Part shown: positions 1 through 64,000 of the stretch, one piece after another | Numbering within the stretch: position 1 is the stretch's first letter | How the letters are laid out: the number at the start of each line of letters is the position of its first letter | Assembly (NCBI GenBank): GCA_002633005.1 | Contig: NMRA01000359.1 | Span: 397,992 to 461,991, forward strand | From: Phoronis australis | Lineage: Eukaryota > Animalia > Phoronida | Direction: 5' to 3' | DNA: 64,000 nucleotides | Program-made: the position numbers and the translations under genes | The notes under the pieces: generated by a model | Databases searched by the model: none | What the model saw: the letters and a program-made list of their open reading frames with translations, nothing else | Told to the model about the DNA's origin: nothing

Positions 1-1389
1 GACTAGTACACAGTTTGATGACCATGAAACGTAAAATCTTTTGAAACAACATCTGTTTAAATATAAATTATTAGTCTTCTTACGCACCATATGTTGGTCA
101 CATCTCGTGACCTATAATTAAGTCTGAAAAGATCTCTGATAACCATGTGATGTGACCAAAATATGGCGTGTAAGAAGACAAATAATTCTTACTTGTACTA
201 CATCAACCCATCCACTTATAACAGCATAAGACATCTGTTTGTTTTCGTTTTGTGGAAATTTGATAAAAATGGTGCGTTCAAAAACCTTTGCCACGTAACA
301 AAGCTTAGTGGTAAAAAATGATCTACATAAATATACCACAAACATTAAAAACAAAATCATAGAAAAGTGACTTATAGAGTTTCAAAAGCATACTCGTTTT
401 CCCCGTAGGATATGATATTCAGATTACAAGACATTCTGCAACACAACTTACTCTGTTGGAATAATCTTTTCTTTTAAAACCTGGAAATTCACGGCATGGT
501 CTTCCTTCAATTTCTTCATCTCCTGAAAAGAATACAGAGTCACTGTATAAAAAATGCCAAAATTCTAACGCTCTGGTTGAAACAAATAAGTTAATATTTT
601 TGGCCGTATCGGAAATAAATACTATTATTGAGCAACTGATTAAGATTTTTGTATAGTTCAATCATGCATCAGTTTTATGTGTATAAGCAAACCTTCTTAA
701 GTTTTTGTTTTTATAAAATCCATGTTATATTAACACCATGTGCTACAGTTTATTACATTCCATTCAGTTTACCAACACAAATAAAAAGTTTCACATTTTA
801 TTATATACTTAGCTAGCAATCAGAAGCATCTACTTAAAAATTCAAGATCTCGAGTACAACGACCAAAACTTTAAGCTCACAAATGAAAACACACCATACT
901 CAACAAAATAAAGTCATTTCAACCATATATTTTCATTCAAAAGTTATGATCTCTAGATTACAAATATAACAATCTGTGAGCCAATCAAACACAAGGATTG
1001 CCAACCACGAGGGACAACCAGTATAATGACCAGGTGTGCCAACAAGTGTTAAGTAGCCACAAGTGATTGTGCACCCACATGGCCAGATGCTATTAGTGTG
1101 TGTATCAGTTCAAAATAAAAAAATTATTAGCAAACAAAAATACACATTACATGTATCTTACTGCAGCCATTTACTAACATACCAGTAACAATATTCTGGA
1201 AATGGCCATTGTCTTTCCGTGGCATTTACGCTATGTTTGAACAATAACTGACTGCACACCATGTTCATGGTTGCAAACATTCGAAAACGAGAAAGTGAGA
1301 CACCTAGATCTACATGGATATAAACCACGCCGCAAGGACCAAAGTCAGCCGCAACATAAAAAACGCAATGATTTTTTGTTTTGGCTATA

Positions 1390-1933
1390 GGCCCTTTCAT
1401 ACTGACTTAACTCCAGTCTGAGCAGAGCGTCGATGTAAACTATGAAGTTAACTGAACCATTCATACCGGCTTCGGTGGTTAATGGACATCGAAGTAAACT
1501 GTAGGTGACGATGTTGTCATTGAAGTAATTGCAAGGTAGCGCTAATGCATAGCATGCACACTAATCTTATTTAATGAGACAATTTGGGAACATTTACATG
1601 TGCTAATTTATATATATTTTTTTTTCTAATTTGATTGGTGATGATTCGAGCAAAATATAAGCAACTATTAGTGACGAAACTAACATTTAATTGGTGACAA
1701 TAACAGTGGTCCCTGGCGATAACTTTGAAGGGACCGAAGTTGACAGTTCATACTGCACCGCAGCGTTGACGCTCCACTATTAAATCCACCTGTTTACTGC
1801 AAAGTAACGTAACTGGCACTGTTAACTTCAATCAAGGACCAAAGTTAACCGTTCATACTGACCGCAACCCCCAAAACATTGATGCGTCGACATCAGTATG
1901 AAAGGGCATTGTTGACATTAGTGTGAAAGGGCC
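1390..1933. mobile_element. MITE with GGCCCTTTCA(T/C)ACT terminal inverted repeats (PIF/Harbinger-like)
   Basis: Left end ggccctttcatactga (1390) and right end agtgtgaaagggcc (1933), followed by TTA. An inverted second copy starts at 63749. Confidence 0.7.
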
Positions 1934-3548
1934 TTATTTGAAATGGAACGAGGAAACAAGCAGATCTGTTCATGAGGAAACGCACAAAAGTATTTACAAT
2001 AATATGTCAATTTTGCGAAGTGTCAAAAAGTAGGACATTATGATCTTGTGGTAGGATAAAAATTCAGACAGCGGGATAGTTGGCAAGTAAACATTCTTTA
2101 TTGTTTCTCAAAACTGGAAAAGAATAGAAACACCTTCAGAAAGAATTAACTCATTTATCCCTAGAAAAATATCATCGACCGCTTTCAGGCCAGAATCGGT
2201 CTCGAGTACTTTAGTAACATAACTGATGGATTACATCGATTTCTTAATTTTTGGTAATCAAAGAAATGTATCTAAAACATGCAAATTCTTTTCGAAACCT
2301 ATAATTCCGTTGATTTCCTGAATTCCGTCATCCCAAAAAATCAGAGTCGCTATTGGCAAAGCAATACGATTACCCAGCCATCATGAAGATGACGCAACAA
2401 TGAACATTCTCATGGAAATGCTCAACTGATTCACCTTGCAAGTAAAAAGTCAAATGTAATCAAAATCTACACCATGTCAGAAGATTTACCTGTAAATTAC
2501 TACATAGATTACAAATTCACCCACAAAACTACTTGCCATTCAGTAATCCAAACTTTGTCTATGTCTTTTAACAAGTTGTGAAATTGACATAAAACCATGG
2601 CTGAAAACGACAACATTTTTAGCATGTGGCCAAGTAAGTAAATTGCGCTGGCTAGCTCCTGATTGGATAAATTTCAACTGTTCGTAAACGTAAAAGATCA
2701 ACAAGCATCAAAAAGTGCAAAGGTCAGACAGGTAAGTCGGACTTTGTTGGGTTTCATGTTCTTCAGTATTAAACAGGGTTCGATATGGCAACATGTTGCT
2801 CGCCAATGTGACCTCAGATTTTGTTCGGCAACCTCAGGGTCCCACTGACAACAGTCAATGGGCTTGGCAGTGAAGTCGATTTCATTGACAATTCAGGGCG
2901 ACTCCGCAGCATTAGTCCTCTCTGTTATAAGAAAGAATCAAATACACGAATTTTCGATCATCTTTGTGTCCCCTTTACAGTGAAGATATGACGAGTCTCA
3001 TGCAACTCTCAGTGGAGTTTAAGATTTTCGTGTGTAACGAAGGAGACAGTCGTCTGCAGAATCACGCTTAACAATGGGAGCTCATTTCAATCTACCCAAC
3101 CTTTTATTTACCTCTACAGCATAAGTAGAGAAGAAAGTATACTGCATAAACTAGTACACAAGAAAACAGATAGGTCGGAAGTCAGATATAAATGCGCCGC
3201 GATTCTGGCGCGGTCGCAATATCACCGTTATGTAACTCGCATCTAGATCGCTGAGATTGGCTGTTGCTTGACCTTCAATCATGGACATTCATTGTCTCAC
3301 CCAGATCGAAGGTCAAGCAGTAGATAATCACGCGTGCCACGAATTGGCAAGATTGCAAACCCCACCATAGCAAAGGTTACTGCACACCTCGCCACACTTC
3401 CAGCCCATCTTTATTCCTATGTAATAGAATACGAAGTATTCCCTTCCTTACTTATTGTAGTATTATAGCTCTCTAGAGTTTAGAGTGTTGTAGATGTGCT
3501 TCCGGTGAATTATATGAGCCTCTGTTAGCTACTCGCTAACGGGCAATA

Positions 3549-3620
3549 GCCTATTAGCTGAATGGTTAGCACGCTTGCCGGTTTTATGGGGGACGCAGGT
3601 TCGATTACCGAGTCGGGTGA
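3549..3620 (+). repeat. tRNA-like (Pol III A/B box) repeat head, not a functional tRNA
   Basis: A-box TAGCTGAATGG and B-box GGTTCGATTACC. Acceptor and anticodon stems do not pair cleanly. Confidence 0.4.
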
Positions 3621-6600
3621 TCTCGGCTATTACTACAAGAGGTCTAGAGATAAATATATTGGGTTTTGGTTCGACCTCCATCTCAGTTGTTCTTTCCACA
3701 CTTATGACAGCGGGTTTTTTCTAAAGGTATGTACTAACAATTCGAAATCAGCTCCCATGCCCTGGGCACCCTTCAGATAAACATTCTTTTCAGCTTCAAA
3801 TAGGCAGAAGACCTGGGCATATACTCTCATCAATAAATGTACTTACTGACTGAAGTCGCTCACAGTTTCCACAGTAATTCGATTCCAAATTGTCCAGCAT
3901 ATTTACTGGTCCTACATCAACATCCAATTCGAGCGAAGTCGATGCGTTTGAAATCGACGGTTCCATTTTCAAGTTTGCCAAGGTACAACTGACTAGCAAC
4001 ACACGCACACGCGGCTTAATTCTTAGTTATCACATGATTTAGAAGTTTCAATTACATACAATGACTGAACTGGATCACCACAAAGAAATAAGATTTCAGA
4101 ACCGTTTTACTTTTGGATGAAAATCGACCCAGAAGGGCGCCGCCATCTTTGAAAGAAAGTTATCTAAAGCCAAAAACATGCAGCAATTCATCCAAATATT
4201 ACTTTGTGGGACAAGATCAATTTCCTGCTGAGAAAAAAACACATTTTTTATTTGAATAATACATTTTATCTCATTTTTAAGAATGTTTCTTGTAGCTTTT
4301 GACGTTGTTATGAAGTGGCAACAGATTTACTTGTGTATTATTTGCGAGCAATATGACTGTGATACCCGGGGTGCTTACCCATAAAAGTAACACTGACATA
4401 CTTCTACCGCGGGTACCAAAAAACAGCTGATGATATCATAGATATAAATATACTACCAGCATGATAGCCTACTATGGCGAGTGTTTGGGGAATTACATCA
4501 GGTTTTAAATATAATTCATCGCTATTACAACTTGTGGAAATTGGCTGTTACACTGACACTGATAAAACTGAGCTATTATTTTTTTAAGAGGTAGAGTGAA
4601 ATATCATGATGCCTGACGGCCATACTCGAAGTGCCACGTATCATTATACGTGTATTTGGGCCTACTTTTAATAGCAACAGATCTCTCAATTTTTGTCCAA
4701 GCAATTAAACAAAGCTGTGTTTTTTTTCTTCAAGAAAATTAACAACTCGAATTAACCACTTGATGTGCACCATCAGGAATTGTTAGCAACCCGGCATTCA
4801 GTTTTGTATTTGTGGGGGTTACCCAATCACGGCGGCGGGACCGGTTTAAGCTAGTTAGTGTTTTTAAAACAACAGGTGGTTTGTGAAGTACATTTACGTG
4901 TACATACTAACACTCCATGTACGTGCTACAGGTGTGTGGAGCAAATGGGACACCTGAGCTCGAATTTATTCGTCACTACTATATAATGTCGCATCATGTC
5001 TAGTAGTTTCTGGATGAACATAGCAAAATGAATGTCATATTAATTTATACAGTCTTATATCTTATCAGACCCGTCAACCACGAAGACGTTAATAATGATT
5101 TTATGTCTTCATGGATGTCTCATGTCAAGAACATCTTTAATACTTCTTGCCTGGCTTACTTGTGAAATTCAAAACTTTATCGATCTCGTGAATACCGGCA
5201 ATTAGCAGTGGCTTAAAACGACCTTTCAAGTTCGACCAGTTTAACGATATCTGTGAAAAAAGTGGTTATTTAATTTAAGCAGGAATAAACAATGCCTTTT
5301 CAATAAGTTGATCTCAGTTGAGGAATTATCGAACGATTTTGAATATTTTAAGGACCGAATAACTTCTCTAAATTTCTGTGCAGAAATCACTTCTTACCGA
5401 TTAGAGGCTCTCCCTCTCTCTATCCCTCTCTCCTAAGTTCCCTCCCTCCTCCCTCCCCTCCCTCCCTCCGAGGCCCTCCCTACATAAACGGGATACCAAC
5501 GACTTGATTCTAGGGTGGATGGAAAGTGGAGGGGGATAGGTTAACCGTAAGAAAGAAATAATTTCCGGTAGGCAAATGAATCATCAATGGGTTCACTAGT
5601 TGAATCGTCGCGTCTCACAAGTCATCGTTAGCAGTCTCACATTGCACCTACGGCGGGCAGGAAGCGGGAAAGATTGATGACACCTTTAATGGAGAAATGT
5701 ACCTTCATCTTCTAAAAAAAATTAGTTTCTAACGCTGATGATTATTTTTAGTGAGAAATTAGTGGGTAGCATAATGAGGTAGAACGTTGCATTTCAGAAA
5801 GAACCTGACCAACAGGCCAGCTCAGTTGAAATCGTTAGCTTTTAATTAAGCATATTTTCGCGGCTGCAGTATACTTTAAACAGTTCTGAACTCAAACGCT
5901 CACAATTAAATGTTTCAAGTAACACTTAATAACAATATTTCCCTAGGCAATTTACCAAGTATATCAAGTCTGCTTTTGAACTTAGAAACCGTCGCTTTTG
6001 CGGTACATCTGAGTTGTGTGGTTAAAGTGACTAATAAGCCCAACTGGGTTGTATATTTATCTTTCAAACGAATATTATATCTATTACTGTTTGTATTAAT
6101 TGTACTTGTCACTATAATATACAAATACAATACAATGCATTGGCACGACCTCAGAAAGAGAAGCCGAATGACGTATGCAATTGCTTGTATGTGCAAAATG
6201 ACCTAATAGCTATTCCAACAAATGAGATACATAACTGAAACTTAGAACTAGGCCCTTATTTACTCAATAGGATATATCCCAAAGTACATGTAGGAACATT
6301 TTCGTAAATCAGAAAATTGCATTGCCTTTTCTATAAAGTTTACAAGTTAAAATTGCATTTCGCGGTGTTTAACTGGCTAAAAACGAAATTTGAACTAGAC
6401 CCATTACCTTCATAAAATCGGTCTCATAAAATTCCGCGTCCTTTCTTTAACGCAAGTCATAGGCAATGTATGCGTGTGTCGCTTTCGAATTCGCAAGCCA
6501 TCCCAAATAAAGCCCGAAGCCTTTTCTGAATCGCTGATGTTTTGGACGTCCCTTATTCAGGTAACGTAAATAGAATCCGATTATGGTAAGGAATATTATG

Positions 6601-8672
6601 AGACCGCTGTATAAAAGAAATAGGCCTAATTCGGTTTTCGTTTTAGTCAGCTAAACAGGGCGAAATACATACTCTAAGTTGGGTGTCATTCAACATTCAG
6701 TGACAGACGACGTTTAGTAGTCGGTTACGTTTTGGAACGGAGCCAAGAGACGTTGTTTTGTACTTAGGCAACAATTCAAAATAAAATGAAATACCTTTTT
6801 GAATATCAACTTCAAAAGATTTCGTTGATTGGGTAGGTCTATTGGTATAACGGCTCGTTTGCATTTCATAAGCAGGTATCAGTACAATCCAGAAGTAAGA
6901 AGACTTCGAATTGTAAGTATCTATTGATACCGACCACACAAGCACGCACACACGCACACATGCGCATATCGTATGTATGTATCTCTGTGTGTGTGTTTGT
7001 GGGGTCGTTTTTAGTGTGCACTGAGATTATTGCAGCCATTTTACTACTGGTCCTGAAATTGGATTCAAAATGGTGGCTCAAACAAGATTTTTTTGTTAAA
7101 ATTTAACTAACGTTGTTTAACATCCACAGTTTTAGGAAACGCATTCAATTTTTCATAAACGATACTGTACTATCCATATTTGCGTGACATGCAATGCACA
7201 AATCTGTGATAACAAATGCAAAAGCAAGTTCGTTTTGGTGACTTCAGTTTGGGCCATGCACGTTTCTGTTCTCGGTGGTACCACTGATCCAAAATGTTTT
7301 TGCATGTCTGGTGGCTGGTTTTATAGAATTTCACTAACATTGCTTCTGAAGTGGATTGCGACTATTGAACTCGTTGACTTTGGTAATGTTTCAAATGGAC
7401 AAGAACAGCTCAGCTGTTCGCAACTAATAAATCGGCACAAATTCGTTAAATATCATACCTGAATTTTCCCATCAGTTAACGCAGCAACAGACGTTCTTCA
7501 AGACTACACTTTCCTCGGTTAGTTTTTGTTTTTAAGTTGATCAAAATCAAAATTCTCCCATGGGTTTACAGTGGATTATAGCTGCACAGGGTCCAATAAG
7601 GAATTTAGATTTAAATATTTTTGTTACATTTTCTGTAACTTCGGATGGTTTAACGTTTCGTTATTTTACAGAACGTAGTGTAACAATCCTAAAATTTATG
7701 TCCAGTGTGATCAAAGTCCAGTCCCGGACTTATCTCGACTCCTGTTCCGGTACTGCAGTTTGGTTACCGAGTATGGAACATTTTTGGCCCGTGTGTGGAG
7801 TGTGGACGCGTGTCTCGGGATTTGTACCCGGCTGGGTTTGTTGACCGTTGGTCAGGTTTAGCACAAGGGTTTCTGAGGATTGTACCTGTAGGCCGCGGCC
7901 ATGGAATCGTATACATTCCCTGTCATTGACGCATAAAACAAATTTATTGGTACATTACCGAGCCCGAGCCAACTACCTAATCACATACATACATATATAG
8001 CACACTAAAATTGTGCAATCACTCCTTTTATGTCTTGCCATTGAAATAACATGTATTGCATTCATAACGGCAAAGCAGACTAATTTCAGTGATCAAACGT
8101 TTTAACAAACAACATAACGATAGTCTCGCACCCAGTCTATCGGCATTGAGAGTCTGGCAAGGCCATTTGATCAGAGTTTTGATCCTACTAACCTACCTAT
8201 AATCTGATTTTGTATTCGTATTTCAACGTTTTTATTTGAACTGACACCTATCTGAATGGACCTCCTTGCCCAACGTTTTTCTTGCGTCCCTGTACACTCC
8301 TAGGCGACGATTTTTTGTTACAAAATTCGTGAGCTAAGTTCTAGGACTCAGGCGCTGATGCAAAAGTTACCAACTCAACGTTGGGTTTTGCAGCTAACAA
8401 GTAGCACTGAAAGTACTAACAAGCTCATCAGTCGCCACTGCGGTGACGAGACAGTTAGGCAGAGACAACGTATGAGTAAGGGAAACAAGCCCAATTATTA
8501 AAAGCATAAATGCTCGCTTAGCATTGTTTTTGATGCCCGATAAGACAAGATAATGCTTTTTTGTTTAAAAATACCGCATGTGGTTACAGATTAGAATAAC
8601 CTGGCCGGATATCACGTCTAAGATGACACACGCTAATGTAGCTTACGAAGTAAATGACAAGTGAATGGTATG

Positions 8673-8916
8673 CATGCGCGCACCCAGGGAGCTTGGGGGG
8701 GGGGGCTCGAACGAGCCTCCCATTTGGCGGAGTTGTCAAACAGGTCTACCTCAGAAAAACAAAAACTCTGAAAAAAGTAAAAAGCGAAACAAAAGTTCAC
8801 TAAATAGGCACTAAGAATTACCAAAATTTAGCCAAAGCACGATTCGTGAATCTCAGTTAAAGGTCCACATTCTCAAAAATTCGTGCACCCCATTTTTTAG
8901 GCTGGGTGCACGCATG
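8673..8916. mobile_element. Non-autonomous DNA transposon (CATGCGCGCACCCAG TIR, 5-bp TSD)
   Basis: TIRs catgcgcgcacccag / ctgggtgcacgcatg, flanked by GTATG on both sides. Absent from the paralogous site near 27270. Confidence 0.8.
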
Positions 8917-10471
8917 GTATGCGACGGATTTGACTGCTCCGAGTCGTGCTAGTGTTGTGAAACTGCTCGAGCGACGGGCTGTGATTTTTTGGAATTGTTC
9001 TGGTAATCATGGTGCGAAAAATGTATGAAAACATTTCGGCAAAAATCCTTTTTTCTGTTGACGCTAATCGTAAAGAACGCAATAGTCTTTGAATACTAAA
9101 AATAATTATAGCTTCATTACTTTGGATTGAACGCGCATTTTTACTCACTGGTAATTTCACACTTGTGTTTTTGTAGGCCAGGGAAAAAACTTTTTTGTTG
9201 TTTTGTGACCTTTCGTGAATCGATTTTCAAGGTACGCGCAACTTTTATTTACTTGCAAAATGAATTAACCTTCTCGCTGAACCATCTGAAGTTCAAATTT
9301 GCTTGAGTCAAAAATGTATCCAAGGTCCCTGAGGAACTAAAAAATGCACAAACTTCTGATTAATTTTTGGGCACAGGAAATAAAGCTTGGACCGACGACG
9401 GTTAACTGGGCCTAACGCTTTAAAGGGAGAGTGAGAGGCCCCATGGTCCTGGCATACGGTTCAATGTTTCTTTTGCCTGTGACGTTATTGTATTTATCTG
9501 CATGTGCACGTGCATTTACCGTTTCGCATGATGTCTTGTCATAGTGGATACCGCTATCTGTTTGGCTAGTGAGAATTTCACCTGAAGTTTCAAGTTAAGA
9601 CTGATACGATTCTAGTCTTTGGTTTGGATGTATGTACGTCACTGCCGTTTAAGACATTATTTGACGTCCCTGTAGGTATACCCATTGCCACCATGTCGCA
9701 TATTTCATCAACGAGCAATTCGCTGTCAATTTCGTTATAAGTAGTCGCAACTATGCTTATATCAGAACATTTACAGTTCCAAACTGTAGCGGATGTGATT
9801 CAAGGCATGCATTTCACGCGTGTTTGTCACTGATTATCTCAGCAATATTTGATAGCGTAAACACACCGAGCGACTTGTTTGCACGTGGGACTCGTCCTCG
9901 ATAAGCTACAGTTTGATGCATCCGATCCTTCAAGAGGGGGTTCGATTGGTTCCAGTCCTGAGCATAGTTTAGATGAACCTGCTTCTGGTTCGCTCTTATC
10001 ACTTTTAAAGGAAAATTTCAGAGAAGACCCTTGTTGTTTGATTTTTTGGTCTATCAATTTCCTACTTTCGGAACCATACTTTCTCTTAGACATTTTCTGG
10101 TCAGCGGGCCTAAAATTGCATTACGCGTTGTGATAATGAAGTAAATCGAATGAATATTTCAGTTGTTTTCCACTACTTTTCAGATTTAACCTATCTTTTG
10201 TGCTCTCGCTTGAATGATTATATGAGAAACTATATGCTTTCCATCCGGCTCATCGCAACCTGTTTCCCCGGTAACCAGCAATTTGACCATCCGCGCGACT
10301 TATTATATCTATAATCTCTCTAGAATTTTTCCATCGGATGGTCCCTGTCCAATTTTTATCTGCACAAATTTTCCGTAATTTTTGTCCGAACCTAGCGGAC
10401 AATTTCTCCCGTACTGTGCGACATATCTGCCTGATTGGGTAGCTCATGTTCTGATCAGCTTCTGATTTTTC

Positions 10472-10973
10472 CAGCCTCGTCCCCAAGCCTCAAAGATGAC
10501 GCTGATTGGTTTTGCCATTTGAGGATTGGTTATGGAAAATGAAATGTGTCAGAATTCTGACACATTTTCACGGAAATCGCCAGAATATCAAGAGTAATAT
10601 AAAGTTATATAAACTTTGAAATTTTCTGCAGTTATATAAAAATATAAACTAACGATATATTGCAGCAATTTAGGTCCAAATTATCACAAAAAATGCTGCC
10701 GTACTTTGATTCGAAAACAGATTAATTTCTATGATACTATTAATAAAAAAAATTTGAAAATAAGTACACCAACAACCTTTATTCAAACAATAACCAAAAC
10801 ACTGTTTTCTGCTTCATGAATGGCAGCAACAACGCCTGTGAAAATAATGAAAATCCACCTTTGTTTTGATGACGCCAAGACACCTGCCAATCATGGCGCA
10901 GAAAGTAAGTCCCCATAACCAAGCCTCGGGGCAAAACCGATCAGCGTCATCTTGAGGCTTGGGGACGAGGCTG
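10472..10973. mobile_element. MITE with ~45-bp TIRs and a 10-bp target-site duplication
   Basis: cagcctcgtccccaagcctcaaagatgacgctgattggttttgcc / ggcaaaaccgatcagcgtcatcttgaggcttggggacgaggctg. CTGATTTTTC at both 10462-10471 and 10974-10983. Confidence 0.8.
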
Positions 10974-11532
10974 CTGATTTTTCAACCTCGTACCTGACAG
11001 TTCAAGGCCCAGTCTAGGATCCAGAAGGGACTGAGCATGAACGTGACATGGCGCGCTGTTTTCCTTGTATGGGGAAGATTAGTCGCGAAACACGAAGAGA
11101 TTCTCTGTCTATCGCCCGTTTCCATCACAGTGCTGTAATACGTCCTAAGACAACTAAAACAACGCGCTCCGGCCGTTATGTAAGGGAAACACTTTAATAA
11201 CTTTGATACACAGCTAACACAACGAAAGCGAAAGGTTTATATATACAGTTTGAAGCAGTAAATTTTGTTATTTGGTGCCAAACACTGCGATTTTGGCGCC
11301 CCTGTAACGCATTTTCAGAGGGAGCCCCCCAGCAACACCGCCACTGCAGTACACGTGTCCTTACAACGTTTCATACAAAATATTATTTGGTTAAGTTCGC
11401 TCACTGATGATGGTTGCCAAACCGGTGACTGTTTATGTATGAAGTGAATCTACTGATATTAAATCCTATTATTATAAAATACTGTAGTTTCTTTTACACT
11501 ACTTTTTGTTGTTCCCGCCATTTAGCGCCACC

Positions 11533-11824
11533 ATGAACGACGGAGACAAATGGAAACTACAACATAACCACACAGTTCTCATCTCCGATATTCCTGACGA
11601 AGTTATAGAAGAGCTGTTTACCCAAGGGATCATTAATTGGGACGACAAGAATAGAATATCTACTAAAAATATTACTGAAGAAAAGAACGACTTATTGTTG
11701 ACCATATTACGGACCAGAGGTCCCACTGTGTTTACAGAGTTTCGGGAAATTCTGAGCAGATGCGGATGCAAGCACCTGGTAGAAAGGCTTGATCAAACGC
11801 CCCCCAATGTTTACATGGATCCAG
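11533..11824 (+). CDS. NLR-like paralog 1, coding exon 1: CARD (death-fold) domain
   Basis: Acceptor tttAG at 11524-11525, then Kozak GCCACCATG (ATG 11533). Translation MNDGDKWKLQHNHTVLISDI...LLLTILRTRGPTVFTEFREILSRCGCKHLVERL has the CARD pattern (L..N...L...; LL..L..RGP.AF..F...L). Donor G|GTAATT at 11825, phase 1. Two paralogous exons are present. Confidence 0.88.
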
Positions 11825-13269
11825 GTAATTAGTCCCCCCATATAGTCGTTGTCTTCTATGTTTACACAAACAGGTGTACATTATATATCCATTTGAGGTT
11901 TTTATTTAAAACTTCACTTTCTTCGGTATTTAGCTGACAAAAAACAAAAGCATATGTGTAATTACTGTTTTTCCAAAATTGTTTTATTTTTGAATGAAAA
12001 TGATTTTCCTGTTGTATAATTGCTCCTTGATTCACAAATTTTAAGTCCGTCAAACAGTTACCGGTATATGCCGCATTAATCCAAAACTAAAATGAAATTT
12101 ATTCGTTTGAAGGATATCTTTTGAAGGTTAAAAAGGTTTGCTATAGAAACACAACTCGAACCTATTATAATAAAACAGTGTAGCCATTCAAACTGGTATT
12201 TTGTACTTCAAGACCAAACGTCGAAATGACTTGCATTGTATACTTTAAAGTCCTTGTTGCAAACTGCCCATGTGGTTCTAGTATCCGAAAATACTTACTA
12301 CATAAATTCTTATTTTCGACACCCTTTTTTATATTCTTTTCGCCTTTCTTGCCAAAAGCGATTTTTTAACAGTATTTGACCCTTCTCTCTGAGCGTATGA
12401 TTACCGGTTGTTATCGGTAAATTTCGTACCCACATTTCCGGCTCATCAGTTCAGGAACTTGTCCTGAACGACGCCATTTTTTCCTTGTAACTGAATGTGC
12501 TATGGCTTGCTCGAAAAGTCTTCATTATTTTGTTTTGTTAGTAATATATCGTGATTCGTTTGCATATGTAGTGTATTTATAGTTTGTAGTTAGTGGTCGT
12601 TGATTTTTTTGGAATGTTACGCGTACTTAGTATGTTAAAATAGCATTGCTGTTTAGTTCCTTACGTAGGCGGGTCGAACCTAGGAACCAATATGGGTCGA
12701 ACCAATTTTTTTTCGGTTAAATTTTTTTTCCTCGTTTTGAAAAAGTACTTTACTATCATCGGAAAGGTAGTACATTATACTCGAAAAAGTATCAAAATCG
12801 GGGCAAGCAGTGTAAAGTTATTGCAAGTTTTGTGGCGAAATTTGGGTCACTTTGTTTGGATCGCGTCGGTCATATTGGAGGACAGCGGGATAAGTTACAA
12901 GTTTAAAACTTTGTGTAAATTGTTTTCGCCAACAAATTACGGTGAAATTTAGTTAGACATATCTTTACTTACTATTCTGCACGATTCAACAGTGTTCACC
13001 AAATTTCAGCCTCGCAGTTGTTACTCCGCATTAAGAGATAAATGTGCTCACATTCCCGTTGGACATCGTCTCATTTCTGGCGGCACCTACAATGTCGACT
13101 TTTTCTGAACTGAAAGGCATGTTCAGTCGGCTACTTTGTAATTTGTGAAGATTTAACGTTGATACATTTTGACAAATGTTGCTACAAAAAAGAAACTTTG
13201 TTCAATTTTCGTGTTTTTTGTGTTTGTGGCCAGCGACCAGTTAGGCCTAAGGGTAGTCTTGGCGCAAAG

Positions 13270-13430
13270 CTGGCGTGCGTTCAGTAGACGCTAGGACCTA
13301 CGCTAGGACCTTGGAAAATCCTAGTCCATGTCACATGTTCTCATGTAAAATACACGGCAATATCTCACGTAGTCTCGCGAAGTCTTGCTTCTTAGCGAGG
13401 TCCTAGCGCGCGCTACTGAACGGGAGGCTG
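13270..13430. mobile_element. Short palindromic repeat family (GCGTGCGTTCAGTA...TACTGAACGG), copy 1
   Basis: Internal inverted repeats gctaggacct/aggtcctagc. Homologous copies at ~25320-25458 and ~59064-59220, the last interrupting the Penelope-like element. Confidence 0.7.
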
Positions 13431-15219
13431 TATAGGCCTACTAACAAGCTGTATTTTGACTATAGTCTTCACTGCGTGGTAGCTGGTGACTGAGGCTAAC
13501 TAAGGTCTGCCGCGGCAGTGTGACACAGGACTAACCAGCCCGTAATTTCATGCAAGTGTCTGAAACTACCCTTGAATATATGCAGCATTTATCATTTGAC
13601 CATTTTACTTCGACAAAACAGCTTGCAACCGCATGCATTTACCGTTCGCCAGTGTCTGGTCTCGATCCGCACCGGGTCCGATAGGCTGCGGTCCCGAGTC
13701 TAGCAAAATAATTTCTGTCAAAATTTATTCGCCACATTTCTTCAGCAAATTCCATAAAATTGTCCGTAGTTTGATTTTATCAAAATTAAGGCGCGCTGTC
13801 GATTTTTTTATCCCCGTTTGCTGGCTGGTACAGACACTGCTCCAGTCGCACTGACGGCGTTTTCTCGGCCTGGGTTCCTGAATGAATTGAACTTCCGGGT
13901 TCGCGGCAAGTTCAAAATGGCGGTGTTTCTTCGGGTGCGAATCGTGAGTGGCGCGTTCATTTAAACTGTTTTCGAGTACGGATCGTGTATTAGTTATGGG
14001 GTAGGTACTTCTTGGATCCTTATAACATCTTCTAACCATGTAATAAGGGTTAACAACGCGTGAGACAAGGACCTTAATTTTAGTATAAAAATCAAGTTTA
14101 GTTAAAAAGAGGGTTCGAAAAGGTTTGCTAAAAGCCGTAAACCAATCGATGTTTTGCGACGACAATGACTATCCTTTAAACATTTGAACATGACTTTCTA
14201 TTTCAAATATCAGATTATTTATTTTGAAAACTGTTTGTTTTGCGTTGAGTTTTTGTTATTTTGGTGTTTAATAGTACCGCGCGATATCAATTTTTACAAT
14301 ATTGTCACACTGAACAATAGGCAAACCCGGGATAGACATTACATGTGACTTAATTCAAGCTACACACTTTTAAACTATGTAAGAAGAAACTGTTTGTCTC
14401 AGACTGTTCTCATCAACTCAACTGATTTCACAATCTCAAAAACAAAGCAAAATCGACATCTAATGGAATGTAGCAAGATAATCGCTATCTTGATGTTGGC
14501 GCGTTTTTTGAGAAGCGCAGATCGCGCTCATCCGACGCTGTTTGAGCTTTATAGCTCAAAAACGAAGTCGGTGACTCCTTATTTTCCTTATATTACAGAA
14601 AACATGACAAAAAATAATCGGCGTAACTTTTTGTCTAGAATACAAAAAGCTAATATTTGAGGTTCTCAAAATCCATGAAAACGTTTACTTACGCCAACGT
14701 AAGAAAACCAGTAAATCTGAAAACATAATCAAAGCCGTTAAAACATACAACTGACGTCGTACAACGAAATTAATTTGGTTTCCAATTTTCATTAATTTAG
14801 AAGTATTGGCTTTTCAGTACCCCATGCAAATTTCAAAGATTTGCCAGATGTGCGCTTTTAAGCGACTGTAACAGAAAAACCATTCCGATACCTCACACTT
14901 TGCAGATTTTTTGCAAACAAAAACCATAATACAAAAAAGACTATTAAACTGTAAATTAAAACCAAACGCCATTAATAACTAAAGCGACTTCAAGAGAGTC
15001 ATCCCTTTACAATTACCAATTTAGAACACAGGACAAGATTCGTCAGTCGAATATTTCGTAACTCTCAGCCCTGTTTGTGTTTAACTTTTTCTACTATTAG
15101 TTTATAAAAGTTCTTTTTTTTAAAGTGGGCGGTGCGTGCTACCATATCCATAATGTTCTGTTAGATATGAAACTCCAACTGCTTTCGTAAATGTGTGTTC
15201 AAGCTTCGTGCGGATTCTA

Positions 15220-15465
15220 TCTTATCTCTCCCCATCCCCCATTCCCTCCTTCTTCCCCTCACTCTCCCCCCTCCCTCCCTCTCCCACTCCCTCCCTTCTA
15301 TATCTTATCTCTCTCCCTCCCCCTACCCTTTCCCCTCCTCCNNNNNNNNNNNNNNNNNNNNNNNNNNNNNNNTCTCCCACTCCTTCCCTCTCTCCCTCCC
15401 TCCCTCTCCCACTTCTTCCCTTCCCCCCCTCTACCCCCGCACCCTCCCTCCTTCCTTCCCTATCT
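15220..15465. repeat. C/T-rich low-complexity tract containing an assembly gap (N 15342-15373)
   Basis: Polypyrimidine tract and 32 Ns seen directly. The Pro/Ser-rich ORFs here are artefacts. Confidence 0.95.
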
Positions 15466-15568
15466 CGTAACCAACGAAGATAAAAAACTCATTGGAGCGT
15501 TGAATTTATGTGTTTGTACCGAAAACATGGTGTTTGAACTTTCAAAAACATCTCTGTTTCTCATTCAG

Positions 15569-15752
15569 GTATAGGTAGTTCCACGATTGCTTCCCAAGAG
15601 GAGGTCTTGGTTGCTATACAGAAAGAGTTGACACAACGATACTTGGAACGATTTCGCAGAATTAATCCTCTGCCATGGTCGGGAGAACAATTGAGAAGTC
15701 TACCCGATGTTTACACAGATTTAATGCTCAATGAAAGAGACACATACAAACG
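15569..15752 (+). CDS. NLR-like paralog 1, coding exon 2: pre-NACHT linker (absent from ORF track)
   Basis: Acceptor ttcAG 15567-15568 and donor CG|GTAAAT 15753; phases 1 and 2 match the neighbouring exons. Encodes GIGSSTIASQEEVLVAIQKELTQRYLERFRRINPLPWSGEQLRSLPDVYTDLMLNERDTYKR. The PLPW..L.DVYT.L segment is typical just upstream of invertebrate NACHT domains and is conserved in all 3 paralogs. Confidence 0.88.
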
Positions 15753-16234
15753 GTAAATTGAGATTTAAAAATGTAAAATGTAGAACTATGGTCCCACAAT
15801 ATTCCTTGCCGTCATAGGGTTCTATTTCCTATGCCAGCAAAAAGGTTTGTTAGGGTACCGCACGAACACATTGCCTCAAATTGGTAATGGATGTGGAATC
15901 TAATCACATCAACAAATAACATGCGACCGATTTTATAGATGTAAAATGTCCAGATGAACAGAGCGAAATAATACTTTAAAATTTTACTTCCAATGATCCG
16001 TCAAAGTGTCGTTTAAGCAGCAGTGTCAGAGATGCCTACTAGTACACATTGTCTGTATTAATCAAATATTATGATACCGAATGCTCTGTAGTGTTAAAAA
16101 TACGATTTATTCAGCTTAAGGCGAGTCTCAAGAATTTTCTACTCATAAAAAGTCTCTTTCGCATCCTTCTTAAGTTCCGACATTGTAACGAACTCCAGCC
16201 TGCCAAATTTACCCAGTTATTGGGTCATGTCATT

Positions 16235-16403
16235 CAGTGGCAGATATAAGGGGGGGGGGGCAAGGGGGCCATGGCCCCCCTAAAATTTTCCCAGATTCCA
16301 ATTGCCAGTTCGGGGGTGTAAATGTCTGACATGCAAAATCCTAGCTAATACTCTGCCCTGCCCCCCCCCCAAAAAAAAACTCAAAATCCTGGATTCACCC
16401 CTG
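16235..16403. mobile_element. MITE, CAG(T/G)GGCGGAT family, 5-bp TSD TCATT, in intron 2 of paralog 1
   Basis: cagtggcagat ... ggattcacccctg, flanked by TCATT on both sides. Confidence 0.75.
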
Positions 16404-17414
16404 TCATTGGTAGCTAATCATAACTTTGTCGTTGCTCTCTGACGCAGGGAGCCAGTCTACATAATGCCATATTTTGAAAATAAGCCGTTTCGCAGTTTAG
16501 CATGACACCTTCTTGACTGTCCAACTTTGTGACGGAGTAAACAAGGCCGTGCATTGGTTCTCAAAATTGCGTAAAAAGAGGCGTACTGTTTTTTATTATT
16601 GTTGTTTGTGACACAGAATGAAAATCGGAAACTGAATAAGTACTTGGTATACGTCATTTCCAACAACATTGGCTGCAGAAGCTGCTTGTATGCCATGTCA
16701 TTAGATCGAACGCAACGGCAAGTGAGACTTAAAAATGAATTTGGTTTGGTTCCGCATTTGAAAACCCAAGTAAAACACGCCGCGTGGACACATTGGCGTA
16801 GCTTTGGGGGGAAGCACCGTGAAAGGTTGCTGCACAGACGTGGGGGGAGAAAGACGCAAATTGGAGCTAAGCGTAGTAAGAAATTTAATATACATAACAG
16901 ACACAATTGTTTCCTGCCAATCGCAAAAGTCGAGGAAAATGCTGTAGTATTGTAGGATGCCACGATAATGATCGCTTTTAAAGGGGCCATCGCCATTTTG
17001 GATAGTAAACCAAGATAGAGATGAACTCTTTTAGCACTGGCAGTTCAATGTTCAATGGTAATTATGCATTGCAAATCATTGAGGTTCAAACATTGATCAA
17101 CCATGCTTACGTACTTTTGTGCGGCTCTTCAGAATAACAAATGAAACTTTGGCTTAAACTGACCTATACTCAGGATTTTGAGTGACGGCTTAACTGACCA
17201 AATGGAACGCAGCATTCTTGACACACCTTCGTTTCCAAGCCGCCATGTTACCCGACAAACAACATGTTGTCAGGTAAAACTTATTGTTTGTTTGCCGACT
17301 TTAGAAAAGTGGTTGGAGCTTACGATAGGACAAGTAATGCGGGCGTGTGCTTGTTTCAGTCAGTGAGCGGAGGTCTCAACCATGCTTTCGTGACTTTATT
17401 CTTGTGTTTTACAG

Positions 17415-19380
17415 GGCACAAAGCCGTCAGTTGGACGACATATTCGCTCCTCAAAAGGACTGTCCGTCCGTCAAGCGTGTCTACATCCAGGGAAAATCCG
17501 GTTCGGGTAAAACTGTGCTCTGTAACAAACTGGCGTACGATTGGGCAACGCGCAAATCTGGTTCTATGAGTAAATTTTCAGCTGTTTTATTCTTAGAAAT
17601 GATGGGAGGTATTGTTAAGAGTAATTTGATGGACACTATAATCGAGCAACTATTGCCCTTTGATTTTAAGTACAAGTCATTGGTGCTGAACTGTTTGAAC
17701 GATTACCAGTCAGACATCTTGCTGATCATTGATGGTTATGACGAATTGTCTACCCTGGACAAGCAGAGCTTTGTATCTTTTTTGGAAGGGAGGTATCTGC
17801 ATCAAGTCAGTTGCTTGGTGACGTCAAGACCGACAAATTTGGAGGCTAGACACTTCGACCGGCGACTGACATGCACTGGATTCGCTCCAGGAAGCGCCAG
17901 GCAGTTTGTAGACAAATACTTTAACGGAAAACCGAAGACGTATTCCAAAGATTTGATGGACCGCGTGGAGAATAGCTGCTACATGCGTCAGCTGGTAGAA
18001 AACCCTCTCAGCTGTCTATTGTTGTGTGTTCACTGGGAGGAAAATGAGCAAAATAACAAGGGTAATCTTCCTAGATCGCTTTCGCAGTTATTTTTCAGCA
18101 TTATAGAGATTATGAAGCTGCGTCACCTTCACAAAATAGACCAAGGCAAGCGGTGTGCAACTGAATCCGAAAATATTGAGGACGACTGTCTCTTAAACGG
18201 CGTTAAAGAGTTGGCCTTTAAAGGTGTCATTGAAGGTTGCAGGGAGGTCTCTGCCTCCAAGGATCTGACATTTAGAGGAATCGCAAAAGATTACAGGAAA
18301 GACTCCCTTTCTGAGGATGAGACAAATGTTATTTACTGTGATGACCTGGTCAAGATGGGTATTCTTACTAGAGTCCAGTCAAAGTTTAGCATGGAAGAAA
18401 GGTTTTGTTTCACTCAAAGACACATACAGGAAGTGTTAGCGGCGATGCACTTCCCACAGCTGTCACGAGCCGACAGGCGGAAATACTTTAAGCAGTTTGT
18501 CGCAAAACCAGAGACCGTGATTCTTGTTATATTTATCATGGGTGTCTTCAAAACAAACGACGAAGTCTTGAAGGAGCTTTTTGATATTCTGGCTGAGAAT
18601 AATCGCCACAACTACGAAATTGTTACGTTTGAAATGCATGATTGTAGACGTGCGATCAGTATTAGTTTCAATAAAGTCACGAAGCCCTTCACGGTGAGCT
18701 TTCATGCTCTCAACGAAGCTGAGAGCAAGCACAGCGATCAATTTGTCTCGCTCATTGCTACTTCGATGCCTCGAAACCTGTTTCTTGACCAGACATGTCT
18801 ACGCAACCATTTCCTGTGTCATGACATATCGTATAGCTGCTTTATGATTCTGGAGTCGATGCCGTGTCCTGAACGTGTCATGATTATGGAAGTGTCTTTC
18901 TTCAAGGAAGAAAGTCCGAAGCTCGTGAGCAACATACTCGAAATTCTTCGGCGTATATCGGTCCATGATTCAAAGCCAATTGATCTCTTTATTTACTGCG
19001 ACGGCAGAAATATTTGCGGGTATGTTTCGATTCCGCTTTTTATGTTCCGGCTCATGGAATGCATGAGGCGTCAAACACACATCAGAGACTTTTTCGAACA
19101 GCGCGTTAGGAGTTTGAATTTTCTCATACCGGAATGCCATCGACTACGTGAGATGACCTCTTTCGAGTTGGAGGAAGAAATGCAGTTGCCTCCAATTCCA
19201 CCAGTTGAGCTTCCTCCATTGGTGGTTCACACAGAGAGGAAGTTCGATAATCTTGACAACTACTCAAAACTGAACATTGACCGAATGGGTTCTCCTGAAG
19301 TAGCTGCATTTTTCTTTCAGAAGATGAATGGCAACTATAACATTGCTTGGAGAATAGCATCCTTGGCCAACAATTTATAA
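17415..19380 (+). CDS. NLR-like paralog 1, coding exon 3: NACHT NTPase + HD1/WHD/HD2 + non-canonical C-terminal region (spliced protein 813 aa)
   Basis: Acceptor ttacAG 17413-17414. Walker A GKSGSGKT, Walker B LLIIDGYDEL, sensor-1 LVTSRP, HD1 NPL, WHD FCFTQRHIQEVLAA, stop TAA 19378-19380. Exon sum 292+184+1966=2442 nt, in frame. Confidence 0.92.
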
Positions 19381-20771
19381 ATGAGCTCAGTTCACGATTG
19401 TTATAGGCCTACTTAGTATACTGTTAACGAAGGATCGTTACGTTATTTCCCTAAATAGCTATTGTTATATTTCATCATACGCAAAACAACGTTATTGATT
19501 ATCATTCATCAAACTCTGATGAACACATGTCCCCAATATCAATGATACAGTTTTCAATTTGACAGTTGCTTCGGACATTCGGAGGCGAATGATGTAAATT
19601 CTTTTAAGGATTAATATATATATCGTCAAACTCGTCTGAACACGACATAATTTCAAATAAATATGGACCGATGCCGAGGACAATGTCAGGTTACACGGAC
19701 CAAGGAAGTACAATGTTGCCCGTGATATCGAAAGCCTAATGGTTGTGAAAATTGGAATGCATGTCGTTACTATGAAGAGAAAGCCTGACGATGATTTTCT
19801 GATTACGCCAACTACTGTGGCGCATATTATTGGCAGTTTTTTCGTCCATGGCTTTATCTCCTAAACACTCTGCAGGATCTTCATTAAACTTAGCAAGTGC
19901 AGTTATATTAAGGTGACAACGGTTGTTGACGACTTTTCGGATGGACGTGTATACTGGTGTGCCCCCTAGTGGCAATTTTAACGTTTTACGTTTACCTCTG
20001 TATCTTCAAAGGTCCTCAACCAATTTTCATAAAATTTGGAATGTAGGCATCTATTGTAGACATGACGCTATCTCCCTGTTTTCGGAAGTGTTTGAGGCAT
20101 TTTGCGCTACCTAGTGGCCATTTATGGTTTTTCGAGTATGCTTTTGTCATTCGCTCCTCTATCAACCAAGCCATTCTATGGATGATTGCGAAAATTGGTA
20201 TATTTGTTCTCAGTATGAAGAGCACGGTTGACGATGACGACCTTGACCACTGTGGCGCCTCCTAGGAGCCGTTTTTTGCGCCCGTAGCTGTATGTCCTAA
20301 ACCCACTGCAGGATCTTTATTAAATTTAGCATGTGTATTCGTATCAGGTTGAGAACAGACGTTTACAACCTTCAGGCGCATTGCCCCCTAGTGGCAATTT
20401 CATTTTTTTCGGTCTTTCTTTTTGTTTCTCTGAAGTTTCTTGACAATTTTTACGAAAATTGGTAAATACTTTCTATTGAAGAAACGATGGAATGTTTCTG
20501 TTTTCGGATGGATTTGACATATTTTGTGCCACCTGGTGGCCATTTTTATGATACAAATAGACATCGCGAGAAGCATGCCGTTTTTGGTACCTAATTCTTT
20601 CGAAATTTTTCACTTGATATTTTTTGTATTTGTTGAGTGCTGCTGAACCGGAGGTTGTTTTCAAAATGACAGCTCTGACGGATTTTCATTTGCTTTCAAT
20701 TGTGCTGGGGTGCCATAACGGGAAGAGGAAATGACGTGAATTTTTGCGCGTGACTTCTCGCTCGTCAGTCA

Positions 20772-21010
20772 CCTTCCGGCGGGTACCTCTTATATTAATA
20801 TAGGGCCCCGCTGGGAGGAGGCCGATGAGCGTGGCCTCCTATATTAATATATAAGGCCTGACTCACAGGCCGCCTTCCGGCGAGGCCCCTATATTATTAT
20901 AGAGGGCCTATCCGAAAGGTTGTCGAAAAGCGGGGCCCTTCCATATTAATATTGCGGGCCCGCTCTCTGGCCGCCTTTCGGCGAGGCCCCTGTATTAGTA
21001 TAGGGGGCCT
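20772..21010. repeat. Array of ~5 degenerate ~50-bp palindromic units with core TATATTAATATA
   Basis: Cores near 20791, 20840, 20891, 20943 and 20992, each flanked by ggccc/gggcc-type arms. Confidence 0.7.
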
Positions 21011-23583
21011 CGCTTTTGTGGCCTGAAATTCAAGTTTTGCCTATGTCATTTTAATAAGAATAAGTCATTGAATAATAAGCTCTTCATTACTCTTCACATT
21101 CCATAGAACGAGGCGTGCCCGAGGGATCGATCTATCTTCGATGTCTAGTGGTGCTTCTTTCCTCTGCTTTCTTTGTCTGTTACATTGTTACTTGTTCTCT
21201 TTGGTGAAATGTCGTCGTCTGCTGGCGAATTTTGTTTACGCGGTCAGGGTTTCACAGGTCAGTTCGTTCACGAATGGTGACATATCTGTCGAGTCGTCCA
21301 AGCGACCTGAAAAGTAAAATTTTGCCACCAATTGGGCAACATTACCTCATAAGTGAAGTCGCCAAACTGCGTTTCAATGAGTCAGAGCACAAAAGTGTCA
21401 GTATTATAATGATAAACGTTGATACCTTGTGCCTCTGAATGATAAAATGCGATTTTTGGTTGTACACACCTGCGAGTACTGTCTCCTTCAAATTCAAGCA
21501 GGGTGTACAGTTGTTCTTTTTCAAAACGTAGGCTGCGTTCTGAAAGGTTAGTTCTTGCCAGTTTAGCTTAATAGTGCAAGTCTTCGAGATATTTTGCCAT
21601 GTATTCCAAGCGAAGTACGAGACCTCACTTCATTCGCTCGCGAGTGTCTGGCGTTACGGAACGCCTCCTTGATATTTCCAAAAACCTGTGAGAAACGCTA
21701 GGCGTTGGTGTGTGTTAACAGTTCATAGAGACTTAAAACTATTATGTCTTTAATGGTGAGATTTTCGTGCTGTTTTGGAATTGATTTAGGCAGTGTTCTG
21801 CATATTTTTAGTCTGTAGACACGTCTTTATATTATACTCAATCAACCGCTTTTTTACACCTTTGTCACTTGCCTGCATTTTGGTTTGTAACAATAAATAC
21901 TGTGTGATAATATTTAAGATTGTGTTCTTTACAATTCCTACTCTGGCAAACACGATGTAAGACTTAGGCCCTGTCCAACCATAAGAAAGAAAGTATTTCT
22001 GGTAGGCAAATGGATCATCAATGAATTCAGCTGCACCATCGCGTCTCATGAGTCATCACTAGTCTTCTCACATTGCACTTGTTTTGGGCAGGTGATCGGG
22101 GTTTACTGACGACACCTTCGAGAAATTTGTTTCCTTCTACAAAACATTCTTAATTTCTAAAGCTCAGCTTTGACGATTCGTTTTAGTGAGGAATTAGTAG
22201 CTAAAATAATGAGGTAGAACGCTGCATTTCAGAAAGAACATGACCAACAGGCAAGGGCCAGCTCAGTTATAAACGTTAGCTTTTAGAGCTCGACCCCTGG
22301 AATGCCAACTCCCTCACAAAACCAACGTACTATTTTAAGGAAAGAAGTGACACTTGGTTTCTTTCTGAGTTTGTTGTACAATTACAAATGAAAATTTTAG
22401 GTTCTACTAACAGGTGTGTTTACGTGACTTTCGAAAAACTTCTAGTGTTTGCGTAACTAAGTGTGTTTTTGTTTGCATGAATTATTATTGTACAGTTTTC
22501 AGTTGTTTCTGAAATAATTCAGTTGTACAATGTTTACTTGTTGCCTAGATACTTTTGTTGATCCAATTTCTCTGCAGTCGGTGATTGCTATATGTAGTAT
22601 TTACCTTTACCTGTGAAATAACACTTAAAAAAACGAAAAGTTTAGCTTATAAAAAATCCAATCTAATACTTTGTGTTGCTGAAAGCGTACAACGTACTTG
22701 CCGTTCTTTGCGGACTATCTCACTTTTTTAAAATTTCCCGTCTTACCGTCACACCATCAAAATGTCCCGCTTTCTGTTACACGGTGCCACTGACATATTC
22801 TCATATACTGCTGTCATTTCCCATGTGAAAAAACAGGACCTTTCATGGGTTTTTGAGGCAACCGCAAATGCGCATTTGATTTAAAAAAATCAAAAAACGC
22901 CGTCGGGCTGTTTTGGGTGTAACATCTCCTGTCATACAAAAATACAGTCTGGACGTTTTTGGCATAAGCTCAGATGCCCGCTGTTTATCCGGAATTCCCT
23001 ATTTTTCAGTCCAGTTATCCTGTTTTTCCAAAGGTCCTAATAATATATAAAGATGTATAATTTTAGCTGAACGCCTGACTAAATTCATCACACCAACTTT
23101 GGGGATCCATATTCTAAAATCTGTCTTGATAACGTAGAAATATTTTGAATCATTGAAATTATTTAGTCATTTATATGACCTCTGTGCTTCATTTCCTTTT
23201 TATGTTTCTATTCCACCCTGATATTTTACACATTTTGGTAACACTATTGTTTTTCGGAATTAAAAAAAAATTAAACTTGTAAGGTATGCGAAAAGACAAT
23301 TATTTATGAATTAAATTGTTTATCGTTTGCTTCTACTATAATCAAGAACTGACAAAGGACATTTTAATGATATGACTCTTATGTAATTCGGTTGACAGTG
23401 ACAGCAAATTGCATAGCAATAACCAACACCGGAACAAACGAATGGAAACAATTGTCACACATGCCTGCGCAACCTCAAAAGTGCGAGATCGATGTTGGCA
23501 TTCCAGGGCTAGAGTTCTTACCTAGCAGCTGCAATATACTTTTAATATTTCTAAACTCAAACGTCCACAACTAAATGTTTTTT

Positions 23584-23741
23584 CAGTGGCAGATTTAGAG
23601 TGGGGCCAAGGGGGCCATGGCCATCCTAAAATTTTCCCAGATTCCGTTTGGCAGTTCAGGGGTGCAAATGTCTGACGGGCAAAATCCTGGCTAATACTCT
23701 GCCCTGGCCCCCACTTAATCAAAATCCTGGATCCGCCCCTT
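23584..23741. mobile_element. MITE, same family as 16235-16403
   Basis: cagtggcagatttagag...aaaatcctggatccgcccct inserted in a T tract. Confidence 0.7.
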
Positions 23742-25607
23742 TTTTACAGTTAGTACAATACATTGACGCGACTTCAGAAAGAGAAGCCGAATGACGAACG
23801 CAACTGCTTATTTCTATAAGTCCGAAGCCTTTTTTGAATCCCTGATGGTTGGAATGTCCCTTGTTCGAGTAAAGTAAACAGAATCCTAACATGGTGAGGA
23901 ATATTATGAGGCCGTCTTTATGGAAAGAAAGGCCCTAATTTGGCTTTCGTTTTAGTCAGCTAATCAGGGCGTCATTCAAAATGCAATGGCAACCGACCTA
24001 TGTACAGCAGAAAGTCGGGTACGTTTTGGAAAGGAGCCAACCGACATTATTTTGTACATAGGTTACAATTCAGAATAAAATAAAAAACCTTTTTGATCAC
24101 TCTTCAAAAGATTTTTCTGATTGAGCAGGTCTATTGGTATAACGCCACATTTCATGAGCAGTGCTCAGAGCAATACAGAGGAATTGTAAGTATCTCCTTG
24201 TACCGAGGAGTTCTGTAATGAAAACTCCGAAGTGCGCATGTTGCCATGATAGCTGACGATGGTGTGCTTTGTATTTATGTTTGCGATGTCGCTTTTTTGT
24301 CTGCAATGAGATTATTAGGAATTTGATTTGCACCCATTCTACCCCTGGTCCTGGCCTATTATTGGTTGAACTTGGATTCAAAATGGTGGCTCAAGCTTTT
24401 TTGTTATAATAACATTTAACTAACTTTGTTTTAGAAGACTCATACAAATTTGCATAAAGGATAGATCTATCTAGGTACTCACTACACCAATATATCTGTG
24501 TAATAAGAGGTACATAGGTCATCCATCATTACCTAATAGTAACCTCAGTTTGTACGCAAGTTTTTGTTGCTGGTGGTAACAACCGGCCAAATGTATTTGC
24601 ATGTCTGATGCCTGTTTTTTAGGGTTTATTGACTTTCACTGACATTGTTTCTAGAGAAGTGGATGGCGGAATTGAGCAATTGTGAATTCATACATGTTTA
24701 TACAAATTCGTTGAATCAGTCGGTAATTAACCGCTAACGCTGCAGCATATATGCTTCGAGACCCCACTTTCTGCGATTAGTTTTCGCTTCTTAGTTAATC
24801 GAGAAAGTTAACATTCCCCCACCGGTTTACTGTGGGCTATAACTCTACAGGGTCCCACAAGAAAATCCGATTAAACAGTGTTTATCATTTTCTGTGACTT
24901 CTTACTAAGATTTACGCGGCGTTCGCAATTTAGTCAGAGTGAGTGCTACAACCCGGAAATTTATGTCCAACGCAACCATTGAAAGCCTAGTCCCGGTGTC
25001 AACCACTTCGGATTGCAGTTTAGTCACCGAGTGTCGAACATTTTTGGCGCGTTTGGAGTTTGGTGACGCGGGGTCTGGGAAGTTCAGTGTAAGCGGCATC
25101 AGTTGGGTTTGATGTCTATTGTTTAGGACCGGAATTGGGTTTCAGCCTCTTCCAGCCTCGGCCATTGCGCTATCGAATTCGAGCTCACTGTAGGTAATAT
25201 AAAGCGCTTTAAAGTGTGCAATCACCCCTTTTGTGTTTTACCACAAGAATAATACGCATTGCATTCACAAGGGCAATGTAGACGTTTGTTGCGGTGTTCT
25301 TTGCTAGTATGGGACTAACCTGGCGTGCGTTCAGTGAATAACGCAAGGACCTACACTAGGACCTAGATAAAATCACGTGATCTCATTTAAAACACGAGGC
25401 ACTATTCCACGTAATCTCGCTTTTTAGCGAGGTCCTAGCGTTACTGAACTGGAGGTTGGTTCCTGGGCCTTGCACTCTGACGTCACGGATAGTGTGTGTT
25501 AACCTGGTTCCCGGGCCTAGCACTCTGACGTCACGGATATCGTGTGAAGGGGAATACAAGCATTCATGTGTATTTCGCTCTTCAATTCGCTACGTATATG
25601 TCCATTC

Positions 25608-25652
25608 CACTTGCCTGATGATGAGACATGCAGTCTCGAAATATAGCTAGTG
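25608..25652 (+). ncRNA. Minimal type I hammerhead ribozyme motif (Penelope/retrozyme type)
   Basis: CACTTGC-CTGATGA-T-GAGAC(atgca)GTCTC-GAAA-TA-TA-GCTAGTG. Intact core boxes, perfect 5-bp helix II, helix I with 6 of 7 pairs, palindromic minimal helix III. Confidence 0.65.
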
Positions 25653-26258
25653 TTCTAATTTGTTGGTTAGTTATGCCTCTCAGTGTTTTACCACATAGCT
25701 GCACACCTGAAGAGATTGTTCCGACACGACGAGCGAATCATTATCCAGCTTTCAAACAAAAAGTTTAGTCGTGTTTTCAACGAAGTTTGTGTAAACGAAG
25801 GACTGCTACCAAACTATACTGATTCCAGGTTGCCATACAAGATAAAGTAATCATTGTTAAATTGCATTTCACAGGTAAATATTATAGATAACTACTGCCA
25901 AGAAATCGATTCAAGATGATATTTGGGCAACAGGTAAACATTGGGTAAAGGAATTATTAAATTTGTTGAACACGACGTTCCATTTCTTTTTATGGCCTCA
26001 ATAGATAAATGCTCTAATTGGTGGCAGCCTGATCTCGTGTCAGGTGACAGTTGATGTAAAATATGACCTAGGCTCATGGCACAGTTTGTTAAACCAAGCT
26101 TGGCTCAAGGACAATTTCCTGCTGCAGTACTCTAAATGAATTATTGTAGACTCAGTCGACAAAGCAGTGTTAATGTATACATGCATGTATTCACACAAAC
26201 TAACTTAGCCGCAGAAATAAATACACGAGTAGCAATTCGAAAGTTGCATAAACACATC

Positions 26259-26633
26259 AATCTTTTTACTCGAAATGGAACTCGAAATTAGGTTTGGCAT
26301 TTTCTACTCTACTTTTCGGCGAACTCAAGATAAGTGTCTATTATTCTATGCTCGAGTACACAACAACTTACGTAGATAATTTATTGCCCTTAGTTCACAG
26401 TTTGTAAACCCAATATTAAAGCAATAAGTTCGAGTTTGAACTCGAAATTTCGAGTTTTTACTCGAGTTTGTAGCACGAATAAGGGTCTTCAAGGTCAAAC
26501 TTGAACTAGAAACTCCTATGCATAAACTATAATGTATTCGAGCACAGTCTGATAACCAATTATCTTAAGTTCGCACAAAAGGAGCAGAGAAATTGCCAAA
26601 AATAGTTTCGAGTTCGTTTCGAGTACAAAGATT
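26259..26633. mobile_element. Foldback/MITE-like inverted-repeat element rich in ACTCGAA/TTCGAGT
   Basis: 26259-26340 is the approximate reverse complement of 26555-26633. Confidence 0.6.
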
Positions 26634-28037
26634 AGAGACCGGGCCCAGTTAGTAAAACCTTTCACGTAAAATTGCAGAACAAATACCCAGAAACAATTAG
26701 TAGTAAAATATTAAGATATGAAAAATGTTTTTGAAAAACTCCTAACGTGAAGTCTCATGTGTTGTCTAAGGCTGGAGCTGAAAAAAACATCAAAGGCTAG
26801 ACTATTCCCGGTATTCCGCCAGAGGGCGACGGATCGGTGTGTGAAAAGAAGGGCCAGTGTTGTAAGCTGACTAATTTTACCGAGAGATTACTGGTTGTCT
26901 GTAAACGCAGTTCAAGAGTCTCGCTTGGTGATCCCGTTACGAACAAGAATGACAAAATAAAAACAAAGCACCAGGTGACGAGACCGCATCCTCTAATAAT
27001 CGGCTCACCTACAAGAACTGCCAAATGACACGCCGTGGAAATCGACGGCTGAAAAACAGTTTGGCAAAGAGACAATGTATGAGAAACGTAAGCAGAAGCA
27101 ATAAAATGGCCGCTTGGCATTGCTTTTGATGCCCAATATTACAAAATGATGCTTCTTCGTCTAAAAATGCCACTTATGGTTGCATATGGGGATAATCTGA
27201 CCAGGTCTCAGTTGCTCAGTCAGATAACACACGGCAATGTTGGCTCACGGAGTAAATAACATCTGAATGGCATATGACTTGACTGTTGAGAGTTGCGCTA
27301 CTTATGTAACCATGCTGGAGTGATGAGCTGCAATTTGTGTAATTTTTCTGGAATTATGGTGCGAGAAATGAAATTGTTCACACGCAAAATCTTCAACCGT
27401 TTTTGTGTTGATGTTAACTGTAACCAATGCATAAAGAATATTAAAAATACAAGTAAATGTAGTTGCATTATTGCACACGCGTCTTTTTACTCGCTGATGA
27501 TTTCTCACTTGTGTTTTATAGGCCAGGGAACAAACATTATGGTCTTTTGTTAATCGATTTTCAAGCTAAACGCACCAAACGATTTGTTTGTTTTGAGTAT
27601 TTCTAAAATGAACAAGTTTTGTCATTGAAACATCTGAATTTCTTATTTTGATTGAGACAAGAATGCATCCAAGGTCGATACGGAACTCAAAATGTACTAA
27701 AGAAACGATGATACTTCTGATGATTAAGTTTGTTCTCAGTATACACACTGAATACGAAAACAACCGAATGCTTCGCTTTGTACATTTGCTCGTCAATCAG
27801 TGTGAACGCGGTCGAAAAACAGCTCGTGCAGACAACCAAAATAACGTGGTTACACTCGTACACAGTCATAGGCGTGTCCTTGTACCGTTCCATAAACATG
27901 TTGTTTGGTTATGTTTACGCACTGATGATCGTTACAGCGAAACCGGTGACTATGTATGAAGTGTATATCCTATCATTAAAAAAATACTGCAGTTTCTTTC
28001 AAGCTACCTTTTGTTGTTCCCGCCATGTAGCACCACC

Positions 28038-28329
28038 ATGAATGACGAAGCCAAATGGAAACTACAGCATAACCACAGAGTTCTCATTTCCGATATTCCT
28101 GACGAAGTTATGCAAGAGCTGTTCACCAAAGGAATCATTAATTGGGGAGACAAGGAAAAAATATCAGATAAAAGCGTTACTGGAGAAAAAAACGACTTGT
28201 TGTTGCGTATATTACGCACTAAAGGTCCTGGTGTGTATACGGAGTTCCGGGAAATTCTGAGCAGATGTGGATGCAAGCACCTGGTCGACAAGCTTGATCA
28301 AACACCCCCCAATGTTTACACGGATTCAG
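28038..28329 (+). CDS. NLR-like paralog 2, coding exon 1: CARD domain
   Basis: Acceptor gtAG 28029-28030, ACCACCATG (ATG 28038), donor G|GTAAAG 28330. Same 292-nt length as the paralog 1 exon and a closely similar translation. Confidence 0.88.
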
Positions 28330-28554
28330 GTAAAGTGAACTAATTAGCCCCCAATTAGTCTTCATCTTCTACGTTTAGACAAATAGGTGAGCATTATTTA
28401 TTCATTTGGGGTTTCTACTTAAAACTGCGTTTCTATAGTATTTAATAGACAAAAGACGAGTGCATTAGTGTACTAATTATTTATATTTTTATTGGTATAA
28501 AGAACATAAATACGAAAACATGTAAGACAAAAAATGCAAACCATTCTCACTATT

Positions 28555-28557
<3 letters not shown>

Positions 28558-28602
<45 letters not shown>
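28558..28602. repeat. (CA)n microsatellite
   Basis: Seen directly. Confidence 0.95.
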
Positions 28603-28607
<5 letters not shown>

Positions 28608-30335
28608 CCGCCCCCCATCAACATACCCACCCACTTTTGGTAGGATGTTGTCAGGAACAAGTTATGGTTATCTAGTTTCTCCAGGTTGCCTGGTATTCAT
28701 CTAAATTACCATTATTTAATAAAATTCTTCTCAGAATAAAAATTTAGCTTTTTAATATGTTAAGAAAATGACAGAAACCGGGGATTATTTTTTCATACTT
28801 AGGTACGTACATAAGACTTTTTAATTGCAAAAGTATCCAATTTAAAAACATTATTTTCGCTACTTATGGGCATGTCAAAATCGTTGTTTGTTGTCAATAA
28901 CCATATTCATACATTTTCTTTTTTTTAATTAAAATTGAACGAACTAGACACTTTTCAGTGTGATAATAATTCTTGTTCATTTATGAATTTTAACTCCGTC
29001 AAATCGTTAAAGGTAAACATGGCGTTAATCCCAAACTAAAATAAACTTTATTCATTTGACGGACACTTTTTGAAGGTTAAACAGGTTTGCCATAGTAGCA
29101 TAACTCCAACCTATTATAATAAAACAGTTTGGTCTTTCAAACTGCTATTTTGTACCTCGAAAACAAACAACAAAACTAATGCATAAAATACTGTAAGTAT
29201 AGAAACGCCGTTTTTATATTTAAAGATGTGGGGCACGTAGTTAATTGGGTTCGACAAGGTTTGCTAAAAGCCGACACTGACTAATTTTTTAAACTTTTAA
29301 AACATTGAAATATGACTTTCTGTTTCAAATGCCAGATTATTTAATTCAAGAATGTTGATTTTAGGTTGGGTTTTTGTTATTTTGGCATTCAATAATATAG
29401 AGTTTCGGCTACAGGTTACCATTTTTCTAATTTGCTTTCATAAAATATTACCGAAATTGAGGAGGTTGTTTCCGTCAGTGTGACAAGACTGAACGCGAAA
29501 ACGTAGGTCAGAATTATGACGTAGTAAGCAAAGAATGCCGGTATCACACGTTCGCATTCGCTGTTAACGTATTGTTGAAACACTAATATCTCGCGACATC
29601 ATAGTTTACAGTCGATGACGTCACACTGGACAAAACACACAGTAGACATAAGATATGCCTTATATCAAACGGCAATTTTGAAATTTTTTAATTGAGAAGA
29701 AACTTCTTGTCTTAGATTGTTCACATCATTTAAACTGGAATACAGTAAGGTTCTCGTGATCTTGAAATTGGCGCGTTTTTAAGAAGGGAAATATTCGAAG
29801 CTGTTTGAGCTAAAATAGTTCAAAAACGAAGTCGGCAACGCCCTATTTTTGTTATTTCACTGAAAACACCATAGACAACACAATGATACATAAAAGAAAA
29901 ACGTAGCAGACGTAAGTTTTTGCATAGAATCGGAAACGTTAAAATTTGAGATACTCACAATCCACAAACGTTCACTTACGCCGACATAAAAAAGTAAATC
30001 CGGAAATATAGTCAAAGCCATCAAAACACAAAACTGACAACGTACAACAAACTGACCAGGCTTGAAATAGGATTTCAATCATTAATTTAATTTGAACTGG
30101 GTTTCAGTAACACATGAAAATTTCACATTTTTGCGAGACGTGTCTTTGTCAATGAAATATGTATACGAGAAAGAAATTATAGTGATATATCTATACACAC
30201 ACACACAAACACACACACACACACACACATATATATATCGTAACGCATATAGAGATTCATTGAAGTGTTGAATTTATGTATTCGTACCGAAACATGGTGT
30301 CTGAACTTTCAAAAACATCTCTGTCTCTCATTCAG

Positions 30336-30519
30336 GTATCGGCAATTCCACGATTGCTTCCCAAGAGGATGTCTTGGTTGCTATACAGAAGGAGTTGACG
30401 CAACGATACTTGGAACGATTTCGCAGAATTAATCCTCTGCCATGGTCGGGAGAACAATTGAGAAGTCTACCCGATGTTTACACAGACTTATTGCTCAATG
30501 AAAGAGACACGTACAAACG
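30336..30519 (+). CDS. NLR-like paralog 2, coding exon 2: pre-NACHT linker
   Basis: Acceptor ttcAG 30334-30335, donor CG|GTAAAT 30520. 184 nt, near-identical to 15569-15752. Confidence 0.88.
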
Positions 30520-31459
30520 GTAAATTTAGACACAAAAATCAAATTGTAGAACTAAGGTCCCATAATCTTCCTTATCGTGAATGAGTTTACTTCATTTACA
30601 AACAAAAACACTGAAACCATCAGCGCTTCAAAGTTTACAGGTGTATCCACATGTACACATAGACTCGAGTTGGCAATAGAAATCGAATTGAAAAATATAT
30701 ATCATGCGACCGATTTTATGAAAGTGAAATGTCTACTTAATTTGGTTGTGTTTTTAGCCAACTAAACGTGGCAGCAGACTTAAACTGATACTTTTGATAA
30801 TCAGACGAGGCTACGCTTATGCGGCAGTCTCAGAGATGCCTTCTAGTATTCACATTGTCCATATTCATTACATATTATCATACCGAATGCTCCGTATGTT
30901 GTGCAAAAACACAAATTACTCAGCTTAAGTTGAATCTCGAAATTTGTTTTCACTCTCCAAAATTCTCTTTTGCATCGTTCTTGTGCTCCAACTTCGTAAA
31001 CAGAGGCCTGGTCGTCTGTTATTTAAGTTTCTCGGTTATTTAGCCATAGCTCTGTTTGCCAACCATGACTTAGATTCTGATCTTTGACGTAGCAAGTCAT
31101 CCAAACAATGCTATATACGGACAAAATAAGTTTCACGTGATCCAAACATACCTTTCTGCAGGAAGAGATCCCCTCCTGCTTTCTGTAACTTTGGGCCGGA
31201 GCAAACAAGGTCGTGCATAGGTTCTCAAAATTTGCGACGAAAGAGGCATTGTTTCTATAAACAAGTTGTGGCAAAGAATGAAAGTCCGTGACTGAACAAA
31301 GCCTTGCACAAATCATTTCGTATCTTTATGTGGTTTGTCAAAAAAGTAAATGAGACATTGGTTGAAATCGATAAGTTCAGTGAGCGCAGGCCTCAAAATG
31401 AGTCGGGGTACAGACCAGAACCAACAATGCTTTCTTGACTTTATTCTTGTATTTTGCAG

Positions 31460-33428
31460 GGCACAAAGCAGCCATTCTATATACTTAGATGACATATTTG
31501 CCCCTCAGAAGGACTGTCCGTGCGTCAAGCGTGTTTACATACAGGGAAACTCAGGTTCGGGTAAAACTGTGCTCTGTAACAAACTGGCGTACGATTGGGC
31601 AACGCGCAAACCTGGTTCTATGAGTAAATTTTCAGCTGTGTTATTCTTGGAAATGATGGAAGGTATTGTCAAGAGCAATTTGATGGACACTATAATTGAG
31701 CACCTGTTGCCCTTTGATGTTAAGTACAAGCCGTTGGTGCCTAACTGTTTGAACGAGTACCAATCAAACATCTTACTGATCATTGATGGTTATGACGAAT
31801 TGTCTGCCTTGGACAAGCAGAACTTTGAATCATTTCTGGAAGGGAGGTATCTTCATCAAGTAAGTTGCTTGGTGACGTCAAGACCGACGAACTTGGAGGC
31901 TAGACACTTCGACCGCCGACTGACATGCAATGGATTCTCTTTAGAAAATGCCAGACTGTTTGTTGACAAGTACTTTGACGGAAAACCGAAGACGTATTTC
32001 AAGGATTTAATGGACCGTGTGGAGAATAGTTGCTACATGCGTCAGCTGGTAAGGAACCCTCTTAACTGTTTGTTGTTGTGCGTCCATTGGGAGGAGAATG
32101 AGCAGAATAACAGGGGAAATCTTCCACGATCGCTTTCACAGTTATTTTTCAGTATTATACACATCATGAAATTGCGTCACCAACACAAAACAGATCGAGG
32201 CAAACGGTATGCAACTGAATACGAAACCTTTGAGGACGACTATTTCTTGAAAGGAATTAAAAAGCTGGCTTTTAAAGGTGTCATAGAAGGTTGCAGGGAG
32301 GTCTTTGCCTCTACGACCCTTAAAGGAATACCGGAAGGTTGCACGAGGGTCTCCCTTTCCGAAGACGAGGCAACTGATATCAACTGTGAAGACGTGGTCA
32401 AGATGGGCATTCTTACCAGAGTCCAGTTAAAATTTAGCATGGAAGAAAGGTTTTGTTTCACTCAAAGACATATACAGGAAGTGTTAGCGGCGATGCACTT
32501 CCCACAGCTGTCAGGTGCCGACAGGCGGAAATACTTCCGGCAGTTTCTCGCAAAACCAGAGACCACAATTCTTATTATATTTATCATGGGTGTCTTCAAA
32601 ACAAACGATGTAGTCTTGAAAGAACTTTTTGATATTCTGGCTGAGAATAATCGCCACAACTACGACATTGTTAAGTTTGGATTGTCTGATTGTGCAAATG
32701 CAATCAATGTTAGTTTCAATAAAGTCACGAAACCCTTCACCGTGAGCTTTCATGCTCTCAACGAAGCCGAGAGCAAGGACAACGATCAGTTTGTCTCGCT
32801 CATTGCTACTTCGATGCCTCGAAACCTGTTTCTTGACCAGACATGTCTACGCAACCATTTCCTGTGTCATGACATATCGTATAGCTGCTTTATGATTCTG
32901 GAGTCGATGCCGTGTCCTGAACGTGTCATGATTATGGAAGTGCCTTTCTTCAAGGAAGAAAGTCTGAAGCTCGTGAGCAACATACTCGAAATTTTTCGGC
33001 GTATATCGGTCCATGATTCAAAGCCGCTTGAGCTCTTTATTTACTGCGACGGAAGAAATATTTGCGGGTATGTTTCGATTCCGCTTTTTATGTTCCGGCT
33101 CATGGAATGCATGGAGAACCAAACACACATCAAAGACTTTTTCGAACACCGCGTTAGGAGTTTGAATTTCCTCATGCCGGAATGCCATCGCCTACGTGAG
33201 ATGACATCTTTCGAGTTGGAGGAAGAAATGCAGTTGCCTCGTAAACCACCAGTCAAACTTCCTCCATTGGTGGTTTACACAGAGAGGAAGTTCGATAATC
33301 TTGACGACTATATGAAACTGAACATTGACCGAATGGGTTCCCCTGAGGTAGCTGCATTTTTCTTTCAGAAGATGAATGGCAACTATAACATTGCTTGGAG
33401 AATAGCATCCTTGGCCAACAATTTATAA
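31460..33428 (+). CDS. NLR-like paralog 2, coding exon 3: NACHT + HD1/WHD/HD2 + C-terminal region (spliced protein 814 aa)
   Basis: Acceptor ttgcAG 31458-31459. GNSGSGKT, LLIIDGYDEL, LVTSRP, FCFTQRHIQEVLAA. Exon sum 292+184+1969=2445 nt, in frame. Confidence 0.92.
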
Positions 33429-34390
33429 ATGAGCTCAGGTTGCGATTGTTATACTTAGGTTACATTCTTGATGAAGGAACGTTACCTTATTTTTCTAAAT
33501 AGCTATTATTGTATTTTATTGTACATAATACAATAATGTCGGGTATCATTTTATGAACGAGTCATCAAACTTTGATGAGCACACGTACCCAATATCAGAT
33601 ATACAGTGTTCAAATTTGACAACTGCTTCAGACATTTCGACACGAATGATATAAATTCTTCTTGAGGATTCATATATCGTCACAGCCAGGCCACAAGGCC
33701 TCGCCTGATCAAGACACGATTTCAAATAAATATGGACCGATGCCAAGGACAGTGTCACTTTACATAGACCAAGGGAGTACGTTGTACGTGATCGAAGGCC
33801 TGTGATTACATTGCTTTATACAATCCCTAAAATAAGACGTGCCTCAGGGATCGATCTATTTTCGTGTAATTACACAACTGGTGGTGTTTCTCTCCTCTGC
33901 TATCTTTATCAGTCACATTGTTTATTATCCTGCTTTGATGAAATGTCATCGTCTGCTCGCGAATTTTGTTTACGCGGTCAGGGTTTCACTCTTCAGTTCG
34001 TTCACGAATAGTGACATATCTTTCGTCCGAGCGACATGATAACTGAATTCACCATACTTCATGTTTGTCTGAGGGCAAAGGTATGAGCAGTTGTATTATA
34101 ATGATAAACATCGATACACTGTGCCTCTGAACGATAAATGCGATTTTTGGAGTTACACACCTGCGAGTATTACCTCGTTCAAATTTAAGCAGGGTGTACA
34201 GTTGCTTTTTAACTAGTATGAAAACGTGGACTGGCATTTATAAGGACTAGTTTTTTGAGTTTAACGTGACAGTGCAAATCTTCGAGATACATTGCCCCGT
34301 TACGGCATGCCTCCTTGGTATTCCCTTAAAACTGTGAGAAACGCTAGGCGTTGGTTGATGCTAACAGTTGAGATACACTTAAACTTAAAG

Positions 34391-34393
<3 letters not shown>

Positions 34394-34457
<64 letters not shown>

Positions 34458-34468
34458 AAACACACACA
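34394..34468. repeat. (CA)n microsatellite
   Basis: Seen directly. Confidence 0.95.
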
Positions 34469-37400
34469 TATATACTTAAAGTATTACGTGTTTAAAGGTG
34501 AGATTTCGTACTGTTGTGGAATTGATTTAAGCAGTGTTCTGCATAATTTGATCTGTAGTCAGGTCTTAATATTACATTCAATCAAGCCTTTTTGTGCATA
34601 CCATAGCCACTCGCTTGTATTTTGGTTTGTAACAATAAATTGTGTCTCATAATATTTAAGACTGTGTACTTTACAATCCCTGCTCTGGCAAACACAATGC
34701 AAGACTTAGGCTGTGTTTATGGTAGCAAGTTGGTTTCCTGTCTTGCTCAATGTTCGTGAATACACTACAATAGACCGTGAGTCTTCTTCGTTGGCTATTT
34801 TTGTTAGTAGACCATTGTTGCATACATATAGATGCTAAGAGCAAGGACAAAAATCGGGAAATGTTTCTTAGATAACCGGTAATTTGTTCCTTGTAAATTT
34901 AATGCAAGGAACGTCGACGTTCTCTTTTTATGGATCTAAAATGTTATATAGTCACTTGTGGCATGTCAACGGCGTCTTTTCTTATCGTGACCGGAGGAAC
35001 TCCTGCACCGCTGAATTGTCCTTTGAAAACCGACAAGACCTTGCACGTAATACCACAGAGCCTGTTCAAATTTGGTATACATAGGCAACGTTGGTTAAAC
35101 GGGATTACAAATCCGTTGGCCTCAAAAAGGTAGTAATCTATGATTGAGCTTTTATACAATATGTGCCACGACTGTGACTGTGCCTGGCGTCAAGCTCATG
35201 TTGGGCTTTAAACTTTGATACTTGTAAATCGAGATCTGAGACTGGTAGAAAATTGTGTTGCCGAACTTCATAGAATTTCATCTACTTCCGAGTAGCTGTG
35301 ACAAAACCAGTGAAGCCCGGACTAATACATATATCAAATGTATCTTTGTAAGTAAGAAAAAAAATCAAGGTCATTAAACGTTTGTAAAATGAGTCTTATT
35401 TTTATGAGAATTTTGTGCGATTATTTGAGAGCTAAAAGAGTGTTAATTTGCGTTTCTTTTGAAAACTTTCTGATCAAATTACATTGTTTTCTTTTAGTTC
35501 ATCGTAAAGTTATAGCTTTGACAAAGAATGCTTCACCAATAACATTTCAAAGTTCTTTGCACGTCCATAAGCACTTTTGAGGGCTCTCTTGGAAAGCAGT
35601 GCTATCACTGAAGAGGCCACCCTCGTTTTAAATATCACAATAATAAATAAATAAATAAGTAAAATTTAATTAGTTTTTACAAATTTTCAAAAATTTCTTA
35701 AAAGAAATTAAAATTAATTTTCTGATGCTGTTGGGAGACACATATTATTATACCATGCGTTTCTATTTAATTTATTTATTTGATAAACATACAATGCAAA
35801 TAATAACATATAGTATAAATACACATAAATAAAACAAATCAAAATTACTGGTCAAGTCACAATCACATCAGTTTATGCAGCACCAACTGAAAGGTTCGTG
35901 TAATTTCATTTTTGAAGTTTTCCCTGAATCTACAAGATAACACCCTACACTAAATTACAATTAATTCCGTGTCTAGTTTCTGCAACACAAACTTCATCTA
36001 TTCCAGTACTGATGAAGGCTGAAGCTCAAAATGTCGACTTGATCTCATTATCTTTGACTGTGTATTGGAATTGTGTATCTGGCGGGCATTCAAAATCTTT
36101 GGATTTCATAAAAAAATTTGCCTGTTCTATTTTCCTGTTCTGATTTCCCCAGTAGCGATCGCCTTCAGCTTCTACCACGGCTCGTGTCTTGGAAGTTTCG
36201 TCACATTCGATCGGCTTTGGGGACTTAAAAAATAAACGTTGGACTTCCCTGTTCAATAAGCCCACGATCGGGACTCAAACACATCCCTATGAAACACAAC
36301 TTTGACACTTTCATGAAAGATACAGGTGTTAATATCATAAAGTAAAAGTAAAACGTCGATATCACTCGCCGCCATTACTTGTTTATTATTGTTGCTACGG
36401 CTTTGTTTTGACCTCGATTTCCGTACGTTCCTACAGGCAAAAGTCTCCGCATAGTCCCATCAACATATACCCCATAACAGCTTGCAAATATTTGAAGAAG
36501 GGTTGGCATTTGTTATTGCACGGGTAAATCCAAGGACAAAATAAGATCTAGGTCACTTGTCAAAACACTCGACGCTTATTATCACGTAACTCGTAAGTAT
36601 GTCTACTGTTTCGCGATCAGGGTCAATCTTGGAGTATTATCTGTGAAAATAGGTACACGTAACATGAACTGTTTCTGAAATTTGTATAGATGCTTCGTAT
36701 GGTGAGTATTTACAAACTCTTCTTGACTATTGACAGTGGCGGCACAACATTAGTACTGAGCTTGATGTTTCCTCAAAAGTCAATAATTCAATTGAACCCA
36801 TTGTTATCATGAGTCTTCTCCGCGCAAAACGTTCGACCTGGGAGTGAGTCGACGAATGCAAATGAAGTTTTGGTTTCGGTTGCTATCACTTCGCAGTGAG
36901 AAAGTTTTCGAAAGTTGTGTGGAATATCGTGCGGAAGGTAAGCGAACGGCTAAAGAGCTGTAATGGTATCACCTGTTTAACTCAATGACGAGTGTCGAAT
37001 ACTTTGATGTAACCAAAGACGTTCTCTTATGAAACTTTGTCACGGCCACGACCACAAACGGTTGTGAGAAGTTAGATTCTTAGCAAATTAGTTGTTTTCT
37101 ATGAACATGGTTTACAGTGATCGAAATCGGGAGCTCATACAGTATGTTTTTTTGGTTGAATGAACCGTTTCTTTTTTATTTGATTTGGCCAGTTTGATCG
37201 CCCTGCACCGTTCAGTACACGAATTCTCATTTCGTCCACCATATTGAATATCTAATTCGGTATAGTAAACAAACCAATTTACTCGAGTTTCCCAAGTAAC
37301 TGAACGATTTCTGGACAGCAACGTTATCCATTGTATTTACCTACAGTTTATACTCATGAAATAAAAGTTAAAAAGTGGACGGGAGAGTAAGGTCTATTAA

Positions 37401-38295
37401 AACCACCATTTTCAAAAGATGTCGTTTTGGACTCAGTGTCAAAAGGCTGCCGGTGCCATTTCCAACATATAGATAAGATTATCACAATCTCATTTGTCAT
37501 CCTGAGAACCACCTATGCTCAATTTTGGAGCGCATTGAATGAATGTCTGTAAAAAGGTGCACACCCGTTCCAAACGCCGTAACACCACTCAAGACTCGAT
37601 TAAATATAAGCCGTTACATGCTTGCAGCTCACTGTAAGGTATACTGACTACAATACATTATAAACCGTAATACTCTTCAACAAGTAGTAAATGCTTGCTA
37701 AAGTGCGCTCCAGGATCAAGTCGAGGTTTAGTCTTGTTGCCAAGATTTTGGGTTACATTCATCTTCGAGACTAGCAGCAATCTGTACTTTGCGCCGAATT
37801 TACAAAGTGACAGCCTCAGAAGAAAGTACCACTATCCCAGAACTCTTAGGTCTCGCGACTTCACCCTTGTTCTCGTTGCTCAAAGAAAAGGCCGTCTAAT
37901 TTTGGCTTGTTGAAGAGTGTTACTAGGCCACAGTCCATTCGACTCTAAGAAGCCTAGAAAATCACTTCCGTGGCCACTTTTTGGGGGCAATATAATTTTG
38001 GTGTTTTTAAGGTCATCAAGTAGTGTACTATAAGAATCTAAAAAGTTCCCAAGGTTTGACTTGCACGTTTTAGAGATATTTGACCTAAAAATCTAACGTT
38101 TTGCAAAATTTGACACAGAAAACCAATCTTCAAAAATTAAAGAAAACAAGAATGGTTTTAAGTCGACTTGACATGTTTTGGTGTCATTTATTAAAACACC
38201 ATCATCAGAAGAGAGAATGCAGTGGCTACCTTAAGCTGGGCCCAGCAACAAGTAATGAAGCACAGATACAGTCAGTTACAGGGAGTGACAATGAA

Positions 38296-38560
38296 CTAGA
38301 CCAACAATGACAACCTGTGATGTGCCAGTTGCCTATTGAGATTGGGCTTGCACCAACTGATGTGTACAGCCTCACGAATTTTAAGCTCCTTTGTTGTTAC
38401 TGCCTGGTCTATTGTTGCAAAGTCATTGAAAGAGCACTGCTGATAGTGTACAAATTTATCTGTGCTGGATGTGGCTCCAGTTATATAGGCGAAACTGTTC
38501 GCCATTTGAAAACCAGGACCAAGGAACATCTAAATTCTGACAGAGGTTCACATGTAAATA
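38296..38560. mobile_element. Penelope-like GIY-YIG endonuclease remnant with an internal inversion
   Basis: The + strand gives IVYKFICAGCGSSYIGETVRHLKTRTKEH. The adjacent - strand gives the downstream part ELKIREAVHISWCKPNLNRQ. Confidence 0.7.
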
Positions 38561-38599
38561 TTCAGCAACGGAGCTCCAATAAGCATTTTTCATGGAATT

Positions 38600-39985
38600 T
38601 TCTGGGGCTAAAGTCAGAGTCATCCAGTGGAACACCAGACTACCCCGCTCCAAAAGCCAACCATTAGCAACTGGAGATGGTGCACTGACATGCTGTTGCA
38701 AGGCTCGTTTGTGAATGGCACACTGGTAGTTTGCTCTTTTAGCATGTAACAGCAAACAGTCATGATGAGGTGGCAGATGACAGAATTCAGCATGAATATG
38801 TGGTAGCGTGCTTTGTTAGCCGTTGATGACTCACCGTGCAGCTTGTATACAAAACACAAATGTTGAGTCCAACTTTAATGGCAAAGACAAAGTTAAAAAA
38901 ATATCTCTGCAAGCCTGCACCCTACCCAAAATAAAAAAGTTTTGACAACCTGAATTACCGTTTCATCCAAGCTCCTTGTTACAGTAATCCTATTTAACTA
39001 AAATAAATAACCAAAATAATCATCTTTTTAGCACACAGTATGGCCAACAACTAAAATTTCATTTTGTCTCTAAGTGCTCAGCAAAAATAAGCATTAAGAG
39101 AAATGAGAATCATTACTAACATTGATTGCACTGTGCAGCTTCCTTCAAACAATTTAAAACATAGAAACATTTTTATCATCCTTAATACAGTAGTTCAGCC
39201 TTTGAAAAATAGGGGAATGGTCATGTTGGCAATAGTTTTTGTTTGAAATTGAAAAGCGTCTTCTTTACCGTAGAGCTAAAATTTCATTTGATGCTTCCTG
39301 TTTTAAATAGCACATAATTGGAAGAGTAAAAATTTTCCTTTGATAAAAACTCCAATTCAAGAATCTTCAAAATGTGAGATACTGAAATCTGTGCAACACT
39401 TGAAATTTCAAGATAAATAAATTACAGAACACATGCAATATTTCCATTTTTATATTTCTCAGATTCCAAACACTGCTCATGATTTTACATTAAAGGATCT
39501 CAAAATAGGCTTAAAAGTTCATAAAAAGCAGTGCTGATCACTCAAATGTAGGTAAAAACTACTGCCAGTACATTGAGATTGAGACCACTATTACTATAAA
39601 TTTATCAAGCAAAATAATTTTTGTTCCGTGACCTAAACTAAAGATTATTTATCATAAATGACACCTTTTCAAATTAAGAATAATAGGTAGGTGTATTACA
39701 ATTGAATATTTGGAACTGGGATAGGTTTTCAACTTTTCTTTTGTTTGTAAAGTTCCCCTGTGATAAAATTTGATTTGTGGCAAATGGTTCATTGTGGTGG
39801 CAAGACATAATTATGGTAAATTTCTGTGAGCACTGTTAAATGTACATGTAACTGACAGTGCCAATCTCCTTAATTTTCTAGTGGGCTCAACATTATTTCC
39901 ATCATCAGCTTGGTCTTTTTCTTTTCTAAGAGTTCTTTCAATTTTTGTTACATCCGTTAAGTGTCTGTAACACTGCTTGTGATAG
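38600..39985 (-). mobile_element. Decayed large DNA-transposon coding remnants
   Basis: Frameshifted fragments ARYHIF...LLHAKRANYQ...PSPVANGW and YHKQCY resemble transposase-like ORFs common in marine invertebrates. Recognised by motif only; family not determined. Confidence 0.4.
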
Positions 39986-39988
39986 AAG

Positions 39989-40245
39989 CGCGCGCGCACC
40001 AAGCTTAAAAATGGGGGCTCGAGTTTTTGAGAATGTGGACATTTATTAAGATTCACGGGGTACTTCAGAGCTACGAATTGTGCGTTCGTCGAATTTTGGT
40101 AGTTCCTACCTTTTTAGTGAACTTTTGTCTCATTTTCTACTTTTTCGGAGTTTTTGGTTCTCTGAGGCAAACCTTTTTACCCACTTTACCAAATGGGGGA
40201 GGCTCGTTCAAGCCCCCGAGCCCCCCACCCCTGGATGCACGCATG
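39989..40245. mobile_element. Inverted copy of the 8673-8916 MITE family
   Basis: cgcgcgcgcaccaag ... ctggatgcacgcatg, flanks AGAAG/ACAAG. A further partial copy ends at 54087. Confidence 0.7.
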
Positions 40246-43119
40246 ACAAGAAAAAAGCAATGATACTTCTCTTGCACTCAATGTTTATACGTATGTTTGT
40301 AGTAGCCTTAGACCAGATATCTGAAAATTCCAGCTCAGAAATTTGAGCAGAAGCTGACACATGAATGCAACAAGGGGTAGACATCGTGCCAGTCTATTGT
40401 GAAGTTGCACCCTAGTTGAGTATTCAGCAGAGTTCTAGCTGTCCCAAAACTGCTCTTTGCGAAACACAAAATGATTCAGGAATGTGCCAAGAATTCTTTC
40501 AGTGCGATGACACTGGTGGCCACTTGATTTGGCTTTCCTCAATTCCTAACTGCTGCCTGCTCGTTTTTGAGCCTTGGCCCTTGGTAACTGCCTATTACTT
40601 GCACACCCATCCAAGAATTAATACTCTCCAATGTAGTCAGTAACAGTAAACAAGCTCGCTAAGCCAGATAACATCAGCTGACTGTCCTCTAAGGAAGGTT
40701 TTCATGCCAAGCAATATTTTTCTGGCATTTGATTGGCTGTTCGGATCATTTTGCACTGACACCTGGTGGCTAACATATTAGTTGAGGTTATATTTTTCCA
40801 AATTTTAAATTAAAATTCTTACTAAACGTGCAAGTGTTTTCTTGGAACCTTTTTTGAAATTGACTTTTGAACATCTGTAGATGGGTTTAATGCAAAGTTC
40901 CCGTTGTCCCCAGAAAGAAGCCACGCGGAGGTGAAAGATAGGAGAGCTGGGACTATGGCCAATGCAGTGTATAATGTGTTGTAGTAATACATTACAGTGA
41001 GCTGCAAGCATGTAACGGCTTGCATTTAATAGAGTCTTGAAAGGTGTTACAGGGGCTCCTCTGGCAAACATGTTGAATTTACATGGCTTACTGAAAAAAC
41101 ATTTTTAATTAAATTAATAACTGAATCAATAAACCAACTACCAAATGAAGACTAGAAATTAAGTATCTGTGGTTAGAGGGCGCCGTGAATACGAGATCGA
41201 AACAACGAAACGTCAGGTTACGGATGAAATAAGTGACTTTGGGTGAGGATTTGTCTTTTTTTAGAACAACAAGCTGCGTTCCTGAAAACAAAGTGTTATA
41301 CGCCTTACCTTCTCCAAAACTAAAGAAAAAGCTTTATTTGAAAAACTCCTTGTACATTTAATCTCAGTTTTTAATAACAAAAACAATGCACTTGATAAGC
41401 TTATATTTAACAAATATAACAGAGAATGCTGACGGCCAGGCCTGAGGAATTCCCTTATTTTTCACAACTCCCCTCCTCCAACTGGAATACACTGCCCTCA
41501 AATTTTAAACACAGTCGTTCACTCTCAATGATCAAAACAAGCTTTAAAATTCACTTCTTTCATGCGAATTTACCGTTCCCGTTTACCAAGTTTAAATTAT
41601 TCCTAGAGCTCACGAGGTATCTCTTAATAGAGCTGCGTTCATGGCCCAGTTGCATAAAGGTTATGTGCAGTATAGCAACAATGACGACGCGTTGTCAGGC
41701 GTAACGTTGCTATTGTTGAACAATACACCAGACGTCTATCAACAATAAAACTTATCCAGCGGATAATTTTGAAATTTTTATGCAACCCAGCCCTGGACTT
41801 TAACTTGTCTCTGACAAATTTGTACACAACTTCACAGACGTCTCGTCTCTTCGTTGTTTAATTTGTGGGCAAGATCAGACTAAAGTTAAATTTCTGCTGG
41901 ACTGTCGAGTTAATTTTCAACAACGACAGGGTCTCTTCCAGATCATTGATAGCAACTCTGATGTGTTCTCTACACTCAAAGTACTCCGTAGTTTACTAAA
42001 CAAAGCCAATGTCCTCATCAATGGTTCAAGTAAATTCTGTGTAGAAACTAATCTTATGCTGCTTCTATATGTCACATCATTTGTTTATAACATTCAGCAG
42101 TTGTATTGAAGGGTTTTTGTCATTGTCATTTTTCACTTTTTCATTTGTATAATGATAACAGTTTTTATTAGTGTGTTTTATTGTCTAAAGCCCAGATATA
42201 ATGTTCACTGCGATTTCCTTCTTAATAAATTGTTAAACGACAAAAAGTGACAGATGCCGTAAGGCGACTAGGTGCATTCGTCGTTTGTATGCAGACGCGT
42301 TCAGGATCAAAACTACGTTTTGTCTTCGCTTTCTGAGGTATCGCCTATGCTATGTACACCTCGTCGACTCGATGTTGTGGCGACTCAGTGAATAAAATGA
42401 GTGCAAATTGTAGGAAGAGCACATGGCAAATTCGATTTGAGTGGCAGCTTTGTAACTTTTGACTTTGGACAGGTAGCTAACAGATTTCCAAGCGTTTGAA
42501 AGCCATTCTGCATTTTTTTCTCGCTACATGGCCAGCGTATTTCGTATACTTTGAAGTTCCCTTAGAATGAAGATAAAGTATTTTGTTGGACAATAACCTT
42601 AAAAATTATACTCAATAGTTTTATATGTTGTGTGACCTTTTGGCGAACTGCTCCGAACCTGCGTAACAGGTGTGCAGGCGTAAGCATACACGGATTTTGC
42701 TAAGCCGTTTGGGGGTCACGTGATTTAGGATTGCCCTAATTTCATGAAACTATGTCAAAATGCAGACGATTCTAGTGCATTAAAGTGGGTCATCTAATAG
42801 GAGATGAAAAAATCAGAGGAATTAATCATGAGTGGTCGTGTAGCAAAACAATCTAGACCGATCGCTAGGGCAAATCAGACCATATGGACCTCGTGAGAGC
42901 AATATTGGCGTACATTGCTCTCCCTCGGTGCATATGACCCCTAAACAACTTTCTAATCGGTCTATGTTCATAATTATAATAAAATGTTACTGTTGGCCAC
43001 CGTGTTCTACCATATCATGGTCGGAGGCAACCGTCACTCTCAATATTAAGGTTAAGCCTATCTGACCTTAATTGTTGAGCTTAACCTAACGCTTATTCTT
43101 GTTCACATTCAGGAGGACC

Positions 43120-43408
43120 ATGAACGAAGAAGAAAAATGGAAGCTTCAACATAATCACCAAATTCTCATCACCGATGTATCTCAAGATGTTATCGAAGAA
43201 CTGTACTCCACGGGGATCATTAATCAAAGAGATTTAAAAGAAATTTTTACCAGAAACCTGACTGAAGAAAAGAATGAATTATTGCTGCAAATGTTGCCCA
43301 CTAAAGGTCCCAATGCATACACACAGTTTCGTGAAATTCTGGTTAATCACGGCGGATACGAGTACTTGGTTGAGCGGCTTGATCAAACTTCCCACGTTCA
43401 CCACGCAG
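43120..43408 (+). CDS. NLR-like paralog 3, coding exon 1: CARD domain
   Basis: Acceptor ttcAG 43111-43112, ACCATG (ATG 43120), donor G|GTAAAG 43409, phase 1. Translation MNEEEKWKLQHNHQILITDV...LLLQMLPTKGPNAYTQFREIL. Confidence 0.88.
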
Positions 43409-44399
43409 GTAAAGGAATATTACGTTGGTATATGCCACAAAGTTGTTGGTTTGATTCACGTGGCGGCCATCTTCTATCTAAACACTTATACTAGTACTAT
43501 AAAGTGTCGTAGTTCATTTAGAAATTTTCTTTAAGCAACGGTATAGTTTTATGTCGCGATCAGATGTCTAATTTCAGATGCGACGTTTTATCAAAAGGGA
43601 GATCAGACGTTTAAAGAGCCATCCGATCGGCGACATTTTTGGGTCGCACTGCGTGTGACGCCTCGCTACTACCCATACAGTTGTAATGGATGTATAATTT
43701 AACAGTCCATTATTAACACAAAGAAGACTTATTATTAGTTTATTACACTAAAATTTTGTCGATATAGTGATATTCCAAGCTCTGATAAGATATTCCGTGA
43801 ACGACGATCTTGTTGGCCATTTCTGGAACCAACTGTTCACGTACTATGAAAGTGTTTCGCACGACAGTCCTGTAGATCAGTCCTCATATACCAGTCATTA
43901 ATATCCCCAGAGTATTGTAACAGTGCAATTACTGGCCACAGTCTTTCGTGACGTAACACGAGACACTTTGCTGGTCGCAGTCCCTGTGAGCCTAACACGT
44001 AGTATCTCGCTTCCCACAATTCACAAAAACATAGACAATTAACAAAAGTTTATATTGTAGAAAATTCAAAAGTGCGCCGAAACAAAATCTTGTTTTTGTT
44101 TGACACCAGTTAACACTCAATTTGTGAACTCTACAAACTTTGGAAGTGTTCAGAGATTGGCGATGGGCCTATATTGGCGAAAAATCCGAATACAGGACCA
44201 TGAGCCTACTAACAATACACATTATACCGTTTCGCGAAAATATGTGGTCGCCCCTTCGTAATATAGATCGATTAGTGGCGCACATAAAGGTAGTTTCCAC
44301 AAGTGAAGTCAAGTCAATTTGTTTATAGTCACCTAAAATAAAATGAGAGAAAACAGTATACCGAGAAATAAATACAAAAGTCACGAAATAAATATGAAA

Positions 44400-44880
44400 T
44401 TAAAACAAAGATTTAAATGCTATACACAAAATTAACAATTAGCACCATACGAGAGAATATATTTGAATTAGAAAATCACAGGCACTGCAATTTAATTGCA
44501 GGGAGGCTCAGTCCATGGGCTGGCATATGGCACAAAAGTATTTAAATCTGAGCTCGATCTCGCCTCCTCTAATAAAGAGTTCCACAAATTAGAGTCATAG
44601 ACTCTCATAGATCGCGGAGCGTAACGAGTGGTTCTGCACTGAGGAATGTTAGTCCTGTTGGATGATCGTAAATTATATGGGGTCCTGCGAATTGTGAGAA
44701 TGTCCCGTTGAAATGGGGGTGACAAGATTAAAATTTTAAAAGCTTCTTTTAGAATGTGTACCAAGCTCTAGAGTAGGTAGATTAACTCTCAATAATTGTG
44801 TCTCATATGAGCTAGAAAAATCATCAAACACAAATCGTAGGGCCCTGCATTGAACTCGTTCAATCGTATATGTATTGACT
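44400..44880 (-). mobile_element. LINE 3' remnant (CR1/L2-like ORF2 tail)
   Basis: PYNLRS...TTRYAPRSMRVYDSNLWNSL resembles the ORF2 C-terminus; upstream sequence is decayed. Confidence 0.5.
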
Positions 44881-44912
44881 AAACCACGAAAATACCAGAC
44901 TAAAGTACACCA

Positions 44913-45071
44913 CAAGGGCGGATCAAGGATTTTGAGTTAGGGGGAGCCATGGCAGAGTATTAGCCAGGATTTTGCTCGTCAGACATTCGCACCCCCCATC
45001 TGACAAATGTAAACTAGGAGAATTTTAGAGGGGGCCATGGCCCCGTTGGCCCCCCTCTAAATCCGCCACTG
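44913..45071. mobile_element. MITE, same family (inverted), 5-bp TSD CACCA, in intron 1 of paralog 3
   Basis: caagggcggatc ... aaatccgccactg, flanked by CACCA on both sides. Confidence 0.75.
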
Positions 45072-45173
45072 CACCACCTCCTGGTCTTCCTTCAGTACTG
45101 ATGACGCGACAACACACGTTTGCGCCGAAGCTTGATTTCGAAATATTCGTAAGACCTCTCTTTCATTCAACAG

Positions 45174-45360
45174 GTCCGCCGGCCAGCCCTACTGGCGTTT
45201 CCCACGAGGACACTCTGACTGCCATACAGAAGGAACTGGCCCAACGATACGAGGAGCAGTTTCACAGGATCAACCCCCTTCCTTGGTCAGGAGAACTGCT
45301 GAGAAGAATGCCTGATGTTTATACAGAGTTGTTGCTCAATGAAAGAGATACATACAAAAG
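45174..45360 (+). CDS. NLR-like paralog 3, coding exon 2: pre-NACHT linker
   Basis: Acceptor aacAG 45172-45173, donor AG|GTAAGT 45361. Translation ...AIQKELAQRYEEQFHRINPLPWSGELLRRMPDVYTELLLNERDTYKR. Confidence 0.88.
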
Positions 45361-46741
45361 GTAAGTCTATAATTTAAAACTATACTTCCTTTTTGACCTA
45401 TAGCTCAAACGTAAACTCAAGAAATATGCTGATTTCAATTAAAACTGTGGCATTGCACTTAAAAATTCCCTTGTCATGATAGCTTGGAATTTTACTGAAG
45501 CAGTCAAACTTTGGAAGGACTGGCCGGCCCTCTGATTTGTTAGCTATATTTGACTATTAAATTCTATAGATGTTCATCGAGGTTAGGGAAATGCAGTTTT
45601 CTATTAATTGTCTTGGGAAAGGGTTTGAGCGAAATTTGGCAAGTATTTCATTATATTAGATTTGGCACTTTTTACATACTCAATCTTCAGATTTTACCTC
45701 CTTCAAAGCGTCTGTCTTTATAACTCTTCATATGTTACATTTTCATGGAGACGACCACTGACAGAAAAGCACGGGGTTTCTTGATGCCAGTATTCGTTCT
45801 ATATTATCACAGTAGACAAAAACTTAATTGATTATGGATGCCAAATGCACAATCGAGGCATCACTTTATCGTACGTGAAGTCCCTATGACTAGATTTTCA
45901 CTGATAAATATAGCGGTTCATGAAGACGATCACAAACTGTAAATAGGGAAAACGGTCGAATCTACAGTTGTTTCAATTTATCTTTTTTTTGTAAAAGGAA
46001 AAGCTTCGCGCTTGCAACGTGCCAACGACCATGGTCTTTGCTACAAGTGCCTCAGGTCCTTGTTGATATTGCGCTATCTTGACAGTTTCTCAAAGATTTC
46101 TAAAATATCAAACGTTCCCGTGCAGAACTACATGAAGGGAAACGCCCTCAGCGTGACTTTCTTACGGCTTATTTTGCACGTTCGTCATCTAGTGACGATT
46201 AAGTTAGACGAGTTGCACGCGTTGGTGACACAGTCGTCGATTTCGGAGACGACACGTCTCTGTACTTGCAGATCAACCAGTCGGTGTTCATATTGCAACA
46301 GATAGTTGAACCAAGAAGTGCAAGGTTGACGGAACCAATTACATCAGACACTTGTTTGTAAAAACGGTCAGATTTCATTAAATGTTTGCCGGGACATTTT
46401 TTTCCCCGCTGACCACAAGTAGCAAAATTTACGTGTGAATTGGTCCCCCAATGGTCAACTATGATTTGGCAATATAGCGTCAATTTACGTACCAACTCCC
46501 ATTGTATCAGGCATATATTACCATTTGGTCAAAACGCATAATCTTACTGGTTAAATGTTAACGGAGCGTGAACCTGACACTCTCGATCCGAGCAATGTGG
46601 ATAAGTTGTAACCGTCAAAACTGATTTACAAACGTGTCCAACGGAATCGCCACAACGTGAAGCTAAGGGCGTTCAATGAAGAATTTCAACACAATCTATC
46701 AATTGATATCTTTATCGCTAATAAGTCTTGTACTTTTACAG

Positions 46742-48671
46742 AAATCAAAACAGTCAACCTATTTCCGTGGATGACATTTTTGCCCCTCAAGAAGACTCTC
46801 CGTCCGCCAAGCGGGTCTACATCCAGGGAAACTCGGGTTCGGGTAAAACAGTGCTCTGTAACAAGCTGGCGTACGATTGGGCAAAACGCACGCTTGGTCC
46901 AATGGGCAAATTTTCTCTTGTTCTATTCTTGGAAATGAAGGAAGGAATCGTCAAAAGCAATTTGAAGGATACTATAGTCGAGCACCTGTTCCCCATTGAC
47001 TTTAAATACAGGCAGTCTGTTCTGAGCTGTTTAAACGACTACCAGACAAACATCTTGCTGATTATCGATGGCTATGACGAATTGTCTCCCCTTGACAAGC
47101 AGAGCTTTGAATCCTTTCTGGAAGGGAGGTATCTTCACCAAGTCAGTTGCTTGGTGACATCAAGACCGACGAATTTAGAGGCTAGACACTTCGACCGGCG
47201 ACTGACATGCAGTGGATTTCTTCCGGAAAATGCTAGAAAGTTTGTTGACAAATACTTTAACGGAAAACCGAAGACGTATTACAAGGATTTGATGGACCGC
47301 GTGGAGAATAGCTGCTACATGAGTCAGCTGGTAGAGAACCCTCTAAACTGTCTATTGTTGTGTGTCCACTGGGAAGAAAATGAGCAAAATAACAAGGGAA
47401 ATCTTCCTAGATCGCTTTCGCAGTTATTTTTTAGCATTATCGACATCATGAAGTGGCGCCACCTTTACAAAACAGATCAAAACAGGCGAGGTGCAAGTAA
47501 ACTCGAAGGAGTTGAAGACGATAATCTCTTGGATGAAGTGAAAGAATTAGCTTTCAATGGAGTAATTGAAGGTTGCAGGGAGGTCTCTCTCTCCAGGCAT
47601 CAGACGTCTTCCCTTAATTTTGACGTTCTGATTAAGATGGGAATTCTTACGAAGGTTGAATCTAAACTGAAGAGAGATGAACGTCTTTGTTTCACTCAAA
47701 GGCACATTCAGGAGGTGTTGGCTGCGATGCACTTCCCAACACTGTCAGGCCCCGACAGGATAAAATACTTCAAGCAGTTTCTCGCAAAGCCTAAGACAGT
47801 CATTCTTGTTATATTTATTATGGGTGTTTTTAAGACCAACGATGAAGTGTTGGAAGAGCTGTTTGAGATTCTAGCTGAAAACAATCGTCACAATTATGAA
47901 TCGATCATATTTGAATTGTTCAACGCTGCATCTGCTACGAGTACTAGCTTTAACAGGGTCACAAAACCTTTTACGGTGAGTTTCCATGCTCTCAATGAAG
48001 CCGAGAGCAAGAACAACGAACATTTTGTCTCCCTCATCGCTTCCTCGATGCCGCGGAATCTGTTTCTTGATCTGACATGTTTACGCAATCATTTCTTGTG
48101 TCACGACATGTCGCACAGCTGCTTTAAGACTCTGACGTCGATGCCGTGTCCTGAGCGTGTCATGGTTATGGAACTTTCCATCTTCCAGGGGGAGTGTCTG
48201 AAACTCGCAAACAAGGTATTGGATGTTATACGTCTTGTTTCGTCTGAAGATCCAAAACAGTTCGATTTTTTCGTTTACTGCGATGGCAGGAACGCACACG
48301 GATATGTTTCCATTGCGGTCTTTCTGTACCGGCTCATGGAATCCATCAAGGACCACCAGAATATCAGAGTCTTTTTCAAGGAGCGCATCAGAAGTATAAA
48401 CTTCCTCTTGCCGAACTGTAAGCGCTTGCGTGAAATGACCTCTTCAGAGTTAAAAGACGAGATGAAACTGCCTTCCAGCCCACCAGTAGAACTTCCTCCA
48501 CTGGTAGTATACACGGACAAGACATTCGATGAACTTGAAGACGAATTCAATACTGATAGTGAACATGCGTCTCCTCCGGAAGTGGCTGCTTTTTTCTTCA
48601 AGAAGTTAAACACTGAATATGACATAACTTGGAGAAGAGCATCGTTCCCCACACCTTTAATGCATACTTGA
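46742..48671 (+). CDS. NLR-like paralog 3, coding exon 3: NACHT + HD1/WHD/HD2 + C-terminal region (spliced protein 801 aa)
   Basis: Acceptor ttacAG 46740-46741. GNSGSGKT, LLIIDGYDEL, LVTSRP, LCFTQRHIQEVLAA, stop TGA 48669-48671. Exon sum 289+187+1930=2406 nt, in frame. Confidence 0.92.
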
Positions 48672-48719
48672 AGAGCCACCGTCAATTCCTTTAAGTGGCA
48701 ACGATAATTTTACAAACGC

Positions 48720-48751
48720 ACATACACACACGCACACGTGCACACAAACAT

Positions 48752-48810
<59 letters not shown>
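48720..48810. repeat. (CA)n-type microsatellite in the 3' UTR region of paralog 3
   Basis: Seen directly. Confidence 0.9.
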
Positions 48811-49139
48811 AAGGCTGTCCCACATACATAGGAATACTACTGCCATATACTATCGAGAGTTCATTCACATGCTAATAACTCAACAAGAGCGAAGATATGT
48901 GATATAACCTATTTATCCCATGTATGTTAACTTATTTGCAGCATATTTTGCTTCCGTGTGCTTCGGCTTGTTGTTATATGACGCCATGTGCATGCCAAGT
49001 ACGATGCCGCGCCGGTTAATCGGCAAGATTATTCTGTGAAAGCGTTGAATACCTAGTAAACTTTTATTACTTGATTGGAAGATCTTCTTATAATAGAGGT
49101 GGGTTTGTAAGAAGACTTCTGTCTGTATATGCGTTTTCA

Positions 49140-49687
49140 GATGTATGCATTAATCAGGGTGTGGTCAACCAAGCTTATTTTAGCTGTTTTTTCCCAGCGT
49201 GTCAGTGACTGTTATTTGCAAGGATGGCAATCTGATATCTAATGTAGCGCAAATCTGTCTTGCTATGTGAGGCTTAAAACAATGCATTGTCTAGAAAGTT
49301 ATTTAAAAATATTTAGTATCCAATGTGTTTTTGTCCACTCTCTCACTCGATTACGATGCACAAATCATTCGTTACTAGAGGAAAAAGGTCGCCACACAAA
49401 CATTCTCTAAAAATAGGTTGTGTGAGTTATGTAATTCGGCATGTGCAGAGGACGAATACCACGTTGTGTTAGTTTGCAGTGCGTACCAAAACCTTCGGAT
49501 TCAGTACATAAGTGATCGCTTTTGTCATTCTCTCACAACATCTAAATTTGAATTTCTCATGAGAACTCCGGATACCTCGCTACTAAAATTCGCCCACTAT
49601 GCTATCAAGCGTCACAATTCAATACCCAGTCTCTAACGCACCTGACAATGTACGATCTTGTATATGTCATACTTTGGGCCTATGGCT

Positions 49688-49690
<3 letters not shown>
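49140..49690 (+). mobile_element. LINE 3' remnant with C-terminal Cys/His knuckle
   Basis: RLRCTNHSLLEEKGRH and LCELCNSACAEDEYHVVLVCSAY (CxxC..EDExH....C), followed by simple repeats. Confidence 0.6.
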
Positions 49691-49806
<116 letters not shown>

Positions 49807-50464
49807 TTATTACATGGCGAAGTCGTTATCCCCCGTTATATAGATCCCGAGTGGATTTTGGAGAATTATCGCCCGAGGGGCGTTAGCCCCGAGGATGATA
49901 ATTCTCCAAGATCCACGAGGGCTCTAGATAAGGCTGAGAACATGTAATAATCTATTTATACCACATACTAAACGAGAAACATTGCTTTGTAACTACTTTC
50001 TATGTCAGAGGCCCGGGGTCGGAGGTCGTGACCTTTTAAGAAAAGCCGGGTTATTTTTGTCAAATAATGCTTTTACTCAAAACCAATTGAAAACTTAAAT
50101 ATAATAGAAATAAATTGAATTTATAAATTAAGGTTTACCAACTATTATAGCTTAAAACACGTTTTTTCACGCTAAGCTTCGACCGGGAAATTATCGTCTG
50201 CTAAAGTAGGTTACAACTGGTAACTGAATAAAATTCTCAAGTCAAAGATCCTGACGACAAGATACCCGAATTCAAACTGGAGATCGGTGATTTACAAGTA
50301 AGACGACATGAGAGAAAAATATCACTGAATTGAGATATCATTTTTATGGAAATTATGTGTCTTATTTTTCGTAGCGTATAAGTACAGTACAATGCGGTTT
50401 GTTGAACTTGCGATTGCTGCGCGTGCTCATTTAAGTATTCTATTTTCACTCTTGATTACGTCAG

Positions 50465-50540
50465 TCGCTGCATGGTGAAGTGGTTAAGTCGGCGACCAGC
50501 AATTCCAGGGTCCCGGGTTCGACTCCGTTCTCGGTTTCCC
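50465..50540 (+). repeat. tRNA-like (Pol III A/B box) repeat head, not a functional tRNA
   Basis: TGGTGAAGTGGTTAAG ... GGGTTCGACTCC with tRNA-like spacing; cloverleaf degenerate. Confidence 0.4.
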
Positions 50541-53500
50541 GCCAAATCGTTATCTCACTAGTGAGATAACTTCATGGGTTATTACACGGTTGTATCTACC
50601 ATTTGACGCTAATATTGTGGTATAAATAAATTAATTACTGGATTTAATTATTCACTCTCCATCTACGCACAATCTCAAAGCATAGCTACACCTTTTAAAC
50701 AAACCCATAGTAAATCGTCTGACAGGAGCATATCTTCTAAATTTCAGAAATACTTTACAAAGGGTGAAGGAGATACAGCCGCGGACATAAAATAAAGTTA
50801 CCACTTGGGGGAGACAAAATAGTTGAACAAGATCCTTCAAGCAGTTTACTGGATGACGAGGGTGATCTCACAAACTTCCGAAAAGTTAAAATGACCGCCG
50901 GAAAATGAGAAGGCGTCGTCTTCTTAATAGAAAACTATTTGCAAAACCTAGTAATAAAAAACCCGCTATACATCGAATCTGTCCGAAAACGAGATCCTGC
51001 TGACTCTTCAATAGAAACCTATTTATTAAAATTCTCTTCCCCCTGAGTAGTGGTTACCAAAGCAAGGTGACTTTTCGGCAGCATACTTTAGCCAATGAAA
51101 GCCTTATTTTTCGAACTCGAGAGTTATTGTTTTCTAAGCATTACTAAACATTCCTGGTAATGCACTTCCATTATCGGCCATGAGGGAAGGCTAATTTGAC
51201 GACGAATCCGGCTTCGCCGAGCCGATTTGGCCGATTTCCGGTAACTTTCTTGCACACTTAAAGTGAGTAGTGCACTAGGCAAATTTCATAAAGATCGTGT
51301 AAGAGATACCACCGTTGTCGTAAAAAAAACACAAAATTATCACCGCTGGGCGTAGTCATCTCATCAAAACACATGAACTAAGTTTCGTAATGACCATTCA
51401 AACAGTTTGGCGGATAGAAAGACAGACGCCAAGACAAACGGAATCGAAAATGACCACTCTATTGGTGGCGCAGTACTCGCCAAATTTGTCTGAAAAAGGA
51501 AACGTTGCATTCTTAACACAACATATTTGTCAAATTTCCCTTGAACACGTGAAAGATCTCCAAAGTTCGGAGAAAGCAAAATTGTCACCGCCGTGCGGCC
51601 TTGTACATGTACAATAGCTAACCCCTTCCGCAAATCAGTATCAGTCGTAGTCTTTTATGAGGAACACATGTACACAGTTTCATAATGACCCTACAAACAT
51701 GCATCAGCAGATAGAAAGGCGGACCCCAAAAGTAAAGGATTCGACAATATCCACCCACTAGGTGGCGCAGAATACATCAAATCTGACTTCGTCCCCTTAA
51801 CAATAACTTGCTGTCGAATTTCACAAAAAACCGTCAAAGAACTCCAGAGCTAGAGATGGAAATACAAAGGAGAAAAAATTGTTACGGAGGGGCACAGCTC
51901 TGATTGGTTCGAAGATCGCCGTCATCCATCGACAAATTCATAGAATTAATTCTCCCAAAACTCAAAAAAATACTGTAAGATGCAATAGTGGATGCCGGAA
52001 ATAAGAACAAAGGTGGCAGCAATAAGCACCCGAAATATGTTTTGTGGGCCCGTTATCGAAATCATCATTTTCATCCGACAAAACATTTTGAAATCAAATC
52101 AAATAACAAGAGGCATCGGACGTCACGTCGGATACTTCCTCGGCATTGGTTTCTTCTGTGGAGTTTCGCTGACCTGAGACATTTGAACTATTGACGCAGC
52201 TTGCCTAAGTTAAAGACCTCGGTTCTGCAGAAGTGTTCACATCAATCAAATTCAGGGCTCTAGTTTCATCTGTGGAGTTTTGCTCATTTTTAGCTTGTGC
52301 GTAGTACTTTTGTCTACAAGGGTCCTCACTCACCCGAGGGGAAAATTCCCAGACATACGTAGCGGGCTATCCCGTAGATAAGCCCACCTGAGGAAACTCC
52401 CATGGGCTTTTTCGGAAAATTATGCGAAATAAATAACCATTGACGTTCATTTGGTGTTACAACTCTGGTGTCATGTGTCCAGATAGTGGGGGCTTATTTG
52501 GAAAATTTCCTTTTAAAAGCCCAATAAGCGTCAAATTTTAGTCAATAAATCAGTTTTGTGTAACATTCCCCATTTTTAAAATAGAACTAAGTACCGGCGA
52601 ATTATGCATTTATTGAAAAAAAATCAAAACACACTTTAAGTAAAAAATGTCAATGTCAGGAAACCCATGACTTTCAGTTTACACACCCCCTCTTTTCCGA
52701 ATAAACTCCCGGGTGTTTATTTGATATTACAAAAAAGGTTAAAGTTGTTCGTTTTCCGAATACACGCCTTCGGGTTTATGGAAGGAAAATCCCGGTAAGT
52801 TTTGTTTATATTTTGTGTTTTCAATACGCGAAAAACTGGTTCTATCTCTTCAGTATATGACACTTACAGTACCTTATATAAAGAAGTTAGTTTGTGACGC
52901 TTTCGGTGTCTGGCGGCCTTCTGTGTAAAGCCAGTGGGTTTGAATGCGATATTCTTGAGGTTGTCTGCAGAGGAATTGATGATTGGAATTTTGCGCGATT
53001 TTTGATATTTGTGAGAGGAATTCGGCCCCATTTTAATGAGATCGAGGCCCCTGCCTACACTGTACATGCAACTTAAGAGCTCATCCCTGCAGAAATCTTG
53101 ATGACATCGCAAACGTCCACGTCACTGGGTTCATTGGGACTTACATTTAAAAAATGACGGCTTGGGACGGTACGGCCTAGACAGAAAAAAACGGCCTGTT
53201 TTAAGACAACCTCCTTGAAAACTACGGCGAAACTAAGAATTCTAACATTTATGATTTAATTTTCTTGAGATCTAAAATCCATCATTTTATTCAGAAATAA
53301 TTTGACATTACAGACTATTGCCGTCTATTTTTACTGTAACTGTCACAAGACGATCGGCAAATACTCAGGACAGCCATGTTTATGGGGGAATACCTCTCTG
53401 TACTGTGACGTCAGGGTGACCTCATACGGTATCCCATGTTGGGCGAGTGAGTAGAAATATTGCATCCACCGCTAACCACCCGTAAACGAACACTTGATCT

Positions 53501-55175
53501 TTGAAATGGAGGTACGCACATCCGAAGTTCAAAGGATTTGCCGCACTCCTACTAATACATGTACATGTAGCTGCCGACGTGGAAGTTGAAGTGGCTCTCT
53601 CAAAGTGTATTTGACAGATAAGCCAATTTGAAATAGGATAACATACACGATAAAAATGATACCCGCCGACTCCCCTGCCATCAATGTCGTTTGAACATGC
53701 AAACAAGATAAAACTAAGCGAAAACTTCCTTAACTCGGTCGCACATTTACGTTGCAACTCGAACACATGAATGAAAAAATCGTATGAAAAAATGAGCGTC
53801 TTATCTTGGTTGGGTATTCAATGACTAGCTCTAATTTGGCATGACAGTAAAAATTTCGAAATACCTCGAATTGTGGACATTTTAATGACAAAAGTCAACG
53901 AGAACTAAAAAAAAGGAAAAAAAACCCGGCCACTCGGTTCAGGCCTACGAATTGTGCATCCGCGGAGAATTCCTGTGGACTTTCGTCGCGTTTACTCGGT
54001 TTCAATGGGGTGGACCTTTTTGCCCACTTCGCCGAATTGGGGAGCTCGTTTGAGCCCTCCAAGCCCCCCCCCCGGGGAGCGCTCATGAAATACTTCAACA
54101 TTTTTGCAGAATTCCACGAGTTTTGGGCGATTCAGGTTTGCTCTGTGCGTGGCACTGTTTGCCGTATAACACCCAGTCGCGTGCACAACACTAATTAATT
54201 CGGCTGTGAACCAGGCCGGGATTTGACTCTTGAAACTGCGAGAAAATAATGGTTCTTTTTTGAATAAATGTTTTGTAGCGTGGTATGAAAGACTGTGATT
54301 GACTGTGAACCTGGCAAGTGTCCATTTCAACAAAGCATCTTTTTATAATCACTGCAGACGAAGCTTGAACTGCGATATCCCCGGCGACGCCTGTAGCCAA
54401 ACCCCAGGCGGCACTAAATTTGTGTGTACAGCGCCGGGAAAAACAATTGGAAAACTTAAAAATACCAGCGCTAAATTCAAACACGGAGCACTGAAGTTTT
54501 TTTGTCTTTGTCTTATGCTAGGCTAAGTCCGGGTACACCAGAGCGAGCCAGTGCAAATATGCCGTCACACCTATTTCCGAGCGGAGATTGTCAACCACGG
54601 ATGGGCCCGAGTATTTGTGTTCACTGCAGACTTATGAATTGCAGCACCGTGTAGTGTAATGAAACATTGACACATGTAGTCAAGGATACCGGTATATTTC
54701 TTCGCTTTCTTTCAAATGCAACTTCATTGTTTTCTCATATATCTTCCTTAACTGCATTAAAGTAATATACTCGTCTGAGAGCTTCAAGAAACAATTATTT
54801 GACTTCTGAAGTCATTTTATGAATTATCTGTCTAGCATGCTACTCTACATAGATTTTCTTACAAAAAGATTTGCAGATTTGATTTTCGCAGCCTGGTGAC
54901 GATGCACACATCCTGAATGCAACAAACTTTTTAATGTTTGCTCAGTTTCCTTCATTGCCATCCTTTAAACAAGAAAAAAATAACATGCAAACAGTATGTT
55001 GAAGTGCAAACAAAATGAGCTTTTTACATACATTACATTTTTTCCTGAGAGGTAGGGGACCCCCTCTCTTGACCTCCCCTTCGGCGCGCCTCAGAATCGT
55101 GTTTCGTGCGACACAATCATTTCCAGGAATTGACCGCTACTTCTCATCTCCTAGATGAGTCCCTGGTTGGGGAGC

Positions 55176-55809
55176 TTAGTTCTCCATGAAACCCGCATTT
55201 TGCGATGCCATTTTATTAATTATGGGGGATGATGTGTAAAAGTACCTTTCGTGCATATCTACCACTGCATGGACTGTGCTTTCTGCACGAATGTAAAATT
55301 TTTCGTTAGCTGAGTAGGGCTTCAGTTTAACTACACCTTCTGCTATAGTAATTCTGACAACAAAACGAGTTTGGGGTTCACCTGGAGGTGAGCCTTCCTG
55401 CTCGGTGTGTTGCTCGCTGCTTCTCCCACCTTCTTTGATTTTATCACTGACGCGCTTTTCTTCTTTCTTTGCCACTTCATTATCCTGTGGATCGTAGACA
55501 GGAACAAGGTCCACTTGGTACATAGTAGTAGACACCCTCGGTGTGAAACTGTGTATACAGTTCGTTATAGATGTTCTAAATTGGTCCTTTGTCTTCCTGT
55601 CCATGGGCACACCTTGGACTTTGCCATCATCCGTCACACCAAAATAGAGTATCCCTCCAGAACTATTTAAGAATGCACATAAATACTTTTTAAGCATCGA
55701 CGACAGGTTTCGTTTTCCATCACCCTTCTTCAATTCACAATGCATACCTTCTTCTCTGATGTATTGCTCCCTCACATAACTCTCAGCATCGTCCGGTTTA
55801 AACCACAAC
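55176..55809 (-). CDS. TIR-Schlafen gene, last exon: Schlafen/AlbA_2 ribonuclease-like domain
   Basis: Minus-strand acceptor tattccAG|G at 55811-55810, phase 2. EGMHCELK (ExxxxExK) followed by KYLCAFLNSSGGILYFGVTDDGKVQGV, the AlbA_2 signature AFxN..GG.L..GV.D. C-terminal FYIR strand; stop TAA at 55178-55176. Confidence 0.88.
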
Positions 55810-57270
55810 CTGGAATACATAAATAAATTGCCTATATAATTCGAGTCATTAATTCATAACACAGGTCTTGTAATGCAGCAAATCGTGAGGCTGCTTCATA
55901 TAAACATAAATATTTGCGGCCATATACAAACCATACGCATATGAGCGTCTTCACCTTTCGCTCGAACACATGTCTGTCACAAGATAAGATGTCAGCATCG
56001 ACAAAGGAACGAATCAGCATGCACAAAGGTAATCCGAGAAATACTCTTCACCCGAGTCCGTGGATACGTTTCGTTGTGCACTTACATGCATTTGCAGCAT
56101 GCCTTACAGTACGACTGTTCTCCTCCACAACGAAATTGCAAGCAATACACCTTGCAAGTGAATTGAAGCATTTAACATTCAACAGCCGGAAACAGAAGAG
56201 CAAAAAGATGTACTAAATACACCCGCAGTTCTCAAAAAGTATCGTCTCATGTTATCTCTCTAATAGCGGGTGAACTGTAGAAAACAACAGCTCACGTGAT
56301 GTTATATGTGTGGACGAAAAGTCTTGTTGTCAAAAATGGCGGAGAGCATTGAGAGCAAACATTACAATTGCGTACATGTAGTTATCATAAACATTACATG
56401 TACATGTACTTCCAAAATTCCTTAAGCAGGGAGGTAGGCTGGCCAAGCAGGGGCGGTGAAAATAAATCAATTTTGTTACAGTAACCCGTAGAAGGTCTCC
56501 AAGCAACGCATCGACGTTTCGCTTTGCAAAAGGACTCTGCGTTGTAGGCCACGTTGTACCCCATGTCTTATGAAAACACCACGTATTGAGACGACCAAGC
56601 ACACATGTAAAGACTTAACGGAAATATCCAGCGCAGACAGGAACATACTGTATGTTGAAACTGAAACGGCCAGAGTGGCTTGTCTCCGTCAGACTATATG
56701 TAAACTGATGTTGCGAATGCTTGACATAATTATTAAGAATTATCCATCGGTGTCATTGGCCATGCTGACAAAATACCGTTACACCTGACTACATGTGTAC
56801 AAGCCGCAGTGGCTGGATCACCAAGCGGATCGGTATAGAGGCCACAGAATGGACATTTACCAGCGACGTCAGTGGCGAAAGGGTGTCCCAAAACTATTCT
56901 GGAGATCGATGATTTGTTTACTTATAGATACCTGTAATCATTAATTAAGACAAACCCCAAAAACGAGAATGTGAAACATAACCTAAATCGAGAATTTCCG
57001 AACCTGCTCCGAGGAGCACAACACAAAAAACTGAACAAAATTTTCACACAACATGCAATGGTAAACTTAAAAAGCACATGTGTGTCAGCCACTTTTTCAA
57101 AGTCAGAGTTATTACATGTTTCAGTGAGCAGTCCAACAAGATTTGTCATTTAATATCACTTTTGGTGTTTACAAAAAGAGAGCTTTTGGAAAATTAATTA
57201 CGGAGAGGTGCTGTCTCAGCGGCAAGCCCAAAACAAACAGAGCTCAACATGAGTTTTCGAATGCTAAATG

Positions 57271-59320
57271 GCTAAATCACTTAATAGGAGTCATGAAAGC
57301 CTGGTTTGTCAGACGTTTCCGCCCTATCTCTAAAGGTCCCGTTCACTGCCTGGATTCCTTGCGTCAGGTTGACCTGGTTTTAGAGCGTGAGGTCGTAACC
57401 ATTTATCTCTGTTCAAATTGGGGCATCTGGTTCTAATGTAAACAACTTCATTGACTTTTCTTGAGTACTAGTGTTTTTGTAGTAAGGACTATGGCGTTGC
57501 ACTTGTTGATGGTGTGACCAGTGTTGAGGGTGTGTTCCCCTACGCCTGTGGGTCTGCCCAGTTTAGAGTGTTCCCTCATCCTTGGCCCTGTGGTGCGTTT
57601 GGTTTTCCCTATGCATTGATGAGTGTTGTCCTCCTTGAATACCGTCTGGTATACAACGCAAGACTTCTTGTCAGTGGGGGTAGGTTCCTTTTGGTGAACC
57701 AACTGGCAGATTTGATCAACGTACCGAACTTTGTGTAGATCAAACCTGCCAGTTGCTGAGTTTCTGTCTTACCACTACGTACTTTCAGGGTAACAATCAG
57801 TTTTACCAACAATGCCTTGGAGCGGCTATAGGGTCTCCCGTCTCGCCAGTTGTTGCAGACATCTACATGGAGGACTTTGAAAGAAAAGACTTAGATACTG
57901 CTTCACATCCTCCCCGTACCTTGCTGAGATACGTAATCGATACATTTGTAGTCATACATGATTGCAGCCTCGACAGCTTCTTCGCACCCATCATCAGTAT
58001 CGACAGTCACATGAAATTCACCACGGAACCTGAGATCTACAATAACTGCCATTCCTCGACTTATGCATCCACGTCAACGAAAAGAGTTCCACCAAGAATG
58101 CGGCGTAGCGCAAGCCCGCTCTCACCGATCAATACCTGAACCTTCGCTCAACCCCCCCCCCCGTACAGCACAAACGTTCAGAGCTACGCACCCTCATCAA
58201 CAGAGCTTAGAGCTATGTTACCCTTGACCAATACTGCAGGGACGAAATTTCTCACATCTGCAGTGCTCTAACTGTCAATGATTATGAAACAACACCGACG
58301 TAACTGCAATCAGAACACTGACAGAGACGAGCTCAGACAACAATCCATAATGATTCCCTACGTCAACAATCTTTCTGAACAACGCAACTTCAAATCACAT
58401 GGGTTAAGACATTTTTCAAACCTATCAACACCATCCGGGAAAAGTTGGTTCACCCAAAGGACCCTATCCCTACTGAAAAGAAGTCTGTCATTGTATACCA
58501 GCTGTTATGCAAGGAGGACCCCACTCAACAATACATAGGAGGAACCAAACACACCCTAGGGACAAAGATGAGGAAATACTCCAAACTGGACAGAACACAC
58601 AGGACGGCGACATCCCGTTGCTCCCAATTTGTTCGATTGTATAGCCCAACAACTACTTGGGAAGTTTACCCCCGTAGCCAACAAACTCGATTCTGGCGTT
58701 GATGGTTGGAGGGCCTGCGCTCTTTTGTTTGATAATTGCTCTAATCTCCGATCAGATCGTATCTAGCCTGACTGGGGTGGGCTGATAAAAATGAAAGTTA
58801 AGTTAAGCCAGATATTATCGCACGTTCAGCACCTCCCACGTCTGGAAAAGCTACTGAACGACAGGACGCTGTAATGCAGGCGTATGGGAACACACCCTCA
58901 ACAGTGATTACACCATCGACAAGTGCAACGCCAGAATCCTTGAAAGAGAAGAACACTGGTTCTCAATAACTGTCGAGGAAGCTGTCTACATTAAAATCAA
59001 ATGCCCAACTTGAACAGGGATTAGGAGATACAGCTCCTAGCGGAGTACGACGTCATTCTAAAACAGGGCGTGCGTTCAGTAACGCTAGTACCTACGCTAG
59101 GTCCTAACAAAATCTAGCCATCGCCACGTGTTTTCATTCAAAGTACACGGAAATGTATCGTGTAATCTCGCGAAGTCGTGCCTTTTAACGAGGTCTTAGC
59201 GTTACTGAACGGCAGGCAGGTCAACCTAACGCAAGAAATCCAATCAGTGAACAGGGCCCTTAGTAAGATGACGGAAACGTTGGACTCACGAGGTTTTCAT
59301 TCTTTCTAGTGATTTAGACA
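57271..59320 (+). mobile_element. Decayed, 5'-truncated Penelope-like retroelement with an inverted copy of its 3' end, in intron 2 of the TIR-Schlafen gene
   Basis: RT motifs GAAIGSPVSPVVADIYME and RYVIDTF (57753-58139) and GIY-YIG VIVYQLLCKEDPTQQYIG (58445-). Region ~57271-57725 is the reverse complement of the GIY-YIG/3' end. Stops, frameshifts and nested insertions at ~58605-58880 and ~59064-59220. Confidence 0.85.
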
Positions 59321-59915
59321 TTTTACATCATATTATTCACCGATAGTTTTCTAATGTTTATAAAATCTTTTCCTCTATAATTGATCTGAGTATCAATTAA
59401 TTTTCAAATGATTTAGTGTCATATTTTGACAGTTTTTTAAAGTTGTGTCTGGAATTTAGAAACAGCTTTTTGAGAACTGTTGAACACTTCTAGTCTGTAA
59501 TTCAGTAATCAGGACAACTTAGCTTAAGATTTTCTTTGGCTAACTACATGTATGTCATACTGCTAACGTAGAAAGTGATGAATATCTCAGCTGTAACAAG
59601 CGAATCCTAAAATGCACGGAAGGCACTGCATGTACGCAAAACAATATTTACTAGCATGGGTCAGTAGATTTTAACGTTATTCATGACCATACGCTCGTTA
59701 ATAATATGTTTTTAAACCGGCATTAAACTCGGGCTTTTTTTGTTGAAAAGTTCTGATTTACATGTAGATCAGGGACCGTTATAAAATTGGTGTTGTCTCG
59801 TTCCTTACTCAGTTTAGCGGTGACCTGTCATCTCGGGAAGAACGGACAGCTCCAAAAATGTTCAGACCAAATTATGAGCTTTGTCTGAAGAAAACACGAT
59901 CTATTATTCACTTAC

Positions 59916-60370
59916 CAAGTTCTACGTTCCACAATATCTTTTAATGTAACCTTGGCGTCAGTTGTAAGGTTCCCGTTTTCAGTTTTTTGAAGCGCATACA
60001 AATTAATAGGCGACTTACTCCAGGTGCCAGGAGGTTTGTAAGATTCAACCTTCTCCATATAGACTGGAACCAAAAGACCACCCTTGTATTCGTTATTAAG
60101 ACATAGAGTTTCACTCTTCCAATGATTAGCCCAACGGGAAGATTTAAAATTTGTTGTAACCATAACAAACACATGGTTCGCATTTATTACGAATTTCTCG
60201 TGTTCTTCACAAATGTCATATCCTGGCGTATAATCATTTTTAGACTTCGTAGTAATGTTTCTTCCGCAATCCAACTCGATGGATTCCAATTGATTCCGAA
60301 ACCATTCCATTTTAGCTTCATCTTCGTCAGCGTACACTAAATACACGTCACAGTAGCGTTCTTTTTCATC
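59916..60370 (-). CDS. TIR-Schlafen gene, middle exon: TIR domain
   Basis: Minus-strand acceptor ttttattctAG|GAT at 60372-60371 (phase 0) and consensus donor TG|GTAAGT at 59915 (phase 2). Box-1-like YCDVYLVYADED, BB-loop-like DYTPG, betaC-alphaC VFVMVTTNFKSSRW, betaD LVPVYME. Confidence 0.82.
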
Positions 60371-62491
60371 CTAGAATAAAAAATCATTGAACAAAGAATT
60401 CAAAGCCTATACATGTAGAATACCTATCAATGTCAAGTTATAGGATAAGATCAAGCCACGACATTATCATACAATGTACTACTGCACTCAGATTAAGTCA
60501 CATCAACCTTCATTATGCGTTGAGTTCAAAGCTTCCACAATTGATACATAATTGAATAGCACTGACTGCCTAAATAATTGGTCAACCATAGACGTGACGT
60601 AGCAGCCAACAATAGCCTAAGTAAAAGCATAACAAACCCTGATTTTGAGTATAAACCGATGTTAACGAGATCTCAGTTTTTAAATCTTTGAAACAAAATA
60701 TTCCTCTGTAGACAATCGCCAATCTTCAAATGTCTGTTTCAAGTTCGTCTACTCCCAAAAAGCAAGGGCTGCATACGTTAATGGGCGACTCGAGGCAAAG
60801 ACTGCACAACTCGTGCTACTTAATCTAATCTGTGATAAAATGAGTACTGTGATTGAGCTGAATATTTTTTTACTTTTCCAGAGAAGAACCAATTATACAC
60901 ACAATGCAGTTTTGGGTGAAATGACTAAAACAATATTTAGTATCTTTTTGGCTTCTTCAGTTGACAACATGTGTGCTCTACACGGTGGGGTTATTTACAC
61001 GAAAGGAACGTAATTTGTGAAATAAGAAATAGTTTGGACGCTACACTGAAGACTGATGATTGTTGGAGCTGCATTCCTCCTGTTAAGCTGCCAAAACACA
61101 AGGAAGGTTTTCAGTTTATTTAGTTCTTCCCAAAGGTGTCTCATTCACTACAATAGACAGTTCCACGATTTCATGAACACTAGACACCGTGGCCATATTT
61201 TGACGCGAGCAGGGTAAAATTGGCCAGTTGCCGATTTGGGCAACTGAAAAAAAGACATCAGTATTTCTTCCCGTTGGAAGAAATAAAGACATGGACAGCC
61301 TACTAAGCTGCCAGGTTATACACAAAAGGTATTAGTCTTATAGCAACGTAACTTTGATGGTATTGTGAGGCATAATTTGCCGAAATGCTTCCGGCCAATG
61401 AAGGCTCTATGGCTGTGCAAACCGTAGAGACGGTGGAAGTGTCTAAAATACAAAAGAGAAAAGTGTCTTTGAATGATTGCCTCACCGTACAACAGTGTAA
61501 AATGATTAAATGTGCAGGGGTTGGGGTCGGGGTGTCCGGAACACTGGCCATGAAAAAGAGTTGGATTCTTTTACAAGGTAAAATTTTCATTTTTTAAAGT
61601 TTATCTCATGTTCATAGGTAAATCCTACGATACCTGGGCAACAGATAAGCATTCCACAAGAGTGATATCAGCAACAAGCTATAAAATACACATGGGTATA
61701 AACACACACACAAAAACTTCGCTACGCAAAAAAACATTACATTTTTAACACAGCCTTTCAACACCATCCCTTGTTTACCCTGCCATTGTTGAACTACATG
61801 TGCACAACCCATGTATAGTCGACGTTATGAAAAGGTCAACTCGGTAGCGGCTGTATTGCGAAATCCCTTTTCTATGAAGTCTAGGCCATGCAATATGTAT
61901 GACCTGCTTCAGCAGTGGTAATAAAGTCCACTTACCAATATATAGACGAAATTTTGGCAATGTCTAATATGCCATCTCGTTGAAAGTGAATAATGTTAGT
62001 GCTTCATTTTCAATGCGGGGATCATGGTATCGTCGAGAGATGCCAAAACGGGGTCATTATATTGCGTGGTTATTTACTAGTCCTCAATAAATGAAACTGA
62101 CTGTCCAGGTTAGGGAGATTCATCAATAAATACAACAATGAAACATTTCTAAAGCTATATCCGGCCAGTGCCCATTTTATTGTTATGTCTAATCAGTCAC
62201 CTTCAGTATTTTGAGAATAAAATTAAGGCTTTATCAAGCAGTGTTCGAACCGAGAATAATAAGGCAAACTTAGAGAAAGGTAGCTGCATTGTGAGAAACC
62301 AGACATAAAGATCGAAGAAATTCGTGATTTGTGTGTGTGTGTGTTTGTGTGTTTGTGTGTGTGTGTCCGTGCGTGTGTATGTTTGCGTGTGTATCTACGC
62401 GATACTATTTGAACTGTAACCCGCCGAAGTCTCGACATACAAGGTGTTTGTTAAGACCGTTAGAAGAGGAACCAAGTCAAAAGTGGCCTAC

Positions 62492-62650
62492 CTTTCTCTG
62501 ACTCTGGGTGATATTGAGACCGCTCTTCAACTGAGCCGTGGTGTCATCCAAGGACGCATGTGATTCTTGAGCATGAAGTTGTTGATCCATAGAGGTGTCC
62601 CCAAGCTCTTCTTGAACGCTCAGTTGATCTTCTGGGTATTTGGATGCCAT
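62492..62650 (-). CDS. TIR-Schlafen gene, putative first coding exon: acidic low-structure N-terminus (53 aa, absent from ORF track)
   Basis: gagATGG start context. MASKYPEDQLSVQEELGDTSMDQQLHAQESHASLDDTTAQLKSGLNITQSQRK, then donor AAG|GTAGGC at 62491, phase 0, matching the TIR exon acceptor. Promoter-like motifs lie 50-100 nt upstream. Confidence 0.65.
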
Positions 62651-62697
62651 CTCGTGAGATTGAAGTGTTAGAGAAGGAACGGGACAATGTCAACGAG

Positions 62698-62810
62698 CCA
62701 ATCCAGGCGGAAGTGACGTATGTCACGCACATGCGTTCTGTGAAGAAGGATTTCCTTTCTTTACTTCCTTCTCAAGTTATTCTTTGGCAGAGAATTTCTC
62801 GAATTCAAGA
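62698..62810 (-). promoter_or_regulatory. Putative proximal promoter of the TIR-Schlafen gene: CCAAT box, composite ETS-CRE motif, GAS-like site
   Basis: Read on the + strand: CCAAT 62698-62702, GCGGAAGTGACGT 62707-62719 and TTCTGTGAA (TTCN3GAA) 62736-62744, clustered just upstream of the minus-strand ATG at 62650. Short motifs, no TSS data. Confidence 0.45.
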
Positions 62811-63748
62811 ACTGCGACAGCGGCCTTGGACTAATGTTGACATATGCCTAATTTATTATAATTTGTGCTTAGAATGAGCTTACAGGAAAACACTGCTCTT
62901 TTGACGGCCAAATTTTGCGAAGAGCGCGTTTTTAAAGGCCTATGGTCCGAGTTATAGAAGAAAAAACCTCTTAACGCCGTTTAAGCCGGTTTTTTGATGT
63001 GACATGGAGTTCAAAAAGTTATTAACTTTCAACTTGTGCAAAAAGTTTGAAAAAAATCGTTGTAAATACTACAAACGAATGAAATGTTTACAAAGAATTT
63101 AGTATCCCGACCGCTAAATAGATTATAAACATTACAACAACGCATGCGCAGCCACAGATCTAGAGGTCAACAGAATTTATACAAATGGCGGGGAGAGGTA
63201 GATCTATGAAGTGTACGTCCGAAGGCGAAACGCAGTCGTCCTGCTCTACGAGATTCAGAAAAAGACGTGTTAGCCAGTACAAAAAGCGGCATTACCAACA
63301 AACCTTGTACCTGTAATCGACTCGTTCGATAGGTGAGAAACAATGAGGACAAGACTGAATGTTCGAACTCGTGAAGGTTTTACATTACAACAAATGAACA
63401 ATACCAGGCTTTGGATGGACAAGTATAAGTCAGTAAGGGTGCTGTTTGTGAAATGTTCAATGACTCGTATACACGTTTAGAGCATTCACTGATGGGTGAC
63501 TGATCTCAGTCAGCATACATCGGGCCCGAATCATTTTGAAGAGCCTCAATTCGATTGGCCTTGGTACAAAGCTGTATAATATACAGTCATCATACAGCTA
63601 GCTGGCTGGCTACAATTCAATCAGCTGTTCAGTTTTTGTTCTAATACTACTCTAATACTACTAGTACTAGTAGTAGTACTGATTCACGCTGACCCGGACT
63701 AGTTACACCATGTTAGTGTTTTAACATGTAAACGGTTAAAACTGATAA

Positions 63749-64000
63749 GGCCCTTTCATTCTAACGTCGACATGGCGATGTTTTGGGGAGTTGCAGTCAG
63801 TATGGATGGTTAACTACAGTCCTGAATCGAAGTTAACTGTGCCAGTTGACTTCACAGTAGACAAGCGGAGCGTCGATGCTGTGGTGTACGGTAGTATGAA
63901 TGATTAACTTTGGTTACATCGAAAAAGTTATTGTCAGGGGCCACTGCTATCATCAACAATTACAGGGTAATGTCGTCGCTAAAAGCTGCTCATATTTTGC
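63749..64000. mobile_element. Second, inverted copy of the 1390-1933 MITE, running off the window end
   Basis: TAA|ggccctttcattctaacgtcgac...ttttggggagttgcagtcagtatg matches the reverse complement of ~1690-1907. Confidence 0.7.

Follow-up and report, generated by a model that had tools for sequence, protein, structure and literature searches.

We identified a transcribed gene of Phoronis australis in which a TIR domain and a single Schlafen (AlbA_2) lobe with an intact nuclease motif are joined in one reading frame. The gene lies on the minus strand of contig NMRA01000359.1, inside the 64-kb stretch of DNA that was analysed (the window). We tentatively read the product as an expressed effector that would dock onto immune receptors and cut tRNA or other RNA when its TIR domain is clustered, and we give this reading slightly less than an even chance.

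Gene Structure and Transcript Evidence

Three exons separated by GT-AG introns encoded a 415-aa open reading frame. The features of the gene (positions in the window) are as follows.

62492..62650, minus strand: exon 1 (coding part), 159 nt, start codon and 53 aa, polar and acidic, with a phase-0 GT donor
60371..62491, minus strand: intron 1, 2121 nt, GT..AG, phase 0
59916..60370, minus strand: exon 2, 455 nt, TIR domain, aa 54–205, Pfam TIR_2 above cut-off
55810..59915, minus strand: intron 2, 4106 nt, GT..AG, phase 2
55176..55809, minus strand: exon 3 (coding part), 634 nt, single Schlafen/AlbA_2 lobe, aa 206–415, and stop codon
54900..55175, minus strand: likely 3' untranslated region, with ATTAAA at 54935; same-strand read depth reaches the 54801–55101 bin

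Intron 2 also contained multi-copy repeats and a decayed retroelement (RVT_1, E 0.01, 57684–58136).

The coding exons of 159, 455, and 634 nt gave 1248 nt, i.e., 415 aa plus the stop codon. The sequence-only reading had joined two minus-strand open reading frames by matching splice sites and completed them with a 53-codon, phase-0 ATG exon. This model held: both GT..AG introns were recovered by computation, the 1248-nt frame was open without internal stops, and RNA-seq reads skipped both introns exactly. No Pfam match or recognised domain was found in exon 1.

The RNA-seq data were raw 151-nt reads from three runs of one study (X1, X2, and X3), with about 18–19% of each run scanned. The TIR-to-Schlafen junction (59916/55809, intron 2) was crossed by 18 reads, 2 in X1, 6 in X2, and 10 in X3, with 2, 5, and 7 distinct starts, respectively, and a short side of up to 67 letters. 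The exon 1-to-TIR junction (62492/60370, intron 1) was crossed by 10 reads, 1 in X1, 2 in X2, and 7 in X3. The junction counts were repeated at 95% likeness. All reads on the exons were first-mate-on-plus, which fits minus-strand RNA. Exon depth was low (about 1–17), with transcripts in all three raw-read runs; a fourth run, available as contigs only, had zero depth on exon bins outside repeats. As a 151-nt read cannot reach both junctions, we infer the three-exon transcript, while the TIR–Schlafen join is directly seen. The possibility that the two exons belong to separate genes, or fit in frame by chance, was ruled out by the 18 reads that join them.

An in-frame stop was located 13 codons upstream of the start codon, and at that codon the RNA-seq reads showed neither a splice joint nor a loose end. 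These data do not support an additional upstream exon that would make a longer receptor, and at this low depth a rare one is possible. The hydropathy profile had a 19-residue maximum of 0.89 and no hydrophobic segment, and the product is predicted to be a soluble protein. TLR and IL-1R receptors and MyD88 carry either a transmembrane segment together with an ectodomain of LRR or Ig type or else a death domain; no Pfam match to such an LRR, Ig ectodomain, or death domain was found in any exon, and the same Pfam scan detected no NTPase domain or sensor repeats. Three CARD-NACHT genes were located 6.5 kb from the TIR-Schlafen gene; in an animal genome, such NLR-like neighbours lend weak support to an immune role.

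TIR Domain

The TIR exon matched TIR_2 (PF13676) with 35.6 bits against a cut-off of 28, and PF01582 with 17.1 bits, under its cut-off of 21.3. Exon 3 matched SLFN_AlbA_2 (PF04326) with 70.1 bits against 25.3. Both domain assignments made by the sequence-only reading thus stand above the Pfam cut-offs. The Atlas neighbours of the TIR exon were bacterial TIR clusters (0.91–0.93), some of them with partial ThsB_TIR matches.

Motifs of the TIR domain were located by motif reading, without structural alignment. The BB-loop motif DxxPG was observed at residues 99–103, as compared by eye with the peptides that Table 1 of PMC6974880 gives for the BB loop. The NADase motif WxxxE, as defined in PMC10641520, had its glutamate replaced by Trp (W133 then W137), and a glutamate sits three residues beyond the expected position. 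The domain is divergent and matched no solved TIR among the PDB sequences (chance ankyrin matches only), so the motif placement rests on reading. Its single-sequence structure model had a pLDDT of 49.

As the WxxxE glutamate is absent, the TIR domain is likely a non-enzymatic scaffold. The opposite case, in which the TIR itself cleaves NAD in the manner of SARM1 and the product is a double-effector or self-signalling protein, would draw on the bacterial Atlas neighbours with their ThsB_TIR matches and on the glutamate three residues past the expected position. Nevertheless, Trp occupies the glutamate position and PADLOC matched no model, and we regard NAD cleavage by this domain as very improbable.

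Schlafen Lobe

The catalytic Ex4ExK motif was formed by E225, E230, and K232, followed downstream by D265. All four residues were intact and were identical in 45/45 aligned relatives. The Ex4(E/D)xK motif is called essential for tRNA cleavage (PMC13056530, section 6). Among columns at least 90% conserved, the lobe matched 16/16, compared with 6/17 of the columns 75–90% conserved and 25/88 of the poorly conserved ones; these figures are biased upward, as the relatives were picked by likeness to the query. The C-terminal RRDGS motif was mostly lost (RAEST instead), and the lobe carried a charged insertion of about 30 aa. Both changes may alter RNA binding.

The structure model of the lobe had a pLDDT of 83. 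The top Foldseek matches were SLFN12, 13, 5, 14, 11, and the SAMD9 tRNase domain (E 7.5e-8 to 1e-5, TM about 0.5). The protein contained one AlbA_2 stretch only, and tblastn detected no second Schlafen copy in the 64-kb window. Judging from the motif and the predicted fold, the lobe is predicted to cut RNA, either tRNA or another RNA.

The flow of information could also be reversed, with the Schlafen lobe as a sensor or bait for RNA or for a pathogen anti-Schlafen protein, and the TIR as the output of NF-kB-type signalling. Receptors commonly place a signalling domain at the N-terminus and a sensor at the C-terminus, the TIR resembles a signalling TIR (BB loop kept, NADase glutamate absent), and the lobe is diverged around its active site. 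A pure bait, however, need not keep all four catalytic residues, as this lobe does, and in prokaryotes the effector is taken to be the Schlafen domain, a role demonstrated in RorSlfn5 (PMC13056530). A sensor role for the lobe is quite unlikely in our estimate.

Relatives and Lineage Distribution

The closest named matches to the Schlafen lobe were SLFNL1-like proteins of Lingula, brittle star, Patiria, and Branchiostoma, with further relatives in Ptychodera and Sanderia. In a careful tree of 45 rows, a hand-picked subset, the Schlafen domain was sister to SLFNL1-like proteins, weakly (79/87), and fell outside the starred clade. In a quick tree of 135 rows, from which 16 short or repeat rows were omitted, it was unplaced. 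The query branch was long, with 1.5 changes per column. Neither tree showed an origin inside the SLFNL1 clade, at which the top matches had hinted. A C-terminal tail with a CaaX-type ending was observed in 21/150 relatives; the Phoronis protein stops shortly after the lobe, without this motif.

No TIR was found in any of the 150 Schlafen relatives scanned out of 1028 matches (for four of the 150, among their top five families). Word-index searches, which are weak for a divergent animal gene, gave no orthologue or second TIR-Schlafen protein when the Schlafen exon was compared with longer proteins, nor when the TIR exon was compared with longer and similar-length proteins. A search of metagenome contigs, also weak for such a gene, gave no orthologue. 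In prokaryote-centred searches, which are weak for it as well, no close relative was found in prokaryote genomes, and plasmids and phages searched with the TIR gave no orthologue. As no orthologue was found, the conservation of the gene between species cannot be demonstrated; it may be a young gene confined to its lineage.

The missing orthologue, the long branch, and the low expression would also suit a young exon-shuffling product with low transcription and little or no selected function, or a dominant-negative TIR decoy. Some invertebrates shuffle their TIR domains rampantly; in amphioxus, 20/28 TIR combinations are lineage-specific (PMC2575513). Against such a product, the 415-codon frame, both junctions, and all 16 of the highly conserved columns are intact despite divergence elsewhere. 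We consider a gene of little function, or a decoy, to be quite unlikely as well.

Comparison with Animal Systems

The invertebrate SLFNL1-like proteins share with the Phoronis protein a single AlbA_2 lobe and the same invariant catalytic columns. They differ in that they have no TIR, and many have a long tail with the CaaX-type motif that is absent from the Phoronis protein. SAMD9 and SAMD9L belong to the immune proteins of animals and have a single AlbA_2 tRNase domain, set inside a STAND NTPase protein, and the Phoronis lobe matched 9o0d and 7ksp structurally. These are large multidomain proteins that resemble bacterial Avs/NLR-like proteins, whereas the Phoronis protein lacks both an NTPase and sensor repeats.

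The active-site motif and catalytic C-lobe fold of mammalian SLFN11/12/13/14 match those of the Phoronis lobe, but these proteins have two lobes per chain and no TIR, compared with one lobe in Phoronis. SLFN11 has two lobes plus a linker and a helicase (PMC13056530), and the RNase activity of SLFN12 is raised by partner binding (PMC8285493). Mammalian Schlafens pair two lobes, while the single lobes of PUCH come together as a trimer (PMC10567574). The C. elegans PUCH subunits (TOFU-1 and TOFU-2, with SLFL-3/4) are single-lobe Schlafen proteins, as in Phoronis; PUCH is a heterotrimer that cuts piRNA precursors and needs assembly, and the available part of PMC10567574 reports no TIR.

The nuclease might also serve RNA processing or turnover in a PUCH-like or SLFNL1-like manner, alone or in a single-lobe heteromer, with the TIR merely localising it or holding the complex. 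The processing of piRNA precursors by single-lobe PUCH subunits (PMC10567574), the SLFNL1-like proteins as closest named relatives and weak sister group, and the transcripts in all three raw-read runs are in line with this role. The C-terminal tail and CaaX-type ending are nonetheless lacking, and the lobe lies outside the starred SLFNL1-like clade. It is also general knowledge that TIR domains are immune signalling modules. Overall, a role in RNA processing seems unlikely.

Amphioxus provides 'direct connector' hybrids (TIR-NACHT, TIR-SAM, and TIR-NB-ARC-WD40; PMC2575513), in which, as in Phoronis, a TIR has a new partner, a pathway shortcut is formed, and the shuffling is lineage-specific. 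A Schlafen/AlbA partner was absent from the main text and 5 of the 7 additional files of that paper.

Prokaryotic Schlafen-TIR Fusions and Novelty

The sequence-only reading knew of no characterised animal protein with this architecture. That part stands, as no description of an animal TIR-Schlafen protein was found in the open-access literature, where a mention in domain-architecture supplements is possible. The pairing itself is not new: the 2026 supplement MOESM4 of PMC13056530 holds 17 rows of prokaryotic Schlafen-TIR fusions, 'pSlfn.STIR', of which 14 have TIR_2 and 3 a CAP12/Pycsar TIR. Four architectures were tested in that work, and the TIR fusions are not among them. RorSlfn5, a bacterial single-lobe protein, forms a hexamer gated by its fused domain and cuts tRNA when the trigger is present (PMC13056530).

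The pSlfn.STIR proteins and RorSlfn5 resemble the Phoronis gene in the single Schlafen lobe, the Ex4(E/D)xK motif, and the sensor-effector logic, and pSlfn.STIR also fuses the Schlafen lobe with a TIR-clan domain. In pSlfn.STIR the Schlafen is N-terminal and the TIR C-terminal, whereas the Phoronis gene has the reverse order and spliceosomal introns. The prokaryotic fusions give the TIR and Schlafen pairing a precedent, of which the Phoronis gene appears to be a separate version made in an animal. Its layout of one domain per exon points to exon shuffling as the likely origin, independent of the bacterial fusions.

Proposed Function and Significance

In the effector reading that we prefer, the TIR would join the TIR assemblies that immune receptors or adaptors form. 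Docking would cluster the single Schlafen lobe and likely switch it on, and the activated lobe would then cut tRNA or other RNA, leading to translation shutdown in the infected cell. RNase activity, activation by clustering, the TIR partner, the RNA substrate, and the immune role are what we infer here. That a TIR assembly gates the nuclease is a plausible idea, and it agrees with the missing NADase glutamate of this TIR. A more specific version, an animal-built, one-protein, TIR-gated tRNA nuclease in which Toll-like or other TIR receptor assemblies recruit the protein and switch on Schlafen cleavage in minutes with no transcription step, is possible but doubtful.

The known outputs of animal TIR domains are the recruitment of kinases (TLR/MyD88) and the destruction of NAD+ (SARM1). 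If the effector reading is true, the direct coupling of a TIR to an RNase would add a third, and animal TIR signalling would gain a direct route to translation shutdown or cell death. The gene would then mirror a candidate bacterial Schlafen-TIR defence architecture, and exon shuffling would have recreated, in an animal, the bacterial plan of a 'Schlafen effector plus interchangeable control domain'. Two things limit the weight of the finding: the gene appears to be restricted to a single lineage, and invertebrates have many TIR shuffles that are unstudied. Whether oligomerisation drives RorSlfn5 activation is a question that PMC13056530 leaves open. As the Phoronis protein is small, soluble by prediction, and composed of two domains, it offers a simple test of whether clustering switches on single-lobe Schlafen nucleases.

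Gene Model and Transcription

The TIR–Schlafen gene lies on the minus strand, and its three exons (62650–62492, 60370–59916, and 55809–55176) form a 1248-nt frame encoding 415 aa. The sequence-only reading had joined these exons by matching splice sites, and this model was confirmed in frame, with GT-AG introns of 2121 nt and 4106 nt. Transcription was analyzed in three raw-read RNA-seq runs of one study with the same species label (X1, X2, and X3; 18–19% of each run covered). Intron 2, the TIR-to-Schlafen junction, was skipped exactly in 2, 6, and 10 reads, and intron 1 in 1, 2, and 7 reads, respectively, so both junctions of the predicted model were crossed. In a narrower stretch, the loose ends of 7 and 11 reads at the end of exon 2 matched the start of exon 3. 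The exon reads were single-stranded, their sense matching minus-strand RNA. Intron depth was low outside multi-copy repeats. Such repeats, which drew reads from both strands with many differences, were located within the introns and 5′ of the start codon:

58413–59315, multi-copy repeat
61122–61422, multi-copy repeat
62676–62707, multi-copy repeat
62928–63500, multi-copy repeat

A fourth run, available as contigs only, gave no signal over the exons. As reads skip both introns exactly and on the correct strand, the fusion is real and is transcribed at a low level; the complete three-exon molecule we infer from two separate junctions. An in-frame stop was found 13 codons 5′ of the start codon, and the reads displayed no upstream exon. 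Just 5′ of the start codon (about 62660–62770, minus strand), words were seen by eye that we take to be ETS-like, CCAAT-like, CRE-like, and NF-κB-like.

Two side observations concern exon 2. In X3, three of nine reads carried three differences at its start (60351, 60362, and 60363), changing two residues, and point to an allele that has diverged or to a transcribed paralogue. At 59943, five X2 reads linked its last ~28 bases to sequence absent from the window; the joined sequence may come from a paralogue or from another donor gene, or the reads may be library chimeras.

Domain Analysis of the Predicted Protein

Both domains expected in the spliced protein exceeded their Pfam cut-offs, TIR_2 in exon 2 and, by a wide margin, SLFN_AlbA_2 in exon 3. 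Each domain occupied one exon; exon 1 gave no Pfam match, and no hydrophobic segment was present in the 415 aa.

The TIR motifs were placed by reading, as the structure model of this domain was poor. With the motifs as defined in the available parts of PMC10641520 and PMC6974880, the BB-loop DxxPG was present and Trp occupied the NADase-glutamate position of WxxxE. An enzymatic TIR is very improbable.

The Schlafen part was a single lobe, whose best PDB sequence matches were the catalytic C-lobes of SLFN13, 14, 12, 11, and 5. Its model, built from 46 sequences (pLDDT 83), matched the same five proteins and the SAMD9 tRNase domain. The Ex4ExK motif, essential for tRNA cleavage according to the available text of PMC13056530, corresponded to E225, E230, and K232; these residues and D265 were identical across 45 of 45 aligned relatives. 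The lobe kept 16/16 columns of ≥90% conservation, a count inflated because the relatives were picked by likeness to the query, and only 6/17 columns of 75–90%. The RRDGS motif was mostly lost, and a charged insertion spanned 44 residues, compared with ~11 in most relatives. Judged from the alignment, the predicted catalytic residues of the fusion are intact. A young, weakly functional shuffle or a decoy is rather improbable.

Relatives and Origin

With the Schlafen exon as query, a full HMMER search returned 1028 clusters at E ≤ 0.001. The best 150 of these 1028 showed 30–46% identity over partial matches; none carried a TIR by Pfam (for four, among the top five families only), and the TIR exon as query matched none of them. 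Other partners fused to SLFN_AlbA_2 among the matches listed were cold-shock, UBA, RRM, NB-ARC, NACHT, WD40, U-box, WWE, and more. Six of the ten top matches had a name or species; they were SLFNL1-like or uncharacterised proteins from a brachiopod, two echinoderms, a hemichordate, amphioxus, and a jellyfish. Among prokaryotes, the searches yielded no close relative.

In the quick tree (135 rows) the protein was unplaced and not within the SLFNL1-like clade; in the careful tree (45 rows) it was the weakly supported sister (79/87) of that clade, on a long branch. Different flanks set the protein apart from SLFNL1, the single lobe from a mammalian SLFN, and the missing NTPase from SAMD9; nor is it a TLR or MyD88. 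A PUCH-like or SLFNL1-like role in RNA processing is unlikely.

The sequence-only reading knew of no characterised animal protein with this architecture. No animal TIR–Schlafen protein was found in the openly accessible papers and part of their supplements; Schlafen/AlbA terms were absent from the available text and five supplementary files of the amphioxus TIR-combination paper (PMC2575513), and from the TIAMMAt supplement. Beyond animals the pairing has a precedent: a supplementary table of PMC13056530 contains 17 prokaryotic proteins in which a TIR-clan domain comes after Schlafen. That paper counts 5,930 unique proteins, and none of the four architectures it tested is Schlafen–TIR. The Phoronis protein would work like prokaryotic Schlafen-sensor fusions, yet is not a member: TIR comes first and an intron separates the domains. 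The reversed order and this intron favour an independent origin by exon shuffling. In amphioxus, 20 of 28 TIR combinations are lineage-specific, and shuffling is common in invertebrates (available text of PMC2575513), which makes any single new TIR partner less surprising.

Two features of the relatives were also recorded. P0001, a matched protein of 2337 aa, contained ~20 separate matches to SLFN_AlbA_2 within a single chain, which could reflect a tandem array or an error in the gene prediction. A CaaX-type C-terminal motif was present in 21 of the 150 relatives listed (including P0002, P0007, P0008, P0009, P0016, and P0017); these endings suggest that invertebrate SLFNL1-like proteins may be lipid-anchored.

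Proposed Mechanism

Two lobes act as a pair in mammalian Schlafens, and the active form of PUCH is a trimer built from single-lobe subunits (PMC10567574). SLFN12 RNase activity rises on partner binding (PMC8285493). RorSlfn5, a bacterial protein with one lobe, forms a hexamer that a phage protein switches on, its fused domain being the proposed sensor (PMC13056530). By analogy, the TIR would act as a scaffold recruited to TIR assemblies, recruitment would cluster the single Schlafen lobes, clustering would activate the lobes to cut tRNA or other RNA, and translation would be shut down; we favour this tentative reading, at slightly less than an even chance. A putative direct TIR-gated tRNase is the boldest reading, and a doubtful one. 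The signal may instead flow in reverse, with the single Schlafen lobe as sensor or bait; this is quite unlikely. The fusion is testable and conceptually attractive, its proposed mechanism being drawn by analogy.

Genomic Neighbourhood

Three tandem CARD-NACHT (NLR-like) genes were located in the window. In each, a middle exon separates a CARD exon from a long NACHT exon:

11488–19380, plus strand, CARD-NACHT gene 1, middle exon near 15574
27960–33428, plus strand, CARD-NACHT gene 2, middle exon near 30275
43090–48671, plus strand, CARD-NACHT gene 3, middle exon near 45029

Their NACHT exons were 70–86% identical. In the long NACHT exon, Pfam detected neither LRRs nor other sensor repeats, and the C-terminal ~400 aa of this exon gave no convincing match. 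The end of gene 3 and the TIR–Schlafen stop were 6.5 kb apart, tail to tail. The surroundings are an innate-immunity neighbourhood; such proximity is a weak sign of shared function in an animal genome. Within the first CARD-NACHT gene, 31 N (15342–15372) lay in a pyrimidine-rich stretch. Intron 2 of the TIR–Schlafen gene contained a decayed retroelement (57448–58702) with a weak reverse-transcriptase match (RVT_1, E 0.01); the ORFs flanking it resemble a GIY-YIG endonuclease, and the element is presumably Penelope-like.
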